Shown here: positions 1 through 64,000 of the stretch, in pieces | Layout: each line of letters starts with the position of its first letter | Position numbering within the stretch: position 1 is the first letter of the stretch | Virus record (IMG/VR): IMGVR_UViG_3300036770_007539 | Coordinates: 124,001 to 188,000 of that record | Strand: one strand, 5' to 3' | DNA: 64,000 nucleotides | Program-made: the position numbers and the translations under genes | The notes under the pieces: model-generated | What the model was told of the DNA's origin: nothing | What the model saw: only the letters and a program-made list of their open reading frames with translations | The model's database searches: none

Positions 1-1
1 G

Positions 2-1222
2 CTTCAAGAATTATCAGAGTTCTTAACAAAGAACCCAAGTAAAGCCCCAGAAGCAAATAAGGCTGATTTTGATACCATTATGTTCGTTGGGAGATCCAAT
101 CAAAAAGGAAGCCTAGATGGAGATTGGGGCAGAAGAACCACCAGCTCAATCACCGCTGCAAACAAAGCAACTAAATTAAGTTTAACTCCTTCTCCTTCAA
201 ATAAAGCTGATGAATCAGTTTTATCGAATGAAGCTACTAAGAACACTCAAGCCATACAAAATTGGCTAGACAATAACGGATGGACAAGAGCAGGGGAGAG
301 ACCAGCAGTGGAGCTTGACAGAATTTCCATGGCTATATTTGATTATACTTCCGAGGCAACTGCCCAACAAGATCCAAATGGAACTCCATTAAAAGATAAA
401 GATCTATCTTCCTTATATGCTTTTTATAAATATTTAGAAAAATTTGTTTCAGAACTAAGTATATTGCCTAAAGATCAATGGTTTTTAATATTTAGCTGGT
501 TTAACGGCAGAGTGGAGGCATTACTTGGATCTGAACAAATTCCAGCAGGTAAAAAACCTATTTTTAATACTTATAAAAATTATATTTCTAATTTAAATTT
601 AAAATTTAATCAATTAATTGATGCTTATAAAATTACTGAAGGTCAAGTTCTTGGAGAAGACTTCTTTAAGCTTGATTCTGGAGCGGGCGGTGGCGGAATA
701 CCTATTGGTCAAAGCGGAGTGCCAGGTCAAGGTGGTCCGGACGGTGGCTGGGGACCTGGTGGTCAAGTCGGTCCCGGAGGCAAAGGATTTCAATATGGTA
801 CCATTGAAGAAGGAGAAGGCGATGTAGATCTCGATGAACCGCCCTTTGGTCCTAATGGAATTAATTTAAACTCTCCTCACTTTGATGGTTTTGAATTAGG
901 ATTCAAGAAAAAATTCCCCATATCCTATTTTAAATATAGAGCCGTTGATGTCGCAAGAACTTTATTTGCAAAAAACCATCGGTACACAGAATCTACAAGA
1001 GAATTGACCCTTAAGTGTGTTGATGATTACTCAATATTTTTAAGTAATTTGCAAGTAGCAGTTTCTGCTGCTCTTGATAGTTATAGAGAAAAAGCCAATC
1101 CTCCTGATGAAGTTTTTGAAATAGTATATAAAAACAGTGTAACAATTGGTAGAATGATCAGCAGTCACTTAAGTCAATTAACTGATGTGGCAAGACAAAT
1201 GGCAGCCGGAAGAACTCTATGA
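2..1222 (+). CDS. Hypothetical virion/internal head protein, 5'-truncated; peptidoglycan-binding-like motif and Gly/Pro-rich linker
   Basis: Frame is open from base 2, upstream of the ATG at 80. DGDWGRRT resembles the PG-binding DGxxGxxT signature. Contains a GVPGQGGPDGGWGPGG stretch and overlaps the next gene at ATGA. Confidence 0.55.
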   Translation, partial: LQELSEFLTKNPSKAPEANKADFDTIMFVGRSNQKGSLDGDWGRRTTSSITAANKATKLSLTPSPSNKADESVLSNEATKNTQAIQNWLDNNGWTRAGERPAVELDRISMAIFDYTSEATAQQDPNGTPLKDKDLSSLYAFYKYLEKFVSELSILPKDQWFLIFSWFNGRVEALLGSEQIPAGKKPIFNTYKNYISNLNLKFNQLIDAYKITEGQVLGEDFFKLDSGAGGGGIPIGQSGVPGQGGPDGGWGPGGQVGPGGKGFQYGTIEEGEGDVDLDEPPFGPNGINLNSPHFDGFELGFKKKFPISYFKYRAVDVARTLFAKNHRYTESTRELTLKCVDDYSIFLSNLQVAVSAALDSYREKANPPDEVFEIVYKNSVTIGRMISSHLSQLTDVARQMAAGRTL

Positions 1223-2553
1223 ATCTCTCCAAAGAAGAAATAAGCCTTTTAAGAGAATCTTTTCTTTTTGAAGAAGTTGAAAAGCTTTGCTTTCCTCAAC
1301 ATATTCAAAAAACAGCAGGATTGTTTGAAACCCTAGGTCTATCTTCTGTTCAAAATTTTTTACAAGACTTTTCTTCAAGATACATAAAAGACTCTTCCGA
1401 AACCCCAGGCGGATACATTACATCTATGCTTAATGTTTTATCAGCTGGCGTTTTATTTAGAATTAATCCTATACTGGGAGCAATCTATCTTGCTTTAGAT
1501 GCCTTCGGCTATAACATTTCTGATATGGCTAAAAAATTGGTTAAATACCTCAAGCCTAAATTAGAAGAAAAAGGCGAAGTCTCTAGCAAAGAAATTAACG
1601 AAGCAGCTGCCTCATTATTTGGAGGAATGGGAGAGTTTGCCATCAGCATGGCTGATGATGGGATTGTCGCCTCTGCTAGTAAAGAAAGTATCTCAGAAAT
1701 TATATTTGAAGAAATTCTTAAAGAAGCATCCCTAATTGAAGGGATAGATAAAATTGCCGCTCAAGAAATTGAAAAAACAGCAATTGGATGGCAAGATGAA
1801 GTAGATAAATATTATAAATCAAAATATTATGGCAAAGGAACTCCCGGTTCTCCGTTTTTATTCGGAGGAGGAAAAGAAGTTCCCATTATTCAAAGAATAT
1901 TTGGCAATCTTTTTAATAGACCAAATGGCGCCAGTAGACTTAAATGGTTCGGCGTCGGAATAGTTGCCTGGATAGTTAAATCTCTTTTCGCAGGTGCCCT
2001 TTTACTTTCTATTGGTAGAGGAGTTTCAAAATTAATAGGTCTTCCCGATCCAAAAGATCAAGCGCAGAAAGAAGAGCCTTCAACAAAATCTGAAATTGAA
2101 AACCCCTTCACGTTTGCAGAAAAAGAAGAAAAAGAAGAAAGAAAAGAAAAAGAAGAGCAAATAAGCCCATCAAAAAACTCCGGTCTTATTTGGGTAGTTC
2201 CTTTGGTTGGCTCTAAAACTGTAAAAGATACAATTAGAATTTGGACTTTAGATCTTTATTTGGATTCGCTTTATGAAAAATATCTAAAACAAGGACCTAA
2301 AAGCTTTGAAGAGTTGATGAAATCAGATCAATTTAAAGTTGAATCAAAAATATCCGAAGCAATAAAAAGATCACCAAAGTTTAACTCAATAGTTAATGGC
2401 ATTGAAATGTATATTAAAGATAGCAAAGGCACCGGATTTGAAAAGCTTAGAGGCAATCAATTGGTTATGCCAAAAGAATACTCCTCCATAAGCCAAGTTG
2501 TCAATCAGTTTATTGATGAAGTTGAAGAAAATTTAAAAAAGGGAATTAAATGA
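1219..2553 (+). CDS. Hypothetical protein with hydrophobic helices (candidate internal head/ejection protein)
   Basis: 444 aa, translationally coupled to both neighbours; hydrophobic segment WFGVGIVAWIVKSLFAGALLLSIG; several K-x-A motifs. Confidence 0.55.
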   Translation: MNLSKEEISLLRESFLFEEVEKLCFPQHIQKTAGLFETLGLSSVQNFLQDFSSRYIKDSSETPGGYITSMLNVLSAGVLFRINPILGAIYLALDAFGYNISDMAKKLVKYLKPKLEEKGEVSSKEINEAAASLFGGMGEFAISMADDGIVASASKESISEIIFEEILKEASLIEGIDKIAAQEIEKTAIGWQDEVDKYYKSKYYGKGTPGSPFLFGGGKEVPIIQRIFGNLFNRPNGASRLKWFGVGIVAWIVKSLFAGALLLSIGRGVSKLIGLPDPKDQAQKEEPSTKSEIENPFTFAEKEEKEERKEKEEQISPSKNSGLIWVVPLVGSKTVKDTIRIWTLDLYLDSLYEKYLKQGPKSFEELMKSDQFKVESKISEAIKRSPKFNSIVNGIEMYIKDSKGTGFEKLRGNQLVMPKEYSSISQVVNQFIDEVEENLKKGIK

Positions 2554-3962
2554 AATTAAAGAGCAGCGATGTTTTTGAAGAATATGCCAGAATTGCTATG
2601 GAACAAGGTTTAATTTCCACAGCCGCAGAAGAGGATTCTAAAGATGATTCTAAAAAAGAATCCGAAAAATCCAAAAAAGAACCCAAAGAATTATCTTCTG
2701 CCGAAATTTTTTATGGCATCAAAAACAAACCCATTTCAGAACTATTAGAAGAAGCTCATCCTAAAACTGTAGTCATGGGTCCTTCCTATGATAAGTTTAA
2801 TGGAGTCGTAGAAAATCTCTCTCAAAGATCCGATATGATGCAACATATCGCATTGAAAAATCCCGCCATTTTACAAACCAATCACCGATACATCAAAGCT
2901 CATCAAGATCTGTTAAATGAAACAGTAAAATTAGGATTCTATCTAGATAATTCTAATAATGAAAAATTAATGAAATTAGCAGATTATTGTACCGCATTCT
3001 TAAATAAAACTATTGAAAATCAAGAATTTTTTAAAAGTGCAAATCCATTTTTTGCAGCAGGGGCGTTGGGAATGCTTACCAAATGGGTAGCAATTCTCGC
3101 TGGAGCCGCTCTTGTTACAGGTACAGTTGCCAGCAATATGTACACTTCTCAAGGTATCAAAAATGACATTACCAATTTTACTGAAAGATTAAATAAATTA
3201 AAATCAAAATATCCAGAGATTAGCAAATTTTTTCATGGTTACAATGAAAAATTACAAGAATTAAAAGCAAAAATTATAAAATTAGAAAAAATTGGAAAAG
3301 ACCTTAAATTAAAACAATTAGAAGTTTTAAAAAATACTAATAAAAAAGTTCAAGAAAGAAAATTCAAAGAACTTTCTAAACTTATTAAAGCCAACAGAAT
3401 TGATGAGAAAATTAAAAGTGATTCAGATCAATTAGTAGAATTATTAGATAATATTATTGATCATAAAAGCATCCTCATTCCAACATTGCAAGAAGCTAAA
3501 TCTGAATATTCTATACCCGAAACCACCTTTGAACAATGGATGACTAGAGTTAAAGAACAAGTGGTTCAATCTAAAGAAGATGATGTCGTAGATATTATGA
3601 ACACAATTACCGAACAAGCTGAAAATTACAAACAAGTCATTGAAACTAATTTAATGAACATTGAAGAACTTGCCGGAAAAGCTTCGGAATACTCCGATGA
3701 ATATCAAGAAGAATATTCTGATGAATATGAAGAAGACGCCGAAGACTATGAAGATTCCCTAACTCAAAAAGTACAAGAATCAAGACGCCGACCATCAAAA
3801 ATGTATCAAGAGGACGAAGACGAAGACTATGAAGCCGTTGAAAATTTTCAAAGATCTTTCATCGATGGCGCAGCCAGCAAAGCTCGCGATAAAGCAAGAG
3901 GATTAACTCCAGAACGCTCTTATTACAGAGACCCCTTGGTCGAAGCCTTTAGCAAAGTATGA
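2550..3962 (+). CDS. Hypothetical coiled-coil protein with one hydrophobic segment and an acidic tail (candidate internal head/ejection protein)
   Basis: 470 aa; hydrophobic FFAAGALGMLTKWVAILAGAALVTG, then a K/E-rich helical region and an EYSDEY repeat. Confidence 0.55.
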   Translation: MKLKSSDVFEEYARIAMEQGLISTAAEEDSKDDSKKESEKSKKEPKELSSAEIFYGIKNKPISELLEEAHPKTVVMGPSYDKFNGVVENLSQRSDMMQHIALKNPAILQTNHRYIKAHQDLLNETVKLGFYLDNSNNEKLMKLADYCTAFLNKTIENQEFFKSANPFFAAGALGMLTKWVAILAGAALVTGTVASNMYTSQGIKNDITNFTERLNKLKSKYPEISKFFHGYNEKLQELKAKIIKLEKIGKDLKLKQLEVLKNTNKKVQERKFKELSKLIKANRIDEKIKSDSDQLVELLDNIIDHKSILIPTLQEAKSEYSIPETTFEQWMTRVKEQVVQSKEDDVVDIMNTITEQAENYKQVIETNLMNIEELAGKASEYSDEYQEEYSDEYEEDAEDYEDSLTQKVQESRRRPSKMYQEDEDEDYEAVENFQRSFIDGAASKARDKARGLTPERSYYRDPLVEAFSKV

Positions 3963-4618
3963 GCTTTACAGAAGATGCCGCTACCTTGTGGGATAAACCT
4001 ACCGCTACTCAAGTGGTTATCCCACAAGAAGCTAGAAACTTCCAACGACCACAAAGACAATTCCAACACTCTACCGTTCCATTAGAAGATGATAATATGG
4101 CTGCCGATACCAATACCATTATGCAATTTCAACAGTTCCTTAGAGGTTGCCCCCTAGGAATTTGTTATTCCGGTCCCATCGACGGAGAATCTTCTACTAA
4201 ATTACTCGCCGCCGTCTATTCCCTAGAATCTACCGCTAATAAAACCTTTCAAGAAAAAATTAATTTAACATCTGCCGCTGGATTGTCTCTCTCCGAATTA
4301 AATAAATTAAAATCATTAATCGCTAAAAATAAAAATAACCCGCCCACAGAAACATCCCCCCAAACAACCGAAACCCCACAAAAATTATCCAACTTAAATA
4401 AATTTCAAAAAGCTTTTAAATTACCAATATCTGATACCCTAGATCCAATACTAATTCAAAAATTAAAAGCAAAAGAAAAAGAAATAGCCGCTTATATCGA
4501 AGATTCTAGCGTGATCGGTATGATCGTTAAAAATAACAAAATCAATGTCTCCTTCCAAGATTTTATCTCTGCCCTCAATTTAATTAAAAAATTTAAAGCA
4601 AAAGAACAAAACCTTTGA
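3959..4618 (+). CDS. Hypothetical protein with degenerate peptidoglycan-binding-like motifs
   Basis: 219 aa; YSGPIDG and LNKFQKAFKLPISDTLD resemble PG_binding_1 helices. Confidence 0.5.
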   Translation: MSFTEDAATLWDKPTATQVVIPQEARNFQRPQRQFQHSTVPLEDDNMAADTNTIMQFQQFLRGCPLGICYSGPIDGESSTKLLAAVYSLESTANKTFQEKINLTSAAGLSLSELNKLKSLIAKNKNNPPTETSPQTTETPQKLSNLNKFQKAFKLPISDTLDPILIQKLKAKEKEIAAYIEDSSVIGMIVKNNKINVSFQDFISALNLIKKFKAKEQNL

Positions 4619-4640
4619 TATAATATTTAACATATTCATA

Positions 4641-4655
4641 TAATATTAAAATATA
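4641..4655 (+). promoter_or_regulatory. Putative late promoter motif YAATAT-N4-ATATW
   Basis: TAATAT-TAAA-ATATA; the same pattern recurs upstream of other structural genes at 12534, 13075, 25142, 25622, 31907 and 46149. Confidence 0.45.
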
Positions 4656-4721
4656 GCTTTAGAACTATTGTTAGTTCATTCGTAAGACCGGAGTAAGTTT
4701 AATTTTTTATAAGGAATTCAC

Positions 4722-5369
4722 ATGGCTTTAAAACCTCTTAATCCAAAACATGAACCCTATGGCGTATTCGACGGACTTGATGCAGAAGTTACTGCTCTCA
4801 AAGGCGGCGAAGTTGTTGCTTTTACCTACGTCGCTAAAGGTAGCTCCGTAGACAAAGGCTCAGCCGATCTCAATGACGGCTACGTCTCTGATACCACTCA
4901 AACCCGTCCAGCAGTTACCAAAACTTTAGCATCTGGCGTTCGTCCCCTCTTCCTCGCTGATGAAGGCGTTTCCGGTTACGGTACACTCTTCGGCGTCGTC
5001 GTCGGCGGCACCTCAGGTCAACAAGTTTCAGGCTCTGCCCTCGGTCCTCACACCGCATACGCCTCTGGCAAAGTTACCCTCTGGGATGGTCCCGGTCTTT
5101 ATGCCGTTACCCTTGATGCAGTTGATACAACCGCAGCAACCGGCTTAACCAAAACCAACACCACCCTCGCTGGTAATGCAGCTCTCTACGCAACCTCAGC
5201 TGGTCTCTTAACCCCCAACTCCGCAGCTTCATTCGAAGTTGGTGGTCCAGTCGTCGGTCGCTTTATCGAATTTACCACCAATGGTTCATTCGTCACCACT
5301 CCATCAGATCTTGTAACCGGAGCAGTGAACTTCACTCAAGCAGTTCTCCGCTTCAAAGTAGAAGACTGA
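4722..5369 (+). CDS. Putative head decoration / capsid cement protein
   Basis: 215 aa, G/A/T/V-rich, immediately upstream of the MCP, with an AAGGA RBS and the same biased codon usage as the MCP. Confidence 0.65.
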   Translation: MALKPLNPKHEPYGVFDGLDAEVTALKGGEVVAFTYVAKGSSVDKGSADLNDGYVSDTTQTRPAVTKTLASGVRPLFLADEGVSGYGTLFGVVVGGTSGQQVSGSALGPHTAYASGKVTLWDGPGLYAVTLDAVDTTAATGLTKTNTTLAGNAALYATSAGLLTPNSAASFEVGGPVVGRFIEFTTNGSFVTTPSDLVTGAVNFTQAVLRFKVED

Positions 5370-5382
5370 TTTTGAAAAGATT

Positions 5383-5412
5383 TGAGGGGTGGCAGTCGCT
5401 GCCCCTCATTTG
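5383..5412 (+). terminator. GC-rich hairpin (weak terminator or processing stem) between decoration and MCP genes
   Basis: TGAGGGG...CCCCTCA inverted repeat followed by a short T run. Confidence 0.45.
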
Positions 5413-5475
5413 TCAAATAACAATAGAAATGCTTATCATTGTGATGAGCAGAATTAACTAAATAAGGATCCAATT

Positions 5476-8400
5476 ATGACTATGTTCAATTCAAAGGGCG
5501 AAGTTAACGCTTCTAGCGTTAAAGAAGCTCTCGAAGTTCTCTCAAAATATGCCTCAGTTGTTCAGAACGGTCTCCCCAGCAATTTCGCACTCGCTGGTCA
5601 ACCCGCTCTCTCCGATGAACGCCGTGACGAACTCGTTGCTCGCGCTATTTCCGACCAAAACGGCAAATTAGCTCTTGCACAAGCCATGGCTAACCCCATT
5701 AACCACTGATTTACGAGTGGGGTCTAAATTTGGCTATATGCTGGAAACTCTAAAAGCTTCAATACTTTGCACCCATACAAGCTAATCACCGTAGATAGCT
5801 TACCCATAGCAAAGTAAAAACTTGAAGATGACATAGACAATCAGCAGGAAAGATCGATAACATCGAAATCCCCAACGACTACATGCCAAACTCCTAAATA
5901 GGATGATGATATAGTCTGAACTTCATAGAAATATGAAGAGCTAAACAGAAATGATTTAGCCAGTCTCGGTAATCACTGTAACAAATGTCGTAAAAACTTA
6001 GATTACCAAGGTATCGCTCGTCGCGCCCTTGTAACCGATCCCTGAACATAGGTAGGGGATCTAAAATTTGGCTATATGCTGGGACAACTGAAAGCGAGAT
6101 TACTTGACTACACTATAGATTATGCACCGTAGCTAATCTTTTTAACCAAGTCAAGTTATAATATCAAGATGATACAGTTAATCAGCAGGAAAGATTTTAA
6201 TGATTGATAAAGATACTCTGTCCGAATTATACGTTAATAAAAATTTAACCTCCTACGAAATAGCTCAAATCTATCAAGTAGATAATTCCATCGTTCAAAA
6301 ACTTCTCATCGATCTCAATATCGATAAAAATCCTAAACAGCGTAAATATGAACTTATCAAAAAAGTTCCATTTACTCAGGAACAAAGAGATGCCATCGCT
6401 GGAATACTACTCGGTCAAAACCATGTCAAAAAACATGGAGACTCCTATAGATTAGAAGTTAAATATCCAGAATCAAAAAAAGAATTGACACTCTGGATTA
6501 AATCCATCTTAGGAAATTTTATTAACGTCATCCATAAAGAAGAAAAAAATAACTCGACTGTGCTTAGCCTTCAAACCGCTACCCATAACGAATTAAGCTT
6601 CTTCCACAAACTCTTTTATGAAAATAATAAAAAAGTAATTCGAACACAGCTAATCAATTATCTAACGCCTCTCTCTGTTGCTATATGGTTCTCTGATCAA
6701 GGAGAAATTAAAAATCATCTAACCATGAAATTTAATTCCAATAAGTTCTCCAAATCAGAACAAGAAACTCTTCAGTATATTCTAAAAGTTAAATTTAATG
6801 TTCGTACAAAAATTTGTACCTATCTTAAAAATAATATAGAATATCACTACCTCTCAGTTAATAAAGAAAATTCAGAAAAATTAACAGAGATAATTAAACC
6901 ATATGCAATATACTATCAATCTCTAAAATCCTCCTCAACGACTTTATGCCAAACATCTGAATCCAAAAATTTAGATGATGATAAAGTCTGATCTTCATAG
7001 GAACATGAAGAGCTAAGCAGAAATGACTTAGCTAGGGTAAATGCTCTATAACAATGCACCAATGTACCTCAAGGTGCTCTTCCCGTTTATCACCGTGATA
7101 TCGACGTAACCGCTGTTGTCGTTGCCAGCAACGGTTCACCTCCCGAATCACGTATCTTCGGCGAATCAGTCACAGTTCCTACTTTCGAACTTGCTTCAAA
7201 CCCCACCGTCCGTATCGCTGAAGTACGTCGTCGTCGCTTCAACGTTATCGACCGTGCAGTCCAAAAAGCTCGTCAAGAAATCATGGCTCAAGAAGACGCC
7301 AACGTCTTCGCAGCCCTTGATGCAGCTGCAAGCGTCGAAAACACCCTCCAAGACATTGCTGATACCGGTCTCCTCAAAGCCGACCTTCTCGAACTCAAAG
7401 CAGAAGTTGACAAATGGGACCTCGTAACCAGCAAATACTTCATGAACATCAAAGAATTCACCGATATCCTCAAATGGGCATCCGGTGGTGGTCAAGGAGC
7501 TGGTGGTGGTGAAATCGATCCCGTTAACTGTGTAGCGGCTTTAGCAGCGTGAGCAGCTAAAGAATAAAATTTGGCTATATGCTGGAAAATCTAGTAAGCA
7601 ATCTGTACTAAACATCCAAACAAACTTGGCACCGAGCCGGTTTAAAAAATAGTTTAGTAAAAATCAAATTGATATAGATGATCAGCAGGAAAAATCAATG
7701 AAAAAGATAGATATCCCAAAAGAAAAACTGATAGAATTATATTGTGAAAACAACCTCACAATGATTAAAATTGCAAAAATTTATAATGTAGACCGTACCA
7801 CGATCTCTAATAAATTAAAACAATTTCAAATTGATTCAAATCCAAATCAAAGAAAATATGAGAGCTTTAAAAATAAGCCCTTAACCAAAGAGCAAAAAGA
7901 TTTTATAGTCGGCTCTACTCTTGGAGATGCTTCAATTATACTTTCAGGTAGAAGAACAAGACCCTACTTTAAAGTATCTCACTGCGAGAAACAAAAAGAT
8001 TACCTAGTATGGAAAAAAGAAATTTTAGGCGATCTAGTAATAACAATTAGTAAAACTATAGATAAAAGAGGAAACTCTGTAATGTATGGTTTTAACACTG
8101 TCAGTCACGATGACCTAAGTTTTTTTAGAAAATTATTTTATATAGATAATAAAAAAATAATTAAAGATGAACTTAGCTCTCAATTATCTCCCCTGGGATT
8201 AGCTGTCTGGTTTATGGATGATGGTAGTAAATCAAATAAATGGAACTATAGATTTTCAACAGAAGGATTCTCCTACGAAGAAAATCTAAAACTAGCAAAT
8301 ATGTTAAAAATAAACTTTAATTTAAATGCTAAAGTTCTAGAATATACTAGAAGTAATAAAAAATATCACTACCTCTTCTTAAATAAAGAAAATGCAATCA

Positions 8401-8856
8401 ATATGACGAAAATAATTGAACCGTATATCGTTGATTGTATGAAATATAAACTAATTGATTGCTCCTCAACGACTACATGCCAAACTCCCGAAAAGGGATG
8501 ATGATATAGTCTGACCCATACAGGGATGTATGGAACTGAGCAGAAATGACTCAGTATGAATCAAAAAGATTCATTAACAATCTTGTACACAACGCGAAAT
8601 CCTCCAAACCGGTCTCTATGCTCGTATCTGGGGTGCAGACATCATGGTCAGCAAAATTGTTCCAGTTGGTACAGTTTACGCTTGCGCAGATCCGGAATTC
8701 GTTGGCGTCATGCCAGTAAGGCAAGACATCGAGGTATTACCCGCCGATGAGCCAAAGCGCCTCAGCCTCGGCTGGGTTGTTTCAGAAGAAATCGGCATCG
8801 GCATCCTCGTTCCACGCGGTGTTGCAGCTGGTCGCAAATCAGTAGCAGCAGGCTGA
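5476..8856 (+). CDS. Major capsid protein, spliced: join(5476..5699,5988..6043,7065..7524,8586..8856), 1011 nt = 336 aa
   Basis: Removing three group I introns restores one open frame: ...LAQAMANPI|RKNLDYQGIARRALVTDPL|PQGALPVYHRDID...GGEIDPV|TQREILQTGLYARIWGADIMVSK...SVAAG*. Size, position and highly biased codons fit an HK97-fold MCP. Confidence 0.9.
5700..5987 (+). ncRNA. Group I intron 1 of MCP (288 nt, no ORF)
   Basis: P1: exon ACCCCAU(5693-5699) pairs with GUGGGGU(5717-5723), with U.G at the splice site. P10: UUUACGA(5710-5716) pairs with 3' exon UCGUAAA. Terminal G5987. Core elements TTTGGC/GCCAAA (P3), AATCAGCAGG and GACTA/TAGTC (P7). Confidence 0.92.
6044..7064 (+). mobile_element. 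Group I intron 2 of MCP (1021 nt) carrying a LAGLIDADG-type ORF
   Basis: P1: exon GAUCCCU(6037-6043) pairs with GGGGAUC(6055-6061), with U.G. P10: AGGUA(6050-6054) pairs with 3' exon UACCU. Terminal G7064. Same core elements as intron 1. Confidence 0.92.
6200..6991 (+). CDS. Intron-encoded LAGLIDADG_2-like protein with N-terminal HTH; catalytic motifs eroded
   Basis: AIAGILLGQNH and AIWFSDQG align with the GxxLGD and WFMDDG motifs of the intron 3 ORF but lack the acidic catalytic residues. Confidence 0.8.
   Translation: MIDKDTLSELYVNKNLTSYEIAQIYQVDNSIVQKLLIDLNIDKNPKQRKYELIKKVPFTQEQRDAIAGILLGQNHVKKHGDSYRLEVKYPESKKELTLWIKSILGNFINVIHKEEKNNSTVLSLQTATHNELSFFHKLFYENNKKVIRTQLINYLTPLSVAIWFSDQGEIKNHLTMKFNSNKFSKSEQETLQYILKVKFNVRTKICTYLKNNIEYHYLSVNKENSEKLTEIIKPYAIYYQSLKSSSTTLCQTSESKNLDDDKV
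7525..8585 (+). mobile_element. Group I intron 3 of MCP (1061 nt) carrying a LAGLIDADG ORF
   Basis: P1: exon CCGU(7521-7524) pairs with GCGG(7535-7538), with U.G. P10: UGUGUA(7529-7534) pairs with 3' exon UACACA. Terminal G8585. Same core elements as introns 1 and 2. Confidence 0.92.
7698..8501 (+). CDS. Intron-encoded LAGLIDADG_2 homing endonuclease with N-terminal HTH
   Basis: FIVGSTLGDAS and LSPLGLAVWFMDDGS motifs; STEGFSYEE. Confidence 0.88.
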   Translation: MKKIDIPKEKLIELYCENNLTMIKIAKIYNVDRTTISNKLKQFQIDSNPNQRKYESFKNKPLTKEQKDFIVGSTLGDASIILSGRRTRPYFKVSHCEKQKDYLVWKKEILGDLVITISKTIDKRGNSVMYGFNTVSHDDLSFFRKLFYIDNKKIIKDELSSQLSPLGLAVWFMDDGSKSNKWNYRFSTEGFSYEENLKLANMLKINFNLNAKVLEYTRSNKKYHYLFLNKENAINMTKIIEPYIVDCMKYKLIDCSSTTTCQTPEKG

Positions 8857-8940
8857 TGAGCCGTAAATCGGCTGCTGATGAACCGTAATTTGGCACTAAC
8901 CTGCCGACGAACCTAAAATCACCTGCCGATGAACCGTAAA
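8849..8940 (+). repeat. Four degenerate direct repeats, consensus about CCTGCYGAYGARCC(G)TAAA; a fifth copy lies inside the MCP at 8739-8757
   Basis: GCYGAYGAR cores start at 8852, 8874, 8903 and 8925 (spacing 22, 29, 22 bp) and at 8743. Confidence 0.85.
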
Positions 8941-8969
8941 AGGGCGCTGGAGAAATCCGGCGTCCTTTT
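8938..8969. terminator. Bidirectional intrinsic terminator between the convergent MCP and methyltransferase genes
   Basis: AAAAGGGCGCTGGA-GAAA-TCCGGCGTCCTTTT hairpin flanked by A and T runs. Confidence 0.8.
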
Positions 8970-10981
8970 CATTTTTTGCGCATAACGATCACTGGTTCAT
9001 TTTTAGATTTTCCTTCCAATCCAGTATAACTTAGATACAATTCATGATCATAATTAAAATATCTAGAAGCTATTGTTAATAGATCTTGTTTGTACTTATC
9101 GGAAATATTAATAATAAAACGCCCATTAGGTTTTAGCATCTTTTCAATATTTTCACAGGTTTTAATCCAATATCCAAGATAGGCATCATAGGATCCTAGA
9201 TTGCATTGCGTAGCTTCTGAGGAATAGATTTCAGTATCGTAGTAGGGTGGGGAGCTAAAGGCTAAACAAACCTTTTGATGAAGATCTTCTTGGAAGAATA
9301 TTTCAGATCCGATATTGTGCAGGTTACATTTTTCTTGTTTAAAAATAGCTTTAGAAAGTTTAATTAAATTATTATAGGATTCTGTCCAAGGTTCTGTCCC
9401 TACATAAGTTAGATTTTTATTGGACGCCATAGCTCCAACTAATCTCTGACCGAAACCAGCGGAATAATCATAAACAATACCATCTTGTTCAGCATAGGTG
9501 TCGTAGATGAATTTAGCCACAGTAGTCATAAACATACTGGGAGAGCTAGAGGCTCTAGAGTTTTTAAATCCTTGTCTAAGCATTGCTCCAGAGATATTAA
9601 AAGTTTCTTTGTAAGAGATTCCAAGGCGATTATCTAAAACTTTTAATAATAGATCGTCTTTATGAAAAGCATCTATCATGGATATTTTTTTATCAAAAGA
9701 AACTTGATAAAAGTTTTCAAAAAAATGTTTAGTTAATTTGTTGCCGGTGTAGTTTTTAACTTTGATTAAAGTGCCTTCTAAAACTGTAGAGCTGTCAAAA
9801 TCTTTGATATCTTTCCATTCATTTAATAGTTCTAGGTCTGAAAATTTTGGGTAAGGAAATCCAAAGCCTCTAAAATAGGAGAAAAGGTAATTTTTAATTT
9901 CTTCTCTTTCTTTGAGGTTTAGGGAGGCGATATAATCTTTGGTTAATTTTTGATCATTGTAGGAGATGATATCTGTGGAACCATAGTTATAAGGAGCGTT
10001 TGTTTGATTTGATAATGGTGGTTCCAGAGATATTCTAGCTAAAGTTTCTAAATAGTTATTGTATTTTCTAGACATTTTAATGGTAGAATTATTATAGATC
10101 CAATCTCCCAATAATTTAAACTTTTTCACTCCATGAAACTCTAAATGCATAATATTCTTGCTATTTTCTCTATATTTAATTTTTTTGCTTTTGTATGGAA
10201 TAATGTTTAAATTCTTTTGAACGACTTCAGATATGGCACAAAGCAATTCATCGGTTCCAGTAATGGAAATTAGAGGGGTCTTATAGTTTAAGACCGACCC
10301 ATCCCCGTCAATTACACCTCTGATAAAATGTCTATCTAAGTCGGAATTTAATCCGATAGGATATTGATTGGTAAAAGTCTTATTGGGATGGCAACCAATT
10401 TCTCCAAGTCTTTGTTTTAATTTTTGAGAGCACATTCTAAAAGTAGCAATTTCTTTATTGTTTCCATCAGTATGGATCATGACCCGATCTTTTTTGTAAA
10501 AGAACATAGATAATTGTTTTAAAACATCTTGGTCTTTGGATAGTAAACGAATGCTAATGTCATTTCCATTTTTGGAGATATTGCCATCCGACCACATCAA
10601 ACCTAAGAAATAAGCTTTTTCTTCGCAATCAATTTGATCCAAGATAGATTCATCCAAAGGATAAATTCTTTTGGATTCCGAATCGCTGCGGGCTTCGATA
10701 TTATTTCTTTTCAGAATTCTAAGAATGGTAGTACTGTGAATATTTAATTCTTTGGCAAGAATTTCTGAAGAAACGCCATCTTGATATTTTTGGATAATAT
10801 ATTGAGTAGTTTCGCTGGAGACTCTTGGGGCGGCTTGAGTGCGTTCGATGCCTCTTTTCCTAAGGAGGCGGGTAACGGAATTATTGTAAACTCCTAATTT
10901 CTCTCCAATTTCTTTGGGAGAGACGCCTGCTTGATATAGGCTAATGACTTCTTGGATAGTTTCTTCGGGTAATTTTTTCAT
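8969..10981 (-). CDS. Fusion protein: two HTHs + LAGLIDADG endonuclease + amino-DNA methyltransferase (SPPY type)
   Basis: AYFLGLMWSDG and RHFIRGVIDGDG (LAGLIDADG); VYDYSAGFGQRL (SAM-binding motif I), VGTEP and AFSSPPYY (catalytic motif IV). The only long minus-strand gene in the window. Confidence 0.85.
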   Translation of the reverse strand: MKKLPEETIQEVISLYQAGVSPKEIGEKLGVYNNSVTRLLRKRGIERTQAAPRVSSETTQYIIQKYQDGVSSEILAKELNIHSTTILRILKRNNIEARSDSESKRIYPLDESILDQIDCEEKAYFLGLMWSDGNISKNGNDISIRLLSKDQDVLKQLSMFFYKKDRVMIHTDGNNKEIATFRMCSQKLKQRLGEIGCHPNKTFTNQYPIGLNSDLDRHFIRGVIDGDGSVLNYKTPLISITGTDELLCAISEVVQKNLNIIPYKSKKIKYRENSKNIMHLEFHGVKKFKLLGDWIYNNSTIKMSRKYNNYLETLARISLEPPLSNQTNAPYNYGSTDIISYNDQKLTKDYIASLNLKEREEIKNYLFSYFRGFGFPYPKFSDLELLNEWKDIKDFDSSTVLEGTLIKVKNYTGNKLTKHFFENFYQVSFDKKISMIDAFHKDDLLLKVLDNRLGISYKETFNISGAMLRQGFKNSRASSSPSMFMTTVAKFIYDTYAEQDGIVYDYSAGFGQRLVGAMASNKNLTYVGTEPWTESYNNLIKLSKAIFKQEKCNLHNIGSEIFFQEDLHQKVCLAFSSPPYYDTEIYSSEATQCNLGSYDAYLGYWIKTCENIEKMLKPNGRFIINISDKYKQDLLTIASRYFNYDHELYLSYTGLEGKSKNEPVIVMRKK

Positions 10982-11099
10982 AATAAAATTTACTTAAAGC
11001 AAGTTTGAGCTGCTGTCAAGTTCAAATTATTATTGTCTTCAAACCAAATCGATAATAGATATTTTAAAGTTCTGGCTAATAATACAGTATTATTCTGAG

Positions 11100-11873
11100 A
11101 TGTTAAATTTAAAGGGAAAAGTAGAAATTTTAAAGAAGTTAGCGGCTGATTTTAATCAAGCTGTAGATGATGGTCTTATTCCCGTAGAAGTTACATATTC
11201 TGTGCAAGACAGCCGGGAAGATTTATCCATTGAAAGTCTAGCTAGAAAATCTTATTATAAAGCGGCTTTATCCAAAGAAGGATTAATTAAGCAAGCATTT
11301 GATACACGTAAATTCAATTCAGAAACGGATCGCAATCCAAGAGCTGGATTGCAGCATTATCATCGTTCGGATGAATTTATTAACACAGACGATCAGAAGA
11401 AAATAGAAATATTATCTAGATTAATTCGTCCATTAAATTCCTTAAAGAATAAATATGGAAGCGATACAGATTGGCATGATAGTTATGCCAGAGTTTTATT
11501 GGATAATTTAAATAAGACCTTAATTGTTAAGGAATCGGACGTAGAGATTTTCCGTCCTCAAGTAGAGTATTTGTCTCAGATATTGGATTTGCGATATCGT
11601 TTAAGTTTGGATGATATTGCAAAAATGTCTGCTGATCAATTGAGCGAAGCAATCTTGAAAAAAGATGAGAAGTTATTGAAGAAGGGTGCATTTATTAAAG
11701 AGATGGTAAGCAGAGAAGAGAAGTCTGTGCCAGTAGTTAAAGATGGAAATGGTGGGTTGACTCAAGAGTCTATTGTAAATGCAATCTTTGGAAATAACAA
11801 TATTCGGAGAGAGGGAGAGAAGACGGTAGAGAGAACGATAACGATTACAATTAAAGATACAGTTTTAGATTGA
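11100..11873 (+). CDS. Hypothetical protein
   Basis: 257-aa ORF with K-x-A motifs; no recognised domain. Confidence 0.6.
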   Translation: MLNLKGKVEILKKLAADFNQAVDDGLIPVEVTYSVQDSREDLSIESLARKSYYKAALSKEGLIKQAFDTRKFNSETDRNPRAGLQHYHRSDEFINTDDQKKIEILSRLIRPLNSLKNKYGSDTDWHDSYARVLLDNLNKTLIVKESDVEIFRPQVEYLSQILDLRYRLSLDDIAKMSADQLSEAILKKDEKLLKKGAFIKEMVSREEKSVPVVKDGNGGLTQESIVNAIFGNNNIRREGEKTVERTITITIKDTVLD

Positions 11874-11885
11874 TATATAGAATGT

Positions 11886-12515
11886 ATGGCAAATGTTTAT
11901 CGAACTACGGAATTTGAAAAAAATTCTTCTACACGATTTGTAGTTAAGAACATAGCTCCTCGTGGTAAGAGGATTCAAGTATTTCGTTATCCGATCGCTA
12001 ATCAGCAGACTCGTGATTTGTTGGCAATTCCTTATGTTTCTGAAGCGGACATTCGTCATTCTTTATTGAAGGGCGAATTGATGATGAAGATTAGAAATAA
12101 GGAGATTGAGGTAATAGAGAGTGATATTGATTTATTGCAATTTAACAATGAGCAGAAGCAATTTTTAAAGAATGCTGGGGTAGTGAAAGGATTGGAGATT
12201 GGTATTGAGCAACTGGACCCTAGTGTTTCATTGGGTGGTGGTGGTTTGCCGGTTCGTGAGAACGTGATGTTGTTGGGCGTTAGGGATGGTGTAAATCGAA
12301 TATTTATGACACCTGAGAAGTTTATAGAAGGAACGTATTTAGGTTCTACTTATAGTATTCGGATACGTCATAATGGTAGAGGATTAGATCCTGATTTGGA
12401 TTATGATCTTTCGGAGAGTGGCGGGGCTGGGACGGGATATGACACGATCTTTTTTAAGTCGTTTACTCCGTCTTTATTTAATAGTATATTAGCGGACTAT
12501 ACGGTTAAGCCTTAA
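11886..12515 (+). CDS. Hypothetical virion protein
   Basis: 209 aa; C-terminal DGVNRIF...HNGRGL...DYDL pattern is typical of small phage structural beta domains; N-terminus resembles ORF 16433. Confidence 0.55.
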   Translation: MANVYRTTEFEKNSSTRFVVKNIAPRGKRIQVFRYPIANQQTRDLLAIPYVSEADIRHSLLKGELMMKIRNKEIEVIESDIDLLQFNNEQKQFLKNAGVVKGLEIGIEQLDPSVSLGGGGLPVRENVMLLGVRDGVNRIFMTPEKFIEGTYLGSTYSIRIRHNGRGLDPDLDYDLSESGGAGTGYDTIFFKSFTPSLFNSILADYTVKP

Positions 12516-12564
12516 AATATTGTGAGGTTATCGCAATATTATTATATTTAGATATAAGGAAATT

Positions 12565-13077
12565 ATGTCAGCGGTATTCATAGATAATGTAACTGGAGAG
12601 TTAAAATATCAAGGACCTAATAGTACTCCTGCGGTATTATCGGATGGATATGGGGTAGTTCCATTAGTTCCGATGGTAATGCCTTATACATTATTAACTG
12701 GGGTACAGACAGCTGACAGCTCAGTATTTGCTGGATTAGGTGCTAGAGAATTGGATCCTAGTGTAATGTTTGCTGGTAATAGTAAAATAACACGTTCGGT
12801 AGAATTTCGAGTATTACTAGAGGCTACTACTGGGGTAACGGCAGAGGTCAGGCTATATAATTTGGATACGGGGTCTGCGGTTAGCGGATCGACATTAACG
12901 ACCAGCTCGAACAGTCCGGTATTATTGACGGCTGCATTAACTGTAGGAACTGCGCCTGATTTGGTGGATGCAACTCAAAATTATGAATTGCAGTTAAGGA
13001 TCTCGGCACCTGGGTCTCCTGGGGTTACGGATCGAGCAATTTGCAAGATGGCAGAAGTAGTATTTAATTATAGCTAA
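12565..13077 (+). CDS. Hypothetical virion protein (beta-rich)
   Basis: 170 aa, T/S/V/G-rich, AAGGA RBS, late-promoter-like motif upstream. Confidence 0.6.
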   Translation: MSAVFIDNVTGELKYQGPNSTPAVLSDGYGVVPLVPMVMPYTLLTGVQTADSSVFAGLGARELDPSVMFAGNSKITRSVEFRVLLEATTGVTAEVRLYNLDTGSAVSGSTLTTSSNSPVLLTAALTVGTAPDLVDATQNYELQLRISAPGSPGVTDRAICKMAEVVFNYS

Positions 13078-13115
13078 TATTTTAATATAATGTAAAGTTT
13101 TTAAAAGGTTTATTT

Positions 13116-14078
13116 ATGGCAATAGTAGCATCTACCAATCAAACAATTTCTACTTGGACTCAGGGAATTTTTAATGTTAAAGAAACATTAAAACTAGCAG
13201 GCTGGCAAGTCTTATCATCTAGTGATGGCACCACATACAATAGCACTTCTGATATTATAACTAGTGCAAGTTCCGGCGCTAATGGTTTGGGAAACACTAA
13301 TGCTTGGTTTAGAATACAATCTCCTGATGGATATGCCGAATATGTTTTCCAAAAAGGAAATGATGCAGATAATAGAAATTGGAGAGTGGTATTTAGTGGA
13401 GACACTATTTCTGGTGGATTTATAGGTGGAACTCCTAATGCTTCAACAATTCCTACTGCTACGGATGGAGTTCCACTAAGAGACGCTAGCGTACAGTTAT
13501 TTTCACAAACAATTGGCACTGCGGCTCCGAGATTTCATGTGGTAGCAGATGATGCAGCGCCTTATACTTGGTGGTTTGGAAGCTGGCAAAGCACCACAGG
13601 AGCTTTGAGTAATCATGGTGGAATGATTCATGATGTTTGTACAGCGTTAACTCCAGGAGATCCTTCTGGATATATTGCTTATCTTTCAAGCTCTTCATTT
13701 ACTACTGTAACATACATAAATGGAACTGCTGTTGGTCCTGGTGGAAGTACGACCTGGCATTTAGTATGTAGAACTCAAAATAATACTGGATGGACCGTTC
13801 CAGAAGGTCATTCATTTTCTATAGGCTCTACAGGACATACTACTTATCTTAACAGCGTAGCTAATCCTTTAACTTTAAAGGATGAATTGCTTCCGGTAAT
13901 CTACACCATATCCAGCAATAATTCTACTAATTTTTCTTGGAAAGGTGTTGCTACTATGATGCGGTGGAAGTCCATATCTAGACCCGTAACATCCACATAT
14001 ACGGTTAATACTACTAGGGATAGAGTTATTTTTGATTCTATCTCATTGCCTTGGGACGGTTCAGTACCATTGGTGTAA
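13116..14078 (+). CDS. Hypothetical virion protein (fibre/appendage-like)
   Basis: 320 aa, T/S/G/W-rich; starts with an LKLAGWQVLSSSDG motif; promoter-like motif upstream. Confidence 0.6.
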   Translation: MAIVASTNQTISTWTQGIFNVKETLKLAGWQVLSSSDGTTYNSTSDIITSASSGANGLGNTNAWFRIQSPDGYAEYVFQKGNDADNRNWRVVFSGDTISGGFIGGTPNASTIPTATDGVPLRDASVQLFSQTIGTAAPRFHVVADDAAPYTWWFGSWQSTTGALSNHGGMIHDVCTALTPGDPSGYIAYLSSSSFTTVTYINGTAVGPGGSTTWHLVCRTQNNTGWTVPEGHSFSIGSTGHTTYLNSVANPLTLKDELLPVIYTISSNNSTNFSWKGVATMMRWKSISRPVTSTYTVNTTRDRVIFDSISLPWDGSVPLV

Positions 14079-14081
14079 TTT

Positions 14082-14453
14082 ATGGCTGATTATGACGCTC
14101 AAGATCAAATAATTGCATATTTTCAATTGGCGGATTCTGCCATGTGGAATCCTCTTGAATTTGCCGCACAAGATCAGATAATATCTAGTTTTCCAGCAGA
14201 AGAATCTGCTCAATATAATCCTCTTTTTTTCTTTGCTCAAGAAACTGTTTCTCAAATTTTTACACCGCCAGCAACTCCTGGACCTACCACTTATTACGCT
14301 ATGCGTGCTATCGATCCAGACTGTCCAACTTTAACTTATGTATCTTGGGTTGTTGAAAATTCTCCTGACATTACTGGCTCTCAATATACCGGCGCAAGAT
14401 GCGGCGCATCTCCATTAATTGATATTACAATTACTGCAAAATGGCAAGAATAA
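14082..14453 (+). CDS. Small hypothetical protein with an internal tandem repeat
   Basis: AQDQII..F...SA..NPL.F.AQ unit repeated twice. Confidence 0.6.
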   Translation: MADYDAQDQIIAYFQLADSAMWNPLEFAAQDQIISSFPAEESAQYNPLFFFAQETVSQIFTPPATPGPTTYYAMRAIDPDCPTLTYVSWVVENSPDITGSQYTGARCGASPLIDITITAKWQE

Positions 14454-14470
14454 TGATATAGTTCTTTTAT

Positions 14471-15571
14471 ATGAAAGAATTATATTTAGATGCAAATGCA
14501 CATATTCCAGTAAGTAAAGAAACATTAAAATATTTTACAGAATTAAACTCCTCTGTTTCAGGTCATGGACATCCAAGTTCCTTAACGACCCCTGGCAGAA
14601 GAGCAGCTAATTTAATTGAAGATTCTCGCGCTAAAATAGCGGAATTAATCGGCGCTCAATCTTCTAGTCAAATTATTTTTACTTATGGTTGCACTCATGC
14701 TTGTGAGTGGGGCTTGGAAATTCTATTTAATCAAACTGCTGAAAAAGAAAATGTTCGTATAGGACCATACGAACATACAGCGGTAACAGATGTATATGAC
14801 AAATATCACAAGTCAAGAATTACCAAAAATAATTTTGATTATTTTGAAAATAACAATGGAAAATTATATAACTTAATGGGATTTCCATTGAAAGGAAGTT
14901 CAATTTTAATGCATATGCAGAATGAATTTGGAACAGTATTTGATCTTAAAAAATTTAAAGCTGATAGAATTTTTTCTGATATGAGTCAATCTTTAGGAAA
15001 AATTCCGGTAAACGTTACAGAATTAGACATAGATATAGGTGCTTTTGCCTGTCATAAATTTGGAGGCATGAATGGGCTTGGTTTTATATATCTTAAGGAT
15101 GCTAGCTGGTGGGTTCCTTTTGGGACTGGCTCACGTTATTACACTGATCGAACGGGTACTCCAGACGCTTGTATGGTTGCGGCTTCTGCCTTCGCTCTAG
15201 AAAAAGCATTGGCTTCATTTCAAGAACGTTTTCAACGCTGTCAAGAATTTCAATCCATTATTGAACCTGAACTAAAATCTTTAGGTTATTATGTAGTAGC
15301 TGAGGATACTTGTCGCTCACCTAATACCACCTTTATACATAAAAAAAGTGCTATTAATGACTTATTAAAATTAAACAATAATAATATTTATTGCGGGTTA
15401 GGTTCTGCTTGTGGATCCCATGCTACAGGCGTCAGTAAATCTTTAAAGAATTTTGTATATCCTTTGGAATATAAAGGCTCGTCTCCTCATGACTTTATTA
15501 GAATGTCACAATGGGGAGAGTATGGAAAAAAAGAAGCTAAAAAAGTTATTGATGTTTTAAGGAAAACTTGA
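14471..15571 (+). CDS. iscS: Cysteine desulfurase, IscS/NifS family (PLP-dependent)
   Basis: LYLDANA, GHPSSL, IIFTYGCT, EHTAV, DMSQSLGK, HKFGG (PLP lysine), RTGT and GSACGS (catalytic Cys). Confidence 0.85.
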   Translation: MKELYLDANAHIPVSKETLKYFTELNSSVSGHGHPSSLTTPGRRAANLIEDSRAKIAELIGAQSSSQIIFTYGCTHACEWGLEILFNQTAEKENVRIGPYEHTAVTDVYDKYHKSRITKNNFDYFENNNGKLYNLMGFPLKGSSILMHMQNEFGTVFDLKKFKADRIFSDMSQSLGKIPVNVTELDIDIGAFACHKFGGMNGLGFIYLKDASWWVPFGTGSRYYTDRTGTPDACMVAASAFALEKALASFQERFQRCQEFQSIIEPELKSLGYYVVAEDTCRSPNTTFIHKKSAINDLLKLNNNNIYCGLGSACGSHATGVSKSLKNFVYPLEYKGSSPHDFIRMSQWGEYGKKEAKKVIDVLRKT

Positions 15572-15888
15572 AACATGTTAAAGGACTGCCAAAAATAAAA
15601 TGTGAAATATCTGAATGCAGTATCACAGATCCAGCAGCATTACATTATCATCATGTCATAGAACAAAATGAATTGCAAACAGATAACAGCATTTGGAATC
15701 TTTGCGTAATTTGCGCTGTACATCATAATTTAGTTCATGCTGGAAAGTTAAAAATCATTGGACCCTATCCATCAACCCATGATAATGGGAGAACTTTAGT
15801 TTATGAATTAAATGGGGTATGCAATATTCCAGGGATAAATAAACCATACTATCAACCAAAGCCAAAAGGCATTAAATTAAGGAAGTAA
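15568..15888 (+). CDS. Small HNH-like zinc-binding protein
   Basis: C-x4-C...HYHHV...NLCVICAVHHNLVH. Confidence 0.65.
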   Translation: MKHVKGLPKIKCEISECSITDPAALHYHHVIEQNELQTDNSIWNLCVICAVHHNLVHAGKLKIIGPYPSTHDNGRTLVYELNGVCNIPGINKPYYQPKPKGIKLRK

Positions 15889-15889
15889 T

Positions 15890-16159
15890 ATGACAGGTAA
15901 AAGCGAAAAAGAAATGAGAAAAACAGTTTTGCACATGGCGAAATTATTAGGGTGTGCCCCAGAAGTACAAGCAATATTTAATAAATATGATGTATTACTA
16001 AAGCAAGCAATTGATCCCAATGAAAGATATCAAATTGGATTATCTGGTGTTAAAGAATTGCATACATTAATGGGAATGAGAGGCGCTCTAATTGTTAATG
16101 GACAAATTATTTTACCGCCAGATAAAAATTTCGATCCTAATAAATATATTATTTCATAA
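15890..16159 (+). CDS. Hypothetical protein
   Basis: 89-aa ORF with AAGGAAG RBS, tightly packed in the operon. Confidence 0.6.
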   Translation: MTGKSEKEMRKTVLHMAKLLGCAPEVQAIFNKYDVLLKQAIDPNERYQIGLSGVKELHTLMGMRGALIVNGQIILPPDKNFDPNKYIIS

Positions 16160-16208
16160 TTAAACGATCAATATATCCATAATCATGCATTTCATTAGGA
16201 ATATGAAT

Positions 16209-16436
16209 ATGGAAAAACAATTCACAGGTAAAGTTATTTGGTTTAACCCTAAAAATGGCTATGGCTTTATTGAATGGTCAGATGATGGAGTAAAGCAAAA
16301 AGATATGTTCGTTCATTTTTCTGATATTGTTTGCGAGGGATTTAAAACCCTCACAAAAGATCAGCAAGTTACCTTTAAATTAGGAAAAAATCATAGCGGC
16401 AATCCAAAAGCCGTTGAAGTTACCGTTGCTAAATGA
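16209..16436 (+). CDS. Cold-shock domain protein (CspA family)
   Basis: TGKVIWFNPKNGYGFI, DMFVHFSDI, GFKTL; start chosen 8 nt after AGGA. Confidence 0.9.
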   Translation: MEKQFTGKVIWFNPKNGYGFIEWSDDGVKQKDMFVHFSDIVCEGFKTLTKDQQVTFKLGKNHSGNPKAVEVTVAK

Positions 16437-16834
16437 AATTTTTAATTCATAATCGTTCTAGAGTGGCGGTTTCAATAGGTGATTTGAGAATTACTATTCC
16501 ACCTGGAAAAACTATTGATTTATTAAAAAATAAAATTGGAATAACTTTAGAACAAATAGAAACTTCTTATAAATCAGGATCTATCTTTAAAAAAAAAGAT
16601 AAGTTATTTAAAGTAGAAGAACCACCAAATCCATTTAAATTATCAGAGATTCAAGTATCTAAAATAGCAGGAATGACAGATAATCCAATTGGATATTTTT
16701 CTAAAAACACATCTGTTTATAACGATGTCTTTGGCGAAGACGTTAATATCTCAGATGACGAATTTATTAAAAAATTAATAGAAGAAGAGCAAATGTTATG
16801 GAATCCTCATGAGAGGAAGAAAGAAAAGAAATAA
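16433..16834 (+). CDS. Hypothetical protein
   Basis: 133 aa, coupled to the Csp gene; resembles the N-terminus of ORF 11886. Confidence 0.6.
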   Translation: MKFLIHNRSRVAVSIGDLRITIPPGKTIDLLKNKIGITLEQIETSYKSGSIFKKKDKLFKVEEPPNPFKLSEIQVSKIAGMTDNPIGYFSKNTSVYNDVFGEDVNISDDEFIKKLIEEEQMLWNPHERKKEKK

Positions 16835-16871
16835 CATCTTGTTATGATTGCCAATATTTTTGTATATTTTT

Positions 16872-17777
16872 ATGGCAACTTTAAAACCCCGCTCTCAAAT
16901 TATCCATCCTACCGAAGGGGTAAGTCTACGTGCGCAATTTTATGATTTAAATGGCGATCCGGTAGATCTAGTATCCGTTCCTCAAGTTGCAATCATTCAG
17001 CCAAGCGGAAACGTAGCCGTAGGACCAACTACAGTTGGAGTCTATCGTGTAGATACTGGTTTATATGGATTTGATTATACAACGGCATTGCAGACCAGCC
17101 AAGGAGTTTGGGTGGATTTATGGCGAGGTCAAATTCCATCGGGTCAAACTATTGTTAAAGAATTTAATTTTACAGTATTTTATACTCAAACACCATTAGC
17201 GAATAGCGATGGTTACTGGGCTTTAGGAGATGATGTACCATTTAATTATTCTCAAACTGCAATATTAAATATTAATAAATTATTAAAGGGATTAAAAGCC
17301 AGATTAAAATCCAGTGGAAAATCAGCTGGAGTAGATCAATTTAATAATCCAATTTATGTAGATTGTGATATTTATAGTACAGATCAGTTAGTTACATTTT
17401 TAGCAGAATCATTGAGTATGTTTAATCAAATTCCTCATTTTACAGCTTTTGAATTTCATCATACAGAAATTATTACAATATTTTATGATATTTTAGTTCA
17501 GGGTGCAACATTATTAGCCCTATCTAGCCAGGCTTTGATTGAAAGAGGAAGAGAATATAATCTCACAGACAATGGTGTTAGCTTGACCCCTCCAACAATT
17601 AGCGAATTGCTTAATACGCAATGGAGCACGGAGCTAACAAATCACATGGAAAAGTTGAAGATGATTAAGGCGTCAATGAAGCCAATCGCGTTGGGTTTGG
17701 GTACGCTAACAGGAAGCGTTGCCCGCGCTCCACAATTCGCCCGTCTCCGTTGGCTCAGAGCCCGTCAAATCTACTGA
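16872..17777 (+). CDS. Putative neck / head-tail adaptor protein with N-terminal Ig-like domain
   Basis: ATG at 16872; beta-rich N-terminus (TGLYGFDY, GVWVDLW) and helical C-terminus with YNLTDNGVSL, an adaptor-like pattern; located between head and tail genes. Confidence 0.55.
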   Translation: MATLKPRSQIIHPTEGVSLRAQFYDLNGDPVDLVSVPQVAIIQPSGNVAVGPTTVGVYRVDTGLYGFDYTTALQTSQGVWVDLWRGQIPSGQTIVKEFNFTVFYTQTPLANSDGYWALGDDVPFNYSQTAILNINKLLKGLKARLKSSGKSAGVDQFNNPIYVDCDIYSTDQLVTFLAESLSMFNQIPHFTAFEFHHTEIITIFYDILVQGATLLALSSQALIERGREYNLTDNGVSLTPPTISELLNTQWSTELTNHMEKLKMIKASMKPIALGLGTLTGSVARAPQFARLRWLRARQIY

Positions 17778-17791
17778 TAAAAGGAAAAGAA

Positions 17792-18751
17792 ATGCGATAT
17801 CAAGTCTATGCGCATATTAATAAGACCACAGGAAAAGTCTATGTAGGAATCACCAGCAAAGACATGATGAAAAGATGGCATCGTCATGTAGTAGAATCTG
17901 GAAAAAACAATCCTAAAAATGCATGTTACTTTCATCGTGCTATTCAAAAATACGGAAAAGATGACTGGTATCATATAGCGCTAGAGACGATAGAGTGCGA
18001 AAACATTAAAGAAGCTGAAGAATGCGAAATTAAATGGATTAAAATATACGAATCTAATAATCGCTTGTACGGTTACAATAGTACCTCTGGTGGAAAAATC
18101 AATGAATTCACACCAGAAGTTAGAGAAAGAATGTCTAAAAAAACAAAAGAAAGCTTAACGCCAGAGCGGCTAGAATTGCAATCTATAAAAATGAAAGAAT
18201 ATTATAAATATAATTCAAATCCATTTGAAGGTAAGCGGCATACTGACGAATCTAAAATAAAAATGTCAGAAAAAGTTAAAAAATATTATGAAAATAATCC
18301 AAATCCATTTAAAAACAAAGAGCATACCGATGAAACTAAAGCTTTAATGTCAAAAAAATTTAAAGAAAGACTATCTAAAGATAATTTTATATCTAATTTT
18401 AAATTAATGACGACTGAACAAAGACAAAAAGGAATAGAAGCATCAATCAATACTAGAAAAAACATGCACTTAAGCAAGTTCGATTTCAATGAAGTTCAAG
18501 AGCTTGCAAAGCAATGCTACACCAATGTTGAACTTGCTAAATTGCTAGGATGTACTAATTCTCATATTTCATATTTGAAAAAAAGAATAAAATTAGAATT
18601 TAAACAAAAAGAAATTAATTTAAATAAAATCCTAGAAGTAATATTAAAAGAGGCATCTTCTGTTAAAACAATAAAAGATCTTTGTAATAAGCTGAATATT
18701 TCAGAATATATTTTGCATAATATTTTAAAAAAAAAAATAATAAATCAATAA
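17792..18751 (+). CDS. Free-standing GIY-YIG homing endonuclease with NUMOD3 repeats
   Basis: QVYAHIN..TGKVYVGIT, RWHRH, FHRAIQKYG, E..WI and GYNST; NPFEGKRHTDESKIKMS repeated twice. Confidence 0.88.
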   Translation: MRYQVYAHINKTTGKVYVGITSKDMMKRWHRHVVESGKNNPKNACYFHRAIQKYGKDDWYHIALETIECENIKEAEECEIKWIKIYESNNRLYGYNSTSGGKINEFTPEVRERMSKKTKESLTPERLELQSIKMKEYYKYNSNPFEGKRHTDESKIKMSEKVKKYYENNPNPFKNKEHTDETKALMSKKFKERLSKDNFISNFKLMTTEQRQKGIEASINTRKNMHLSKFDFNEVQELAKQCYTNVELAKLLGCTNSHISYLKKRIKLEFKQKEINLNKILEVILKEASSVKTIKDLCNKLNISEYILHNILKKKIINQ

Positions 18752-18782
18752 AAGAAATTAAAAAAATAATTTTAGGCAAAAT

Positions 18783-19574
18783 ATGAGTATAGAAAAAGAT
18801 TTAGAAGTATTAAACGAAGTTAAAAAAAGAATAAAAAAATCAAAAACTGTCCAAAACATGTTCAAAGAATCAGATGTATCTTTGGATATTATTGATTTAG
18901 TACCCATGTGTTTTGGAGACTTAGAGGTTTCGGCACGAACACAGCATGGAATCATTGTTTTTAATAAAAAATTAAAAGAAAAACCCGAAGAAATTGATCA
19001 TTACATGGTTCATGAATTAACTCATATTTTGCAACAATGCTTCTCGGATGGACCTACTCAAGGCTCTAACAATGAAGATTATTTAGATAATCCCTATGAA
19101 CAAGAAGGATTTCAAAAACAAACAAAATTCTTATCTGAGACTGATGGCGATCATGCGGCAGAACATTACATAAATCAAGTCTTAGATCATCACGAAGTTC
19201 CAAAAAGCGAAAGAAAAGAAAAGAAAGATGAATTATTAACTTTGGCATCTTCCGAATCAAGAAGAAGCAGATTACTCGAACATCTCGAAGAACAACTTCC
19301 ATCTTCGTCAAGTGTTGGGGAAATGGTTCCTTCAAGAGATGCATTGAGAATTACCTCGGATATGCTAGAAAGAATGACCAAAGATCCTGATTATAGAGAA
19401 AGAGTTAAAGTTCTTATAAAAGAAGATGAGCGACAGAGGTTAATAGAAAATCCAGAAGAAATGAGACGTTTAGAAGAAGAGCAAGAGAGATATGAAAATC
19501 AAATAAAAACTAATAGAGAGGGAGCTGCAGGTCTCCAAAAATTCTTGGACACATTACCAAAGCCACTTAAATAA
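18783..19574 (+). CDS. Putative zinc metallopeptidase (HExxH)
   Basis: YMVHELTHILQ with a downstream YLDNPYEQEGF containing the likely third ligand Glu. Confidence 0.65.
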   Translation: MSIEKDLEVLNEVKKRIKKSKTVQNMFKESDVSLDIIDLVPMCFGDLEVSARTQHGIIVFNKKLKEKPEEIDHYMVHELTHILQQCFSDGPTQGSNNEDYLDNPYEQEGFQKQTKFLSETDGDHAAEHYINQVLDHHEVPKSERKEKKDELLTLASSESRRSRLLEHLEEQLPSSSSVGEMVPSRDALRITSDMLERMTKDPDYRERVKVLIKEDERQRLIENPEEMRRLEEEQERYENQIKTNREGAAGLQKFLDTLPKPLK

Positions 19575-19619
19575 AATTTAATTAATTAATAACATATTAT
19601 TAATTTGGCATATTTATGT

Positions 19620-21218
19620 ATGGCTTGCGTTGAACCTACCCCTAAATATTTGCCACACAGTTTGGTCGGAATTCAGAAGGTATCATGTACTTCTGATGGT
19701 CAAGCCATTGTACTAGATTGGACTAGAGCCTATCCGGATCCATATAATTTTACACTTGGTTACAACATATACTACTCTACTATAAAAGAAGATGTATTTT
19801 CTGAGGGTCCAAAATATTTAGTTTTAAATAAAACAACTATTGAACTTTTAGATTTTACCCCTGGAGATAGTTATTATTTTGCAGTTCGCGCCACAGAGTT
19901 TGATCCTGAGGTGGTTCAGTTATCTGGATTGCCGGATCTTGGTGTAGCCAAGATTTATCCTGAGGCGCTCTTGCTGTCAAACATTACAGATACCGATAGC
20001 ATTTTATACATTAGCGACATAGATTTATTTCCTAATTACGGAGTTGTTCAAGTTGGGGGAGAGCTAATTAGTTATACAAATAAAGACATTCCATCCAGTG
20101 CTTTGACCGGATTAACTCGTGGATTTTTAAAAACAATAGCAAAACCTCATAGCACAGATGGATACGATGGAACTACAACTTGGGATCCATTTATTAAATT
20201 TTGGAAGGGTTTTGAAGATAAAAATTTAAAATACTTTCAAGAAGTAATTAATTTTGCTTATCCTAATTATGCTTATACCGCTCTTGATGGGTATAAGTAC
20301 AGCAAAGATATTGTTTATTCTAATTTAGAAAATGTAAATTCAAATGAGCAGGATTTTCCGAAGTATGATCTTGTTGGTTGGAGAAGAACAAATCCAAAAG
20401 ATTATTTAACCGGTAAATGTATTGGTTCTTACTTTGGTGGAGAAATATATTGTGCTGATGGATATGATGGGGTTGGAAGACAAATTAGAGGACCTTCTGT
20501 TAACGATGAAAACAATAGAAGGCAAGAATTATTATTAGAACAGACGGGAAAGTCTGTTGTTTTGCTTAGAAGGTATCATACTGGAATTCGTTGCAAATGT
20601 TTCTTGGCAGAAGTGGAACAGCCAGACGATCGTTGTCCCTATTGTTTTGGTACTGGATTTACAGTTGGATACGAACAGTTTTTTAATCCCAGGAGAAGTG
20701 ATGGGAGAATTTTAGTTAGAATAGACACAGCTGATGAAGATATTCCAGTTCAAGATGGTGGATTAGAAAATATATATGCTCCTAGTGGATGGACACTAGT
20801 TTACCCGGTAATTAAAGACCGTGATATTATTATTTTATATGATCCTTATGAAAAAGAAGTAGAAGAAGCAAGATATGAGATCATGAGTGTTACAAGAAAC
20901 GTTTTATTTTATGAATTGTATGGTGCTCAAAAATTTAAATTACAAAGAATTAGAAAGACTGATCCCTTGTATAAGATTAAAGTTTTTTCAGATTCATCTA
21001 TGATGCCATCTCAATTAACTACAAGTATCAATATGGGAGGAGTATTTTTACCTCATTCTCATACAGTAGTTGTGAGTGAGAAGATACTAAATATATCTCA
21101 AATTAATCAATTGACTAGTATTGGTGGATCGAATTCTACACAGCATCATACTCATCAAATTGTTAATGGAATAATTCAACCAGCAGCTGATGGTCATACA
21201 CATACCATCATGTTATGA
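19620..21218 (+). CDS. Putative head-closure/neck protein: FN3-like domain, zinc finger and His-rich C-terminus
   Basis: LDW..AY...GYNIYY...YYFAVRA (FN3); CKC..CPYCFGTG; RYEIMSV; HSH/HHTH/HTH tail. Confidence 0.55.
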   Translation: MACVEPTPKYLPHSLVGIQKVSCTSDGQAIVLDWTRAYPDPYNFTLGYNIYYSTIKEDVFSEGPKYLVLNKTTIELLDFTPGDSYYFAVRATEFDPEVVQLSGLPDLGVAKIYPEALLLSNITDTDSILYISDIDLFPNYGVVQVGGELISYTNKDIPSSALTGLTRGFLKTIAKPHSTDGYDGTTTWDPFIKFWKGFEDKNLKYFQEVINFAYPNYAYTALDGYKYSKDIVYSNLENVNSNEQDFPKYDLVGWRRTNPKDYLTGKCIGSYFGGEIYCADGYDGVGRQIRGPSVNDENNRRQELLLEQTGKSVVLLRRYHTGIRCKCFLAEVEQPDDRCPYCFGTGFTVGYEQFFNPRRSDGRILVRIDTADEDIPVQDGGLENIYAPSGWTLVYPVIKDRDIIILYDPYEKEVEEARYEIMSVTRNVLFYELYGAQKFKLQRIRKTDPLYKIKVFSDSSMMPSQLTTSINMGGVFLPHSHTVVVSEKILNISQINQLTSIGGSNSTQHHTHQIVNGIIQPAADGHTHTIML

Positions 21219-21237
21219 TGAACATTGAAAAACCGCA

Positions 21238-21359
21238 TTGATCATACTTCGTATGATCAAGATTTATAAATATTAGATCTTAAATAGATCTAGATCTTAG
21301 ATCTTAATATAATTATATATAGATCTATATATCGCGTGTGCGCACATGTTACGCGCGTA
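21238..21359. repeat. Cluster of palindromes and AGATCT/GATC repeats in a 365-bp intergenic gap
   Basis: 10-bp inverted repeat 21238-21260; five AGATCT; 18-bp palindrome 21315-21332; TGTGCGCACA; TACGCGCGTA. Confidence 0.8.
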
Positions 21360-21583
21360 TAATAAAGAGTATTTTAGGTATAAGATTTTTTAGCTATAAG
21401 CAAGATGACGAGGCGGCAAGCTTGGCAAGCTACTCGGCAAAAAGGTTGTAGAACATAATTTAGATAAGTAAAATTTAAGTAATTAATTCGTTTTGTAGGG
21501 TGGAAGCTGTCTTGGCTCATAGTAAATAGAAAAGACTAAATAAACTTATTCTAGTAATTAGGGCAATCTTTTGGCATAAAGGC

Positions 21584-24500
21584 ATGACAAAATTCGTAGG
21601 ATCAAGCAGAGTAAGAGAAGGTGGTCGTCCTGTAACTCATTATCAGGATTTTATTTCTCATACTGGTGGAACTGATTGGCGACATGAGGCTGCTCAGATA
21701 GATATGAGCCCCAGCATATTAGGTGGATCTAATGTTCAATCTGCTATTCAAAATTTACTTGGCTTAGTTTTTGATAGTGGAACTGGTTTTATTTCTATTG
21801 GCAGTTTAGATGGATATTCAGGATTTTATGCTGCCGGAAAATATAATGTTAATTCTGTAGAGACCCCAACTTTAAAAGATGCAGTTAATGCTGCTGTAAA
21901 TGATGATAGGCTTGTTAATGGTGGAGTGATATTATTATTACCAGGATATTATAGGGTCTCTGATACTATTACTATTCCAAATGGAATTTCTTTAATTGGT
22001 GAGGGACCTGGAGTTTATATTATTGGAGAAACTTCCGGAGATAATCCTATATTCAATATCGCTTCAATGCCTACGGATTTTTCTATTAATGGAGATTCTG
22101 GCTCAGGGGATCAGGATTTAATTTTAGGAACAGGCGTTAAAAAGACTACTTTTAAAAATTTAATTATTACTGATAATTCAGATGGTTATGTAAATTCTGG
22201 AAATTCAACATTATCTAGCTCTGGAATGATTTTAGTAGATCGTGGCTCAAATGTTGACTTTGAAAAAGTTACATTTATTGGGCGATTGAATGATGGTCCA
22301 GTACTAAACAGATTAAAAACAGCCTCTGCAATATTTACTTTATCTGTGGGATTGGCGAGGGGAACATCGATAAATGTAGATGGTTGTTACTTTGATGGTT
22401 TTAAAAATTCTGTATCTTTTAGACCACAATTAGGAAGTAGTGATAATTTATCTATAATAAATTCTAAAATTAAATTCTATGGCGAAGAGACGGCTTCTTA
22501 TTCTATTAATGATTGTGCAATATTATCTTCTTTAGCTAGTATAAAAATTGAAAATAATTTCTTTTTGGGAGCTGGATCTTATTCTGAAACTATTTTAGGA
22601 ATTTTTTCTGACTCAGTATCAAATCCAACAGATTGCAGTGTTGCAATAGTTGGTAATTCGGGTTATTCTATAGGAAACACATCTAGGCTTTGTGACAATG
22701 CATATACTCTTCCAGTTAGAAGTACTATGCATAGCAATGCTTTTGGGGCTGGCAAAGATGGAAATAAGCCTTGGACCATTGTATTAGGAATGGATGAAGG
22801 AGATATTTTAGGCGAAGGCGGGTTAGATTTAATATTATCAACTTATTCATCACTATCAGAGGTTCCAACTAAAATTATTTTAAATCCAGGCAATTATTCT
22901 TTAACAGTAAATAGTGGCACGTTTTCCTCTTTGAAATTAGAGGGGAATCCAATAGGTAAGAAATATCCAACTATTAATTTAAATTTATCTGGTACAACAT
23001 CCATTTTAGGTAATAATAAATTTATTTATTTTGGAAATATTGAAAATATTTATTTTAATTCCATAAATGAAGTGCAATTAATTGTTGTTACCTCGCAGGT
23101 GAATGATTCGGATGTAATTGGAGAAAATGTTATTGTAAATAACTGTATATTTAAAGACACGGGTTTATATTTGGATGAAAGAGGCTCTGATAATTCAACT
23201 AATTCTACTGGTGCTTGGGACGGTTCAGCGACTAGAATGCAAGCTTTTATATCCAAATGCAGATTTTATCAATCTGGATTATTTAACGAGGATTGGTCTT
23301 TAATTATAGGCAGAGTAAATACAATTAAATTATCAGATTCATATTTTCATGGTTCTGGATATGCTTTAATTTTTAAAGATTCTGAAAGTTATACTGCCAA
23401 TTTCACTATAGATGCATGTACTTTTGATATATCTGGCGCATCAATTACTAGCGCGCCTGTTTACGATAACCCTTATTATATTAACATTTCTTCTAGAGAT
23501 ACAAAATTAAATATTAAAAATTCGGCTTTTATATCTAGCACTAATGGAGATTCTGTTGCTAATATAATATCAGTCCCTACAGCAAGTTTTTTTATTAATA
23601 TAAGAGCTTCAGATGTAAATATTGAATCTTGTTATTTTAATACGCCAAGCGATACGTATTTAGATACAATTTCATATCCTATGTCTGGATTGTATTTGCA
23701 ATGGGTAAATACAATAAATTTAAGTAATAACGTATTTAATTCTGGGGCTCTGCCAATAAAAATTGGAATAAATGATCCTAATTTAGCATCTATAGCTAGC
23801 CAAAATTATTGTAATATTTCTAATAATAAAATTTCTTTAATAGATTCTAATTATTTTACAATATTAGATTTTGATGTAGACCTAGATGGAACTGATTCTA
23901 TTAATAGATTTGTTAATATAGAGTCTAATTATTTTTCTAACTCTATTAATTCAAGCACATTAGGATTTCCACAGCATTTATTTGTCACAGGAGGAAATTA
24001 TAATACTTTTGCCGCTATTCAATTATATGCGTTAGGGGCGGATGTTGTTTTTTCTAATAATTATGTTTTTTCAGGACCGGCTACTATACCTGTAAGTTCT
24101 TCATTTACTTATTATTCTGGGGTTTATATAAATTCTTACGATTCGACCAATGGCAAATCATCATTAGTTACATTAAATAATAATAGCATAGATGCTCAAA
24201 TAAAATTTTTAACTCCTGCAAATTCTAGCCAGTATTCATCAGCTGTACATGTAAAGTCTAATTATATAAATATAAATAATAATAAAATAAATGCAAACAA
24301 TACTGGCGCATCTGCTAGCCCAGGATTTAAAGGGTGTTTAGTTTTAGATTGCTTGGGCAGATCTAGCGCTGGGGATTCAATTATAGTAAATAATATTTTT
24401 GACAGAACCTCTTCTTCTGGTTCATTATCTTCTTTGGAAAGAGGTTATATTTTAATTACCCCTACGACTAATATTCGTGGTCAAATTGTAGACAACTCAT

Positions 24501-25144
24501 TTGTAAGTCCTTATATTTCAGGGACTACTACTACATTGTTAGAGGATAATACTTCCGCTGCTAATAATTGGATTTTTGCTAGAAATAAAAATCAAACCGT
24601 TTCCTTATCAAGTATGGGAAGTATAGGTCAGATAGGACTTCGTAATGGAACGGCGGGCACTGGAAATAATTTATTTACTGTATCTGGTTTGACTGGTGGT
24701 TCTACGGCTACTACGTCTGATGTGGTTTTTAGAAACGACGCAAGTGTCCCAACAGGTCAAGCTGCTCTAGCATATCGCGATACTGCTAACACCATTAGCA
24801 TGTTATGGTCAGTTCCTTTATCAGTTATAATTCCACCTGGAGCTTATCTAGTTGAACTAGAGGCTGAAGTTGAGGTGTCTGGCACTTTAGCCAGTGATAA
24901 TATTACTGGCAGATTGCAACTATCTAATACTTCAACTAATTATTTCGATCCAGTAACTGTAGTTGCTTCTGGCGTGCAATATCCATTATCTCTAGTCGCT
25001 CCTGCTGATTTTCCAATAGGAACTATTAGAACTGATAATACTGGAACTTCTGGTCCATGGTTTGTTGAATTATTTTTACAAGTTTATAATAATAATAATT
25101 TGACTTGTTATGTTAACTTTTTGCAAGTTACTTATAGATATTAA
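21584..25144 (+). CDS. Tailspike/fibre-like protein with pectin-lyase-type parallel beta-helix
   Basis: 1186 aa; GGVILLLPGYYRVSDTITIPNGISLIGEG entry motif, followed by N/S/I-rich I.NN.F repeats. Confidence 0.7.
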   Translation: MTKFVGSSRVREGGRPVTHYQDFISHTGGTDWRHEAAQIDMSPSILGGSNVQSAIQNLLGLVFDSGTGFISIGSLDGYSGFYAAGKYNVNSVETPTLKDAVNAAVNDDRLVNGGVILLLPGYYRVSDTITIPNGISLIGEGPGVYIIGETSGDNPIFNIASMPTDFSINGDSGSGDQDLILGTGVKKTTFKNLIITDNSDGYVNSGNSTLSSSGMILVDRGSNVDFEKVTFIGRLNDGPVLNRLKTASAIFTLSVGLARGTSINVDGCYFDGFKNSVSFRPQLGSSDNLSIINSKIKFYGEETASYSINDCAILSSLASIKIENNFFLGAGSYSETILGIFSDSVSNPTDCSVAIVGNSGYSIGNTSRLCDNAYTLPVRSTMHSNAFGAGKDGNKPWTIVLGMDEGDILGEGGLDLILSTYSSLSEVPTKIILNPGNYSLTVNSGTFSSLKLEGNPIGKKYPTINLNLSGTTSILGNNKFIYFGNIENIYFNSINEVQLIVVTSQVNDSDVIGENVIVNNCIFKDTGLYLDERGSDNSTNSTGAWDGSATRMQAFISKCRFYQSGLFNEDWSLIIGRVNTIKLSDSYFHGSGYALIFKDSESYTANFTIDACTFDISGASITSAPVYDNPYYINISSRDTKLNIKNSAFISSTNGDSVANIISVPTASFFINIRASDVNIESCYFNTPSDTYLDTISYPMSGLYLQWVNTINLSNNVFNSGALPIKIGINDPNLASIASQNYCNISNNKISLIDSNYFTILDFDVDLDGTDSINRFVNIESNYFSNSINSSTLGFPQHLFVTGGNYNTFAAIQLYALGADVVFSNNYVFSGPATIPVSSSFTYYSGVYINSYDSTNGKSSLVTLNNNSIDAQIKFLTPANSSQYSSAVHVKSNYININNNKINANNTGASASPGFKGCLVLDCLGRSSAGDSIIVNNIFDRTSSSGSLSSLERGYILITPTTNIRGQIVDNSFVSPYISGTTTTLLEDNTSAANNWIFARNKNQTVSLSSMGSIGQIGLRNGTAGTGNNLFTVSGLTGGSTATTSDVVFRNDASVPTGQAALAYRDTANTISMLWSVPLSVIIPPGAYLVELEAEVEVSGTLASDNITGRLQLSNTSTNYFDPVTVVASGVQYPLSLVAPADFPIGTIRTDNTGTSGPWFVELFLQVYNNNNLTCYVNFLQVTYRY

Positions 25145-25188
25145 TATCTGCATATTTTTATATTATTATATAATAATATAGGAAAAAT

Positions 25189-25593
25189 ATGGATGAATTT
25201 ATATCTTCTGTAACCAGTTTATTTGGACCTGCCTTTCTAGTTCTTTGTGTTGTTATTTATGTTTTAGTTGAGCTTCAAAGAAAAATTTTAGAATTATTGT
25301 TTTCTAAATTTTTGCCTGTAATGTTAAAAGATGGTAAGTGGCAGAATAAATTATGGAAAGATATTTTATTGCCATCTGCAGCTCCGGGAACTGGTATGAT
25401 TTTTTCATGGATGATAACATCTTATCCATATCCAGAAATGTTTGCAACGTCTCCTGCGAATAGAATTATTTGGGGAATTTTTGCTGGCTTTTTTAGTGGG
25501 TATGTTTATAGAATGGTGAAACAATTATTTAATGGTTATATGTCAGGAATTGCTGAAAAATATTTTAAAAAAAATAAAAGCAAAACAGAATAA
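25189..25593 (+). CDS. Small membrane protein (holin-like)
   Basis: 134 aa, about three hydrophobic segments, basic C-terminus. Confidence 0.5.
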   Translation: MDEFISSVTSLFGPAFLVLCVVIYVLVELQRKILELLFSKFLPVMLKDGKWQNKLWKDILLPSAAPGTGMIFSWMITSYPYPEMFATSPANRIIWGIFAGFFSGYVYRMVKQLFNGYMSGIAEKYFKKNKSKTE

Positions 25594-25671
25594 TCAAATG
25601 GTTAAAATTTAATTAATACTCTAATATTTAGATATATAAATGCTAAATATTAAATAAAGTTTAGGAAATAA

Positions 25672-28600
25672 ATGAGCGTTTATCCATTTGAATTAGATGA
25701 TGACACTACACTTCCTCGTGTAGATGACAATATTACAGAAACAGGTCAAGAAGCTATCAATGCTTTACGTGATGCTGTTTTTAACGTTCAAGAAACTTTA
25801 GGCATAGAACCGCAAGGCTCAGTAACTACAGTAGCTAACAGGCTAGATGCTGCACTAAACGCCGATGGCACAATCAAAGCAAGCGCATTGACTTCAATAG
25901 GTCTAGTTACTCTTCCAATTACTAATAATCAAGTCGGATCAAATGCAGGGATAGAGGAGAGCAAATTATCTCTTGTTCATTCTACAACTGACTTATATAC
26001 TTTAATTTTAGCAAACAGTGCATTAACTAATTCTTTAAATATATTTGCTAATACTATTTTTACAGATTTTAATCTTCATATAACTGGAGCACTTTATCTT
26101 TCAGATGGTGTTACATCTGCTCGTCACGTTTTAAGCCATATAGATTTGAATAATATTCCTTCAGATTCCAGGGATCCGTCTTTTGTTTGGACGGGTCTTA
26201 GGGATAAAGATAACAATTTAAGATTAGCAAATAATGCTGCTCAAGGCTTGCTTTCAGTTAATGACGCCTTAACTGCTCATGAAAATAAAATACTAGAGGC
26301 TCATCCGGCATCTACAATTTCTGTTAATACGGATAGTTTTAAAGAAATTCCCTTAGTGGCAACAGATGCCCAGTCTGTATTTAATTATTTGGATCAGTCA
26401 GAAATATTAAATATGGGTCAGCACAGGGCAACGCAACACGCCAATGCTATTCCAAAAATTTCCAGATCTGATGTTATTGGCTTGGATGGATATGGACATA
26501 ATGTGGTTCCATCTACAACTTGTTATGCTTATTTAACTAACCCGCCTAATACATTTCCTGTAGATGATTTGTTTGTAGGCGATGATATTATTAAATTCGT
26601 TCCTGATAATTCTAATTTTATTTTTGATTCTTTGTTTTCTCAAGTAAAATCCGGGGATTTAATAAGAATTAATTACGGTAATGGATTAGAGGCTATCTAT
26701 CCGGTTAATTCTATTAGATTTACTCCTGATGCTGAGTGGATAGTTAGAATTAATGGCGTTAATTTATGCTCCTCGTTAGATGGCTATGCATCTGCTAGAA
26801 TTGATAGAGCCTTATATGACGTTGATACTGCTGGTATTTTTGCAACTGCAACTGCTAATGCAAGGGACTCCTCGGGACCAACTGCTACAAACGTTTTGTC
26901 TAGTTTGATTGTTGCAGACCCTCGTGGGGCAATGGCTTTGGGTTTAAATTTTGACCCCAATCAACTTGATTCAACTCATTATAATTTACATTTAGAATTT
27001 TATCCTACAGGGAATCCTTCTGAAAAGGTTATTTCTTTGCCTCCAATTGATGTAACTGGCAATTTGGGAGCGACTCCGGGCTTGTATAATTTATCATCAG
27101 TTATATCTGCTACAAATGATAAATTTAGAGAGTTTGGTTACAATTATAGATTTATAGCTTTTGAATATAATGGTGAATTTGGTATTATGTTAGCAGATGT
27201 TATTAATAATGCTTCTTTTGCAATTGTTAAAGGGACAAATGCTTCCGGCACTTTAATTACTGGAAGTTATGTTAATAACGTTATAGGGGGCAATGATCTT
27301 AATACAGATACTTTTGACTCTCTGGGGTTTGGTACAGCGGGTTCAAATTTAGCATCTCCAGCCTATCAAAATACTTGGACAAGTTCTTCATCTGCTTTAA
27401 TTCCTACCAAAGTAATTAGACCTTTAAAAAGAAGATATGCTATTGTAAATGGTCAAAAAATTGATCATTTTAAAGACATGTATTTAACTACCAATGGTTA
27501 TTGGGACGGATACATTTCTAGTAGAAATCAGTTAGGATTTTCAACTGTAGAAACAACTTATACTGTTGATGCAAATCTTGCACCTTCCGGCATTAAACCA
27601 GGCAGTACTATTGTAGTTCAGCCTGCGATAGCCTTGGATGATGCCTTGTACAATGATGTTGATTATGGTAGATTTATTGTAAAATCAGTTAATTTTGTTG
27701 GTGCGTGTGGCACTGCTCCAGCCTTAACTCAAATTACTGTTCTTAATTCTATTTTTGGAGTAGGTTTGCCTTTTTCTGCTTCAGCAAGCCCGAATCTGCC
27801 TGTTAAATTATATTTTTCTTATGATTCAATTAGCTTTAATAAACAAAACATAATTGATACATCTATTACACCTATTGATTACAAAAGATTTCATGAAATT
27901 TATCTTTCTGACGAAGGAAAGACATTTTCTCATGAGAGATTGAGAATGACGGTTCAATCAGAATCTCCTAACTTATTAGATACTAATAATTTTCATATTT
28001 TAAATGTATCTCCTAAATTAAGAGGGTATACAGACGGAAGTCCATTAAGTTTTAATAAGTTTTTAAGATTTTACGTGTTAAACTATGATTCTGTTACTGG
28101 GGAATTTGATGGATATTTAGGTCAGAGAAATCCTTTAAATTATACTGTTTCTAATACAGGGTCCGTAGTAACTGGAAAAATAAATGTAGTCACTAGATTC
28201 TATGATGAAACAAACATTGATTACGTAGATATTTTGTATTCTGATTCAAGCTCTTCTCCAGGATCTCCTGTGATGTCGTCTTCTTTGCCCAGATATGTTG
28301 ACTTTGAAATATTTGAAAGTTTGCAAAAAAATGATGAATTATTTTTACTATCAACATGTGAAGTTAATTGGGATCCATTATCTGGCGAAAATATTATTCA
28401 GTACTTGAATAATCGAAGAGAGTTCGGCTCAATAGATGAAACTGATTTTACCGAATCTGCAAAAGATTATATTGCAGCTGCAAACAAATACTTACATGAT
28501 AATGGAGTTATTAGAGGGCTGGATTATGAATCAACTGTAGCTGGCGGAGAAATAAGATTTAAAGGCGGGTCAGCAGTAATTAGCGGAAAGGTTATTGCAG

Positions 28601-30921
28601 CAAATAATCAAGGCGTAGTCATTCCTCAAATTTATCCGCAATCTACTTCTGTCCCTCAAATTCTTGACTGGGCAATTTGTTTAAATGAATTTGGTAACTT
28701 AGTTCCAATTATTTTAACGGCTTCTAAGCAATTATTTTTTGCAACTGATGGAATTCAAAATTATCAAATTAATTCTGCTACTTTTAATGAAATTATAAAT
28801 CAAAGAAAAGATCTTTGTTTAATAGCCATTATCAATGTAACGATTGCATCTATTACAATTAATAGCGTTTCAGATGCAAGAAAATTTATAGAAGGATTAG
28901 ATTCTTCAGCTCCATTGAATTGGTCAAGCGGCTCTGAGTACTTGGGCAATTTCTACTCTATAGATTCTCTTAAATATTGGATAAATAATTCTGATGGAAC
29001 AAATAATTATGTAAAATTAAGAGGTAGTTTTGTTTTTACAGAGAGTTTAGATTTATCTGGATTTAATAAAACTGTAATATTTGATGGATTAAATGCCAGT
29101 GTTACAGTAGCCACTAATGGATCTGGTGAAGGCATATTATTAGGTTCTAACTTGCATTTGCAAAATTGGTTCATTAATTATGCTCCAACAGGATTTGCTT
29201 CTGGAAGCACTACGATTGGACTTGATAAATTTGCCGGTAGTTTATTATTCCCAGGCGGAAACGTTTCTAATGTAAAAATTTCTGGCTGCTCTTTTTATTC
29301 GCAAGTAGATGACTATCCTTCTTTTATTACATTTAATTTTAATACAGGCGATGTATTAGAAGATATTGTAATTGAAAATAATAAATTTGATTCAGTTGGA
29401 TTATCATCTAGTATTCCTTATTATCAGCCAGCAATTCAATTCATAATTAACAATCCTATTGGCACTCAAGCTTCAATTATAAAAAATCTTAACATAAAAA
29501 ATAATTTTAGCAAAAAATTTCACGGAATATTAATTTTTGAAAATAATTTAAGCTCATCTTTTGGGCTCAAATTAAGTGCAACTATAGAAAATAACACTTG
29601 CGGCTATATTGGCTATTCTTTCGGATCTGATTCTGCAGACACTGCGGAAGTTAAACAAGGGTTAATTATAAAAAATAATTTTACAAAGCTTATTGGAACA
29701 TTTTTAGAATATGTACCATATTCTTCATTTAATAACGTGCAACAAAGTATAGGACCTGTATTAATTGAAAATAATACATGCTCTTGGATATATTGCCAAA
29801 TGTCAGAAAGAAGTCAAAACCACACAACTTCATTAATTATTAAAAATAATACATTGTTTGCAGATGATTCTTCTTTTTTCAATGTTTTTGGAGTTTCTCT
29901 TGTAGCCATTGGTGGAAGCATTGGAATTTATGTTTTAAATAATGAATTATCGCCTCTTAGCGACAAAACTGATTTTATTATTGATGGTAATTTTGTTGGT
30001 GCTGGCTCTAAAAATTCAATCACTTACAGGTATGACTCTTGTATTAGAATTATAGGAAATTCTAAAATAATTAACAATACTTTTAGCGGGATTAATGCTG
30101 GAAGTAATTATATGATGTATTGTAGTAAGCCTTTGTTTTCGGAGACTTATTATTCTAAAATAGAAAACAATAAATTCTTAAGAAGAGGCAATTCAATTGC
30201 TGGATATATAAAAATTGACTCTGAAAATACTTCTGGAAAAATTTTTAACAATGAATTTGATAAAGAAACGGTGGATGGCACCAGTGATGAATTAATTGTT
30301 AAATTTACATCAGGATCGATTTCAGGAACTTCTGATAATTTAATTTACTGGAGTATTTTTGGCAATAAAAATCAAAGAGCTGCCACCTATATACCAATTT
30401 CTATAAGTTCTATTTCTGCTGATTCAGATTCTGCTCTTCTATCTACTGATGATATGACTATCGGCGGCTTATTTGTTAGCTCCTCTACACCAAATAATTT
30501 GCAAGATAGCACGGTAACTAGTGATCAGATCAGTCCATCCATAAGATTAAATTATAAAGATAATCCTGACTCAATAAGATTATTATGGGGAGCAAAATTA
30601 TCTTCAATACTTCCTGAAGGAGTAACAGTTTATAGGGTAGAATTTTCTTATGCTTCTGCAGTCAATCCATCTTCTAAAAATATTATATTAAATTATTATG
30701 GAAATAGCGGAGCTGCTACTTCTCAAACTGGAGGTGCCGGAACGTGGACTTCTGCAGAGCAAAGTTTTTATTTAAATATTCCAGATAGCGAGGGTTTAAT
30801 AAAAAATTATCAAAATGATACTGGAATTTCTACATATTCAGTTTTATATGCAGGAATCACGCTTTCACATTCTACTGTTTTAGGTGCTACTTTTTCAATG
30901 AAAGCTTATTATAGATGGTAA
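25672..30921 (+). CDS. Large tail fibre/spike-like protein with C-terminal beta-helix
   Basis: 1749 aa; N-terminal YP..LD...LP...INALRDAV..VQ..LG fibre-type start; I.NN repeats in the C-terminal third. Confidence 0.65.
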   Translation: MSVYPFELDDDTTLPRVDDNITETGQEAINALRDAVFNVQETLGIEPQGSVTTVANRLDAALNADGTIKASALTSIGLVTLPITNNQVGSNAGIEESKLSLVHSTTDLYTLILANSALTNSLNIFANTIFTDFNLHITGALYLSDGVTSARHVLSHIDLNNIPSDSRDPSFVWTGLRDKDNNLRLANNAAQGLLSVNDALTAHENKILEAHPASTISVNTDSFKEIPLVATDAQSVFNYLDQSEILNMGQHRATQHANAIPKISRSDVIGLDGYGHNVVPSTTCYAYLTNPPNTFPVDDLFVGDDIIKFVPDNSNFIFDSLFSQVKSGDLIRINYGNGLEAIYPVNSIRFTPDAEWIVRINGVNLCSSLDGYASARIDRALYDVDTAGIFATATANARDSSGPTATNVLSSLIVADPRGAMALGLNFDPNQLDSTHYNLHLEFYPTGNPSEKVISLPPIDVTGNLGATPGLYNLSSVISATNDKFREFGYNYRFIAFEYNGEFGIMLADVINNASFAIVKGTNASGTLITGSYVNNVIGGNDLNTDTFDSLGFGTAGSNLASPAYQNTWTSSSSALIPTKVIRPLKRRYAIVNGQKIDHFKDMYLTTNGYWDGYISSRNQLGFSTVETTYTVDANLAPSGIKPGSTIVVQPAIALDDALYNDVDYGRFIVKSVNFVGACGTAPALTQITVLNSIFGVGLPFSASASPNLPVKLYFSYDSISFNKQNIIDTSITPIDYKRFHEIYLSDEGKTFSHERLRMTVQSESPNLLDTNNFHILNVSPKLRGYTDGSPLSFNKFLRFYVLNYDSVTGEFDGYLGQRNPLNYTVSNTGSVVTGKINVVTRFYDETNIDYVDILYSDSSSSPGSPVMSSSLPRYVDFEIFESLQKNDELFLLSTCEVNWDPLSGENIIQYLNNRREFGSIDETDFTESAKDYIAAANKYLHDNGVIRGLDYESTVAGGEIRFKGGSAVISGKVIAANNQGVVIPQIYPQSTSVPQILDWAICLNEFGNLVPIILTASKQLFFATDGIQNYQINSATFNEIINQRKDLCLIAIINVTIASITINSVSDARKFIEGLDSSAPLNWSSGSEYLGNFYSIDSLKYWINNSDGTNNYVKLRGSFVFTESLDLSGFNKTVIFDGLNASVTVATNGSGEGILLGSNLHLQNWFINYAPTGFASGSTTIGLDKFAGSLLFPGGNVSNVKISGCSFYSQVDDYPSFITFNFNTGDVLEDIVIENNKFDSVGLSSSIPYYQPAIQFIINNPIGTQASIIKNLNIKNNFSKKFHGILIFENNLSSSFGLKLSATIENNTCGYIGYSFGSDSADTAEVKQGLIIKNNFTKLIGTFLEYVPYSSFNNVQQSIGPVLIENNTCSWIYCQMSERSQNHTTSLIIKNNTLFADDSSFFNVFGVSLVAIGGSIGIYVLNNELSPLSDKTDFIIDGNFVGAGSKNSITYRYDSCIRIIGNSKIINNTFSGINAGSNYMMYCSKPLFSETYYSKIENNKFLRRGNSIAGYIKIDSENTSGKIFNNEFDKETVDGTSDELIVKFTSGSISGTSDNLIYWSIFGNKNQRAATYIPISISSISADSDSALLSTDDMTIGGLFVSSSTPNNLQDSTVTSDQISPSIRLNYKDNPDSIRLLWGAKLSSILPEGVTVYRVEFSYASAVNPSSKNIILNYYGNSGAATSQTGGAGTWTSAEQSFYLNIPDSEGLIKNYQNDTGISTYSVLYAGITLSHSTVLGATFSMKAYYRW

Positions 30922-30960
30922 ATAAGAAGCAACTACTATAAAGGTGGTTGCTTCTTATTT
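30920..30960. terminator. Intrinsic terminator-like hairpin
   Basis: AAATAAGAAGCAAC...GTTGCTTCTTATTT perfect 14-bp inverted repeat at the gene end. Confidence 0.75.
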
Positions 30961-31051
30961 CATAGACCCATAGCACAAGGCTATTGGTTTCCTTTAAAGA
31001 TTATAAATTTTAATGCATTTAAAATGCCAATAATATTTCATATATTTATAG

Positions 31052-31843
31052 ATGGGCGTAGGATTTTTAACCAAGTCAGATTTATATGCTTTACATAATT
31101 ATGTTCAACATACTGGACATGCTTATGTAAAGGAATTTATTATTGATTCTTTAAGAGAGTTCTTTAGCCAAGATTCTTATTATCGTTACGTTAGAGATGC
31201 TTGGGGGTTCCCTTTAACGCCCTCTCAAGAGGATTTAGCTTCAGACGCAGGAATTAATGACTCTACAACTACTCGTCTTTTTATTGGCGAATATACAAGG
31301 CAACATGCCCAATTTTTCCCAGCTATCCTAGTTAGATCTGGAGGTTATCGATCTACTCCAATTTCTATGTCTAGAAATAAATATTCAGTTCAATACGATC
31401 CGATTAAATATTTTGATGGATATGGCAACGAAACTATTATAAATACACCAGTATCTGTTGTCCATAATGGAGCTTGGGATGGAACTATCACAATGGATAT
31501 TGTGGCTCGGTCTAATCGAGCTAGAAGTGAGTTAGCTGATTTATGTATGATCTTTTTTACAGATTATCATTTTGAGGATTTTTATAAAGCAGGTATTGTA
31601 ATAAAAAGTTCTCAGCTTTCTGCTGATTCAGAGGCTGATGATAGAAATGATAAATTATATAAAACTACCGTTACTTTAGAGGTGCGATCTGAATGGGAAA
31701 GAAGCACTCCAATTCAAAGCACTTTAGACGCTATTACTATTTGCATGGATATTGGAAATATTAATCAAAAAAATACAATTTATGCACCAAATATTACAAT
31801 AGAGACTTCTTTAGAATTAAACGAATCTTTACTCAATCTATGA
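31052..31843 (+). CDS. Putative tail completion / terminator protein
   Basis: 263 aa directly upstream of the sheath; FPAILV and ITMDIVARS...R..LAD patterns. Confidence 0.55.
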   Translation: MGVGFLTKSDLYALHNYVQHTGHAYVKEFIIDSLREFFSQDSYYRYVRDAWGFPLTPSQEDLASDAGINDSTTTRLFIGEYTRQHAQFFPAILVRSGGYRSTPISMSRNKYSVQYDPIKYFDGYGNETIINTPVSVVHNGAWDGTITMDIVARSNRARSELADLCMIFFTDYHFEDFYKAGIVIKSSQLSADSEADDRNDKLYKTTVTLEVRSEWERSTPIQSTLDAITICMDIGNINQKNTIYAPNITIETSLELNESLLNL

Positions 31844-31953
31844 ACAAAAGATCTTTAAATTAAATATAAAAAATAATTAATAATAAGATATACCACTTGA
31901 ATGAAGTAATATTTCAATATATGTTATAGAAAATTTTCTTTAAAGGAATTTAG

Positions 31954-34386
31954 ATGCCTAACTTTCCCGGTTCACAAAATGCTAGTCCTGGAGTTTATAC
32001 AGATGTAGTTACCGTATCACGAGGAGCCAATGTTCCTGGCGGTGTGAGAACTGCAGTATTGATGGGTGAAGGTCTAAAAACAGAACGCCTTGTTACTTCT
32101 GCGGTGGGCGGCGGCTCTGATGGATTTAACTCAACTTATTCTGGTACAAACGGATCTGATGGTCGCCACTTTTTACTCAGCGGTGCCCCTCTTATTTCTA
32201 ATCGTTTAACATTGTACAAAAATGGAATTCCATTAAATGGGCTGGAACAGGCTTTTAGCCCCACTAGCGGCTCATTTAGCTCTTTATACGATTATCGTGT
32301 AAATATTACAAATGGTAGAATTGAATTGCAAGTAGCCTCTCTTGTCGATCAAGGAGGTTCATATTATTCAACTTCTGCCCTTAATCAAGGCGATGGTTCA
32401 ATCTCTAGCCTAACATTGGTGGACCAAAATGCCCCAACTGAAACTTGGACAATTCGTTGTACTTCGGTTCGCAGAGATGGTTATGGCAATCCAATTGATG
32501 GCTACGCTAAGTTTATTGCTCAGGGATCAGTCTCTGGCACTCTAAGAGACTCTTTTGGTAACAATGTTACTTGGACATCTGATAACACTGTAGTCTCTAA
32601 TGGTATTTTAAGTTTTGCAATTGCTGAAGGACTAACTCCATTTAGCGAAGGAGATAAGTTTACTGTTAAAGTTAAAAGCGGAGCCTTGGTAAGAGGCGAT
32701 TCTCTTTCAGCAACTTATATTTCTCAACTAGATATTAATGATCCTCAATTCTTTACTGACCCCAACACTTTCGCAGCTAAGCATGGATTTCCTAGTTTAG
32801 ACAATTATTTAGCCATTGGCGCTCAGCTTGCTTTTGCTAATAATCCTCCTGGAATTTGGGCAGTACAATGCGCCCCTTCCATTCCACGTAGAATATCATA
32901 CACGGTTGAAGTTTCAGCTTCAGGGTCATCATTAATTGATGATTTGAAATTCTCTTTGCCATTAGGAGTAATTCCTGATGCAGATGCTAATATTAATTTT
33001 TTCGTAACAGATCCTGCAACTGAAACTGAGTCTCAAATTATTCCAAATAAAGTTGCTTTCTACGATTCTTCTTATGCCTTATCTCCAAGCTCTTTCTGTT
33101 TTGGACCCTCTGTTTACTCTTATACCGTTATCTTGGAAGATGCAGTAGTTAAAGAAGCTGATGATGGTGAAATAACAGCATCGGGAGAATTGTCTAGTGA
33201 ATTTGTGGTCTTTGATTCGACAGATGTCGGTAAGACATTGAAAATTTTAACACCAAATGTAAATGCTGGTTCTTATACCATTGTTACCGTAGCTAACGGT
33301 GTGGCTACAATCTCTGGCGGTCCATTCACAGTTAGCACTGGAATGGAATTCCAAGTGATTGATAATACCGCTCAAACATCTGCAATTCTTTTGACTGATG
33401 ACTTAGCTTTATCAGCAGGTCAAAGCCTAAGAGTTACAGTAGTCGATAATAAAGATGCTGACTTCTTTGATGCTGGTTGGTTGGCAGCACTTGATTCTTT
33501 GGAAAGAATTGATGTTAGTATGTTAGTGCCATTGCCTTCACAAACGATTTCTGCAATTATGCAAAATGCCAAGAATCACTGTGAAACAATGTCAAACATT
33601 AAGAATAAAAAAGAAAGATTGTTATTCACAGGAGCAATTCAAGGTTTAACTCCAGATAATTTAACCGGAGTTGAAGACGCAGCAGTAGAAGACATTGGAA
33701 TTCTTGAAGGAATTCAAGGCGATGATGTTTCGGAGATTTTGGCTGGAAACATTGAAGATTTAACAAACTATAGTGTTTCTAACGCCTTTGGAAACTCATA
33801 TCGAGTTGTTTACTTCTACCCCGATGAAATCGTAGTTCAAGTCGGAGCAGATAATCAACTGCTTCCAGGTTACTTTGTTGCAGCGGCTGCAGCAGGTTAT
33901 TTAAGCGGAGTTCCTGCGCTCCAAGTTCCTTTAACTAGAAAAACACTATCAGGGTTTACAATTTTAAGAAACAAGCTTTTAAGACCAATTGTTCTTGAAG
34001 GATTGTTAGCTGCTGGCGTGTCTGTAGTGGAACCTGTAGCTGGTGGTGGAAAAGTTGTTTGGGGTCGCACCACGACTACTTCTGGTTTCCCAGAAGAAGA
34101 AGAAATTTCAATCATCTTCTGCAGAGATAGAGTTGCACAGTCTTTGAGAGCAGGTCTTGAGGCTTTTATCGGAGTTGCAGAAGATTCTACTTTGCAAGGA
34201 TCTTTAATTGCTAGAGTTCTTTCAATTCTTAAAGGTCTTAAAGGTCAAAAAGTTATTACTAACTTTAAAGACGTTAAAGTAACTCAAAATGAAACCGACG
34301 CACGTCAATGGGATGTAACTTGCCGTGTACGACCTGCCTATCCTGTCAACTGGATTTATGTCAAGGTTGAAGTAGGTGATGCTTGA
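31954..34386 (+). CDS. Contractile tail sheath protein
   Basis: N-terminal SPGVYT; C-terminal LT.K.LSGF, GV.VV, WGRTT, EISI...RD and V.P.YPVNWIYV, all typical of sheath proteins. Confidence 0.9.
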   Translation: MPNFPGSQNASPGVYTDVVTVSRGANVPGGVRTAVLMGEGLKTERLVTSAVGGGSDGFNSTYSGTNGSDGRHFLLSGAPLISNRLTLYKNGIPLNGLEQAFSPTSGSFSSLYDYRVNITNGRIELQVASLVDQGGSYYSTSALNQGDGSISSLTLVDQNAPTETWTIRCTSVRRDGYGNPIDGYAKFIAQGSVSGTLRDSFGNNVTWTSDNTVVSNGILSFAIAEGLTPFSEGDKFTVKVKSGALVRGDSLSATYISQLDINDPQFFTDPNTFAAKHGFPSLDNYLAIGAQLAFANNPPGIWAVQCAPSIPRRISYTVEVSASGSSLIDDLKFSLPLGVIPDADANINFFVTDPATETESQIIPNKVAFYDSSYALSPSSFCFGPSVYSYTVILEDAVVKEADDGEITASGELSSEFVVFDSTDVGKTLKILTPNVNAGSYTIVTVANGVATISGGPFTVSTGMEFQVIDNTAQTSAILLTDDLALSAGQSLRVTVVDNKDADFFDAGWLAALDSLERIDVSMLVPLPSQTISAIMQNAKNHCETMSNIKNKKERLLFTGAIQGLTPDNLTGVEDAAVEDIGILEGIQGDDVSEILAGNIEDLTNYSVSNAFGNSYRVVYFYPDEIVVQVGADNQLLPGYFVAAAAAGYLSGVPALQVPLTRKTLSGFTILRNKLLRPIVLEGLLAAGVSVVEPVAGGGKVVWGRTTTTSGFPEEEEISIIFCRDRVAQSLRAGLEAFIGVAEDSTLQGSLIARVLSILKGLKGQKVITNFKDVKVTQNETDARQWDVTCRVRPAYPVNWIYVKVEVGDA

Positions 34387-34422
34387 TATCACAAAAATTT
34401 ATCATAAAATTGGAGCTAAATA

Positions 34423-35055
34423 ATGGCTGATACACGCAATACTAGAACGTTAATTAATGACATTAACGGCAATAATGCAACTAAAACCCATTTATCTACA
34501 AATATTATTATTAAAGTAGATGGCAATCCTGTCGGCGCTGTAAAAACTTTATCTGTTACTGAAAGCAGAAACATTTCAAGAATTGCAGAGGTTGGCACGG
34601 ACGGATTTATTGACTCTGCTCCAAGTCGCTCAACTGAAATCAGCGTAAGCTGCTCTAGAACAAGATTCTCTCGCCAAAGAGTAGCAGAGGCTTTTGGAAG
34701 AGGCTTTGTTCACGCTAGCTCTCAAAGAATTCCTTTTGATGTAGAAATCCAAGATATTTTTGCAGACAGCAACGAAGCCAATGCAATTATTACAGTAATT
34801 GAAAATTGCTGGATCAATAGCATTCGTTATACTTATAGCTCTGACGATTTCGTAATATCAGAAGATATGGAACTTACAGCGGAAAGAATTTCAAGCGTTC
34901 TTAATGGTGGTAACGTTGTCACAGCGGTATCAAACGGTCGCTCCTTTCCAATTACAATTAATCAATTTGAAGCTGAGGCAGATAGAGGTTCATTTACAGG
35001 AGCATTAGACGCTGCAGGATTACTAAACGCATTCTTAGACGATCCAAGAGTTTGA
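34423..35055 (+). CDS. Tail tube protein
   Basis: Follows the sheath; IIIKVDG..VG.V..LS..E, EVG, PFDVEI, IENCWI..Y. Confidence 0.82.
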   Translation: MADTRNTRTLINDINGNNATKTHLSTNIIIKVDGNPVGAVKTLSVTESRNISRIAEVGTDGFIDSAPSRSTEISVSCSRTRFSRQRVAEAFGRGFVHASSQRIPFDVEIQDIFADSNEANAIITVIENCWINSIRYTYSSDDFVISEDMELTAERISSVLNGGNVVTAVSNGRSFPITINQFEAEADRGSFTGALDAAGLLNAFLDDPRV

Positions 35056-35073
35056 TTTATCAATTATTCAATA

Positions 35074-35105
35074 AAAATAGCCTTGGAAATATCCAGGGCT
35101 ATTTT
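35074..35105 (+). terminator. Intrinsic terminator after the tail tube gene
   Basis: AAAATAGCCTTGGA-AATA-TCCAGGGCTATTTT. Confidence 0.8.
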
Positions 35106-35145
35106 GCTTTTAATCAATGATATAGAATAAGAAAAGGAGAAAGAT

Positions 35146-35808
35146 ATGGCAGATATAAACAGTCCCTTAGGTCGCAGACAATTTGCAATGCAATCACAGC
35201 AAACAAGGAAAGTTCTTACGGTTCCAGATGAGACTGGTATGACCGCAGAATCCACTACTTTTGAAGATGAAAGATTTCAAAGAGAATCTTTTGCAGCAGC
35301 AGAAGAAAGCGCTCCAGTTAAGCGAGTTCGTCAGATGATGGCAGAGCCAGAAATTAACAGAGAAGAATTGCAAAGAATGCGGCAAGAATCTAAGCAAACA
35401 AAAATGGAAGTTCCTACAAGAGCAAAAAATAGAATTGAACTTCTATTGGGCTTAAAAAGAAAATCCAAAGATGTTTATGTAGATGGTGTTAAGTTTACTT
35501 TAAAAACCTTAAAGCATGCAGAATATCAGGAAGTATTTAGTGCATTATCAAAATTGAGCGATGTAAATAATATTGTTGTTTCTTTAGAAATGCAAATTCA
35601 ATCTCTTGCAAGATCAATTACTCATATTGATGACGTTCCCATTTTTACTGTATTATCAGTTTCTAGCACGGACGAAGTTGTTGATTATCTAAGAGAATTT
35701 GAAAGTGATGTCATCGATCAATTAAATGAAGAATTTAAAAGTTTAAAAAAAGAAACTGAAGTAACTAAAGAAGAAGAAAGCGAGGTGACTGAAAATTTAA
35801 AAAAATAG
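35146..35808 (+). CDS. Tail assembly chaperone (gpG-like)
   Basis: Lies between tube and tape measure; ends in a slippery sequence AAT TTA AAA AAA TAG. Confidence 0.78.
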   Translation: MADINSPLGRRQFAMQSQQTRKVLTVPDETGMTAESTTFEDERFQRESFAAAEESAPVKRVRQMMAEPEINREELQRMRQESKQTKMEVPTRAKNRIELLLGLKRKSKDVYVDGVKFTLKTLKHAEYQEVFSALSKLSDVNNIVVSLEMQIQSLARSITHIDDVPIFTVLSVSSTDEVVDYLREFESDVIDQLNEEFKSLKKETEVTKEEESEVTENLKK

Positions 35809-36173
35809 TTAAATATACAGACCATAGATTTTATTACTTCTTATTTAAGACTTTAGGCGAAAAAGCTTTGCCTGGAGGCTCCTTTTATGAAGAGGTAAAT
35901 CCCTGGGTTTATTCATGGCTGTATTATTCTTACGCACAAGAAGAAGAAGAATCTCAAAAATTTGCTAAAGATTTGGCATTATTTCAGGGAAGCTTTGCAA
36001 ATCCCGAAATGGCTAAAAGTATTCTTAAATCTGAAAACCCAACCGCAGAAATGGAAGATGAGCAATTTGAAGCTGTTTCTGAGTATATTTTGGATGAAAA
36101 CAAGAAAAAAGAAACTAAGCTAAGAAAACGTCAAAGAAAATTATTATTAAATCAACAAAATAATAAAAGATAA
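35805..36173 (+). CDS. Tail assembly chaperone extension (gpT-like), reached by -1 frameshift
   Basis: The -1 frame is open from 35805 (IVKYTDHRFYYFLFKTLGEKALPGG...) and is in frame with the ORF annotated at 35868, which has only a TTG start. Confidence 0.78.
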   Translation: MVKYTDHRFYYFLFKTLGEKALPGGSFYEEVNPWVYSWLYYSYAQEEEESQKFAKDLALFQGSFANPEMAKSILKSENPTAEMEDEQFEAVSEYILDENKKKETKLRKRQRKLLLNQQNNKR

Positions 36174-36175
36174 TT

Positions 36176-38311
36176 ATGGCAAATGAGATTGATGTAAATG
36201 CAGTGACGGATGCGACTAAAGCAGTTTCTGCTGGAGTAAAGGAAACTTCTGAAAGTATAGCACAATCCGCTAAGCAAATAGTGGCTCAAATAGAATCTGT
36301 TACAAAAGAATTTTTAAAATACGAAGAGGAGCTGAAAAGTTTTGGTGTTGATGGTGCCAAGGTACTTGCCAACTATAAGCTTCTAGTTACTATGCCACAA
36401 ATTAAAGGATTTGAAAATCTTGAAAAAGGGTCTGACATTGCGGGCGATACCAGCAAAAGCTTTGAGGAACTCAATGCCGCATATAGCAAACTCACTGGTG
36501 GCTTATCTATTCCATTTGCAGGTGCAATGATGCCGCTTCTTGAAGCCAATGATACTATAAATGCTCTCGAAGCAAATCTTTATGCAGCAAAAGCTGCCAC
36601 TGGTGAATTTGGAGATTTTCAAAAAGATTTAGCAGAAGGAACTACCGATTTAGTAAGAGAGCTTGAAGCTATTGATGATAACTTTTTGAATGTTGCCAAT
36701 GCTTCTGGCACTTCTCTGCAGAAGATTAGACAATTTGGCTTAGAAATGAATTCAAATTTGCCTTCGGCGATTGAATCTACAAGTGGAGCCCTTCAAGATA
36801 ATACAAAAGTAGCAGTAACAGCTACAGAAACAATGGATAGGCTTGAAGCTACAGTGAAAGTAGCGTTAGGCACCGGAATGGCAATGTCAGCAGTTCAAGC
36901 ACGTCAAAGCACTGAATTTAGAAAATTTAATTTGACGGTCCAGCAATCATTGGAAAATATTGCTAAATTATCGGCAGCCTCTAAAGAATTAAGACTTCCA
37001 TTAGATGTAATGACCGGGATTGTTGATCAAACAGCGGATCAATTTTTATATTTTAAAGATAACACTCAGTCATTGGTAGATATGATGACAAGATTGGGTC
37101 CATCTTTTAAAGCCGCAGGATTGTCGCCCGAGGCAATTACTAAATTGTCAACCACAATGGTTTCAAATATCAATCAGATGAGTCTTGCTCAAAGATCATT
37201 TCTAGCTATGCAATCAGGGGCTGCAGCAGGGCTTAGAGGTGGATATCAAATTGAATTGTTGAAAGCTCAGGGTAAATTTGATGAAATTCAAAAAATGACT
37301 GAGAAAGCTTTAAAAAAACAGGTTGGTGGAAAAATTGTTACTTTAGAGGAGGCAGCTAAAGATGAGGGAGCAGCAAGACAATTAGCAAAGCAAGTTCAAT
37401 TAGTTACTTCTGGACCACTAAAATCTGTAAACACAGAAGCTGAGGCTTATAAATTATTTGAATCTATGAGGTCAGGCGCGGCTCCTGGAGCTGCAATCAA
37501 AGGAGATGAAGCACTTAAAGATGCGGTGACGGTTGGCGGAGAAAGAGCGGAGCGCCAAAGCAATGAATTAGTAAAACTAAATAATATAATGCAGAAAACT
37601 TCAATGTCTAGCGCTATTACTGCAGCTGCTTCAGTAAAACAATTAGATTTTTTTCTTAAAGGAGAAGTTTCAAATAAATTGAAAAATTCTTCAGACAGCC
37701 CAGAGTCGCTGTTAAAGGCTCTTGGAGTTGGTATGCTTGAAACTTTATTGCCCACATCGGAAGAATCTTCTAGAAGGGCTGCATTTGAAAATGCAGCAGG
37801 TACAGGACCCGCATTTAGAGAAGGTCCTGTAAAGAAAACTCCAATGGAAAAAGTTGAATCTGTTTATGATTCAGCCTCTGCGGCAATTAGTAGGGCTCGT
37901 AAATTACCAGAAGATCCATTAAAGAAGCAAAAAGAGCAAGAAGAAAATCAAAAGAAATTAGAATCTAAGGTTGGTAAAGAGGCTAAAGCTCCTGGAAAAA
38001 TTCCAAGTGCCGCAAGAGAAAAATCTGAAGCTCCAGTGTTGCCCAGTGTGCCAATGCCAGTTCCAGAAAATAAGCAACTAAATGAACAAATTAAAAAGAC
38101 AATAGAAGAATCTGCTGCTAAAAAAGCTAAAGAAGCAACAACTGCTTCAATCGCCCCAGCAGAGCAAGTGTTAACAATTGTATTGCAAAATCCTGATGGA
38201 AGCAGCCAGGCACAAGCTAAAATTACTATGAAGGATGGAATAATTAAAGATATGAAACGAATGGAAGATGCAAAGGCAAGAAGAAATCAAGTTGGAGCGG
38301 GCTTAGCTTAA
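36176..38311 (+). CDS. Tape measure protein
   Basis: 711 aa, A/E/K/M-rich helical composition, immediately after the chaperone pair. Confidence 0.72.
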   Translation: MANEIDVNAVTDATKAVSAGVKETSESIAQSAKQIVAQIESVTKEFLKYEEELKSFGVDGAKVLANYKLLVTMPQIKGFENLEKGSDIAGDTSKSFEELNAAYSKLTGGLSIPFAGAMMPLLEANDTINALEANLYAAKAATGEFGDFQKDLAEGTTDLVRELEAIDDNFLNVANASGTSLQKIRQFGLEMNSNLPSAIESTSGALQDNTKVAVTATETMDRLEATVKVALGTGMAMSAVQARQSTEFRKFNLTVQQSLENIAKLSAASKELRLPLDVMTGIVDQTADQFLYFKDNTQSLVDMMTRLGPSFKAAGLSPEAITKLSTTMVSNINQMSLAQRSFLAMQSGAAAGLRGGYQIELLKAQGKFDEIQKMTEKALKKQVGGKIVTLEEAAKDEGAARQLAKQVQLVTSGPLKSVNTEAEAYKLFESMRSGAAPGAAIKGDEALKDAVTVGGERAERQSNELVKLNNIMQKTSMSSAITAAASVKQLDFFLKGEVSNKLKNSSDSPESLLKALGVGMLETLLPTSEESSRRAAFENAAGTGPAFREGPVKKTPMEKVESVYDSASAAISRARKLPEDPLKKQKEQEENQKKLESKVGKEAKAPGKIPSAAREKSEAPVLPSVPMPVPENKQLNEQIKKTIEESAAKKAKEATTASIAPAEQVLTIVLQNPDGSSQAQAKITMKDGIIKDMKRMEDAKARRNQVGAGLA

Positions 38312-38321
38312 TAGGAGAAAT

Positions 38322-39134
38322 ATGTCACTTTCTGATGCGCTTGGAGATGTAAAAGATGCAAGAGGGGCAGTTAATGATTCTTTTGGATCTGCTGCAGGTT
38401 ATTTAAATGAAGGGCTAGAGTTTTTTAGCGGATCTGCAACTCCATCCACTTTAGGTTATGGAACCAGGCAATCTAAATTACAAAATAATCGTGCCGCTGT
38501 AAGTACTAGACAAATTATTCACTGGGCAGTTCCTGAGGGACCAGTAATTCAAATGTATGTTAATCCTCAGACTATTACTTATAATTATGGAAAAGATATT
38601 TCTCCTCAAAGAACTAGAGGCGGATATGTTGTTCAATATTTTGGTCCTAAGCTAACAACGCTAAGAATCGGTGGAACAACTGGAAGCTCTGGAATTGAAG
38701 GAATTAATGTTTTGTATGATTTATATCGTTATGAGCAATTAGCATTCGATCCTTATGCTCTATATCTGGCAGCAGAAGCCTATGAGAACATTCAAAGTGA
38801 ATTTAATCCTAGTCTTGCTAGTACTTTATTTGGAGATGCAGGAAGCGTTACTACTAACGTAAACCCGCCTTCTTTAGCCGACATGGCATTTAGAGTAGAA
38901 ATGTTTTACGCTGGAGAAGTTTATCGTGGGTTCTTTACAGAATTTACAGTAAATGAGAAGGCTGACAACATAGGTTTATTTGATTATGACATGAGCTTTA
39001 CCGTAACGCAGAAACGTGGATTCAGACAAAACTTTTTTGCCTGGCATCGCTCTGCAGTTGATGGTCCAAGCAATAGTAATCCCAGATATGGCGCTCCTTA
39101 TAGTTATAGTTCTCTAATAGAGGTTCCAAGGTAA
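38322..39134 (+). CDS. Putative tail tube initiator / baseplate hub-proximal protein
   Basis: MYVNPQTI.Y...K.....TRGG and YRGFFTEFTV.E....FDY.MSFTV tube-like pattern. Confidence 0.65.
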   Translation: MSLSDALGDVKDARGAVNDSFGSAAGYLNEGLEFFSGSATPSTLGYGTRQSKLQNNRAAVSTRQIIHWAVPEGPVIQMYVNPQTITYNYGKDISPQRTRGGYVVQYFGPKLTTLRIGGTTGSSGIEGINVLYDLYRYEQLAFDPYALYLAAEAYENIQSEFNPSLASTLFGDAGSVTTNVNPPSLADMAFRVEMFYAGEVYRGFFTEFTVNEKADNIGLFDYDMSFTVTQKRGFRQNFFAWHRSAVDGPSNSNPRYGAPYSYSSLIEVPR

Positions 39135-39135
39135 T

Positions 39136-42100
39136 ATGACTGATGTAGGTAAGGCAATATTAGGCGGCATTAATGCGGCATTTGGCACAGCTGAAAATGA
39201 ACCGCAAAATCCAGTAAACGTATACTCTTATGAGGATCTTGGTAAGTTTGAACAGAAAATTAGCAAGTCAGAAGAGCGCGTTTATTTACAAGGCGGATAT
39301 ACAAGAAAATTAAAACCAAGGGCGATGGAAATTTTATTCCAAGAACCCGACGTTACAATTGTTATTAAAAAAAGACAATTCTCTTCTTTGGCTGAAAATT
39401 ATAGGTTAGATAGACTAGATCAAAAAACAAGAACTTATATTAAAGCCGTTAAAAGACTTTTTTATAATAAGTGCAGAAGAATAGCGGCATATGAAAGATT
39501 GACCAAGCTAGAAAAAATATATTCAAAATCTGCTGGTCAATTTAATGATCTTTTATTTCCAGCTGTATTTTCTTTTATAGAATTTTTTAATGCAGCTGGA
39601 GGGTTAGGAGAGTCTAATACTTCTTCTTTCGCAAGCAGCATTAAAAATAATTTTTCTATTTTAGATACTTTAAAAAAGTTAAAAAATCTATCCGATCCTC
39701 AATTATTTACTACTTGGTCTAATCCGGCAGAAATTCCCTATTTAGCAGATGTTGGAGAAGGAACTGGTACTTTTGAGCTAACTTTAGCTACTTCTATTAA
39801 TACTACAGTTTCTACTCAGATGGGACAAGGAAGTTGCAGTATAACTTTTGAGAACCCATTAGAGTTAATGATTATTACTCAAGAAGATATTGAAGAGGCT
39901 ATTTCTGATGTTGTTGGATTTACCAATAATGGATTTTTTAATTTTATTAAAGGTCAATTAAATGACGTTATTAAGAATTTAATGCAACAATTAAATTCTA
40001 AAAGAATGGACCGTGGAGCATCTTCGATTATAATTAATACTAACCCTGATACTTTGCAATTTAAAAAAATTCGTGCATTTATTGACGGGGAGGGAAGAGA
40101 AATACTTTTTAATTATGATGCTGGTCTTATGGGTATAGGGGGGTCTATTAGCTTAGATCAGTCTGCAAGAGAGGGATTTAATGGCTTAACTTCTGATGAA
40201 GAAAAATTATTTTCAGATATAATTACAAATTATTATTCATTATTAGATAATGAAAAATTAACAAGAAATCAAATTATAAATTTTAATCAAGAAAATGATT
40301 ATGTTAGAAAAAAAATGAGATTAGAATTTGAAGACCGCTGCATTATACAGCAACAAGATGTTGTTCATGTATTTGTTAGTTCTAAATCATCTTTAGATCC
40401 TGCAGTGTCTTCTGGCTTTAATTTTTCTTACAGTAAAGATAATTTTTTCAACCAAATTGATAAACAATTAAATAATATTGAAAATTTATTTAACGATTTA
40501 AGTTATACCTTTGCTGGCAAAGGATCAAACTTTATTGAATATGAAAGAAATGCCATTGTAGGACCTGATTTTCCATTGTGGTTATGGATGACTATGAGAA
40601 ATGATTTTACTCGTCAAGCTGCGGGAACTCATGTTTTTGCAGGGATTGCCGATGACATCAGGCAAGAATATTCTAGCGGTCAACATAAAGTTACTCTTAC
40701 ATGTAAAGACTTTACTGATTATTTGCAAAAAGGTCAAATTAATATTAAGCCATCTTCTGATGTAATTGACTCTTCTATTTATGATCCTTTAACTCCTTTT
40801 AAAACAGAATATGACCCGGCAAATGGAATTCTTCAAGGGTTAACTCCGCAATTATTAGATGAGAATGTTGCGTTATTAAATACTGGCTTTGTTAGATACA
40901 AAGCTGGAAGAAATAAAGGATCTACCGCCTCTACTTCTAATTATGAAATTCAAGACATAGAAATTGTAACTCCCGAGTCCCCATTTGCAAAAAAACGAAT
41001 TCAATTTTTTGATCCTGATGGTTTTGTTTATAGATGGAAAGAAGGAATTGGTACTTTAATATTATCAGGCGCCCCTCACAGTTATGGAACTGGTTCTTTA
41101 AGAAAAGAAACTTCTAGTATGATCACGACCAATGTATTTTCTGGACAAGATGTTATGAATACATTGTCTTTATTAATTACTGGTCAGCCATATAATTTTT
41201 CAAGCTTTTTAAAATCAGCAGCTAAATCTGGGTTTATTACAACTGATAAAAGAATTAGTTATTCTTCTTCTGAAAATTTCTTAAAAGGATTAATTACGGA
41301 TATTAATAAAACAAATTCTATTTGGGGAAATTTTGTTCCTTTTAAACGTTTGGGTCTTACAGACGCAGCTTACCGAAAGATTTTGCAAGGAGAATTTGAT
41401 GCTAGCGTTAATAATCAATATATTAATGATCTGTTGGCTGAAAAAGCCAGATTACTTGATGAACTAGCTTCTCTTGTTCCGGGTGCAAATATTGGATTAA
41501 AATCATTTAAAGTCGGCGCGAGTAATTCGCCAGCGCCATCTGCTACAGATCTTCCTATTGGAGAAGGATTGAGGGTTTTTGGCACTTCAATTTTTGAACT
41601 AGATCAGAAAATAAATTCTTTTCAAGAAAAATTTTTAGAATCTGTTTCTACTAAAAATATTAGCGGCATAGGCGGAATTAAAATTTATGGTGATGACATA
41701 TCGGTTGAAACAGTTGATATGTCATCTGCTTCAGATGAAAAGAAGCTTAAGGCTAAAGAACAATTTAATAAAAAGTTATTGTATTTAACTCAGCGTAGGC
41801 TTTGGAAGGTTAAAGCCAACGATGATCAAAACTATTTTATAGTAGATGATTCTTATGATAAGAATTATGATATTCAAGCATTTGAAGATTCGCTAACGGA
41901 TTTAGGAGGTCCATTTCAAAGCACTTATACGTCTATCTTTGATCAAGTTAAACAAGCGGGCGATTTGTTAGGCTTAGAAATTTTTGCAGATTCTCAAGGT
42001 CATATTAACGCAAGACCCCCCGCTTACAATAGAATTCCAAGCTCGGTTTTATTTAATCTTGTTAAAATAAAAGATCAGAAAGGTATTAAGTTATTTCCTG

Positions 42101-44109
42101 ATTATTTAGAGAGTTTATTTTTTAATCAAGTTAAAGGATTGACTGAGAAAATAGAAATTCTTGAAGACCGAATCAGGCTGAGGGCTTATTTGCTCGGTGG
42201 TCAAAATGATTATGACATAGGTAATTTATTAGGTGGGAGCAAAGAAGTTACTGGAAATGCTTTGGCTAGATTTTCTTTTGTAACAGATCCGGTTACTGGA
42301 AAATTAGAAGTAGAAGGCTTTCAATCATTATTACTTCAAAGTGACCCTGACTTCACTGAAGAGGCTAATAGAACTCCCCTAATATCTTTTAATACCAAAT
42401 TAACAAAAGCCATTAATACTAATGTACAATTCGATATTGTCAAAAGAGCAAGCTTGCTTACTACTAGAGCAAAAGCCGTAAATTCAGACAAAATTAAAGA
42501 AGTTCAAAATAGATTAAAAGCTAAATACTATGAAGATGAAATTGTTAAAGATGTTTCAAACTATAGATCTGAAAGGGGCAATTTATCACAAGTTAAGATG
42601 CTAGAACTATTTTCTCAAATAGTCCCATTAATATCTGAAAGACAAGCAGCGATTAAGACGCTAGCAAACTCTGTGAAAAATTTAGAAGAAGGAACTAGCA
42701 TTAATCAAGAATTTGATGCATCTACTCCTATTTTTAGTACTTTAAATTCTAAAATTAATAATGGTAAAATACCTGAAATACTTCTTCATATGGTAGAAGA
42801 TGAAGATGTAGATGATTTAGGACCAGGGTCTGGTGCTAGATATATTATCAAAGATTCTCAAATTATAAGTTTTTCAATTTCTGAAAATGCCCCTCCTTTT
42901 ACGATAGTTGAAGTAACAGGATCTCCTAGTAATAATTTAGTGAATGCGCCTTCTGGAATAGAGGTTGGTAGAAGCGGAAACATTATGAATACCGCTTGCG
43001 TTGCAGATTATGATATGTGGAGGTTATACGGATTTAAAGGCACTCATCCAGTGTCTATTCCCATCCTATCAGATGCTACAACTCAATGCGCTCCATACGG
43101 TGTATTTTTATTAAATCAAGCTAGAAAAAATATTTTCACCGTTAATATTACTATGGTGGGAAATGAATATATTCAAGCAGGAGAAGTATATTATCTAGAA
43201 AGTAGAGATTTATTATTTTATGCAGAATCAGTCTCTCATGCATTTGATTTTTCTGGTAGTTTTCAAACTACTATAAAAGGAACTTATACTAGAAAGCCAG
43301 GAGAATTTATTCCAACAATGCTGGATATAATTGGAAAAGGACTTTACACCAGAAGAAATCAAGCCGATATTATTAAAAATATTAGAAATGTTACTTTGGA
43401 AGATCAAAGTCCGCTAGGAGCACTTAAGGCAGAGGAAGAATCTTTTACATCGGAAGATGCCGAAGGATCTTCTGAAAAGAATTCATTTTCTGAAATGAAT
43501 AGACAAACTATTTCATCTATTTTGTTTTCAGTTTCTGGACTATTAAACCCATCAAGTTATGGAAAAAATGTAAAAGTTGAGTTAAGAGTATATCATGATT
43601 CATCACCAGATTCCGACTTAACAAAATACGCCGGAACAATTAAAGAATTTTTAATTAATCCAGAAAAATTTACTACATCTACATCGACATCTACGACTGT
43701 ACCCGACGACCAAATAACTAACTCTTTAAGCGATAAAGATATTGAAATTGTTCCTATTAAACTTGGCACTGCAGATGGAACAGAGTTAAGAACACCTTCT
43801 TCTGAAGCTTGGGATTTAGCTAGAAGATTAATAGAATATCCATCTGGATCCAATATAACTCCCGACCTTATTTCTAATGGATTGAAAAATAATTTATTTA
43901 AGTATGTTATAGATGTTTGGGCTGTATTCTCTGATAATACAGAGACTGGATTAGAAACTAGTAACGGTAATAATGAAAAGACGGATGAAAATTCTCAAAA
44001 ACTAGAAAACTTCCTTAAAAGCCTAGCAGGTGAAGTTCTTCAAGCAGAAGAAACTAAGAAAAAAGTTAATGAAACAATTAAAACAGTTTCTAATGCAACT
44101 AAAAAATAA
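39136..44109 (+). CDS. Putative baseplate hub protein (large)
   Basis: 1657 aa; GSCSITFENP, VF.G, LEIFADSQGHI..RPP.YN, ITMVGN..IQAG..Y...YAESVSH.F hub-like patterns. Confidence 0.62.
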   Translation: MTDVGKAILGGINAAFGTAENEPQNPVNVYSYEDLGKFEQKISKSEERVYLQGGYTRKLKPRAMEILFQEPDVTIVIKKRQFSSLAENYRLDRLDQKTRTYIKAVKRLFYNKCRRIAAYERLTKLEKIYSKSAGQFNDLLFPAVFSFIEFFNAAGGLGESNTSSFASSIKNNFSILDTLKKLKNLSDPQLFTTWSNPAEIPYLADVGEGTGTFELTLATSINTTVSTQMGQGSCSITFENPLELMIITQEDIEEAISDVVGFTNNGFFNFIKGQLNDVIKNLMQQLNSKRMDRGASSIIINTNPDTLQFKKIRAFIDGEGREILFNYDAGLMGIGGSISLDQSAREGFNGLTSDEEKLFSDIITNYYSLLDNEKLTRNQIINFNQENDYVRKKMRLEFEDRCIIQQQDVVHVFVSSKSSLDPAVSSGFNFSYSKDNFFNQIDKQLNNIENLFNDLSYTFAGKGSNFIEYERNAIVGPDFPLWLWMTMRNDFTRQAAGTHVFAGIADDIRQEYSSGQHKVTLTCKDFTDYLQKGQINIKPSSDVIDSSIYDPLTPFKTEYDPANGILQGLTPQLLDENVALLNTGFVRYKAGRNKGSTASTSNYEIQDIEIVTPESPFAKKRIQFFDPDGFVYRWKEGIGTLILSGAPHSYGTGSLRKETSSMITTNVFSGQDVMNTLSLLITGQPYNFSSFLKSAAKSGFITTDKRISYSSSENFLKGLITDINKTNSIWGNFVPFKRLGLTDAAYRKILQGEFDASVNNQYINDLLAEKARLLDELASLVPGANIGLKSFKVGASNSPAPSATDLPIGEGLRVFGTSIFELDQKINSFQEKFLESVSTKNISGIGGIKIYGDDISVETVDMSSASDEKKLKAKEQFNKKLLYLTQRRLWKVKANDDQNYFIVDDSYDKNYDIQAFEDSLTDLGGPFQSTYTSIFDQVKQAGDLLGLEIFADSQGHINARPPAYNRIPSSVLFNLVKIKDQKGIKLFPDYLESLFFNQVKGLTEKIEILEDRIRLRAYLLGGQNDYDIGNLLGGSKEVTGNALARFSFVTDPVTGKLEVEGFQSLLLQSDPDFTEEANRTPLISFNTKLTKAINTNVQFDIVKRASLLTTRAKAVNSDKIKEVQNRLKAKYYEDEIVKDVSNYRSERGNLSQVKMLELFSQIVPLISERQAAIKTLANSVKNLEEGTSINQEFDASTPIFSTLNSKINNGKIPEILLHMVEDEDVDDLGPGSGARYIIKDSQIISFSISENAPPFTIVEVTGSPSNNLVNAPSGIEVGRSGNIMNTACVADYDMWRLYGFKGTHPVSIPILSDATTQCAPYGVFLLNQARKNIFTVNITMVGNEYIQAGEVYYLESRDLLFYAESVSHAFDFSGSFQTTIKGTYTRKPGEFIPTMLDIIGKGLYTRRNQADIIKNIRNVTLEDQSPLGALKAEEESFTSEDAEGSSEKNSFSEMNRQTISSILFSVSGLLNPSSYGKNVKVELRVYHDSSPDSDLTKYAGTIKEFLINPEKFTTSTSTSTTVPDDQITNSLSDKDIEIVPIKLGTADGTELRTPSSEAWDLARRLIEYPSGSNITPDLISNGLKNNLFKYVIDVWAVFSDNTETGLETSNGNNEKTDENSQKLENFLKSLAGEVLQAEETKKKVNETIKTVSNATKK

Positions 44110-44123
44110 TTATAAAGATTAAT

Positions 44124-46151
44124 ATGGATGCAATTTATACTGGTATTGAGCCTGGATTATTTTTTACAGGAACAGTTCAATCGGTTAATGTCGAGCGTGG
44201 CACCATGGATGTTGCATTTAACATTACAGGCGCTGGAGCCTCTAGACAATATGTAACTGTATCGATTCCAAATTCTTGGATTGGAACTAGAGGTCAATTT
44301 GCTGGTGGATATCCATCCATTGGTCAAGAAGTAAAAATTGTCCAAGGACATACTGGTAAAAACTGGCACTGCCTAGGTTATGAGCCTGATAGAAGAGGTT
44401 TACCGCCAAGTGTTAAAGGCAATTTAGAGCCAGATAGATATTTAATTAAAACTAATGGTTCTCATAGAATTTATATAGATCCAGATGAGATTAGTTTAGG
44501 AAATGCATTAAACGGTATTAATATTTCTTCCGGAATTATTAGTTCTAATTTTAATCAAGATTTATCATTTAATAATTCTGCCAGAAATATCTCCGGAGAG
44601 ATAAAGAGATATACAAGCGCAAAAACTATTAGCGATGTAGGTAATTCTACCCTGAGTGGAATTGCTTATGAAAAAGCTTTAAAAACTATAGGCATGGATC
44701 CTGAAATCGAAGTTCAAAATATGAACTCAGAAAAGACTGCAAGGAACCCAGCCCTAGCAGAAACCAGAAATGTTTATTATGAGTTTTCTGATAAATATAA
44801 TTTTGGCAACTATCAGACCGAACATGATGATTATATTAAAGGGACAACAACTGCTCTCTTCGATTTAAATTTAAACTCTAAGCCCAAAAATAGAGCCATT
44901 GCCTTATCATTGACTTTAGAGCACCCTAATCATTTAGTGGAGACAATAGTTGGCACGGCAGTTGATTCATTCGGAAATGTTTTAGATCTTAATAGATCTC
45001 CGCTTCCAATTGGGCAAATAGAAGAATTGTCTTTATTAAAGAATCAAGACAAAGACAAGGCTTATAAAGGAATCTTAAAACAATTAAGAAAGAGCATCGC
45101 ATATCATTTTGAAATTAACTCTAGAAAAGATTTAAAGGGTGAGCTTAATGTTCCAGACCCTGAAGATAAAGAAGACTACGCCAGGAACAGATCTAAATTT
45201 TTTATTGATGTTGATAAAGAAGGTCAATTTAAAATTAATGTTCCAGCGTCTTCTGAAACTGGAAACATTCCTTTATTAACTAGATATGAAAATTATTCCG
45301 TAATAAAATCTAAAACATCTAAAGAAAATGAAAAAATCTTACCAACAACATTGGTAACACCCGCCGATAATGTTGATATTTATTTAGAAGATTTTTCAAC
45401 CAAGTCTTTAATAAAGTTAACTTCTAGCGTTAAAGAATTAGATGGATACGCCTCTCCAATAGATCGTTTTACTGATTCGCCAATTTCTTATGGTACAACT
45501 CATCACAACATACTAAGAACTTGTCATGAGTTTTTAAAAGATTCTGACTATTCTTTTAGCGGTAAAAAATTAATAAATTTTGATCCCAACAATAGATTAA
45601 ATGATGAGCTTGTTTGGAGTCCCTTAGATTATATTGTATCTGGTAATATTTTAGTTTCTGGCGATGATGCTAATGCTGGTGGGCGAAGCGGAATGGTCAA
45701 TTTAGATGGATTCATTTCAGTTAATATCGGCGCTAATACTATTGATCGCCAATCAATTTGGTTAGATACAGCGGGCGGGATTGTTCAAACAGTAGGAAGG
45801 GATAAAAATAATATCAGTCATGCAGCACACTTTGATGGGGATGTGCTTTGGCAGATAGGCGGATCTGGAATTGGAAATATTTATGATTCTAGATTTTCTA
45901 ATCAAAATGATGGATTTAGAAATGGGACTCTAGACATCAGAGTACTGATAAATGGGCAAATTGCTATATTTAGAATTGGACCTGATGGTATTTATATTGT
46001 TTCTCCTGGAACAATTAATTTAGTTAGTCAGCAAGATGTTATTATTAAATCCAATTCTAATATTTTAATGGAAGCTCCAAATATTGTCATGTACGCAGAA
46101 ACTACAAAAAGAATAGTAGATAGACTTCCAGCAAATAGAACTATTACCTAA
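44124..46151 (+). CDS. Putative baseplate central spike protein (gp5/gpV-like)
   Basis: N-terminal OB-fold-like G.V..VN.E...P.IG..V; C-terminal beta repeats (GTINLVSQQDVIIKS). Confidence 0.58.
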   Translation: MDAIYTGIEPGLFFTGTVQSVNVERGTMDVAFNITGAGASRQYVTVSIPNSWIGTRGQFAGGYPSIGQEVKIVQGHTGKNWHCLGYEPDRRGLPPSVKGNLEPDRYLIKTNGSHRIYIDPDEISLGNALNGINISSGIISSNFNQDLSFNNSARNISGEIKRYTSAKTISDVGNSTLSGIAYEKALKTIGMDPEIEVQNMNSEKTARNPALAETRNVYYEFSDKYNFGNYQTEHDDYIKGTTTALFDLNLNSKPKNRAIALSLTLEHPNHLVETIVGTAVDSFGNVLDLNRSPLPIGQIEELSLLKNQDKDKAYKGILKQLRKSIAYHFEINSRKDLKGELNVPDPEDKEDYARNRSKFFIDVDKEGQFKINVPASSETGNIPLLTRYENYSVIKSKTSKENEKILPTTLVTPADNVDIYLEDFSTKSLIKLTSSVKELDGYASPIDRFTDSPISYGTTHHNILRTCHEFLKDSDYSFSGKKLINFDPNNRLNDELVWSPLDYIVSGNILVSGDDANAGGRSGMVNLDGFISVNIGANTIDRQSIWLDTAGGIVQTVGRDKNNISHAAHFDGDVLWQIGGSGIGNIYDSRFSNQNDGFRNGTLDIRVLINGQIAIFRIGPDGIYIVSPGTINLVSQQDVIIKSNSNILMEAPNIVMYAETTKRIVDRLPANRTIT

Positions 46152-46173
46152 TATCCTGATATAGATTAACAAA

Positions 46174-48315
46174 ATGCCTTGCAGTCCTAATGATAATCAA
46201 ATTAATGTAGATATACCGCCGCCAATTCCGGTTCCGGGATTTGGTATACCTTTTTCTCCTATTCAAATACCTTTACCAAGCTTTGAACTTCCAACTGACT
46301 TTATTGCGGATGCTTTGGCATTAATTCAGCAATTAGGGGCGCTATTTCCTAGCGGACTATTTAGCCCTATTCCTGATATTAATATGAAAGATGTTTTTGA
46401 TTTTCTTTCTAACGTCCTAAGTATGATTGCCCCATACTTAAGTTTGTATAATTTTTTTCTTGCAATATTAAAATTGCTTAAGTGCATAATAGATGTTTTA
46501 TGTGCAATTCCAAATCCATTTGCAGTTGCAAGCAAGCTAATTGTTTTATTCACTCAGTGCTTACCTCCATTTTTAAATTTATTTCCAATTTTTGCACTCA
46601 TTGCAATGATAATTGCTTTATTATTATTGATTTTAGCTTTAATTCAATACATTATTGACACTATACTAGCAATTATTATTGAAATCTTGCAAAATCTTTT
46701 GGTATTTGAAAACGCCTTGGTTTTACAAGATTCCCAATCTATCTTGGCAGTTGCTCAAAAAATAGCCAGCGTTTTGTGTTTCTTACAAAATATCTTTGCA
46801 GTTTTAGTTGCATTGGCAGCCATCATTAATATAATTAAAGCCTTGGCTTCTTTTGGTGGAGTTACTTTCTGCGAAAGCGAAGAAGAAGACGGATGTTGCC
46901 CATTAGTATTGTGCCCTCCGTTTATTAAAAATACTCCAGATGGAATTTCTACTACTCAAGGAAGACTAATTTATATTAGTCAAATTGGCGTTGATTCTTT
47001 GACTTTATTGGGAATTCCAGAAACCGATCCTAATTATGAAACTATGAAGGAATTGTTTTATTTCCCACCTATTCGCCAAGAGCGATGGCAAGTATATGAT
47101 AAGAATCCATCTACTATATATAAAATTAAAGATATTATTACCCCTATTATTCCAGTACTAGGAGACGATTTCTGGGCAGAAGAAGTATCTATGACAAAGG
47201 ATACTTCTTCAAAGAAGTCGCAATATACCGTGGATATGAAGGTTAAAGTTAATCCTGCAAATTTCCAAAATCCAGCTACCGATTTTAAAGGTGAAAGATT
47301 CTTCAACATTAAAGATTGCATTGTGGTTGAAAAGCCATATTTTGGAGTGTATGCATATTATTCTACTTCTGAAGAACTGAGAGATCCGACCCAAGGTATT
47401 TTTGGCACATTAAGCATTGCTGGTGGCAAAGTTTTTGAAATTTTACCAGATGGTTCTGAAACAGAATATTTGGTTAATGGAGAGCAAGCATCACTAAATA
47501 ATTTCATGTCTAAACGAGGACCTGACGGCAAATTTATTCAAGGCACTGAAATTCCCGGATCTGATGACTCTGTTGTTTTTGATGATATTGAATTTACTTG
47601 GAAGCCTAACGCTGCTGCTCTAGCAGGTTACAACGTAACTACTTTTGGATGCATTCCTCAAGTAGCAGTAGAAAGAGATGTTTTAAATGCAGTAATTATT
47701 GCAGAAGGATTGCAGCCCGTAGAGACCAAGTTGCCGCCTTTGCCAGATGTGGAAGCTACTTATCGCTGTTGTATAAATGCTTTAGAGGAGTTTAGAAAAG
47801 ATATTTCAAATAATGGAGCTGCTATTTTTCAAGCAGCAGCGGTGGATTGCATGAATAAACTTAAAGATGATGTAATTACAACCATTATAGCTGCAATTAA
47901 AGCTGGTACGAGTGCTTTTAAGACTGAATACGCCCTGGATACCGATCTCCAGTTTACTGGCAGGAGTATTAAAGTTAATGTATCTTTGAAAGATCCGGCT
48001 GGAACATTGTTGACAACTCGATTGCCAGCTTCTTGCTCTGATGCAATTGCACCCGAGATAAAAGCTGAAGTTACCCTTGGAGAAATAACTTCATTTGCAT
48101 ATGATGGCTATTCTACTTTCGTGGCAGATTTGTCATCAGATATTCCTGGAGATGGTCAAATTACAGTATTATTTGGCGATAAGGTGATTTCAAAATACAT
48201 TCCATCTGCAAATGGAAGTCCATCTATAATTCAAGAAGATGTTAAAACTTATACATTCGTCGCAGATCTACCAGGCGCCGTCCCAGTACGTCGTGACGAA
48301 ACTGACGTGGAGTGA
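46174..48315 (+). CDS. Hypothetical tail-tip protein with a long hydrophobic helical region
   Basis: 713 aa; Pro-rich start; FPIFALIAMIIALLLLILALIQYII segment; many Cys. Confidence 0.55.
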   Translation: MPCSPNDNQINVDIPPPIPVPGFGIPFSPIQIPLPSFELPTDFIADALALIQQLGALFPSGLFSPIPDINMKDVFDFLSNVLSMIAPYLSLYNFFLAILKLLKCIIDVLCAIPNPFAVASKLIVLFTQCLPPFLNLFPIFALIAMIIALLLLILALIQYIIDTILAIIIEILQNLLVFENALVLQDSQSILAVAQKIASVLCFLQNIFAVLVALAAIINIIKALASFGGVTFCESEEEDGCCPLVLCPPFIKNTPDGISTTQGRLIYISQIGVDSLTLLGIPETDPNYETMKELFYFPPIRQERWQVYDKNPSTIYKIKDIITPIIPVLGDDFWAEEVSMTKDTSSKKSQYTVDMKVKVNPANFQNPATDFKGERFFNIKDCIVVEKPYFGVYAYYSTSEELRDPTQGIFGTLSIAGGKVFEILPDGSETEYLVNGEQASLNNFMSKRGPDGKFIQGTEIPGSDDSVVFDDIEFTWKPNAAALAGYNVTTFGCIPQVAVERDVLNAVIIAEGLQPVETKLPPLPDVEATYRCCINALEEFRKDISNNGAAIFQAAAVDCMNKLKDDVITTIIAAIKAGTSAFKTEYALDTDLQFTGRSIKVNVSLKDPAGTLLTTRLPASCSDAIAPEIKAEVTLGEITSFAYDGYSTFVADLSSDIPGDGQITVLFGDKVISKYIPSANGSPSIIQEDVKTYTFVADLPGAVPVRRDETDVE

Positions 48316-48318
48316 TAA

Positions 48319-50034
48319 ATGCCATTAGCTGAGATTGCCCCAAATAAAACTAATGATGATTTAAGTCAAGTCGAAGAGAATATTGAAGTTTTATATTCTA
48401 CTTATCTTAGACCAATAGATCGAATCAGATCCAAAGCGTTGCCAATATTAGATCCGCCCAGCCCCAATGATATTGAAACTGATAAAGTTGAAAATTATTT
48501 AATTAAAGATTTTAAAGAAATAAATATAGATGTTAGTAAAAGTTTGGAGAGCAGAGCGCATGCTTTTTTCAGATCTTTGGGAATGCCGGTTGTAACTGCG
48601 GAAGATGGCTTTTATAGTCCTGGGTTTAATCCGAATCAAGAAGAAATTAAAAGCAGAGCATCAGTTATATCTTCATTTTATAAAAATAAAGAGCTTGTAA
48701 ATTTTATTTATGAAAGAGAGAAGAAGATATCTGAAAATCAATTTATTTTTTCAGATTCTACATCTGAATTAATTACTGTTGTTTATTCTTTAATAAGTAG
48801 ATATACTTTTCCATTTGCAGTTATTAATACTGATAAGGAAGACCACTTAGCCATTGATAAACAAAATATTGAAACTGATTCTAGAGATTTATTTTTATAT
48901 TTTTTTAAAATTGCCAATCCAGATTATTCTTCAGAGATTGACAGTTATGCTAAAAGATTTAAAAATATTTTTCATCCTATAAAACCATTTGTTGTAGACC
49001 CTAGGATAGAAAATGTTGTAACTCCTGCGGCAAATAAAATATGCGTCCCGTTCTTAAAAACAGGTAAAAATTCAGATAGACAAAATGATTTATTAAGACC
49101 TGGGCTAGAAGGCATTATAAGAATGAGATTAAAAGATAGTGAGTTAGATAGTGATTATTTAAAAAATATTGAAAATATATTAAAAAATAATAATAAAAAT
49201 AAAGCAACTACTACTATTGATTATCAAACTCTCTCGGTATCAGTTGCGGCATTGATGGAAGATTCTAAAATCCCTGATGATTTTAAAAGCTTTACGCAAG
49301 ATAAAATCAAAGGAGTTTCTGCCTTACAATTTAATATGATTGTCGTTTTGACAAAAACAATTAAATCATTAGTTAAGCAGCTTTTAGAGTCTCAAAAATT
49401 ATTAGATGAAGTTAATATTAGTATAAATTGGGTTCCTGTTCCACCTAAGACTGGACCTGAAACTTCTATTGGGTGGTCAATTTCTAAAACTTTCTATGGA
49501 CTATCTTTAGAAAAAGATTTTAAAATAAAAGAGTTAAAGTTAAAAAAGATAACTTCAGAAAACTTATCTAAGGATTTTGAAAAACTTGGAGAATTTGCTT
49601 TTCCTTTTATTAAAAATGAGTCTTCGGAATATACTAAAAATTTTGATAAAGAATTAAAAAAACTAGAACAATATAATTTAGAAGTATCTGAAAAAGGATT
49701 TTTAGCACTTAGGGATATTGAAATTATTAAAGGAGAATCTGCGGGTTTTGGTCTTATTGATGTTTTGGCTGTTTATTATGGATTATTTTCTATGGATATA
49801 AAGCATTTATTAAATTTAATAGATGATAGTTCCGTGTTTAGAATGTGGGAAAATGTGCCTGAATTTAGAGGAATTTCATCAGTTTCTCAGAGGTTTGATA
49901 CTTCGGCTGGCTCCAAAGAAGTGTTAGACGCCCTATTTGAATTAGAAAAAAAAGTATTTTTCATCTTAGACTTTGCTGATAAATATTATGAAGAGTGTTT
50001 GACAACTAAAAATTCTACAGACTCCAGCGCTTAA
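48319..50034 (+). CDS. Hypothetical protein (baseplate region)
   Basis: 571-aa ORF tightly packed in the operon; no recognised motif. Confidence 0.6.
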   Translation: MPLAEIAPNKTNDDLSQVEENIEVLYSTYLRPIDRIRSKALPILDPPSPNDIETDKVENYLIKDFKEINIDVSKSLESRAHAFFRSLGMPVVTAEDGFYSPGFNPNQEEIKSRASVISSFYKNKELVNFIYEREKKISENQFIFSDSTSELITVVYSLISRYTFPFAVINTDKEDHLAIDKQNIETDSRDLFLYFFKIANPDYSSEIDSYAKRFKNIFHPIKPFVVDPRIENVVTPAANKICVPFLKTGKNSDRQNDLLRPGLEGIIRMRLKDSELDSDYLKNIENILKNNNKNKATTTIDYQTLSVSVAALMEDSKIPDDFKSFTQDKIKGVSALQFNMIVVLTKTIKSLVKQLLESQKLLDEVNISINWVPVPPKTGPETSIGWSISKTFYGLSLEKDFKIKELKLKKITSENLSKDFEKLGEFAFPFIKNESSEYTKNFDKELKKLEQYNLEVSEKGFLALRDIEIIKGESAGFGLIDVLAVYYGLFSMDIKHLLNLIDDSSVFRMWENVPEFRGISSVSQRFDTSAGSKEVLDALFELEKKVFFILDFADKYYEECLTTKNSTDSSA

Positions 50035-50060
50035 ATCTATTAATTTTTAGATAAAATAAT

Positions 50061-50498
50061 ATGAGTTTTGATTTGAAAATTTTAAATGGGGATCTTGTAG
50101 TAGACTCTACTGGAGATTTAAAAAAAGTAGAAAACAAAGATAAGTTAATACAAGATCTATTGAAAATATGCACTACCCCAAAAGGATCTAAGAGAAAATA
50201 TCCTTTTTATGGATCTTTAATTACTAATTCTTTAATTGGATCTGCTTTCCCCGAAGATTTTATTAACACCTACGCAAGTTCTCAATTAAAAGATTCTTTG
50301 CAATCTCTTATAGATATGCAGGGGCTTCAGCAGAGATTTCAATATATGTCTCCCCAAGAATCCATTGCTGCTTTGCGCGAGGTTTCTATTAATAGATTTA
50401 CTGGAGATCCTAGATATTTTTTAATTTACATTTCAGTTATTAATAAAGCTTTTGATAGGGTGGATGCGCAATTTGAATTAAACACTACTGGATTATAA
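50061..50498 (+). CDS. Baseplate wedge / sheath initiator (gp25-like)
   Basis: DL.I..GDL, LIQDL...TPKGS...P.YGS. Confidence 0.72.
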   Translation: MSFDLKILNGDLVVDSTGDLKKVENKDKLIQDLLKICTTPKGSKRKYPFYGSLITNSLIGSAFPEDFINTYASSQLKDSLQSLIDMQGLQQRFQYMSPQESIAALREVSINRFTGDPRYFLIYISVINKAFDRVDAQFELNTTGL

Positions 50499-50635
50499 TT
50501 AAAATTTGTTAATTTTTAAAATTAAATCTTAAGTAATGTAAATTTGTTTTTAACGTTAAAAACAAGGCATATTGATATATTTTGTTATAGTTACATTTGT
50601 AAGTTATTTTTAATAATACTTTAAGGCAGATCTAA

Positions 50636-53600
50636 ATGGCTAGAATTCGTACATCCAGTGAAATTATCAGAAGCTATCTGGATTTTTATAGGACGGCTCA
50701 GCCCTCTTTAGATACTAAACCGGGAACCGTCACAAGAGATATCCTAATTGATGGACCATCTGATCAGATTTCTAGATTATATGATGAATTAAACAGCGTA
50801 TCTAATCTTCAGTCTTTGCGCCAGTCATTTGGAACAGACCTTGACAACTGGGCTCAAAATATAGGCGCTAGCAGGCGTAGAGGTGCAAAAGCTACGGTTC
50901 CTGCTTTGTTATTATTTGATAGCATTGACGCAGACATTCCTATTAGCAAAGGAGATTTAATTTTTGCTAAAAACGGATCTTCTTTTGCCGTATTAAATAA
51001 TATTGTTATTTCTTCTACTAAAGAAAGTCAGTATAAATCCACAGTATCAAAATACAGAGGCGACTTAGACTTTTTAGGATTTACTGAGGAGTATGCTTTA
51101 GAAGTTGTTGTAGAGGCAACATCTCCTGGTGAGCAAGGAAATATATCTAAATATAATTTAAACAATACAAATATTTCTGGAATTACTCATGTAACTAACG
51201 TATTTCCTGCGGGCGGAGGTCGTCCAGCAGAAACCGATTCTATATTTAAAAATAGAATATTGGCAATCTTTAGCGGCTCCAATACTGGAACATCTTTGGG
51301 ATATGAAAGTACAGCAAGAACAGATCCGTCTGTTATTGATGCTATAGTAGTTTCCCCTGGAGATCCACTAATGACTAGGGACGGAACTCAAGTATCGATA
51401 GCGGAAGATGGTACAAGAACAATTATTTCCGATGGTACTGGTGGAAAAGTTGATATTATTACTTATGGAGTTAGATTACAAGAAACCATAGATTCATTTA
51501 TTTACAAAGATAAAAGTAATACAGGGGACCCTACTAATTTTGCTAATGATTTTATTTTAGGGCAGGTTTCTGGAGACGAAAATAAAACGGTAACTAAAAA
51601 AAGAATAGATAATTTGGCATCTGGAATTCTTCCAAATCAGCCTACTTATAATATTGCTTCTGTTACTGGATCGTCTAGCGGACCTAATTTTAAAGCTATA
51701 TCCGTTGATTCTTTCGGTAGAATTTCTGGAAATTATGAATTAATTAAAGATACGGGAGCATATGCTGGATCTCCTTGGGGCTTTGATAGGTTGCGATGGA
51801 TTTCAAATACAATAGAAGATTATCCGGAAGATAAGAGTAAAATTAATTTTAATAGCCAAGACCCTTTGTCTTACACTGATATTTCTAAAATTGGAAGAAT
51901 AACTCAAAATATTGTTATTACTAATGAAAATAGCAAAACATCCCCTACAGACAGGACAATAATTCAACTAGCTCACAAGCCCGTAACAACAGTTACTAGA
52001 GTATTTAACGTTTCTACCGGGGAAAGATATGTAATAGCTAGCCAAAATCCAGATGGCACCGGCACTATTAACACCACTGGAAGAATAAAAATTACTGGAA
52101 AATCTTTACCTTCAACCAGTGACATCTTGCAAGTAGATTATACTTGGGTTTTTGATTATGATCCATATTGGGATTTTGATAATAGATTTTTTTCTTTCAA
52201 TGCTAGAACCGCAACAGATAGCGTTGACTGGGGATATTCTAATTTAGTTAGAAGAGAAAGGGGCGTCTTAGTTTCATCTGGAAGTTATTTATCTTTAGAT
52301 CTAACTCATAATGTTTCTTCTGTAATTAAAGTAGATGTTTTCTCTGAGGAAAATTCTTCCGTTACAATAACATCGGGCAAATTATCTGTAATAACATCTT
52401 CTGTCATATCTAATATAGTTTCAATTAAAAGAGTTTCTGATAATTCTGAACTTTGGGACACGCAGGATAATGACGGAACTATTAGCGGACTAACCGCTTA
52501 TTTGCCAACAGACACAGTTGCCCAATTCAATGATGCAGTAGTTATAATTTATAATGCAACTGATATTTATGGAGATACTGGGTCGTTTAATAACAATCAA
52601 TTAACAATTATCCCTTCAAGCTTAGCTGTTTCAGGGGCAATTGTTGAAGCTACTTATGTTTCTAATATTAACAACTTATTGCCTGCAACTTTGCTATCCT
52701 CTCTCCCAGCTATAAGAAGTGAAAATTATTTCTCAACTAACAGCGCCAATGTGATTGGTAATCAACCAACTTCTCATATATTTTCAGGTTTAAATATTGT
52801 TCAAAATCTTAGACAAGCCCCCTCTAATTTAGTTTTAACCATTACCGGTACAATTGTTCCAGGTACTATTACTTGCTCTGGCACAACAATTTTTAATTCA
52901 GGGGAAATTGTATTTACTGCAAGTAATTCTGGTTTAACTCATGATTTGTCGCCAGCCATTAGAACATCTCTGGGTTTGACATCTAGAGATTCTTTGCCTT
53001 CTAATATTAAAATTGGAAGATTAGTTCAATTTGAAAAAGTTGTAACTGATACCGGTTCTAATGTTTTAGCCATTATTAATTCGTATGATGTTCCAGGTTA
53101 CTCAATCAAAGATAATTTTTTAGTTAAATCTGAATCAGTGCAAAATACTAATTTAAATAATTTTCAAATTACCCTGCCTAGTACAATAGACAATTTAAAT
53201 AATGAAATTAATATTGGAGATAAAATTAGAGTAAGATTCTTTTTAATTTACATGAATGATTCAGAAAATGTATACTTTACTAGGTCAGGCACTCAATATA
53301 CACAAAAAAGGTTTGTTTTTGTTGATGCTATAGCCATTACAAGTGGATTTAATAATTCATCTTCTTCTGCGGCAACTTTAACTGTTAACAATTTAAATCA
53401 GCCACTAAATAAATCTAGATATAAAACTTTTTATAATTATTTAGCTCCTAAAAGCAATGAAAGAATAACTATCACTTCTAACTATAATAAACTAATAAGC
53501 GATGTTACTTTAGCTGTCGAGCAAAACAGACCAATTACTGCAGATGTATTAGTGAAAGAAGCTCAGTTTATATTAGTAGATGTAACAATGTACGTTGTTT

Positions 53601-53866
53601 TAACCGAGGAGTTTAAAAATTCTCCATCTGTAGTAAAGCAAAATGTTCAAGATACTGTTACGGCAGCAGTTAATTCTGATGCTTTGAATCAAATTATTGA
53701 CTCTTCAGATCTCATTAATACTGCATATACAGTGCCAGGAGTGGATAGGGCAAGAATTATATTCTTTAATGAGAGCGGAAAGACAGGCTCAGTGTTAAGT
53801 ATTAAGCCACAAAAAAATCAATATACCGTGGCAAATACTATCTCTATAGTTATAGAAGAACGATAA
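50636..53866 (+). CDS. Baseplate J-like wedge protein (gp6-like)
   Basis: D.KPGTV.RD, DLD..A.N.G..R, A..PG..GN, GG...ETD..F..RI; C-terminal VPGVD. Confidence 0.8.
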   Translation: MARIRTSSEIIRSYLDFYRTAQPSLDTKPGTVTRDILIDGPSDQISRLYDELNSVSNLQSLRQSFGTDLDNWAQNIGASRRRGAKATVPALLLFDSIDADIPISKGDLIFAKNGSSFAVLNNIVISSTKESQYKSTVSKYRGDLDFLGFTEEYALEVVVEATSPGEQGNISKYNLNNTNISGITHVTNVFPAGGGRPAETDSIFKNRILAIFSGSNTGTSLGYESTARTDPSVIDAIVVSPGDPLMTRDGTQVSIAEDGTRTIISDGTGGKVDIITYGVRLQETIDSFIYKDKSNTGDPTNFANDFILGQVSGDENKTVTKKRIDNLASGILPNQPTYNIASVTGSSSGPNFKAISVDSFGRISGNYELIKDTGAYAGSPWGFDRLRWISNTIEDYPEDKSKINFNSQDPLSYTDISKIGRITQNIVITNENSKTSPTDRTIIQLAHKPVTTVTRVFNVSTGERYVIASQNPDGTGTINTTGRIKITGKSLPSTSDILQVDYTWVFDYDPYWDFDNRFFSFNARTATDSVDWGYSNLVRRERGVLVSSGSYLSLDLTHNVSSVIKVDVFSEENSSVTITSGKLSVITSSVISNIVSIKRVSDNSELWDTQDNDGTISGLTAYLPTDTVAQFNDAVVIIYNATDIYGDTGSFNNNQLTIIPSSLAVSGAIVEATYVSNINNLLPATLLSSLPAIRSENYFSTNSANVIGNQPTSHIFSGLNIVQNLRQAPSNLVLTITGTIVPGTITCSGTTIFNSGEIVFTASNSGLTHDLSPAIRTSLGLTSRDSLPSNIKIGRLVQFEKVVTDTGSNVLAIINSYDVPGYSIKDNFLVKSESVQNTNLNNFQITLPSTIDNLNNEINIGDKIRVRFFLIYMNDSENVYFTRSGTQYTQKRFVFVDAIAITSGFNNSSSSAATLTVNNLNQPLNKSRYKTFYNYLAPKSNERITITSNYNKLISDVTLAVEQNRPITADVLVKEAQFILVDVTMYVVLTEEFKNSPSVVKQNVQDTVTAAVNSDALNQIIDSSDLINTAYTVPGVDRARIIFFNESGKTGSVLSIKPQKNQYTVANTISIVIEER

Positions 53867-53867
53867 T

Positions 53868-56800
53868 ATGGCAGTATTAAAAGCTTTAGAAGTTAAAGTT
53901 TTAAGTAGCACAAAGATTCAGGCTAAATTTAATTTAGAGCTTGATCCTTTGATTAATACATCTAATATATCTATCAGATCCAACGTATTTAATATTCCAG
54001 ACCCTGCTGTCTTGGAGGTCAAGGTTAGTAAAGATAAATTAACTATTTTAACTCAGCCTTTATTTCCTTACACTCAATATTTTGTAACTTTCAAGTCTTC
54101 AGATTTATTATTGTTTAAATCTATCAATGGCGTTTCCCTAGTGGAAGATGGAAAATTAAATGTATTTTTAATTTTAGGTGCGGAAGACCCTAGCAATCCT
54201 TTTAGAGATTATTTCTTATATGAATTAAAAGATGATCCATATAATTTAGATTATGGCACAATAGTTAGAGATATAATAAATGTTAACTCAGACTTTTTAG
54301 CTAATGCTCTTTATGATATACGAGAGCTTAAAAATGATAACTATTTAAGCAGAACTATTTTTAATGAATTAAAAACTAGGGGAGCTGGACCCGTAGACCG
54401 CTTATCCGAAGGCGGAGCATATGAGATAATTAAAGTTTCTAAAAATGCCGAAGGAAGATTAATAAATGATTCTATTAATTTTGAAGAGTTTCCTTCTTAT
54501 CCAATAACCTTGCAAAGAAAGGTTGTTTCATCAGAAAAGTTAACTCCCGGAAGTGGCACTTCTACAGTTAACGGTTTGTTGTTAAACTTAAAAAATAAAC
54601 CAATAACTGCAGTCAAATCTATTATTATTCAATATAGTAACTCTGGAAAATACATTTATAATATTTCTTCTTTGGGGTATCAAATACAGGATAATCGATA
54701 TGACCCTGATTACGCTTCTTCTTATCAATTATTAGAAGAAAACCAGGTATTATTATCTTCTTTAGTGCTAGAGGATGATAATTTTTTCACCCCTGTAGCC
54801 GGAGATATTGTTTATGTCTCTTATGAATATAAAGATTTGGGCAGAATTGTCAGCGAGGATTCGATAGAAGTTTATAAAATTTTAGAAATTAATAGAGAGG
54901 TCGTACCTCCAATCTTAAATTCCTTTTCGCTTCCTCATTATCCAATAGTAGATGAAGTTGGAAATATTCCAACATTTAATGGAATAGAATTTTTAGATCC
55001 TCTTTCCAATCCTCCTTTTTCTCAAACTCATCCTGCATTTATTAAAGAAATACCTTACAAGCTGGAAGGTCTTCCCAAAGCTGTTGGGGAGTATTCTGTT
55101 GATTATTCTACTGGATCTATTTATGTTTATGGAGCTGAAAAAAATGATGGAACTGGAGATTTTCCACCGGTAGTATCATACTTATATAAAAATTTATTTG
55201 TTAAAGAGTTAGATTATAATTATGATGAAGACACATATGAAGTTGTAAGATCTCCTTTGAGATTTTTAGAAGGCGATTCCGCTAAAATAAGTTTCTCTTA
55301 TGAGAAGACTTTAATTCCATATATTGATTTTATACCTAAAGTTCATACTGAAGTTTTAAATGAAAGAATTGAAAATAAATTTCTTTCCAATAACTCTTTT
55401 ATTGTCAACAATGCCCCAGTGACAAATGTTTTTAGAATATATAATGAAACTTCTGGGGAGGTTTATTCAGTTGATAGGTTTTCCTTTAATAAGGTATATT
55501 TTTCATCTAGAATATCTCCACAAGTTAATACAATCATTAAAGAACGAGCAGAATTTTCAAAAGTTGAAAATGAACTACTTCTTGTAAATGAAGAGCTAAC
55601 TAACTTATCTTCAGTTAAAATTTTTAAAATTAATTTACAAAATAATAAGATAATATCTTCTACTGAAGATTCTATAGGCTCTTCTTTTAATAGTTCTGTC
55701 TTTTTTAGTAGGACTGATATTTTCTCTACTGAATTGTATTATGATTACGTTAGTTTGACCGAAGGAAGTAATATTAATAAATTGTCTGTTGGTCAATATC
55801 TAATTAATTATCAAGATGGCATAGTATATGTTGGAGTTGATAATAATCAAGTTTATGATGTGGGAACAATTTCATATAAAAAACCATACATAAAGACTCA
55901 ATTTAGTCATATTATTGCTGTTAATAACTTATATAATAGCATTCTGCCAAATAAAATTTATAAAAATATTAAATATAATTCTTTCTCTGATTCTGAAATT
56001 TTACCATCAACTTTTGAAGTTTCAGATGAAAGATTTTTAAATCAAAGCACACTAAATCCATATATTGTATCTTCAAATACAATTACTGTAACTGATGATA
56101 TTAGTTATGTTAGGGGCGTGTACGATTTATATGATTTGAATAATAATATTGATGTTGTTAATTTTTCTGAAAATTATTCTTCTTCATCCAATGTTATAAC
56201 TTTGACTCCAATACAGAGAATAGTTTCTAGCCAGATATCTGCTGGATTAATTGTTTCATTACCATATGTTTCTCCGGGAGTAGAAATATACGAGGTTAAA
56301 TCTATAATTAGAAAATCTGACAATGTAGAATTATATGATACCGGTGCAATAATTTCTGGTTATGATATTATTTTATCAGGGGTTAATTCTCCTGTAACTG
56401 GAGAAGAAGTTACAGTTTATTATAGCATAAGAATGAATGGCTCTGCTACCCCAGTCGTTGATTATGCAAGGGGCGATCTTTTTCTTGATTATGAATATGT
56501 TGCAGATGAAGTCCTTGTAAGTTATGAGCATGGGGATAATTGTTTAGATTTTTCTCAAAGTAATTCTATTGATGAAGGCGAAGAATATTATGTTACTTAC
56601 AAGGTTGGAGCATTAAGAAATGCACTATTTAAAAACTTTGGTTCATTAGTAAATATTCCAATTTTAAATAGTTTCGATACTTCATTAGAAAGAGAAAGAT
56701 ACAGAGATGCATTGAGGGGAGCCTTGCAATCCTTTGCTAAAGGTCCAACTTTACCTTCTATGAAGTCTTTAGTTGAATTTATCACTCATATTCCGCCTGA

Positions 56801-59800
56801 AATTGTTGAAGCCGCTTTCGATAATTGGAACTTAAACATTGGTCATTTATACAATAATCAAATTGAAACAACTGGCAATCTTTTGCTTAGCCCTGGAAAA
56901 TTTGACAATGGTGTTTTAATTGAAAACGCCGATGAAACAATATCATTCCCAGTGTCTAACAATCTAAAATTAGAAGAAGGTACTTTAGAAATGTGGGTTG
57001 TTCCTAAGTGGAACGGCTTAGACAATGATGCTACACTAACCTTTCAAGTTCTAAAAGATGGATATGTATTGCCGAGCGATCATATTTTTATTGGAGCCGC
57101 AGGAAATCATCCAACGTTAGATCTTAATAATAAATTTTCTGTCATTAAAAATGATAATTCAATAGGCTTGCCAACAGCAATCTACACCAATATTGGCGCT
57201 TTTATTTTTTATGATGAAGACCAGTTCCGTTGGAAATTCTTAGTAAGAGATAAGATAAGTGACGGATATTCTTATCATGGAACAATAGAAACTTCTGGAA
57301 GTTTTTATCATGTTAATTTTATTGATGGTCTAGGCGAGTTGACAGATAAATTAAAAACAAAAAATTCTATTATTGAATTTACTTTCAATATAGATTCTCA
57401 GGACGAGTTATATCCAGACGGCTACGTTGATGGCTATGCAGATGGATATGTAGATGGTTATGATGGATATTCTGATGGATATTATCCTTTAGATGGATAC
57501 GTGCCAGGTTATTCCTTTGACGGTATAAGATTCATGTCCGATAACGAACATTATTTATTTGATTTTGGTAATGAGTCTTATAAAAATAGATTCTCTTTAT
57601 TTAAAGATGGCTCTGGTTATTTAACTTTTAGAGTATACGATAATGGATCATTTGATAGAATTAACAAATATACAGTCAGTGCCGACATTTCAAATTGGAG
57701 AGCTGGAGAATCTCACCACGTTGCTATTTCTTGGAAGTTGGCAACAAAAGATAAAAAAGATGAGATGCATTTATTTATTGATGGCATAGAGATTCCAAAC
57801 ATCATTAAGTATGGCGGCAGACCAATTTCTACATTAACAGATCGGTTTAGGACGGTAGTTCCAGAATATGTACTAGGAACTATTACTCAAAAGATAATTA
57901 CATTTAATGATTTAAATACTGATGGAAGTAATCTTGTATATTCCGACAGTATTAATTTTACTTCAGAAGGAATTGTTCCAGGGGACATTTTAGAAATTAA
58001 AGAATTGGGATTGGGTGCTTATACCATATCTTCCGTTTCTGGTAATTACTTGACTTTAACAAGTGCGGTTCCTTCAGTGCTAAGCAATGCACGATTCACA
58101 ATAAATCCATATTCTATTATTGTATCTTCGGAAATTGATCTTTATAAGAACTTTACAGTTTCGCTTTTCAGTGGTTCTTCCGAAGAAGAACTACCCGGAC
58201 TAAGAGCTGATATTCCAGGCTATGAGATTAGTAAAAACTTTTTAAATCAAAATATTTTAACTATTTTGGGAAATGCCAATGTTGGAGATCAGGTTGTTAT
58301 TAGGACATTAGGGTTGAATTTCCGAAGAGCCAGAGAAAGAGTTTATGTTTGGGGCAACAATTTAAATATATTAAGAACACAGCTGCCATCACCAATCAAT
58401 TTAGACGAAGTAAAAATATACCCAGTCATTTTGCCAAAGGTAGCTATTGGACCAAGTAATTCTACCTATTCTTTAGGTTTGTTTAATTTTACTACGTCAG
58501 ATATTTCTCAAACTTCTTCTCCTTTAGAAGGAAGAACTTTGGCAATAAAAGTATTTTCTGGAAATGTTGATTTTTCAACTCCAGTTACGGTAGTTATTAA
58601 TGGCACAACCAACTCTACACCTAATGAAACTTTAACCTTTAGTTCAGCAGGGACACAATACACAACTAAAAAATTTACCAACATTACATCTGTGGATGTA
58701 ATTGCTAAGCCGTTTAATCCGCTAAAAAATTCGGCAATTGTTGAAATTAAAGAAAAGTATACTATTACTTATTCCGAAGGAAATTCTGTTTTTCCAGTTA
58801 TTAGGTATTCTTACAAAACTCAAACTGGAAGTACTTTATCTGGAAATTCTGGCTCTTCTATTGTGGAAGATTTAAATGGATATTTTGTTTTTTCAAATAT
58901 AGATCAGTCCTTAGTTATCTCTTCACCTATAAGTGTGGCTGGCACTTATCAAATTGTCAATAAGCTTTCCGATAAAAGCATAGAAGTTTTCCCTGCCCTT
59001 CCTGCAAGTTTTTCTAATGGAATCTATGATATTTTTAATACATCTATTAGCCGCTCAGGTTTTGCTAATGGATTTTTTACATTAGAGACTGCTGGTCAGG
59101 TAAATGTTCCATTTAATTTAAATAACGGATATTATGATTTTGATTATTCTGTTAATTTAGAAATTCCTTTTGATCCATTAACAAATGATAAAATGTATAT
59201 TGGATCTAGTATTCATGGTGATTGTCAGGCGTCTTCTATTATTGATGAATTGAGAATTTTATCTACAATGTTAACCGATGTCAGAATAGGCGAGACTTTA
59301 ATATCTGGAACTGAAAGTGTAACTATAGACGCTGCTAAGATTAGACCATTTAGAAAAAATAGTGACACATTAACTTTGATTCACTTCGATGATAAACCAT
59401 TTAATAATGATTCAGATTTTTGGATTTCATCTAACAAAGAATATATTCAATCAACATCTAGTGTTAACAGTGATTTCGGAAAGTCTTTATTAATTAAAGA
59501 TAGACCTTTAATTTATGATAATTTAGGATATCTATCAACATCTTCTCAGGGTACAATTGAATTTTGGGTTTCTCCAATGTTTGATACTGGAAACGACCCA
59601 GAGTATAGGTTTTATTTTGATGCCGCCGCATTGACCACGGAAGATTTGATTTCTACTTCTAAGGCAAGCATTATATTGAATAATAGAGCGTCTTCTATTA
59701 GTTCTATTTATGTAGAAGGTGATAAGAAGAACTATGCAGCTCAAGCTGTAATACAATCAGATTTTAAAACAGTAAAATTGAGCATTCCATTGCCATATCA

Positions 59801-60545
59801 AAAAACTCCTGTAAAAGTAACATATACTCAAGTGGGAGTTCTTGGAGATAGAATATCTATTTATAAAGATTCAGAGAGCTATATTAATTTAACTGTTAAA
59901 GCTTCTGGTAAAGAGTATCAAGTTAGACAACCTGTCTTATGGACTAAAAACTCTTGGCATAGAATTAAAGCTACATTTAAATTTAATCAGCCCAATAATA
60001 ATGATGAGATTGGATTGTTTGTGGACGGTGAAGAAAGAGGAACAGTCAGATTTGGAAATGGTTTGCTTTTTGGAACAGGAGCTGTTTATGGTCAGGGATT
60101 TGCCGGTGTAGATAATTCTACGCTAACTGCCGACATTAATTTCTTGGATGTTATTAGTAAATTTTACATAGGCTCTGACATTAATTCCGTTAATTTAGCC
60201 AAAGCCAGAATAGATAATTTTAAAATTTCTAATATTGTTCAGCCGTTCTATATGATCGCGGGTCAATCTAAAGACGTAAACTATAATTCCAATATAGATA
60301 CTGTATTTCCCGTTGTAGAAGATGCTTATACGACATTTTTATTAAATTTTAATGCTTTATTTAGTATAAATACAGAGTGGGCAACTCTAAGAGATAAATA
60401 CTTTGGAATTTATAATTTTACAATTAAAATAATAGATTCTTTTGATATAGTTTCTGAAAGCGAAAAAGTAAAGCAAATATTAGAGACTTTAATCAATATT
60501 CTTAAGCCCGCTCAATCTAAGGTAACATTAGAATACTTAGACTAG
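53868..60545 (+). CDS. Very large baseplate wedge protein with LamG/concanavalin-like domains
   Basis: 2225 aa; YRDAL...KGPT..SM; EGTLEMWV.P.W, HHVAISW..LFIDG, IDELRI, WHRI...LFVDG; ends LKPAQSKV. Confidence 0.7.
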   Translation: MAVLKALEVKVLSSTKIQAKFNLELDPLINTSNISIRSNVFNIPDPAVLEVKVSKDKLTILTQPLFPYTQYFVTFKSSDLLLFKSINGVSLVEDGKLNVFLILGAEDPSNPFRDYFLYELKDDPYNLDYGTIVRDIINVNSDFLANALYDIRELKNDNYLSRTIFNELKTRGAGPVDRLSEGGAYEIIKVSKNAEGRLINDSINFEEFPSYPITLQRKVVSSEKLTPGSGTSTVNGLLLNLKNKPITAVKSIIIQYSNSGKYIYNISSLGYQIQDNRYDPDYASSYQLLEENQVLLSSLVLEDDNFFTPVAGDIVYVSYEYKDLGRIVSEDSIEVYKILEINREVVPPILNSFSLPHYPIVDEVGNIPTFNGIEFLDPLSNPPFSQTHPAFIKEIPYKLEGLPKAVGEYSVDYSTGSIYVYGAEKNDGTGDFPPVVSYLYKNLFVKELDYNYDEDTYEVVRSPLRFLEGDSAKISFSYEKTLIPYIDFIPKVHTEVLNERIENKFLSNNSFIVNNAPVTNVFRIYNETSGEVYSVDRFSFNKVYFSSRISPQVNTIIKERAEFSKVENELLLVNEELTNLSSVKIFKINLQNNKIISSTEDSIGSSFNSSVFFSRTDIFSTELYYDYVSLTEGSNINKLSVGQYLINYQDGIVYVGVDNNQVYDVGTISYKKPYIKTQFSHIIAVNNLYNSILPNKIYKNIKYNSFSDSEILPSTFEVSDERFLNQSTLNPYIVSSNTITVTDDISYVRGVYDLYDLNNNIDVVNFSENYSSSSNVITLTPIQRIVSSQISAGLIVSLPYVSPGVEIYEVKSIIRKSDNVELYDTGAIISGYDIILSGVNSPVTGEEVTVYYSIRMNGSATPVVDYARGDLFLDYEYVADEVLVSYEHGDNCLDFSQSNSIDEGEEYYVTYKVGALRNALFKNFGSLVNIPILNSFDTSLERERYRDALRGALQSFAKGPTLPSMKSLVEFITHIPPEIVEAAFDNWNLNIGHLYNNQIETTGNLLLSPGKFDNGVLIENADETISFPVSNNLKLEEGTLEMWVVPKWNGLDNDATLTFQVLKDGYVLPSDHIFIGAAGNHPTLDLNNKFSVIKNDNSIGLPTAIYTNIGAFIFYDEDQFRWKFLVRDKISDGYSYHGTIETSGSFYHVNFIDGLGELTDKLKTKNSIIEFTFNIDSQDELYPDGYVDGYADGYVDGYDGYSDGYYPLDGYVPGYSFDGIRFMSDNEHYLFDFGNESYKNRFSLFKDGSGYLTFRVYDNGSFDRINKYTVSADISNWRAGESHHVAISWKLATKDKKDEMHLFIDGIEIPNIIKYGGRPISTLTDRFRTVVPEYVLGTITQKIITFNDLNTDGSNLVYSDSINFTSEGIVPGDILEIKELGLGAYTISSVSGNYLTLTSAVPSVLSNARFTINPYSIIVSSEIDLYKNFTVSLFSGSSEEELPGLRADIPGYEISKNFLNQNILTILGNANVGDQVVIRTLGLNFRRARERVYVWGNNLNILRTQLPSPINLDEVKIYPVILPKVAIGPSNSTYSLGLFNFTTSDISQTSSPLEGRTLAIKVFSGNVDFSTPVTVVINGTTNSTPNETLTFSSAGTQYTTKKFTNITSVDVIAKPFNPLKNSAIVEIKEKYTITYSEGNSVFPVIRYSYKTQTGSTLSGNSGSSIVEDLNGYFVFSNIDQSLVISSPISVAGTYQIVNKLSDKSIEVFPALPASFSNGIYDIFNTSISRSGFANGFFTLETAGQVNVPFNLNNGYYDFDYSVNLEIPFDPLTNDKMYIGSSIHGDCQASSIIDELRILSTMLTDVRIGETLISGTESVTIDAAKIRPFRKNSDTLTLIHFDDKPFNNDSDFWISSNKEYIQSTSSVNSDFGKSLLIKDRPLIYDNLGYLSTSSQGTIEFWVSPMFDTGNDPEYRFYFDAAALTTEDLISTSKASIILNNRASSISSIYVEGDKKNYAAQAVIQSDFKTVKLSIPLPYQKTPVKVTYTQVGVLGDRISIYKDSESYINLTVKASGKEYQVRQPVLWTKNSWHRIKATFKFNQPNNNDEIGLFVDGEERGTVRFGNGLLFGTGAVYGQGFAGVDNSTLTADINFLDVISKFYIGSDINSVNLAKARIDNFKISNIVQPFYMIAGQSKDVNYNSNIDTVFPVVEDAYTTFLLNFNALFSINTEWATLRDKYFGIYNFTIKIIDSFDIVSESEKVKQILETLINILKPAQSKVTLEYLD
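57417..57500 (+). repeat. Tandem coding repeat of seven DGY units
   Basis: DGYVDGYADGYVDGYDGYSDGYYPLDGY, encoded with varied synonymous codons. Confidence 0.9.
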
Positions 60546-60567
60546 ACTACTTTTCCGATATAAAAAC

Positions 60568-63489
60568 ATGACAAAAAGAATAGAAGTTTCCGGATTGCAA
60601 AATTTATTTAGGGACGCTCAGCGTGTATCTAAAGAAGACTTGGACACAGAGCAAAACTATAATAATAAAATTCAATCATCAATTATAAACAATCATCTTG
60701 GCTCTGGAATATTATTAGAAAATCCAGAACAAGTTATTATTTTTGATTCTGATTCTTTAACTTCTGTTCAAGCAGGTCTGTTAGCCGCTGGTAATTTTGA
60801 TGGAACAGGCTTGTCGCCCCACTCTCAGCCATCGGATATTAATCTTGGAAATCAATTAGAAATATCTTTAACGGATTCTTCCGTTGTTGGCAGATTTTCT
60901 GCTAAGGTAGCTATAATAGGGTTGTCTTTTGATGGAGAATTGCAGATTGATAGATTTTATTTTTATAAAAACGAATCTCAAGTTACTGCAAATCATTATA
61001 AAAGAGTTCTTGCTATTTTAACAAATGATTTTAAAGGTAATAATAATTGTTCAAGAAATTTGGGCGGCAGATTAGTCATTAAAGAAGCAAAGTCTTTTCA
61101 AATATCGAGAGATCCTATTATGATTTCTCAGGACGTAGAGCCTGATATTTTTTGGAGAGATTTTAAAATAGCCAATTCCACTTCTAGCTTACAAGCTACA
61201 TTGCAAGCCGCCATTGGACCTGAATATAATGTTGATTCTTTAAATATAAATACTACTGGCAGACCTAATAGAGAATTGACTATTGGAGACGTATCATCTC
61301 ATGTTGGTCAAAAATTTATTGCAAAAACTGATAATATTCAAAAAATTACTTTATTAATGGGAGCTTCTCGCGATGACTCAGCTCCAGAAGTCAATAGATA
61401 TGATTGGTCTGGCTCTTTAGTTGTAAGTATTTATGCCTTGCAAACTTCTGTTTCTTGCCCAACAGATATAATTCCATCTTTGGCAATTGATTTTGATCCT
61501 CAAGCAGAACCATTGGTTCAATTTGCTTTTAATCAATCAGATCTTAAGGATAATGGATATGTATTAACCGATGTTTTGCAGCCCGTGGATATTGTCTTTT
61601 CATCTTCTAAAATAGGCGCATCTAGATCTTTAAATATAAATAATTATTACGCTTTTACAATTAAAAGAACAGGAGATGCTTCGGTTGGAAACATTCAATT
61701 TGGCTCAGGCAATAATCGCACTGATGACTCTAAGTTAACTTTATATAGTGGCGGATCTTGGGTAGATGTTGTAGAAGAAGATTTATGGTATCAAGTTTGG
61801 ACCGATGCACTTAAAATATCAGATGGTCAAGGGTATGACTCTGGTCAAGGAGTTTTTTATCCTAAAACAATTATAGATTCTTCTACTGGAGCTACAATTG
61901 ATAATAAAAAGCAAAATTTTTCATTTAACGACACAGGATTTAATATTCCAAATATTGGAATTTTACAAGCAGTTACAGAGTCTAGTGTAATTGAACAAGA
62001 TGAAAGAACGGGCAATGATACTTTTTCAAGAAAGCAGTTTATTCCCAGCTTTAGTTTAATTTCTAATACTGAATTAACGGATCTTCAAGTTACAACAGAT
62101 CCTTTGGTGGTTGGAGCTGCTAAAGATGTCAACCCTAAAAAAAATCCAGTTTTGCTTAAAAACCAAAGTGTAATTGGTCTTGCTAAATCAAATATATTTT
62201 GTATTTTGAATCCAGACCCAGATTTAATTACCAATAATTTGGTTGGATCTGTTTTAACTCCTAACCTTTTGTCTAGTAGTAAATTTAAAATTGTTAAAGT
62301 TGATTTATGTACAGATGGGTATGGCGATGTAAATGGCGACGGTCAGATCGATTTGTCAGATGTTACTCTTGCGTCTTCTTTAATTGGCGAAAGTATATAT
62401 TATCCTGTTACTCAGCAAAAAATTGTTGATGGATACATTAATACATTTGATCTGTTAAGGGCGGACGTGGATGGTGACGGATATATCACTACTAATGATA
62501 TTGATTTACTAACTCAATACGTAAATAAATCAATTAATTCATTTCCTGCAGGCACATCATTTAATCATCTATGCCTTGAGCTTCAGCCATTAGTTGGGAG
62601 ATACGATGGATACTTTGACTGCGGAGATGGATATGTAAGGGTAGATGGCTCCTCTTCTAATATAATTTCATCTAGTTTACTTAGTGAGTATGAGCTTTTA
62701 TATGATGGATATTACATTCCATCTAATCTGGAATTAGATCCTGTATTTTCTACCGTTCCATTTGCAGGAGTTAATTATCAAATTGCTCCTAAGCCATTTT
62801 GGCAAGATTGGCAAATAAACTTATCTTCTGATGCAAGACTAGTTCCGGCAGCGTTTACATATCTTGAAAGTTCGGAAACTTTTTCTTGTACTGAGACTGT
62901 TGATACGGTGTGCGATTCTCAATATCAAGAAGCTCCAACAATAGACACTGGAAGAAATGACTTTTTTATTCCAAATAATTTATTAATTGGTAATGGTCAA
63001 ATTTTGAATGTTGATGGGTCGCATTTTAAACAAGACTTTGAAATTGCAACTATTGAGCTTAGACTTCCAGAAATTCCTTTAAATGAATCAAAAATTAATA
63101 TTTTTGAAAAATTTGTAGTGGACGTAGGCAGTGGTAAAACAGCTTCTGGATATCCGGCTATGAAATATTCTGATTGCTCAACAGTTCAAATAGAAGATTT
63201 GTTTTTAAATAAAGTTAAATTCAATGTTGCAGTTCAAGCCTTCTATAAAAACTTGGATGGATATGACGCAGATTTAGATGGGTATGTTGTCATTGAAGAT
63301 CCTACGATTGGCGTCCTAATAGATCATTCTACTGGCATTCTTACTTTAAATGCCAGCGATCTTGCCGAAGATACGGTCTTCAAATCATTAGTAACAAAGA
63401 TTTCAGTAACAGTATACTTAAAGAAGGCAGGGTGGAATAATAGACATCTTATTGTGACTTCGAATGAGATACAGGGATTACTCTCATAA
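60568..63489 (+). CDS. Virion/baseplate-associated protein with a dockerin-like paired Ca-binding motif
   Basis: 973 aa; YGDVNGDGQIDLSDV and RADVDGDGYITTNDI; eight DGY motifs in the C-terminal half. Confidence 0.65.
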   Translation: MTKRIEVSGLQNLFRDAQRVSKEDLDTEQNYNNKIQSSIINNHLGSGILLENPEQVIIFDSDSLTSVQAGLLAAGNFDGTGLSPHSQPSDINLGNQLEISLTDSSVVGRFSAKVAIIGLSFDGELQIDRFYFYKNESQVTANHYKRVLAILTNDFKGNNNCSRNLGGRLVIKEAKSFQISRDPIMISQDVEPDIFWRDFKIANSTSSLQATLQAAIGPEYNVDSLNINTTGRPNRELTIGDVSSHVGQKFIAKTDNIQKITLLMGASRDDSAPEVNRYDWSGSLVVSIYALQTSVSCPTDIIPSLAIDFDPQAEPLVQFAFNQSDLKDNGYVLTDVLQPVDIVFSSSKIGASRSLNINNYYAFTIKRTGDASVGNIQFGSGNNRTDDSKLTLYSGGSWVDVVEEDLWYQVWTDALKISDGQGYDSGQGVFYPKTIIDSSTGATIDNKKQNFSFNDTGFNIPNIGILQAVTESSVIEQDERTGNDTFSRKQFIPSFSLISNTELTDLQVTTDPLVVGAAKDVNPKKNPVLLKNQSVIGLAKSNIFCILNPDPDLITNNLVGSVLTPNLLSSSKFKIVKVDLCTDGYGDVNGDGQIDLSDVTLASSLIGESIYYPVTQQKIVDGYINTFDLLRADVDGDGYITTNDIDLLTQYVNKSINSFPAGTSFNHLCLELQPLVGRYDGYFDCGDGYVRVDGSSSNIISSSLLSEYELLYDGYYIPSNLELDPVFSTVPFAGVNYQIAPKPFWQDWQINLSSDARLVPAAFTYLESSETFSCTETVDTVCDSQYQEAPTIDTGRNDFFIPNNLLIGNGQILNVDGSHFKQDFEIATIELRLPEIPLNESKINIFEKFVVDVGSGKTASGYPAMKYSDCSTVQIEDLFLNKVKFNVAVQAFYKNLDGYDADLDGYVVIEDPTIGVLIDHSTGILTLNASDLAEDTVFKSLVTKISVTVYLKKAGWNNRHLIVTSNEIQGLLS

Positions 63490-63510
63490 TCTGCTGTTAT
63501 AGAAAGGCTC

Positions 63511-64000
63511 ATGCGAGTTAAAGTACAAGGATTTTTATTTGGTAAGTCTCATAGCTGGGCATATGTTAATCAAAATTTAGGCAGATCCTTGCTTAAATTG
63601 GGGCATGATGTAGAGTTCGTTTCCACAGATGGCAATGACCCCAAGCATACCCCAAATGATTTAAAACCGTTTATTAAATCATTTGGAATTGGCAATTATG
63701 ATATGCAAATATCTTATACTGCTATGATTAATTTTCCTCAATATTTATCTTCTGGAGATAAAAATAGATTTGGAATATGGTGCTATGAATTTCCAATTAT
63801 TCCAAAAGACTTTATTAAATATTATAAAAGCTGCGATAAAATTCTAGCTCCCAGTAATTTTGCCAAAGATATTTTTATTAATAATAAAGTTCCAGGAGAT
63901 AGTGTTGTAGTCGTTCCTCATGGTATTGATTTAGATGCATTTAATAATAAAAATAAATTTAAATTAAAAACCAATAAAAAAATAAAATTTTTAATTCCAT
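63511..64000 (+). CDS. Glycosyltransferase, GT4/GT-B-like, 3'-truncated (not in the ORF track)
   Basis: MRVKVQGFLFGKSHSWAYVNQNLGRSLLKLGHDVEFV...WCYEF...CDKILAPSNFAKDIF...VVVVPHGID; frame open to the window end. Confidence 0.8.
   Translation, partial: MRVKVQGFLFGKSHSWAYVNQNLGRSLLKLGHDVEFVSTDGNDPKHTPNDLKPFIKSFGIGNYDMQISYTAMINFPQYLSSGDKNRFGIWCYEFPIIPKDFIKYYKSCDKILAPSNFAKDIFINNKVPGDSVVVVPHGIDLDAFNNKNKFKLKTNKKIKFLIP

What the first reader, a model, noticed from the sequence alone, without database searches (positions are those of the whole stretch)
8969..10981. HTH-LAGLIDADG-DNA methyltransferase fusion inserted antisense in the late operon
Seen: a single 670-aa ORF joins two HTHs, a two-motif LAGLIDADG with acidic residues retained (WSDG, DGDG) and a complete SPPY-type MTase. 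No intein termini are visible. Inference: a selfish element that cuts rival genomes while methylating its own site (a one-gene homing/restriction-modification hybrid), or an MTase targeted by a homing-endonuclease DNA-binding module.
Basis: partly seen in the sequence, partly recalled or inferred. Interest (0 to 1): 0.68.

Follow-up and report, generated by a model that had tools for sequence, protein, structure and literature searches.

The report
Homing endonuclease fused to a methyltransferase
A giant phage carries, just behind its capsid gene, one intact gene that joins a DNA-cutting "homing" enzyme to a DNA-methylating enzyme; this fusion is a widespread, conserved, patchily distributed viral family that I did not find described in the papers I could search.

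Summary
Window 8969-10981 (-) is one intact 670-aa ORF, the only credible minus-strand gene in the 64 kb. It reads two HTH bundles, a two-motif LAGLIDADG nuclease core, a helical subdomain and a Rossmann methyltransferase core with motif I before motif IV (SSPPY).

It is no assembly artefact. About 60 fused homologues (30-96% identity) come from independent metagenomes. Both active sites are near-invariant, and dN/dS is 0.04-0.08 in every region.

The gene fills a hypervariable slot behind the capsid-gene (MCP) terminator of a clade of ~400-kb phages. In 80 relatives that slot is empty, or holds the fusion on either strand, the nuclease alone, separate nuclease and methyltransferase genes, tandem copies, or unrelated cargo. 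The same methyltransferase module is also fused to LAGLIDADG_2, GIY-YIG and HNH endonucleases.

Best reading: a free-standing homing endonuclease carrying an autonomous, probably N4-cytosine, DNA methyltransferase. Whether the methylase shields the phage from its own nuclease or from host restriction is unresolved. Nuclease-free HTH-methylase relatives and mosaic alleles favour an independent role.

In passing: the capsid gene has three group I introns.

The parts
8969..10981 (-). Whole fusion gene (670 aa, P0001): HTH-HTH-LAGLIDADG-methyltransferase. The stop codon is at 8969-8971.
10856..10966 (-). HTH 1 (residues 6-42)
   Evidence: Pfam HTH_23, 32.2 bits. Three-helix bundle in the model. 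VIA matches to the GcrA, Tc3 and Myb DNA-binding domains, Z 6-8.
10706..10816 (-). HTH 2 (residues 56-92)
   Evidence: HTH_38, 24.4 bits, below cut-off. Model. Resolvase-type HTH matches, Z about 6.9. The Cbp1-like pair of HTHs covers residues 7-98.
10022..10636 (-). Single-chain, two-motif LAGLIDADG nuclease core (residues 116-320)
   Evidence: PF14528, 35.3 bits. The model shows alpha-beta-beta-alpha-beta-beta-alpha twice. VIA: PI-PfuI Z 18.0, I-Tsp061I Z 17.4, I-DmoI Z 14.5.
10583..10612 (-). LAGLIDADG motif 1, YFLGLMWSDG (residues 124-133); catalytic D132
   Evidence: D in 58/59 fused homologues; G127 and G133 in 59/59
10298..10327 (-). LAGLIDADG motif 2, FIRGVIDGDG (residues 219-228); catalytic D227
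   Evidence: D225, G226, D227 and G228 in 59/59; K201 in 59/59
9542..10009 (-). Helical N-terminal subdomain of the methyltransferase module (residues 325-480); candidate target-recognition part
   Evidence: pLDDT above 90. It is also present in stand-alone ~345-390-aa viral homologues. No solved-structure match covers it.
8972..9541 (-). Rossmann-fold methyltransferase core (residues 481-670)
   Evidence: PF01555, 26.2 bits. VIA: TrmN Z 18.9, Trm11 Z 18.6. Profile hits to DNA N4/N6 methyltransferases 2zie, 8s9n and 1boo.
9443..9469 (-). Motif I, D-Y-S-A-G-F-G-Q-R (residues 505-513); AdoMet binding
   Evidence: D, S, G, G and R in 59/59
9242..9256 (-). Motif IV, S-S-P-P-Y (residues 576-580); catalytic loop of amino-methyltransferases
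   Evidence: S576 59/59, P578 59/59, P579 57/59, Y or F at 580 59/59
8938..8969 (.). 14-bp-stem hairpin shared by the convergent MCP and fusion genes; a bidirectional intrinsic terminator. It abuts the fusion gene's stop codon.
   Evidence: RNA contigs stop at 8932. The equivalent hairpin follows the MCP in all relatives.
10982..11099 (.). 118-bp divergent intergenic region between the fusion start and the next late gene (11100-11873). It contains sigma-70-like hexamers on the minus strand (11106-11079).
   Evidence: These are consensus matches only.
5476..8856 (+). Context: the major capsid gene (336 codons) upstream of the slot. Exons 5476-5699, 5988-6043, 7065-7524 and 8586-8856.

Best explanation
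The gene encodes a free-standing homing endonuclease that carries a methyltransferase in the same polypeptide.

Nuclease part (residues 1-320). It has two HTH domains and a single-chain, two-motif LAGLIDADG core of the I-DmoI / I-Tsp061I / PI-PfuI type. This is the architecture of stand-alone phage endonucleases (PHROG 4645). I infer that it makes a site-specific double-strand break in related phage genomes that lack the cassette, at or near the 3' end of the capsid gene or the intergenic slot behind it. Recombinational repair during co-infection would then copy the cassette into that slot.

Methyltransferase part (residues 325-670). It is a complete, autonomous amino-methyltransferase: a helical subdomain plus a Rossmann core, with motif I before motif IV (SSPPY). 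The same module occurs as a stand-alone ~345-390-aa protein in many viruses. I infer that it methylates DNA, probably at N4 of cytosine in a short motif of its own.

Most likely role of the methyltransferase. It is a passenger that benefits the phage on its own account, for example by protecting it from host restriction. Fusion guarantees that it is co-inherited and co-expressed with the mobile nuclease.

Shown: the architecture, the folds, conservation of the catalytic motifs, purifying selection on every region, patchy occupancy of one genomic slot, recurrence of the fusion with four nuclease families, and persistence of the methyltransferase without the nuclease.

Inferred: cleavage activity and target, the methylated base and motif, and the benefit.
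For: Architecture and folds.
- Nuclease-half model, pLDDT 90.1: PI-PfuI Z 18.0 (rmsd 3.1, 184 residues aligned) and I-Tsp061I Z 17.4.
- Methyltransferase model, pLDDT 93.4, pTM 0.90. The whole module matches viral 'modification methylase' clusters (ESM Atlas, TM 0.90, 333 residues aligned) and BFVD proteins automatically named N4-cytosine methyltransferases (TMq 0.68-0.77).

The fusion is a family.
- About 60 homologues of 640-770 aa at 30-96% identity carry the same architecture.
- Both catalytic centres are near-invariant.
- dN/dS between the window and L002 is 0.077 (HTH), 0.058 (LAGLIDADG), 0.042 (methyltransferase N-terminal part) and 0.047 (core), at dS 0.33.
- Pairwise identities of the two halves co-vary, r = 0.79.

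Mobility.
- classified the slot in the 80 relatives retrieved through the MCP (75-99% identical MCP C-terminus); the counts below leave out L002-L011, which were fetched through the fusion itself. 13 empty (under 400 bp between MCP and the next gene), 7 fusion on the sense strand, 4 antisense (plus 2 cut by a contig end), 7 nuclease only (plus 2 cut), 7 nuclease and methyltransferase as separate genes, and 24 other inserts. Of those 24, the ORFs I scanned were matrixin-like peptidases and CCA-adding enzymes.
- Tandem pile-ups occur in L004, L016, L028, L040 and L053.
- No stand-alone methyltransferase was seen in the slot without a nuclease gene beside it.

Independence of the methyltransferase.
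- Six clusters have the HTH-HTH-methyltransferase architecture without the LAGLIDADG core. They are 35-48% identical to one another and keep motifs I and IV.
- A stand-alone homologue sits in a Vibrio phage nucleotide-metabolism cluster with no endonuclease nearby.
- In mosaic pairs the methyltransferase is 97-100% identical and the LAGLIDADG core 55-64% identical.

The same module is fused to LAGLIDADG_2, GIY-YIG and HNH_3 endonucleases.
Against: - No biochemical evidence exists for cleavage or methylation.
- The cleavage target is unknown. No conserved DNA word was found at the slot borders across relatives.
- Within the window's own subclade (L002, L003, L012, L014, L015) the gene is syntenic and diverges in step with its neighbours. 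There it behaves as a fixed gene rather than an actively moving one.
- Long-term purifying selection on the nuclease after fixation is not what a purely selfish homing gene predicts. It hints that the nuclease itself benefits the phage.
- The closest solved structures to the methyltransferase core are tRNA m2G methyltransferases: TrmN Z 18.9, Trm11 Z 18.6, Trm14 Z 18.1. PF01555 falls 0.5 bit short of its cut-off. An RNA substrate is therefore not excluded.
- No RNA contig covered the gene in the one metatranscriptome laid on it.
Confidence: 0.6

Rival explanations
1. One-polypeptide homing/restriction-modification hybrid. The nuclease cuts a sequence that is also present in the phage's own genome, for example in the highly constrained 3' part of the capsid gene. 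The fused methyltransferase methylates a base inside that site and so immunises self DNA. Unmethylated co-infecting relatives are cut, and are either converted or out-competed.
For: - Endonucleases of four unrelated families are joined to the same methyltransferase module, and nuclease and methyltransferase genes lie side by side in the same slot.
- Fusion ensures the nuclease is never made without the methyltransferase, as in fused R-M enzymes.
- Both activities are strongly conserved.
- The MCP is 75-99% identical across the clade. An insertion beside the gene would leave a target inside it intact in the carrier, so some other form of immunity would be needed.
- A homing endonuclease used as a weapon between co-infecting phages has precedent (PMC11620839, abstract seen).
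Against: - Nuclease-only alleles live in the same slot without any methyltransferase (7 + 2 loci).
- HTH-methyltransferase lineages persist without the nuclease core.
- In mosaic alleles the LAGLIDADG core changes while the methyltransferase stays the same.
- The methyltransferase has its own extra subdomain and exists as an autonomous enzyme elsewhere.
- LAGLIDADG sites are long (14-22 bp; general knowledge), whereas stand-alone methyltransferases of this size usually read short motifs.
Confidence: 0.22
2. Domesticated scaffold. The LAGLIDADG/HTH half no longer cuts DNA and serves only as a sequence-specific DNA-binding module that aims or tethers the methyltransferase, as WhiA and intron maturases reuse the fold.
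For: - The fold also matches WhiA (Z 14.7) and the bI3 maturase.
- HTH-HTH-methyltransferase relatives show that DNA-binding domains alone are kept with the methyltransferase.
- The gene is fixed and syntenic in the window's subclade.
Against: - Metal-binding D132 is kept in 58/59 homologues, D227 in 59/59 and K201 in 59/59. Domesticated LAGLIDADG proteins typically lose these residues (general knowledge).
- dN/dS of the core is as low as that of the methyltransferase.
- The patchy, two-orientation, piled-up distribution is that of an active mobile element.
Confidence: 0.1
3. The C-terminal module is an RNA (tRNA or rRNA) amino-methyltransferase, and its fusion to a homing endonuclease is a by-product of the nuclease gene landing next to it or invading its 5' end.
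For: - The best solved-structure matches are the tRNA m2G methyltransferases TrmN, Trm11 and Trm14 (Z 18-19).
- JGI labels several homologues as TrmN6.
- The motif order I then IV is that of RNA and protein amino-methyltransferases, not of the beta-class PF01555 DNA enzymes.
- In other relatives the same slot carries a CCA-adding enzyme.
- Homing endonucleases are known to invade phage methylase genes (PMC11855218).
Against: - Serine at the first position of motif IV (SPPY/F) is the hallmark of N4-cytosine DNA methyltransferases, whereas RNA m2G and m6A enzymes have D or N there (general knowledge).
- The profile hits are to DNA N4/N6 methyltransferases.
- Z scores for generic class-I methyltransferases (15-17) follow closely, so the tRNA-enzyme matches are not discriminating.
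- There is no THUMP or other RNA-binding domain. All fusion partners are DNA-binding or DNA-cutting modules, including ParB_N.
Confidence: 0.08

Closest known systems
Single-chain LAGLIDADG homing endonucleases (I-DmoI, I-Tsp061I, the PI-PfuI endonuclease domain) and the phage HTH-LAGLIDADG endonucleases of PHROG 4645 (e.g. Bacillus phage 0305phi8-36 ORF036, Staphylococcus Kayvirus-type 'endonuclease' genes)
   Same: Two LAGLIDADG helices with retained acidic residues. A pseudo-dimeric alpha-beta-beta-alpha-beta-beta-alpha fold occurring twice (Z 14.5-18). N-terminal HTH modules. A full-length match to phrog_4645.
   Different: Those proteins end after the nuclease core (~300 aa). This one continues into a 345-aa methyltransferase. 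None of the 50,697 GenBank phage records searched has both halves in one place.
Free-standing homing endonucleases of T4-like phages (Seg and Mob proteins)
   Same: A stand-alone gene in an intergenic slot beside a highly conserved gene. Presence or absence varies among relatives, and empty sites exist. From memory, T4 segD lies between the capsid genes 23 and 24. A GIY-YIG-methyltransferase relative (P0071) lies directly after a Gp23-type capsid gene.
   Different: Seg and Mob are GIY-YIG or HNH enzymes and carry no methyltransferase. Homing has been shown experimentally for them and not here.
Viral orphan DNA methyltransferases with an SPPY motif IV (automatically annotated N4-cytosine methyltransferases of Vibrio phage 2.058.O, Bacteroides phages and pithovirus-like giant viruses)
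   Same: The whole 345-aa module, including the helical subdomain, is shared: 28-32% identity, TM 0.68-0.90.
   Different: Those are stand-alone genes. The Vibrio phage copy sits among nucleotide-metabolism genes with no endonuclease nearby. None has been characterised biochemically as far as I could find.
Fused restriction-modification enzymes (Type IIC/IIG, engineered Eco29kI R-M fusion) and the GIY-YIG(Slx1-like)-N-methyltransferase fusions noted by Dunin-Horkawicz et al. 2006 (PMC1564403)
   Same: Nuclease and amino-methyltransferase lie in one polypeptide. The 2006 paper already speculated that nuclease-methyltransferase fusions act in RM-like fashion and that homing endonucleases resemble RM systems.
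   Different: The nuclease here is a LAGLIDADG homing enzyme, a fold I know of in no restriction enzyme. The element is viral, sits in a homing-type slot, and has nuclease-only and methyltransferase-only alleles. Whether the two halves read the same site is unknown.
Homing endonucleases embedded in phage methylase genes (ShiLan HNH insertion, PMC11855218)
   Same: A homing nuclease and a phage DNA methylase are associated in one gene region.
   Different: There the nuclease is an out-of-frame insertion inside a resident methylase gene. Here the nuclease is an in-frame N-terminal domain. In this slot the methyltransferase is never found without a nuclease gene beside it.

Membership tests
LAGLIDADG homing endonuclease (single-chain, two-motif) | Two LAGLIDADG helices, each ending in a conserved acidic metal ligand | tested here: met
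   LGLMWSD132G and GVIDGD227G. D is kept in 58/59 and 59/59 homologues.
LAGLIDADG homing endonuclease (single-chain, two-motif) | Alpha-beta-beta-alpha-beta-beta-alpha fold occurring twice, forming a DNA-binding saddle | tested here: met
   AF2 model pLDDT 90.1. PI-PfuI Z 18.0, I-Tsp061I Z 17.4, I-DmoI Z 14.5.
LAGLIDADG homing endonuclease (single-chain, two-motif) | Curated family model above its threshold | tested here: met
   PF14528, 35.3 bits against a cut-off of 22.5. phrog_4645, E 4e-53.
LAGLIDADG homing endonuclease (single-chain, two-motif) | Site-specific cleavage of a long target, and homing into cassette-less alleles | not testable with these tools
   Indirect evidence only: patchy occupancy of one slot, empty sites, both orientations and pile-ups.
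Intein-encoded endonuclease | Hint splicing domain and in-frame insertion in a host protein | tested here: not met
   No Hint or intein hit. The ORF has its own start codon and lies between two genes.
N6/N4 DNA amino-methyltransferase (Pfam PF01555 N6_N4_Mtase) | Family model above its gathering score | tested here: not met
   26.2 bits against 26.7. The miss is marginal: relative P0083 scores 42.4 bits, and many homologues carry a precomputed PF01555 hit.
N6/N4 DNA amino-methyltransferase (Pfam PF01555 N6_N4_Mtase) | AdoMet-binding motif I and catalytic motif IV, (S/D/N)PP(Y/F) | tested here: met
   D505xSxGxG and S576-S-P-P-Y, invariant or nearly so in 59 homologues.
N6/N4 DNA amino-methyltransferase (Pfam PF01555 N6_N4_Mtase) | Beta-class order, with motif IV before motif I | tested here: not met
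   Motif I (residue 505) precedes motif IV (residue 576). In 2zie, motif IV is at residues 38-101 and motif I at 219-254. The module has the linear order of RNA/protein amino-methyltransferases and gamma-type DNA methyltransferases.
N6/N4 DNA amino-methyltransferase (Pfam PF01555 N6_N4_Mtase) | DNA as substrate; N4-cytosine as target | not testable with these tools
   Inferred from Ser in motif IV, profile hits to N4C methyltransferases and DNA-binding fusion partners. The fold matches favour tRNA m2G enzymes only slightly.
Fused restriction-modification enzyme (Type IIC/IIG-like) | Nuclease and methyltransferase in one polypeptide | tested here: met
Fused restriction-modification enzyme (Type IIC/IIG-like) | Both activities directed at the same recognition sequence, with methylation blocking cleavage | not testable with these tools
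   Indirect evidence points against tight coupling: nuclease-only alleles, nuclease-less HTH-methyltransferase relatives and mosaic alleles.
Fused restriction-modification enzyme (Type IIC/IIG-like) | Cellular defence gene of a bacterium or archaeon | tested here: not met
   The gene is encoded in the structural-gene block of a 301-kb viral record. All context loci are viral.

The most novel reading that the evidence does not exclude
A single polypeptide acts as a self-contained 'cut rivals, mark self' weapon of virus-virus competition. The homing nuclease cleaves a conserved site at or near the capsid gene of co-infecting relatives. The covalently attached methyltransferase immunises the carrier's own copy of that site. 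This would be a homing/restriction-modification hybrid that arose repeatedly, with LAGLIDADG, GIY-YIG and HNH nucleases. It lies directly after capsid genes in megaphages and in a T4-like phage, and close behind one, past an HNH endonuclease gene, in an NCLDV-type giant virus.
Probability: 0.22. Interest if true: 0.85.

Novelty: new variant of a known kind. Interest (0 to 1): 0.6.

Why it matters
Homing endonucleases and orphan methyltransferases are each familiar in phages. A conserved, selected, covalent union of the two is a different matter. It recurs with four nuclease families, and for three of them (LAGLIDADG_3, GIY-YIG, HNH_3) the context I could read places the fusion beside or close to the capsid gene in three unrelated virus lineages. 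I did not find this described in the papers I could search.

It bears on an old question, raised for example in PMC1564403: are homing endonucleases and restriction-modification systems two ends of one continuum? It also offers a directly testable case, because one gene can be expressed and its cleavage site and methylation motif read out.

If the two activities are coupled, it would be the first LAGLIDADG-based RM-like system and a new mechanism of competition between viruses. If they are not, it shows how a selfish nuclease can carry a useful passenger and persist under selection. In either case the family offers natural long-site DNA-binding scaffolds already wired to a methyltransferase.

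Tried and rejected
- Megablast of window 8500-11500 against GenBank phages found nothing. The phage is known only from metagenomes.
- The search for related loci with the 8-row MCP alignment A2 failed because it had no conserved stretch. The search was repeated with the 3-row alignment A3.
- I suspected that the L012 allele had a broken nuclease, because the longest ATG-started ORF begins at motif 1. This was rejected: the frame is open over residues 1-670 and starts with GTG. Only L014 shows a frame change, at about residue 263, near a contig end. I do not count it as decay.
- I suspected that the cassette was exchanged between close relatives, since MCP is 99% identical but the fusion only 69% in L012. 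This was rejected: the whole region downstream of the MCP, neighbours included, is about 77% identical at the DNA level. In this subclade the gene diverges with its surroundings.
- The idea that TGAACCNWAA is a general promoter word was not supported: 2 matches against 1.6 expected in the window.
- No conserved DNA word marking a homing site was found at the slot borders across 80 loci.
- The fold searches did not settle DNA versus RNA as the methyltransferase substrate.
- Expression is untested. The only RNA contigs found cover the capsid mRNA and none covers the fusion gene. These are contigs of a related strain, so this is no evidence of silence.
- The large representative protein search and the complex prediction were not used. 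The word search and family scans had already answered the questions they could address.
- Inside a script I joined MCP exons 3 and 4 to estimate dS against L002.
Full report
**1. What is there**

Window 8969-10981 on the minus strand is one ATG-started ORF of 670 codons with no internal stop. Every other ORF of at least 100 aa in the 64-kb window is on the plus strand, except two short ORFs that lie inside longer plus-strand ones. The gene is therefore a lone antisense gene inside a long block of co-directional, mostly structural genes.

The window is bases 124001-188000 of a 301-kb viral record that CheckV rates 71% complete. Relatives reach 390-452 kb, so this is a 'huge phage'. Public runs place it in subsurface and freshwater metagenomes.

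**2. Domain anatomy**

- HTH domains. Pfam finds HTH_23 (residues 10-42) and HTH_38 (66-93).
- Nuclease. Pfam finds LAGLIDADG_3 at 215-287, 35.3 bits against a cut-off of 22.5. PHROG 4645 ('endonuclease', 308 positions) matches residues 16-312 end to end, E 4e-53. The N-terminal half therefore has the complete architecture of stand-alone phage endonucleases.
- Nuclease model. An AF2 model of residues 1-324 (pLDDT 90.1) shows two three-helix bundles followed by alpha-beta-beta-alpha-beta-beta-alpha twice. Its best structural matches are PI-PfuI (Z 18.0), I-Tsp061I (Z 17.4) and I-DmoI (Z 14.5). WhiA also matches (Z 14.7).
- Methyltransferase. Pfam finds N6_N4_Mtase at 573-643, 26.2 bits, 0.5 bit under its cut-off. 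Residues 325-670 fold with pLDDT 93.4 and pTM 0.90 into a helical subdomain plus a Rossmann core.
- Motif order. Motif I (D505-x-S-x-G-F-G-Q-R) comes before motif IV (S576-S-P-P-Y). In the beta-class DNA methyltransferases that the sequence profile hits, the order is the reverse: 2zie E 4e-6, 8s9n and 1boo.
- Methyltransferase fold matches. Among solved structures the best matches are the tRNA m2G methyltransferases TrmN, Trm11 and Trm14 (Z 18-19). Generic class-I methyltransferases follow at Z 15-17, so the fold does not decide the substrate. Among predicted viral structures, the whole module including the helical part matches proteins named modification or N4-cytosine methylases. TM is 0.90 in the ESM Atlas and TMq 0.68-0.77 in BFVD, which includes pithovirus-like and pox-like viruses.
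- No intein. No intein or Hint signal exists.

**3. Is the fusion real and maintained?**

The word-based protein search returned about 60 proteins of 640-770 aa that cover 90-100% of the query at 30-96% identity. They come from ENA, JGI, NCBI and Logan assemblies.

I aligned 59 of them.
- The first LAGLIDADG Asp is kept in 58 and the second in 59.
- An active-site Lys (K201) is kept in 59.
- Motif I D, S, G, G and R are kept in 59.
- The motif II acidic residue is kept in 59.
- S-[SC]-P-P-[YF] is kept in 57-59.

Between the window and its 96%-identical relative L002, dN/dS is 0.077 for the HTH region, 0.058 for the LAGLIDADG core, 0.042 for the methyltransferase N-terminal part and 0.047 for the methyltransferase core. 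dS is 0.33. More distant pairs give 0.09-0.33. Pairwise identities of the nuclease and methyltransferase halves co-vary, r = 0.79.

A 75.7-kb contig of a public run spans the region without a difference, though that run may be the source sample.

**4. Where it sits**

Immediately upstream, on the plus strand, is the major capsid gene. Its stop at 8854-8856 is followed by a 14-bp-stem hairpin at 8938-8969, which ends at the first base of the fusion gene's stop codon (8969-8971). The two genes converge on a shared terminator.

In every relative inspected, the capsid stop is followed by 30-90 nt and an equivalent terminator hairpin. A variable stretch then runs up to the homologue of window 11100-11873.

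I retrieved 80 viral loci through the capsid C-terminus, which is 75-99% identical among them. This retrieval is unbiased with respect to the fusion. The slot content:

| Slot content | Loci |
|---|---|
| Empty (under 400 bp between MCP and the next gene) | 13 |
| Fusion on the capsid strand | 7 |
| Fusion on the opposite strand | 4, plus 2 cut by a contig end |
| Nuclease-only gene of ~305-340 aa | 7, plus 2 cut |
| Nuclease and a ~345-aa methyltransferase as separate genes, sometimes on opposite strands | 7 |
| Other inserts; the ORFs I scanned were matrixin-like peptidases and CCA-adding enzymes | 24 |
| Next gene not found | 10 |
| Contig too short | 4 |

Several loci stack two elements:
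- fusion + fusion in L004 and L016;
- nuclease + fusion in L028 and L040;
- fusion + methyltransferase in L053.

A methyltransferase never occupies the slot without a nuclease gene beside it.

Distant fused homologues (35-40% identity) fetched independently also lie directly after the capsid gene: L005, L007 and L010.

This is the pattern of a homing-type hot spot.

Within the window's own subclade (L002, L003, L012, L014, L015) the gene is syntenic and antisense. It diverges in parallel with its neighbours, so there it behaves as a fixed, vertically inherited gene.

**5. Modularity of the methyltransferase**

The same methyltransferase module is found in many arrangements.
- Fused to other nuclease or DNA-binding families:
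  - LAGLIDADG_2 (P0079; ESM Atlas clusters of 57 and 255 viral members);
  - an I-TevI-type GIY-YIG nuclease (P0071);
  - HNH_3 (P0083);
  - ParB_N;
  - DUF7487.
- Joined to the two HTH domains alone. Six clusters of ~475 aa are 35-48% identical to one another over their full length, keep motifs I and IV, and lack the LAGLIDADG core.
- As a stand-alone gene. In Vibrio phage 2.058.O it lies among nucleotide-metabolism genes with no endonuclease nearby.

Two pairs of fused proteins are mosaics. In P0011/P0012 and P0019/P0049 the methyltransferase is 97-100% identical while the LAGLIDADG core is only 55-64% identical, with sharp transitions. This implies recombination inside the gene. It also shows that one methyltransferase can serve different nuclease cores.

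The GIY-YIG fusion P0071 lies directly after a T4-type Gp23 capsid gene. The HNH fusion P0083 lies after an NCLDV major capsid gene (PF04451, 159 bits), with another HNH homing gene in between. For all three nuclease families whose context I could read, the fusion sits next to the capsid gene of an unrelated virus lineage. Three cases are too few to call a rule.

**6. Mechanism**

The best-supported reading is a free-standing LAGLIDADG homing endonuclease that carries an autonomous amino-methyltransferase.
- Shown: the folds, the catalytic motifs, selection on each region, occupancy of one slot with empty alleles, both orientations and pile-ups, and recurrence of the fusion.
- Inferred for the nuclease: it cleaves cassette-less relatives near the capsid 3' end or the slot.
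- Inferred for the methyltransferase: it methylates DNA, probably N4-cytosine. Serine at the first position of motif IV is the N4C hallmark (general knowledge). The PDB profile hits include N4C enzymes.

What the methyltransferase is for remains open. The independence evidence in section 5 favours a passenger with its own benefit, such as protection from host restriction.

Persistent purifying selection on the nuclease in a subclade where the gene is fixed suggests that the nuclease also does something useful for the phage. Interference with co-infecting relatives is one candidate, as reported for an intron endonuclease of PhiPA3 (PMC11620839, abstract).

**7. Comparison with what is known**

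- Stand-alone HTH-LAGLIDADG endonucleases, free-standing Seg/Mob-type homing genes and orphan phage methyltransferases are all known.
- Dunin-Horkawicz et al. (PMC1564403) described GIY-YIG(Slx1-like)-N-methyltransferase fusions in Lactobacillales and speculated about RM-like function.
- Arsenault et al. (PMC11855218) described an HNH gene hidden inside a phage methylase gene. [quoted passage not shown]
- My five full-text searches found no paper on LAGLIDADG-methyltransferase fusions.
- No GenBank phage record among the 50,697 searched holds both halves in one place.
- Automatic cluster names in the ESM Atlas show that such proteins are already in databases.

I therefore rate it a new variant of a known kind.

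**8. Side observations**

The capsid gene is split by three group I introns. An RNA contig removes all three precisely and gives an open 336-codon frame. The capsid 3' UTR holds a four-copy array of a 12-nt word that also occurs, with one mismatch, inside capsid exon 4. Details are listed under 'noticed in passing'.

**9. Limits and compliance**

There is no biochemistry, and no RNA evidence for the fusion gene. No alternative genetic code was used. Capsid exons were searched separately.

Noticed in passing
window 5476-8856 (+): The major capsid gene is split into four exons (5476-5699, 5988-6043, 7065-7524, 8586-8856; 336 codons) by three group I introns. Intron 1 (5700-5987) has no ORF and matches Rfam RF00028 at 75 bits. 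Intron 2 (6044-7064) carries a LAGLIDADG_2 gene at 6200-6991. Intron 3 (7525-8585) carries a LAGLIDADG_2 gene at 7698-8501. Most relatives have an intron-less capsid gene. A 1,412-nt contig from a freshwater metatranscriptome has all three introns removed exactly. It shares variant letters with DNA strains that do carry intron 2, which supports splicing. An intron-less DNA relative is not excluded.
   Followed up: partly
window 7525-8585; runs X4 and X5: Intron 3 is polymorphic in related strains. DNA contigs show a form without the intron (joint 7524->8590) and a form in which only the endonuclease ORF is deleted (joint 7692->8463, with 18 other letters between). These are stages of the homing-gene gain and loss cycle.
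   Followed up: no
window 8852-8940 (+), and 8746-8757: There are four tandem copies of GAYGARCCKWAA, at 8855, 8877, 8906 and 8928. The last three are preceded by CTGCY; the first overlaps the capsid stop codon. They lie in the capsid 3' UTR between the stop codon and the terminator. The exact pattern occurs nowhere else in the 64 kb. A one-mismatch copy lies in capsid exon 4 (codons PADEPK). The array is conserved in L002 and L013, and similar GAACC(T/C)(A/T)AA words lie upstream of the endonuclease genes in several other loci. Its function is unknown; it could be a binding array or a homing remnant.
   Followed up: partly
L044, L077, L050, L037, L018, L029 (slot after the capsid gene): In other relatives the same slot carries unrelated cargo. 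An antisense CCA-adding enzyme (PolyA_pol + tRNA_NucTran2_2) is found in L044, L077, L050 and L037, and a matrixin-like metallopeptidase in L018 and L029. The slot is a general accessory-gene hot spot.
   Followed up: partly
L095 4590-9184; contig of P0071 (no DNA): Endonuclease-methyltransferase fusions of other nuclease families also lie beside capsid genes of unrelated viruses. HNH_3-methyltransferase lies after an NCLDV major capsid gene, with an HNH homing gene in between. GIY-YIG-methyltransferase lies directly after a T4-type Gp23 gene.
   Followed up: partly
window 4722-5369 (+): A 215-aa ORF directly upstream of the capsid gene has unusually high G+C (0.45 against about 0.33 for the window). 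It is rich in Gly, Thr, Ala and Val, has no Pfam or PHROG hit, and is conserved in position in relatives. It may be a decoration or scaffold protein.
   Followed up: no
L005 (NCBI GCA_026931325.1, 383-kb contig): A 383-kb contig carrying a fused homologue and an intron-rich capsid gene is filed in a Chitinophagales MAG. It is probably a binned huge-phage genome, and possibly a hint at a Bacteroidota host. In it a SET-domain gene directly follows the fusion.
   Followed up: no
P0011, P0012 and other ~700-aa homologues: Longer family members carry about 30 extra residues with a third HTH-like segment in the linker between the nuclease and the methyltransferase. This segment is absent from the window's protein.
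   Followed up: no

What the first reader, a model, noticed from the sequence alone, without database searches (positions are those of the whole stretch)
57417..57500. Seven-copy DGY array inserted inside a LamG-like domain of the giant baseplate protein
Seen: PDGYVDGYADGYVDGYDGYSDGYYPLDGYVPGY lies between LamG motifs (EGTLEMWV upstream; YLFD...RFSLF...HHVAISW downstream). Codons differ between units (gac ggc tac, gat ggc tat, gat gga tat, gat ggt tat) and spacers vary, so this is not a fresh DNA slippage. Inference: a multivalent display loop for whatever recognises DGY, and the strongest single argument that the motif is functional.
Basis: partly seen in the sequence, partly recalled or inferred. 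Interest (0 to 1): 0.75.

Follow-up and report, generated by a model that had tools for sequence, protein, structure and literature searches.

The report
Conserved, copy-variable DGY loop repeat
A giant baseplate protein of an uncultured jumbo phage carries, in a loop of a lectin-like (LamG) domain, a run of Asp-Gly-Tyr units whose three residues are kept almost perfectly while the number of units changes constantly between relatives; it is probably a flexible contact loop, but what it binds is unknown.

Summary
ORF 53868-60545 (2225 aa) has seven DGY units at aa 1184-1211 (window 57417-57500), plus a terminal PGY. The whole protein would be expected to hold 0.54 DGY.

- **Fold:** a predicted structure places the array inside a discontinuous LamG/ConA-like jelly roll (best solved-structure match Z 18.5). 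It forms a coil loop with pLDDT below 50 between high-confidence strands.
- **Conservation:** the array sits at the same site in 118 homologues from metagenomic jumbo phages, with 1-7 copies. These hold 394 DGY units, with almost no decayed units (no DGF, one NGY, one EGY).
- **Codons:** synonymous codons between units are as mixed as codon usage predicts, so the residues are under selection and the units are not recent DNA copies.
- **Copy number:** it changes at least 45 times on the 118-sequence tree. This is the most length-variable stretch of the 886-aa region.
- **Distant relatives:** 3100-3700-aa proteins have D-[G/A/S]-Y arrays at the same site. A ~2300-aa clade has only 0-1 unit.
- **Exposure:** two relatives carry a ~490-aa insertion inside the array, so the site is probably exposed.

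The function was not determined. The best guess is a multivalent Tyr/Asp contact loop for a host-surface ligand or a metal. A "reader of DGY" remains untested.

The parts
57417..57500 (+). Seven DGY units (aa 1184-1211), with spacers of 0-3 residues
   Evidence: pLDDT is below 50 for aa 1186-1210, with no secondary structure.
57501..57569 (+). Conserved exit of the array: V-P-G-Y, then the strand motif S-F-D-G-I-x-F-M-x-D-x-x-H-Y-L-F-D-F-G. D1218, G1219, D1225, H1228 and D1232 are invariant in 118 homologues.
   Evidence: invariant columns D244 G245 D251 H254 D258 of alignment A1. Strands E241-251 and E254-260, pLDDT about 90. This motif also anchors the most distant relatives.
57003..57416 (+). 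Beta-rich subdomain inserted after the 'EMWVVP' strand of the LamG core. The DGY array is its return connection to the core.
   Evidence: strands E83-201, high pLDDT. Comparison with the C-terminal LamG, where WVSP...YRFYFD is contiguous.
56901..59408 (+). Discontinuous LamG/ConA-like jelly roll (aa ~1012-1847). It has two large insertions, at aa ~1046-1214 and ~1312-1780.
   Evidence: 155-200 residues of model range 38..873 align to PAPP-A LamG-like (Z 18.5), pentraxins (Z 14-16), laminin LG5 (Z 13.7) and neurexin LNS (Z ~12).
57807..57857 (+). Second low-confidence but highly conserved loop (aa 1314-1330, G-G-R-P...D-R-F-R). It may be an interface.
59850..60137 (+). C-terminal LamG domain (Pfam Laminin_G_3, aa 1995-2090). 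It has no array at the equivalent loop.
   Evidence: (E 9.8e-11)
53868..60545 (+). Whole gene: 2225-aa putative peripheral baseplate (wedge) protein
   Evidence: 508 homologues of ~2200-2240 aa.
50636..53866 (+). Upstream neighbour: Baseplate_J / gp6-like wedge protein
50061..50498 (+). gp25-like sheath initiator / baseplate wedge protein
60568..63489 (+). Downstream neighbour: 973-aa protein with a dockerin type I domain (aa 585-653) and 8 scattered DGY

Best explanation
The array is a short tandem peptide repeat, D-G-Y plus 0-3 spacer residues. It forms a flexible, probably solvent-exposed loop where an inserted beta-subdomain rejoins the core of a LamG/ConA-like lectin fold, in a peripheral baseplate protein of a jumbo myovirus.

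Shown:
- Each unit is kept by purifying selection on all three residues: Asp not Asn/Glu, Gly, and Tyr not Phe.
- The number of units is gained and lost very often by in-frame indels.
- The first and last units, and the following S-F-D-G...D..H-Y..D strand, are fixed.

Inferred: the loop works as a multivalent contact element. Tyr hydroxyls and Asp carboxylates on a glycine-hinged chain give many weak, identical contacts to a repeating external ligand. The most likely ligand is a host cell-surface polysaccharide, possibly with a bound cation, at the ligand-binding rim of the lectin fold. Changes in copy number would tune reach and avidity.
For: - **Position and fold:** AF2 model of aa 975-1860 has mean pLDDT 85.5 and pTM 0.78. 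The array lies between strands with pLDDT about 90, but is itself below 50 and coil. The two-copy homologue P0073 also gives coil, with mean pLDDT 57. The LamG/pentraxin/CBM jelly roll matches at Z 12-18.5.
- **Selection:** 118 distinct arrays hold 394 DGY. DG followed by a non-Y residue occurs 7 times (never F, W or H); D-x-Y with x not G occurs 4 times; NGY once and EGY once.
- **Codons:** identical 9-nt unit pairs within arrays are 12.5% (adjacent units 11%), against 13.5% expected from codon usage, over 31 arrays and 104 units.
- **Lability:** copy numbers run from 1 to 7. There are at least 45 changes on the 118-sequence tree, against 64.9 +/- 2.6 for shuffled labels. 40% of pairs that are at least 70% identical outside the array differ in copy number. 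The length s.d. is 6.0 aa, against a median of 0.62 for other 41-aa windows.
- **Exposure:** P0055 and P0121 carry a ~490-aa insertion inside the array, with DGY units kept on both sides.
- **Recurrence:** D-[G/A/S]-Y arrays occur at the same loop in distant 3100-3700-aa relatives. Four relatives have a second DGYDGYDGY array in another loop.
- **Context:** the gene follows the gp25-like and gp6-like baseplate genes and precedes a dockerin-bearing protein. This order is conserved in a relative that is 55% identical.
- **From general knowledge, not tested here:** the top fold matches include carbohydrate-binding modules and tailspike lectin-like domains.
Against: - No ligand, glycan or host is known, and no binding was tested.
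- Binding loops under host pressure usually diversify in sequence. Here the sequence is frozen and only the length varies.
- Sugar-binding aromatic platforms usually tolerate Trp or Phe, which never appear here.
- A ~2300-aa clade of relatives manages with 0-1 unit at this loop, so the array is not essential to the fold or to the family.
- Low pLDDT may partly reflect the gappy alignment of the repeat.
- I could not read model coordinates, so neither exposure nor the rim on which the loop lies was measured.
Confidence: 0.4

Rival explanations
1. Metal-binding loop. Asp carboxylates, with Tyr hydroxyls or backbone carbonyls, chelate hard cations (Ca2+, possibly Fe3+). The loop is disordered only in the metal-free prediction and becomes rigid in the virion, so each extra unit adds a site.
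For: - Asp is never replaced by Asn or Glu, and Gly is kept.
- With period 4, Asp falls at positions 1, 5 and 9 and Gly at position 6 of an EF-hand-type loop (my own mapping, a lead only).
- The next gene has a true dockerin with two D-x-N/D-x-D-G calcium loops, one of which contains DGY.
- Invariant D, D, H and D residues directly follow the array.
- LamG domains often carry a rim calcium site (general knowledge).
Against: - The canonical DxDxDG pattern is absent.
- Spacing between units varies from 0 to 5 residues, which does not fit a fixed coordination geometry.
- Strict Tyr (no Phe) is not needed if only the backbone carbonyl binds.
- The only available test, complex prediction with Ca, was not folded and gives no evidence.
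Confidence: 0.2
2. Assembly interface. The array is a disorder-to-order segment that docks onto a neighbouring baseplate or fibre subunit in the assembled virion, and copy number co-varies with the partner.
For: - Strong conservation together with low pLDDT is typical of segments that fold on binding.
- A second conserved low-confidence loop (aa 1314-1330) lies in the same domain.
- Baseplate proteins are densely interlocked (general knowledge).
Against: - An interface would not normally tolerate 1-7 copies, at least 45 copy-number changes, or a 490-aa domain insertion in its middle.
- No partner was identified.
Confidence: 0.17
3. Acceptor array for a post-translational modification of tyrosine, such as O-glycosylation. 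The flexible loop presents several identical D-G-Y sites to an enzyme.
For: - Tyr is strictly required and Phe never occurs. All three residues are fixed in a disordered loop at variable spacing, as in other acceptor repeats.
- A ~17-kb glycan-synthesis cluster begins 22 bp after the next gene. It holds GT4, several GT2, GT6, GT11, pyruvyl transferases, methyltransferases and GDP-sugar dehydratases/epimerases. A relative has the same arrangement.
- DGY is about 4-fold enriched genome-wide.
Against: - No enzyme is linked to the motif.
- Such glycosyltransferase clusters in phages more often modify DNA or host surface glycans (PMC12619734 discusses the options).
- No sulfotransferase (PF13469, PF00685) is present in the 301-kb record.
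- Several scattered DGYs sit in ordinary structural contexts.
- DGY pairs outside this gene are only weakly clustered (4 against 1.3 expected, P 0.03).
Confidence: 0.1
4. Neutral, slippage-prone linker. The units look conserved only because they are recent copies of one another.
For: - Copy number is highly labile.
- The DNA has a weak 12-nt periodicity and one perfect 23-nt stretch.
Against: - Codons of units within an array are no more alike than codon usage predicts.
- There are essentially no decayed units among 394.
- The motif persists in relatives of 30-40% identity and in other loops.
Confidence: 0.04

Closest known systems
LamG / LNS / pentraxin / ConA-like lectin domains with insertions in rim loops (e.g. 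neurexin LNS splice inserts, PAPP-A LamG-like module, CBM-type domains of tailspikes)
   Same: The jelly-roll fold matches at Z 12-18.5. A variable insertion sits in an inter-strand connection, and a conserved acidic motif lies beside it.
   Different: The domain here is split by two very large insertions. The variable element is a tandem tripeptide repeat, not an alternative exon or an ordinary variable loop. No calcium or ligand site has been shown. Pfam does not recognise this first domain on its own.
Tyr/Asp/Gly/Ser-rich antibody CDR-H3 loops and minimal Tyr-Ser-Asp-Ala synthetic paratopes (recalled from the literature; the 'four-amino-acid code' is cited in PMC4353359 and PMC3310866)
   Same: The composition is similar: G 20%, Y 19%, D 17%, S 8%. 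Both are flexible loops on a beta-sandwich in which tyrosine dominates.
   Different: CDR loops vary in sequence. Here the sequence is frozen and only the length varies. There is no evidence of binding. This is an analogy only.
EF-hand / dockerin / DxDxDG calcium loops
   Same: An Asp-Gly-aromatic/aliphatic triplet is shared, and a genuine dockerin with such loops is encoded by the next gene.
   Different: The array lacks the D-x-D-x-D-G pattern and the 12-residue register, and its spacing is irregular.
Length-variable tandem repeats in phage and bacterial surface proteins (contingency-type repeats; collagen-like G-X-Y runs of tail fibres)
   Same: In-frame copy-number change is frequent between close relatives.
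   Different: The DNA units are not identical (72% matches, scrambled codons), so this is not a classical hypermutable microsatellite. Periods of 3 and 4 are mixed, and Gly becomes Ala or Ser in distant relatives, so it is not a collagen triple helix.
T4 gp7-type peripheral baseplate wedge proteins
   Same: The gene lies directly after the gp25-like and gp6-like genes.
   Different: There is no detectable sequence match to gp7 or any PHROG. The protein is twice as long. No relative exists among 50,697 deposited phage genomes.

Membership tests
LamG / ConA-like lectin superfamily (first domain, holding the array) | Two-sheet jelly-roll fold superposable on solved LamG/pentraxin domains | tested here: met
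   Z 18.5 (PAPP-A), 16.2 (PTX3), 13.7 (laminin a2 LG5), with 155-200 aligned residues. This is on a predicted model, not a solved structure.
LamG / ConA-like lectin superfamily (first domain, holding the array) | Significant match to a Pfam LamG profile | tested here: not met
   aa 1000-1400 alone gives no Pfam hit. Its core does match the C-terminal domain, which is Laminin_G_3-positive, in nearly every homologue (E 1e-5 to 1e-13).
LamG / ConA-like lectin superfamily (first domain, holding the array) | Rim calcium or ligand site | not testable with these tools
   Invariant D1218, D1225, H1228 and D1232 lie next to the array, but no coordinates are available and the ion job was not folded.
EF-hand / DxDxDG calcium-binding loop | D-x-[DN]-x-[DN]-G pattern with a 12-residue loop register | tested here: not met
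   Direct reading of aa 1183-1215. Asp lies at i, i+4, i+8, and spacers vary from 0 to 5.
Collagen-like G-X-Y repeat | Uninterrupted Gly every third residue over many triplets | tested here: not met
   Periods 3 and 4 are mixed. Relatives have DAYDAYDAY.
Hypermutable DNA tandem repeat (contingency locus) | Near-identical DNA units | tested here: not met
   (72% matches). (unit identity equals the codon-usage expectation). The consensus contigs of three samples are identical over the array; contigs cannot show rare variants.
Myovirus baseplate wedge module | Gene order sheath - tube/sheath initiators - gp25-like - gp6-like (Baseplate_J) - large peripheral protein | tested here: met
   The same order occurs in a relative. 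Membership of the 2225-aa protein itself rests on position only.
Tyrosine-modification acceptor repeat | Demonstrated modification, or a dedicated enzyme linked to the motif | not testable with these tools
   A neighbouring glycosyltransferase cluster is present. No sulfotransferase is present. No proteomic data are available.

The most novel reading that the evidence does not exclude
The DGY units are acceptor sites for a covalent tyrosine modification, for example O-glycosylation by the ~17-kb glycan-synthesis cluster that starts right after the baseplate genes. On this reading the jumbo phage decorates its own baseplate with a glycan brush whose density is set by repeat copy number. A variant of this reading is that the Tyr/Asp units chelate Fe3+ or Ca2+ as a virion-borne metal site.
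Probability: 0.1. Interest if true: 0.85.

Novelty: new variant of a known kind. Interest (0 to 1): 0.5.

Why it matters
The pattern is unusually clean. A three-residue unit is frozen at the protein level, scrambled at the codon level, and counted up and down dozens of times within one phage lineage. It lies in a loop that structure prediction calls disordered, on the part of the virion that meets the host.

Such a pattern means the unit itself does something specific, and the number of units is a tunable parameter. If the ligand is a host polysaccharide or a metal, this would be a simple, portable adhesion module. It would also serve as a marker of host-range tuning in a large, uncultured group of jumbo phages found in groundwater, lakes and sediments, with contigs up to 480 kb. 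If the tyrosines are modified, it would be a new type of virion decoration.

The result also shows that the family has no cultured or deposited relative, so any experiment would open the group.

Tried and rejected
- **Foldseek against the PDB with the 886-aa model:** only poor global matches (TM about 0.1). Replaced by the domain-tolerant VIA search.
- **PDB sequence searches with the family profile and with the 33-aa array:** nothing meaningful.
- **PHROGs on the protein:** no family.
- **Megablast and tblastn against 50,697 deposited phage genomes:** no match.
- **Complex prediction with four Ca2+:** the job was counted but not folded. It is no evidence either way.
- **Literature:** no description of a DGY repeat. 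'DGYDGY' occurs in one unrelated paper.
- **Sulfotransferase families in the phage record:** none, so tyrosine sulfation by a phage enzyme is unsupported.
- **Sequencing runs:** only assembled contigs are available. Three groundwater samples carry the identical seven-copy array, and within-population length polymorphism cannot be judged.
- **ESM Atlas features of the array segment:** only weak LamG-type leads.
- **Clustering of DGY pairs elsewhere in the genome:** weak (4 against 1.3, P 0.03). I do not rely on it.
- **Collagen-like, EF-hand and microsatellite readings:** each rejected on a tested defining feature (see the membership table).
Full report
**1. Observation**

The window is bases 124,001-188,000 of a 301,007-bp IMG/VR virus record, estimated about 71% complete. 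It is 34% G+C. ORF 53868..60545 (+) encodes 2225 aa.

Asp-Gly-Tyr occurs at aa 1184, 1188, 1192, 1196, 1199, 1203 and 1209. That is seven units in 28 residues, exactly window 57417-57500, followed by V-P-G-Y. From the protein's composition, 0.54 DGY would be expected in the whole protein; nine are present.

Tandem Repeats Finder finds only a degenerate 12-nt period (72% matches). It also finds one perfect 23-nt stretch made of the preferred codons.

**2. Where the array sits**

Gene order:
- tail sheath (31954-34386) and tube and sheath initiators;
- a gp25-like protein (50061-50498);
- a Baseplate_J/gp6-like protein (50636-53866);
- this gene;
- a 973-aa protein with a dockerin domain.

A relative that is 55% identical has the same order. 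Calling this a baseplate protein therefore rests on position only.

An AlphaFold2 model of aa 975-1860, built on 118 homologues, has mean pLDDT 85.5 and pTM 0.78. A fold search that tolerates multi-domain queries aligns 155-200 residues, spread over model residues 38-873, with solved jelly rolls:

| Solved structure | Z |
|---|---|
| PAPP-A LamG-like module | 18.5 |
| AbnA carbohydrate-binding domain | 16.9 |
| CBA120 tailspike domain | 16.7 |
| Pentraxins | 14-16 |
| Laminin LG5 | 13.7 |
| Neurexin LNS | ~12 |

The clostridial neurotoxin HCN and NTNH hits in that list share only this common lectin-like fold.

The LamG domain is therefore real but discontinuous. It has one insertion at aa ~1046-1214 and another at aa ~1312-1780. 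Its closing strand is the I-I-D-E-L-R-I-L-S motif at aa 1791.

The array is the last part of the first insertion. It leads from an inserted beta-subdomain back into the core strand S-F-D-G-I-R-F-M-S-D...H-Y-L-F-D-F-G. In the C-terminal LamG (Pfam Laminin_G_3, E 9.8e-11), the equivalent strands are contiguous.

Pfam does not recognise the first domain alone. However, a profile of its core matches the C-terminal domain in nearly all homologues.

**3. Structure of the array**

- In the window's model, aa 1186-1210 have pLDDT below 50 and no secondary structure. The flanking strands are at about 90.
- In a homologue with only two units (P0073), the loop is still coil. Its mean pLDDT for the ten-residue block is 57, and no stretch falls below 50.
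- The array is thus a loop in both models. The extra units lengthen a bulge between two fixed anchors.

**4. Comparison with relatives**

A word-indexed search found 508 homologues. Almost all are 2200-2240 aa and come from metagenomes, on contigs up to 459 kb. IMG/VR holds relatives on contigs up to 481 kb. No deposited phage genome has a relative.

| Measure | Result |
|---|---|
| Array at same position | 120 best homologues |
| Copy number (copies: sequences) | 1:2, 2:32, 3:15, 4:43, 5:20, 6:7, 7:1 |
| Window's array | the longest |
| DGY units in 118 distinct arrays | 394 |
| DG followed by non-Tyr | 7 (never Phe, Trp or His) |
| D-x-Y with x not Gly | 4 |
| NGY / EGY | 1 / 1 |

The other x-G-Y triplets (P, A, S) belong almost entirely to the fixed terminal x-G-[YF]-S-F-D-G position. 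The first unit (P-D-G-Y) and the last (D-G-Y-x-x-G-Y) are more than 90% conserved. Spacers are variable in length (0-5 residues) and in residue.

**5. Selection or recent duplication?**

I compared codons in 31 distinct DNA arrays (104 units).
- Codon use of D, G and Y in the arrays resembles the rest of the gene.
- The fraction of identical 9-nt unit pairs within an array is 12.5% (adjacent units 11%).
- Independent draws from codon usage would give 13.5%.

Synonymous sites are therefore randomised while the amino acids are kept. This means purifying selection on each unit, not recent slippage or homogenisation.

**6. Copy-number dynamics**

- On a tree built without the array columns, copy number needs at least 45 changes among 118 sequences. 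Shuffled labels need 64.9 +/- 2.6, with a minimum of 55.
- 40% of pairs that are at least 70% identical outside the array differ in copy number.
- The array is by far the most length-variable stretch of the 886-aa region: s.d. 6.0 aa, against a median of 0.62.
- Two relatives (P0055 and P0121, ~2717 aa) carry a ~490-aa insertion in the middle of the array, with DGY units on both sides. It probably holds an extra LamG domain, since those proteins alone carry PF02210. This argues for an exposed, permissive site.

**7. Distant relatives**

An exhaustive profile search gave 447 representatives.
- Proteins of 3100-3700 aa have arrays at the same loop, such as six DGY in P0182 and P0193, and DGY-DAY-DAY-DAY-DGY in P0174.
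- Four proteins have a second DGYDGYDGY run in another loop of the inserted subdomain.
- A ~2300-aa clade (31-41% identity) has a short G-G-S-type loop there, with no DGY or a single one.

The repeat is therefore recurrent and widespread. It is not indispensable for the fold.

**8. What it does**

Nothing computed here identifies a ligand. Three facts must be explained together:
- strict need for the Asp carboxylate, the Gly, and the Tyr hydroxyl;
- irregular spacing;
- free variation in number, in an exposed loop of a lectin fold on the host-facing part of the virion.

My best reading (confidence 0.4) is a multivalent contact loop for a repeating external ligand. The most likely ligand is host surface polysaccharide, perhaps with a cation. 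Copy number would tune reach and avidity.

Rivals:
- **Metal-binding loop (0.2).** The carboxylates, the dockerin next door and the invariant D/D/H/D cluster after the array speak for it. The absent DxDxDG pattern and the irregular spacing speak against it.
- **Disorder-to-order assembly interface (0.17).** Conservation with low pLDDT speaks for it. The copy-number freedom and the 490-aa insertion speak against it.
- **Tyrosine-modification acceptor array (0.1).** A 17-kb glycan-synthesis cluster begins 22 bp after the next gene and is conserved in a relative, but nothing links it to the motif. No sulfotransferase is present.
- **Neutral slippage linker (0.04).** Largely refuted by sections 4 and 5.

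**9. The wider DGY claim**

DGY is 4-fold over-represented in the genome's ORFs (55 against 13.7). DGT is also enriched, 2.5-fold. 17 of the 55 DGY lie in this gene and the next.

Some scattered DGYs are in ordinary contexts. One sits in a dockerin calcium loop, D-V-D-G-D-G-Y-I-T-T-N-D. Close DGY pairs outside this gene are only marginally more frequent than chance. The array is good evidence that the array is functional. It is weak evidence for a proteome-wide signal.

**10. Novelty**

No Pfam, PHROG, PDB or literature record describes this repeat. The kind of feature is known: a length-variable insertion in a rim loop of a lectin-like domain of a phage tail protein. The form is not known: a frozen tripeptide unit with scrambled codons and very high copy-number turnover. 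I rate it a new variant of a known kind, with interest 0.5.

**11. Limits**

- All structural statements rest on predicted models whose coordinates I could not inspect.
- The ion co-folding job was not run by the tool.
- Sequencing data were available only as contigs.
- The host is unknown. The source is a subsurface metagenome.

Noticed in passing
G000 187,511-204,668, just beyond the window end (L002:112-17269): A ~17-kb glycan-synthesis cluster starts 22 bp after the dockerin gene. It holds GT4, GT2, GT2, a GT2+GT6 fusion (896 aa), GT11 (fucosyltransferase family), two polysaccharide pyruvyl transferases, two methyltransferases and three GDP-mannose-dehydratase/epimerase-type enzymes. A similar glycosyltransferase run follows the baseplate genes in a relative that is 55% identical.
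   Followed up: partly
L002:17292-18599 (G000 204,691-206,001): A TubZ/PhuZ-like tubulin gene (Pfam Tubulin E 2.4e-17 and TubZ-like_C), as in some other jumbo phages.
   Followed up: no
window 60568-63489, aa 585-653: The protein after the giant gene has a dockerin type I domain (E 3.3e-8) with two canonical calcium loops. No cohesin partner was looked for. One of the many beta-sandwich insertions of the giant protein could be the partner.
   Followed up: partly
window 57807-57857 (aa 1314-1330): A second loop of the same LamG region, G-G-R-P...D-R-F-R, is nearly invariant in 118 homologues yet has pLDDT below 50 in both models. It is a candidate inter-subunit contact.
   Followed up: no
P0055 and P0121 (relatives, ~2717 aa): A ~490-aa insertion lies in the middle of the DGY array, probably carrying an extra LamG domain (PF02210 is recorded only for these proteins). 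This would be a domain nested in a loop of a domain.
   Followed up: partly
P0144, P0145, P0165, P0176; loci L050, L051: These relatives have a second DGYDGYDGY run in a different loop of the inserted subdomain, and DAY-DAY units at the main site.
   Followed up: partly
whole genome G000: The tripeptides PQG, GPQ and QGP are 3.5-5.3-fold enriched. This points to a collagen-like G-P-Q repeat protein somewhere in the genome.
   Followed up: no
relative contig carrying P0019: A GIY-YIG homing-endonuclease gene sits between the 2225-aa gene and the dockerin gene. It is absent from the window.
   Followed up: no
window 57430-57463, run X3: A separate 1105-bp contig from the same groundwater sample matches 34 nt of the array with 4 differences. 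It is probably another phage's DGY array in the same community.
   Followed up: no
window 31954-34386 (sheath, aa 175-184); 60568-63489 (aa 680-689, 897-906): DGY pairs spaced exactly 7 residues apart (DGY-x4-DGY) occur in three places in two other virion proteins. Statistically this is only marginal.
   Followed up: partly

What the first reader, a model, noticed from the sequence alone, without database searches (positions are those of the whole stretch)
63511..64000. Glycosyltransferase directly downstream of the baseplate genes
Seen: a GT4-like ORF missing from the ORF track starts 21 nt after the last structural gene, in the same direction. Inference: co-expression with late genes suggests a virion-protein substrate rather than DNA, and it may begin a larger glycan cluster beyond the window.
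Basis: partly seen in the sequence, partly recalled or inferred. Interest (0 to 1): 0.6.

Follow-up and report, generated by a model that had tools for sequence, protein, structure and literature searches.

The report
Huge-phage glycan island behind baseplate genes
The cut-off ORF at the window's end is a real glycosyltransferase that opens a 17-kb, 18-gene sugar-chain factory fixed behind the tail genes of a lineage of uncultured huge phages; it most likely sugar-coats the virus particle, but what it decorates is still unproven.

Summary
An ORF starts at 63511, 21 nt after the 973-aa gene, on the same strand, and runs off the window. On the parent 301-kb viral contig it is a 364-aa retaining GT-B glycosyltransferase of family GT4, with a conserved E-x7-E motif and an AF2 model at pLDDT 95. 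Its best fold match is the chlorovirus B736L glycosyltransferase.

Eighteen tightly packed genes (17.2 kb) follow. They include three GT2 domains, a GT2-GT6 fusion, GT11, two pyruvyltransferase-like genes, two methyltransferases, and GalE-like, GDP-mannose-dehydratase and RmlB-like enzymes. None is a polytopic membrane protein.

In 13 of 13 related loci the GT4 sits in the same place, after the same two giant tail-module proteins. A small GT core is conserved and the periphery varies.

DNA glycosylation is not supported: the protein is GT4, not T4-type, and the only ThyA homolog is an ordinary thymidylate synthase. The acceptor is unproven. I favour virion proteins (about 0.45) over host-envelope glycans (about 0.28). 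Co-expression with late genes could not be tested because no RNA data hold the locus.

The parts
63511..64000 (+). 5' 490 nt (163 codons) of the 364-aa GT4 glycosyltransferase gene. The full gene runs to extended coordinate 64605 (G000 187511-188605; L003:3012-4106). It is the first gene of an 18-gene glycan island that ends at extended coordinate 80668 (G000 204668).
   Evidence: ORF; full length. Pfam Glyco_transf_4 at 3e-10 and phrog_2170 glycosyltransferase at 5e-27. E255-x7-E263, R170, K171, K195 and G277-G278 are conserved in 35 homologs. AF2 pLDDT 95.2. Foldseek top hits are all GT4-type GT-B enzymes.
63490..63510 (+). 21-nt spacer between the 973-aa gene and the GT4. It holds a purine-rich AGAAAGG ending 3 nt before the ATG and has no room for a promoter plus terminator.
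   Evidence: Sequence. No terminator-like site at this junction.
60568..63489 (+). 973-aa protein directly upstream, with a dockerin/EF-hand-like Ca-binding module at residues 585-653. It is a presumed tail-fibre or baseplate-periphery protein and is present in 13 of 13 related loci immediately or shortly before the GT4.
   Evidence: Pfam Dockerin_1 at 3e-8. No PHROG match and no PDB relative beyond dockerins. Synteny.
53868..60545 (+). 2225-aa protein, a presumed baseplate or fibre giant protein. Its homologs in relatives carry a faint Laminin_G_3 hit.
   Evidence: Homologs at 33-74% identity in relatives. Faint Laminin_G_3.
50636..53866 (+). gp6-like baseplate wedge subunit (1076 aa). It is the first gene of the 31.4-kb, 22-gene run without any gap above 30 nt that contains the whole island.
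   Evidence: phrog_6 at 9e-29. 30% identity to the Bacillus phage G gp188 baseplate wedge subunit. Run length.
50061..50498 (+). gp25/W-like baseplate protein (145 aa).
   Evidence: phrog_2669 at 1.4e-7, plus phrog_120 and phrog_43 baseplate wedge.
50572..50579 (+). TTGATATA motif 64 nt upstream of the gp6-like gene, a candidate promoter element. Further copies lie at window 60442-60449 (126 nt before the 973-aa gene) and at G000 196743 (mid-island).
   Evidence: The 8-mer is enriched about 14-fold in upstream regions: 6 observed against 0.44 expected. Positions. Its function is not shown.

Best explanation
SHOWN: the ORF encodes a soluble, 364-aa retaining GT-B glycosyltransferase of CAZy-type family GT4. 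It is the first gene of an 18-gene, 17.2-kb phage-encoded glycan-assembly island (G000 187511-204668). The island lies between the baseplate/fibre genes and a tubulin-like gene of a >300-kb uncultured phage from a subsurface metagenome. The GT4, two GT2-type genes and the two giant upstream proteins form a positionally fixed core across a broad phage lineage. The rest of the island varies from phage to phage.

INFERRED mechanism: the enzymes work in the host cytoplasm on NDP-sugars that the phage partly makes itself. These sugar-supply enzymes are a GalE-like UDP-hexose 4-epimerase, a GDP-mannose 4,6-dehydratase, an RmlB-like dTDP-glucose 4,6-dehydratase, and a sugar-1-phosphate nucleotidyltransferase elsewhere on the contig. 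The conserved GT4 and GT2 enzymes would lay down an inner, lineage-constant part of an oligosaccharide, with the GT4 adding an alpha-linked sugar with retention. Clade-specific enzymes would then build and cap a variable outer part. In this phage these are another GT2, a GT2-GT6 fusion, an alpha-1,2-fucosyltransferase-type GT11, two pyruvyltransferase-like proteins and two methyltransferases. The outer part may include a histo-blood-group-like Gal/GalNAc-alpha1,3(Fuc-alpha1,2)Gal end.

MOST LIKELY ACCEPTOR (inferred, not shown): phage-encoded virion proteins, on the tail-fibre/baseplate periphery or the capsid. That would give the particle a variable glycan coat, as in mycobacteriophages and chloroviruses.
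For: Enzyme identity: Pfam GT4 N-domain above cut-off; E-x7-E and phosphate-binding residues conserved; high-confidence GT-B model; best structural matches are chlorovirus NY-2A B736L, GlgM, PglA, PimA, MshA, BshA and WaaG.

Island content. The 269-aa gene is GT2-like. The 325-aa gene is GT9-like as a lead only.

Cytoplasmic, carrier-independent chemistry: none of the 18 island proteins has more than one predicted hydrophobic segment. The few multi-TM ORFs elsewhere on the contig match no Pfam or NCBIfam family, so there is no recognisable Wzx, Wzy, ABC-permease, phosphoglycosyl-transferase or Gtr-type protein.

A phage-intrinsic rather than host-specific acceptor: the GT4 and the 973-aa protein are present and syntenic in 13 of 13 loci from different samples, down to 39% identity. 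The GT2 and GT2-like genes are in 11 of 13. Peripheral genes are swapped among loci (GT10, GT11, GT6, DegT, carbamoyl- and FkbM-methyl-transferases).

Packing: the island lies in the contig's longest gap-free same-strand run, headed by the gp6-like baseplate gene.

Precedent: virus-encoded soluble GTs plus GMD glycosylate the chlorovirus capsid in the cytoplasm (PMC5408694). Mycobacteriophage capsid and tail-tube glycans are described in PMC12619734.
Against: There is no direct evidence for any acceptor. No RNA runs hold the locus, so timing is unknown. Promoter and terminator scans are near chance. The same gap-free run includes a tubulin-like gene, so it is not purely a late structural unit. 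In the experimentally studied analogues the GT genes are not next to structural genes, and chlorovirus GTs are early, so position is weak evidence. No Ser/Thr-rich, mucin-like acceptor tract exists in any ORF; the maximum is 47% S+T in 30 aa. GT4 enzymes such as PimA, PglA and WaaG act on membrane lipid-linked acceptors without having TM helices, and the family's N-domain is basic (median pI 8.8), so a lipid-linked host acceptor is not excluded. No GDP-fucose synthase ortholog was found, so the fucose branch is incomplete on this contig. The contig is only about 71% complete.
Confidence: 0.45

Rival explanations
1. Host-envelope remodelling. The island's soluble GTs act at the cytoplasmic face of the membrane on the host's own lipid-linked LPS, capsule or S-layer glycan intermediates. 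They would rely on host initiation, flipping and ligation, and would change the infected cell's surface, for example to block superinfection or to stop progeny re-adsorbing to debris.
For: This is the usual, untested reading of similar multi-GT clusters with GT10/GT11 and NDP-sugar epimerases in large cyanomyoviruses (PMC12801897). Fold neighbours PglA, PimA and WaaG use lipid-linked acceptors without TM helices. The GT4 N-domain is basic. Pyruvylation and methylation are typical of bacterial surface polysaccharides, with weak CsaB/WcaK-like hits. PHROGs files the GT4 under 'moron, auxiliary metabolic gene and host takeover'.
Against: No initiating phosphoglycosyl transferase, flippase, polymerase, ligase, ABC exporter or Gtr-type membrane protein is recognisable on the contig. 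A host-specific acceptor fits poorly with a GT core that stays in a fixed position next to the fibre genes across phages only 39-50% identical. Experimentally proven phage modification of host glycans uses membrane Gtr or acetylase proteins of temperate phages (my own knowledge; see also PMC12619734).
Confidence: 0.28
2. DNA hypermodification. The GTs glycosylate modified bases in phage DNA to evade restriction, as T4 alpha- and beta-glucosyltransferases do on 5-hydroxymethylcytosine.
For: Phage GTs are classically DNA-modifying, and diverse glycans on phage DNA have been reported (cited in PMC12619734). The contig is incomplete, so a base-modifying enzyme could lie in the missing part.
Against: The protein matches only GT4/GT1-type families. 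No T4-type enzyme appears in sequence or profile searches of the PDB, nor among the listed top ~50 fold matches. The only thymidylate-synthase-family gene is an ordinary ThyA (TIGR03284 297 bits against a cut-off of 108). Eight or so GT domains plus pyruvyl- and methyl-transferases, GT6 and GT11 are hallmarks of hetero-oligosaccharide assembly on sugar acceptors, not of base glycosylation.
Confidence: 0.04
3. Another cytoplasmic acceptor. The island glycosylates a non-virion phage or host protein, or makes a free or small-molecule-linked oligosaccharide, for example a decoy or an osmolyte-like or signalling glycan.
For: GT4 fold neighbours include small-molecule glycosyltransferases (BshA, MshA, GlgM, tetrahydrobiopterin GT). 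No acceptor could be identified.
Against: An 18-gene pathway with capping modifications (pyruvate ketal, O-methyl) and clade-variable outer enzymes looks like a surface-exposed, diversifying glycan rather than a metabolite. There is no precedent in phages.
Confidence: 0.13

Closest known systems
Chlorovirus autonomous capsid glycosylation (PBCV-1 GTs, GMD/GMER; NY-2A B736L / PBCV-1 A546L GT4)
   Same: Virus-encoded, mostly soluble GTs without signal peptides; virus-encoded GDP-mannose 4,6-dehydratase; methylated and fucose/rhamnose-type sugars; a conserved glycan core with variable decoration. B736L is the best structural match of the GT4 (E 2e-14, TM 0.75; PMC5408694).
   Different: That is a eukaryotic-alga virus. 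Its GT genes are scattered and expressed early, and its acceptor (Vp54) is proven. Here the genes form one island behind the tail genes of a tailed phage, identity to B736L is only 14%, and the acceptor is unknown. B736L's own function is also unknown.
Mycobacteriophage virion glycosylation (Freeman et al. 2023, as summarised in PMC12619734)
   Same: Phage-encoded GTs that place glycans on capsid and tail-tube subunits. This is the only experimentally established virion glycosylation in tailed phages that I could find cited.
   Different: Those are actinobacteriophages of about 50-160 kb with a few GT genes. Here there is an 18-gene island with its own sugar-nucleotide enzymes and no sequence kinship (the best cultured-phage hits are at most 25% identical). 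I could not read the primary paper.
Cell-wall synthesis/modification gene clusters of large cyanomyoviruses (P-SSM2, S-SCSM1, S-SCSM2R)
   Same: Many GTs (GT1, GT2, GT10, GT11, GT25) plus NDP-sugar epimerases in large lytic aquatic phages (PMC12801897). P-SSM2 also has a D-X-D-type GT6 (PMC3516806).
   Different: It is a different phage lineage, and no fixed link to the baseplate module is reported. The function there is also only inferred (host surface). This island adds pyruvyltransferases, a tri-domain GT2-GT6 fusion, and a conserved-core/variable-periphery layout shown across 13 loci.
Bacterial histo-blood-group-like O-antigen loci (e.g. E. coli O86) and Bacteroides ovatus BoGT6a
   Same: Adjacent GT6 (alpha-1,3-Gal/GalNAc transferase type) and GT11 (alpha-1,2-fucosyltransferase type) genes with GalE-like and GMD enzymes. 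The GT6 domain scores 135 bits to BoGT6a and about 117 bits to human GTA/GTB, and the catalytic WHDE is kept (PMC3516806).
   Different: There is no Wzx/Wzy/WecA-type machinery. The phage GT6 has D-V-D (metal-dependent type, as in P-SSM2 and vertebrates) where BoGT6a has N-A-N, and it is fused behind a GT2 domain and a 400-aa N-terminal region of unknown fold. No Fcl ortholog was found.
T4 alpha-/beta-glucosyltransferases (DNA 5-hmC glucosylation)
   Same: Phage-encoded GT-B fold enzymes.
   Different: They belong to different families (GT72/GT63). No sequence or profile match, and none among the listed top fold matches. No hydroxymethylase is present on the contig.
Moraphages (aquatic jumbo phages with four core GT orthogroups; PMC12619734)
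   Same: About 300-kb uncultured aquatic myovirus-like phages with gp6, gp25 and UvsW homologs and several GTs in the core genome, whose function is left open.
   Different: The hallmark heat-shock gene (HSP70) and the class-II LysRS were not found on this contig. That paper does not mention tubulin. Membership could not be checked by identifier, so the relation is open.

Membership tests
CAZy-type GT4 (retaining GT-B glycosyltransferases) | N-terminal Glyco_transf_4 domain above Pfam's cut-off | tested here: met
   PF13439 scores 40.7-43 bits against a cut-off of 28.5.
CAZy-type GT4 (retaining GT-B glycosyltransferases) | C-terminal Glycos_transf_1 nucleotide-sugar-binding domain | tested here: inconclusive
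   The query itself scores 19.3 bits, below the cut-off of 26.4. Many homologs at 46-55% identity carry PF00534 or PF13692 in the precomputed annotation.
CAZy-type GT4 (retaining GT-B glycosyltransferases) | E-x7-E motif and basic phosphate-binding residues in the C-terminal domain | tested here: met
   E255 is invariant and E263 is at least 90% conserved. R170, K171, K195, G277 and G278 are invariant in 35 sequences.
CAZy-type GT4 (retaining GT-B glycosyltransferases) | Two-Rossmann GT-B fold closest to GT4 structures | tested here: met
   AF2 pLDDT 95.2. Foldseek top hits are 3OY2, GlgM, 7MI0, PglA, PimA, MshA and BshA at E 1e-12 to 2e-14.
CAZy-type GT4 (retaining GT-B glycosyltransferases) | Retaining transfer from an NDP-sugar; donor and acceptor identity | not testable with these tools
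   This needs an enzyme assay.
T4-type DNA glucosyltransferases / DNA base glycosylation | Sequence or fold grouping with AGT/BGT-type enzymes | tested here: not met
   Only GT4/GT1 families hit. The PDB profile search and the listed top ~50 fold matches hold no AGT or BGT. The genome scan with PF09198 found nothing, but its control rang nowhere, so that scan alone is uninformative.
T4-type DNA glucosyltransferases / DNA base glycosylation | A pathway that makes a hydroxymethylated (or otherwise glycosylatable) base | tested here: not met
   The single PF00303 homolog is a canonical thymidylate synthase (TIGR03284 297 bits against a cut-off of 108). Caveat: the contig is about 71% complete.
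Wzx/Wzy- or ABC-dependent surface-polysaccharide loci | Initiating phosphoglycosyl transferase, flippase or ABC exporter, polymerase or ligase (polytopic membrane proteins) | tested here: not met
   No island protein has more than one hydrophobic segment. The five multi-TM ORFs on the contig have no Pfam or NCBIfam match.
Gtr-type seroconversion modules of temperate phages | Membrane GtrA flippase, GtrB bactoprenol-GT and a serotype-specific membrane GT | tested here: not met
   All GT2 proteins here are short and soluble, and no membrane partner is present. The definition of the family is from my own knowledge.
Autonomous virion glycosylation (chlorovirus / mycobacteriophage type) | Virus-encoded soluble GTs, with or without virus-encoded sugar-nucleotide enzymes | tested here: met
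   At least six Pfam-supported GT domains, GMD, GalE-like and RmlB-like enzymes, and a nucleotidyltransferase. No TM segments.
Autonomous virion glycosylation (chlorovirus / mycobacteriophage type) | Glycan covalently attached to a virion structural protein | not testable with these tools
   There is no isolate, no proteome and no RNA run. No compositional acceptor signature was found.
GT6 (histo-blood-group A/B-type alpha-1,3 transferases), for the 896-aa neighbour | GT6 domain above cut-off, metal-binding D-X-D (or N-X-N) and the catalytic Glu in WHDE | tested here: met
   PF03414 at 2e-39. D-V-D and WHDE are seen in the alignment to BoGT6a. The meaning of these motifs is from PMC3516806. 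Acceptor specificity was not tested.
Moraphage lineage (PMC12619734) | Heat-shock (DnaK-type) gene in all members; LysRS in most | tested here: not met
   No PF00012 or PF00152 match on the contig. The contig is incomplete, so this is weak evidence against membership.

The most novel reading that the evidence does not exclude
A whole lineage of uncultured huge phages carries, fixed behind its tail-fibre genes, a self-sufficient virion-glycosylation system organised like a bacterial O-antigen: a conserved inner-core GT set (GT4 plus GT2s) and a rapidly exchanged outer set (GT6, GT10, GT11, amino-sugar, pyruvyl, methyl and carbamoyl enzymes). Each phage would then wear its own 'serotype' of fucosylated, in some cases histo-blood-group-like, glycan on its fibres or capsid. 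That would make virion glycan coats a general, diversifying feature of environmental huge phages rather than a curiosity of actinobacteriophages and giant eukaryotic viruses.
Probability: 0.33. Interest if true: 0.75.

Novelty: new variant of a known kind. Interest (0 to 1): 0.5.

Why it matters
Virion glycosylation by virus-encoded enzymes is experimentally established only for mycobacteriophages and a few giant eukaryotic viruses. Similar gene clusters in large aquatic phages are routinely, and without tests, attributed to host-surface modification or DNA protection. This locus offers a clean test case. It has a positionally fixed GT core next to the fibre genes across many independent metagenomic phages, a swappable outer enzyme set, and no lipid-carrier machinery. 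If the glycan is on the particle, it would imply that huge phages diversify a sugar coat for adsorption, stability, or evasion of defence or grazing. It would also give a set of soluble, carrier-independent GTs, including a GT2-GT6 fusion and GT11, of possible use for glycoengineering. If instead the host envelope is the target, it would be the first defined mechanism for that in large lytic phages.

Tried and rejected
1. Expression timing. The look-up of sequencing runs found only DNA runs of one subsurface-metagenome study, so co-transcription with late genes could not be tested.

2. Read layout. Read laying showed the junction spanned without differences by 75.7-kb and 95.4-kb contigs. Those runs may be the assembly's source, and the independent low-depth run has no contig across the junction.

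3. Promoters and terminators. The sigma-70 promoter and intrinsic-terminator scan of L003 gave counts near shuffled expectation (145 against 121+/-10.5; 9 against 6.4+/-2.8) and no site at the junction. An enriched TTGATATA motif is only a lead.

4. Acceptor hunt by composition. No Ser/Thr-rich tract was found in any ORF.

5. Upstream giant proteins. PHROGs and PDB sequence searches gave nothing beyond a dockerin-like module.

6. Unnamed island genes. The 308, 323, 210 and 191-aa genes have no Pfam, NCBIfam or PHROG hit. The N-terminal 400 aa of the 896-aa protein gave only weak CBM-like leads. The 325-aa model is moderate (pLDDT 66) with GT9-like matches at TM 0.40-0.46.

7. GDP-fucose synthase. 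No ortholog was found. The 302-aa SDR is GalE-like, and a fourth SDR at G000 44873-45847 is only weakly RmlD-like.

8. Moraphage membership. Not supported by two hallmark genes and not checkable by identifier.

9. High-GC block at G000 270-290 kb. I examined it for export genes and none were recognisable.

10. Tools not used. Complex prediction: neighbourhood alone is not reason enough and no specific acceptor could be nominated. The search of protein representatives: the word search and family scans left the protein's identity in no doubt.

11. The primary paper of Freeman et al. 2023 is not held.

Full report
OBSERVATION. The ORF listing finds an ATG-initiated ORF at window 63511..63999 on the + strand, 163 codons long and open at the 3' end. 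The preceding 973-aa ORF (60568..63489) ends with TAA at 63487-63489, so the spacer is exactly 21 nt. The spacer carries AGAAAGG ending 3 nt before the ATG. The fragment alone passes Pfam Glyco_transf_4 (43 bits against a cut-off of 28.5). The description is therefore correct. The ORF was absent from an ORF track only because its stop lies beyond the window.

COMPLETING THE GENE. The window is bases 124001-188000 of a 301,007-bp IMG/VR viral contig with a CheckV completeness of 71%. On it the gene is 364 aa long (G000 187511-188605; L003:3012-4106).
- It matches Glyco_transf_4 (3e-10), and more weakly Glycos_transf_1 and Glyco_trans_1_4, and phrog_2170 'glycosyltransferase' (5e-27).
- The word-index search returned 459 homologs. 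Many are about 46-55% identical and sit on contigs of 200-460 kb.
- In an alignment of 35 homologs, E255 is invariant and E263 nearly so, which is the E-x7-E signature of retaining GT4 enzymes. R170, K171, K195 and G277-G278 are invariant.
- An AlphaFold2 model on that alignment has pLDDT 95.2 and pTM 0.92, with two Rossmann-like halves.
- The best Foldseek matches in the PDB are the chlorovirus NY-2A B736L glycosyltransferase (E 2e-14, TM 0.75), GlgM, a Rickettsia GT, PglA, PimA, MshA, BshA, HepE and WaaG. All are GT4-type GT-B enzymes.
- The best viral matches are GTs of uncultured Caudovirales and of giant viruses.
- Cultured phages hold only relatives of at most 25% identity.

THE ISLAND. 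Downstream lie 17 more + strand genes with overlaps or gaps of at most 25 nt, ending at G000 204668. That makes 18 genes in 17,158 bp. In order:

| Protein | Assignment |
|---|---|
| 364 aa | GT4 |
| 228 aa | GT2 |
| 269 aa | No Pfam hit; GT2-like by language-model features (0.99; nearest clusters almost all viral) |
| 325 aa | No family; moderate model with GT9-like matches (lead only) |
| 259 aa | GT2 |
| 896 aa | Tri-partite: unknown N-terminal 400 aa (weak CBM-like leads), GT2, then GT6 (PF03414 2e-39) |
| 239 aa | GT11 |
| 324 aa | Polysaccharide pyruvyltransferase |
| 191 aa | SAM methyltransferase |
| 308 aa, 323 aa | Unknown |
| 404 aa | Weak CsaB/WcaK-like pyruvyltransferase |
| 210 aa | Unknown |
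| 231 aa | Methyltransferase |
| 302 aa | GalE-like UDP-hexose 4-epimerase (263 bits to 4ZRM) |
| 333 aa | GDP-mannose 4,6-dehydratase (394 bits; cut-off 415) |
| 319 aa | RmlB-like dTDP-glucose 4,6-dehydratase (356.5 bits; cut-off 365.1) |
| 191 aa | Unknown |

The GT6 domain is closest to Bacteroides ovatus BoGT6a (135 bits) and the human ABO transferases (about 117 bits). It keeps the catalytic WHDE. It has D-V-D where BoGT6a has N-A-N. According to PMC3516806, D-X-D is the metal-dependent type already known from cyanophage P-SSM2, Parachlamydia and vertebrates. GT6 and GT11 are adjacent, and they come with GalE-like and GMD enzymes. This is the enzyme set expected for a Gal/GalNAc-alpha1,3(Fuc-alpha1,2)Gal end (inference). 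No GDP-fucose synthase ortholog was found on the contig. Elsewhere the contig encodes a sugar-1-phosphate nucleotidyltransferase (G000 240929-241654, minus strand) and a GT2-methyltransferase fusion (G000 260362-261636).

BOUNDARIES AND PACKING.
- Upstream, PHROGs identify a gp25-like baseplate protein (window 50061-50498) and a gp6-like wedge subunit (50636-53866; 9e-29). The latter is 30% identical to the Bacillus phage G gp188 baseplate wedge subunit.
- The 2225-aa and 973-aa proteins that follow have no phage-family or PDB relative, apart from a dockerin/EF-hand-like module at residues 585-653 of the 973-aa protein. Their structural role is inferred from position.
- Downstream of the island come a tubulin/TubZ-like gene, a UvsW-like helicase, an IstB-like AAA protein, DnaB and both RNR subunits.
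- From the gp6-like gene to the tubulin gene there are 22 genes in 31,375 bp with no gap above 30 nt. This is the longest such run on the contig.
- Consensus promoter and terminator scans are near chance, and none falls at the junction.
- An 8-mer, TTGATATA, is enriched about 14-fold in upstream regions. Copies lie 64 nt before the gp6-like gene, 126 nt before the 973-aa gene, and 29 nt before the 308-aa island gene. This hints at internal starts, but nothing is shown.
- No RNA run holds the locus. The DNA runs are all from one subsurface-metagenome study. Long contigs in two of them span the junction without a difference, but they may be the assembly's source.

CONSERVATION. Ten IMG/VR loci (GT4 39-81% identical) and three further contigs found by exact-protein look-up show the same order. 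Those three include ones labelled Pacearchaeota, Anaerovoracaceae and an NCBI MAG.
- The order is: giant protein of about 2230-2280 aa, then a dockerin-bearing protein (781-994 aa as called), then 0-5 kb of variable genes, then the GT4, then GT2 genes.
- The GT4 and the 973-aa homolog are present in 13 of 13 loci. The 228-aa GT2 and the 269-aa GT2-like gene are in 11 of 13.
- The 325-aa gene, the 259-aa GT2 and the N-terminal region of the 896-aa protein occur in the closer clade only.
- In the more distant clade the island is minimal: GT4, GT2, one unknown, GT2-like and the RmlB-like SDR, followed directly by tubulin and UvsW.
- The rest is exchanged among loci: GT10, GT11, GT6, a Glyco_trans_1_2 enzyme, a DegT aminotransferase, GMD, a carbamoyltransferase and FkbM-type methyltransferases.
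- So the finding's ORF is the anchor gene of a conserved-core, variable-periphery glycan island that is a fixed feature of this phage lineage.
- The C-terminal third of the 973-aa protein is conserved only in the clade with the larger core. That co-variation is confounded by relatedness and proves nothing.

TESTING THE READINGS.
DNA glycosylation:
- The protein groups with GT4, not with T4 AGT or BGT, by family, profile and fold.
- The contig's only thymidylate-synthase-family gene is a canonical ThyA.
- The PF09198 genome scan found nothing, but its control rang nowhere, so it adds nothing.
- The enzyme set is that of hetero-oligosaccharide assembly. I rate this reading at about 0.04.

Host-envelope remodelling:
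- No island protein has more than one hydrophobic segment.
- The five multi-TM ORFs on the contig match no family. Three of them lie in or beside an anomalous high-GC block.
- No initiating transferase, flippase, polymerase, ligase, exporter or Gtr-type protein is therefore recognisable.
- Against dismissing this reading: GT4 enzymes such as PimA, PglA and WaaG work on lipid-linked acceptors without TM helices; the family's N-domain is basic (median pI 8.8); and similar cyanophage clusters are conventionally read this way, although untested (PMC12801897). I rate it at about 0.28.

Virion proteins:
- Favoured by the fixed position beside the fibre genes across phages that have diverged to 39% identity. 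This argues for a phage-encoded, co-inherited acceptor rather than a host-specific one.
- Favoured also by soluble, carrier-independent chemistry with a phage-encoded sugar-nucleotide supply.
- By precedent, every experimentally resolved case of a virus-encoded soluble multi-GT system targets the particle. Examples are chlorovirus Vp54, glycosylated in the cytoplasm with viral GMD (PMC5408694), and mycobacteriophage capsid and tail tube (as summarised in PMC12619734).
- Weaknesses: there is no direct evidence and no Ser/Thr-rich acceptor tract. Gene position is not a hallmark in the known systems, since chlorovirus GTs are scattered and early. The gap-free run also holds a tubulin gene. I rate this reading at about 0.45 and other cytoplasmic acceptors at about 0.13.

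MECHANISM.
Shown: the enzyme family, the catalytic motifs, the fold, the island content, the lack of membrane machinery, and the synteny.
Inferred:
- The GT4 transfers a sugar from an NDP-sugar with retention of anomeric configuration.
- Together with the conserved GT2-type enzymes it builds a lineage-constant inner glycan on a phage protein in the cytoplasm.
- Clade-specific enzymes extend it, and in this phage they fucosylate, alpha-galactosylate or N-acetylgalactosaminylate, pyruvylate and methylate it.
- The decorated protein is assembled into the particle.

COMPARISON AND NOVELTY. Phage GTs, multi-GT clusters in large phages, phage GT6 and virion glycosylation are each known. The moraphage paper even lists four GT orthogroups in a jumbo-phage core genome without resolving their role. 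This contig lacks two moraphage hallmarks, HSP70 and class-II LysRS, so its relation to them is open. Three things are new here:
- the scale and completeness of the island;
- its O-antigen-like architecture of conserved core and variable periphery;
- its strict anchoring between the fibre genes and a tubulin gene across many independent metagenomic phages.

I class it as a new variant of a known kind, with interest 0.5.

Only table 11 was used. The large representative search and complex prediction were not used, for the reasons given under Tried and rejected. No step needed referral.

Noticed in passing
L004:192-1511 (G000 204691-206010): A tubulin/TubZ-like gene (Pfam Tubulin 2e-17, TubZ-like_C 1e-7) follows the glycan island after a 22-nt gap. 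It is conserved at 54-61% identity in the same position in six relatives (L009-L014), followed in five of them by a UvsW-like helicase. This is a phage cytoskeleton gene in a lineage with T4-like baseplate and replication genes.
   Followed up: partly
L036 and L037 (G000 about 270000-290000): A roughly 20-kb block has 52-61% GC in a contig that is otherwise about 32% GC. Its ORFs are short and overlap on both strands, and only two metallophosphoesterase hits are recognisable. Two tRNAs lie just beyond it (L037:11033-11105 and 13088-13171). It could be a chimeric join, a foreign insert or an unusual non-coding region. The contig's unassigned multi-TM ORFs cluster in or beside it.
   Followed up: partly
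window 50572-50579 and 60442-60449; also G000 17870, 102716, 131669, 196743, 223627, 260345: The 8-mer TTGATATA (often TTGATATATT) is about 14-fold enriched within 120 nt upstream of gene starts (6 observed against 0.44 expected). It lies mostly on the coding strand, 12-64 nt before start codons. It is a candidate phage promoter element of unknown class.
   Followed up: partly
window 60568-63489, residues 585-653: The 973-aa protein upstream of the GT4 carries a dockerin type I / EF-hand-like Ca-binding module (3e-8). The same Pfam hit recurs in its homologs in L021, L023 and L024. A dockerin in a phage tail-module protein suggests cohesin-like docking within the particle or to a host surface.
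   Followed up: partly
L008:9411-10067; L023:9419-9976: In two relatives a LigT/2H-phosphoesterase with a weak Acb1 (anti-CBASS) match sits immediately upstream of the GT4, between the fibre genes and the island.
   Followed up: no
window 46174-48315: A 713-aa ORF inside the tail/baseplate module has about 7 predicted hydrophobic segments and no Pfam or PHROG match. It might be a tape-measure-like or membrane-penetrating tail protein.
   Followed up: no
L010:6347-9964: One relative inserts a 1205-aa protein with ten Big_3_5 Ig-like domains (1e-152) between the 973-aa homolog and the GT4. It is a likely surface-exposed fibre or decoration protein and a conceivable glycan carrier.
   Followed up: no
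L021, L022, L023, L024: Contigs that public sources label as Candidatus Pacearchaeota, Anaerovoracaceae or an unnamed MAG carry the same giant-protein/dockerin/GT4/GT2 synteny, so they are evidently phage contigs binned with cells. L021 and L022 also have a faint LAGLIDADG ORF inside the island, and the GT11 gene is shorter in L021 (140 aa) than in L022 (232 aa).
   Followed up: partly
L035 (G000 235873-243766, minus strand); L032:1492-2766: A minus-strand block holds an amidase and a glucosaminidase (lysis), FEN, UvdE and Fpg repair enzymes, a NUDIX protein and a 241-aa sugar-1-phosphate nucleotidyltransferase. A separate 424-aa GT2-methyltransferase fusion at G000 260362-261636 is preceded by the TTGATATATT motif.
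   Followed up: partly
L036:2-928 (G000 266002-266928, minus strand): An ORF with collagen triple-helix repeats (8e-18) lies at the edge of the high-GC block.
   Followed up: no
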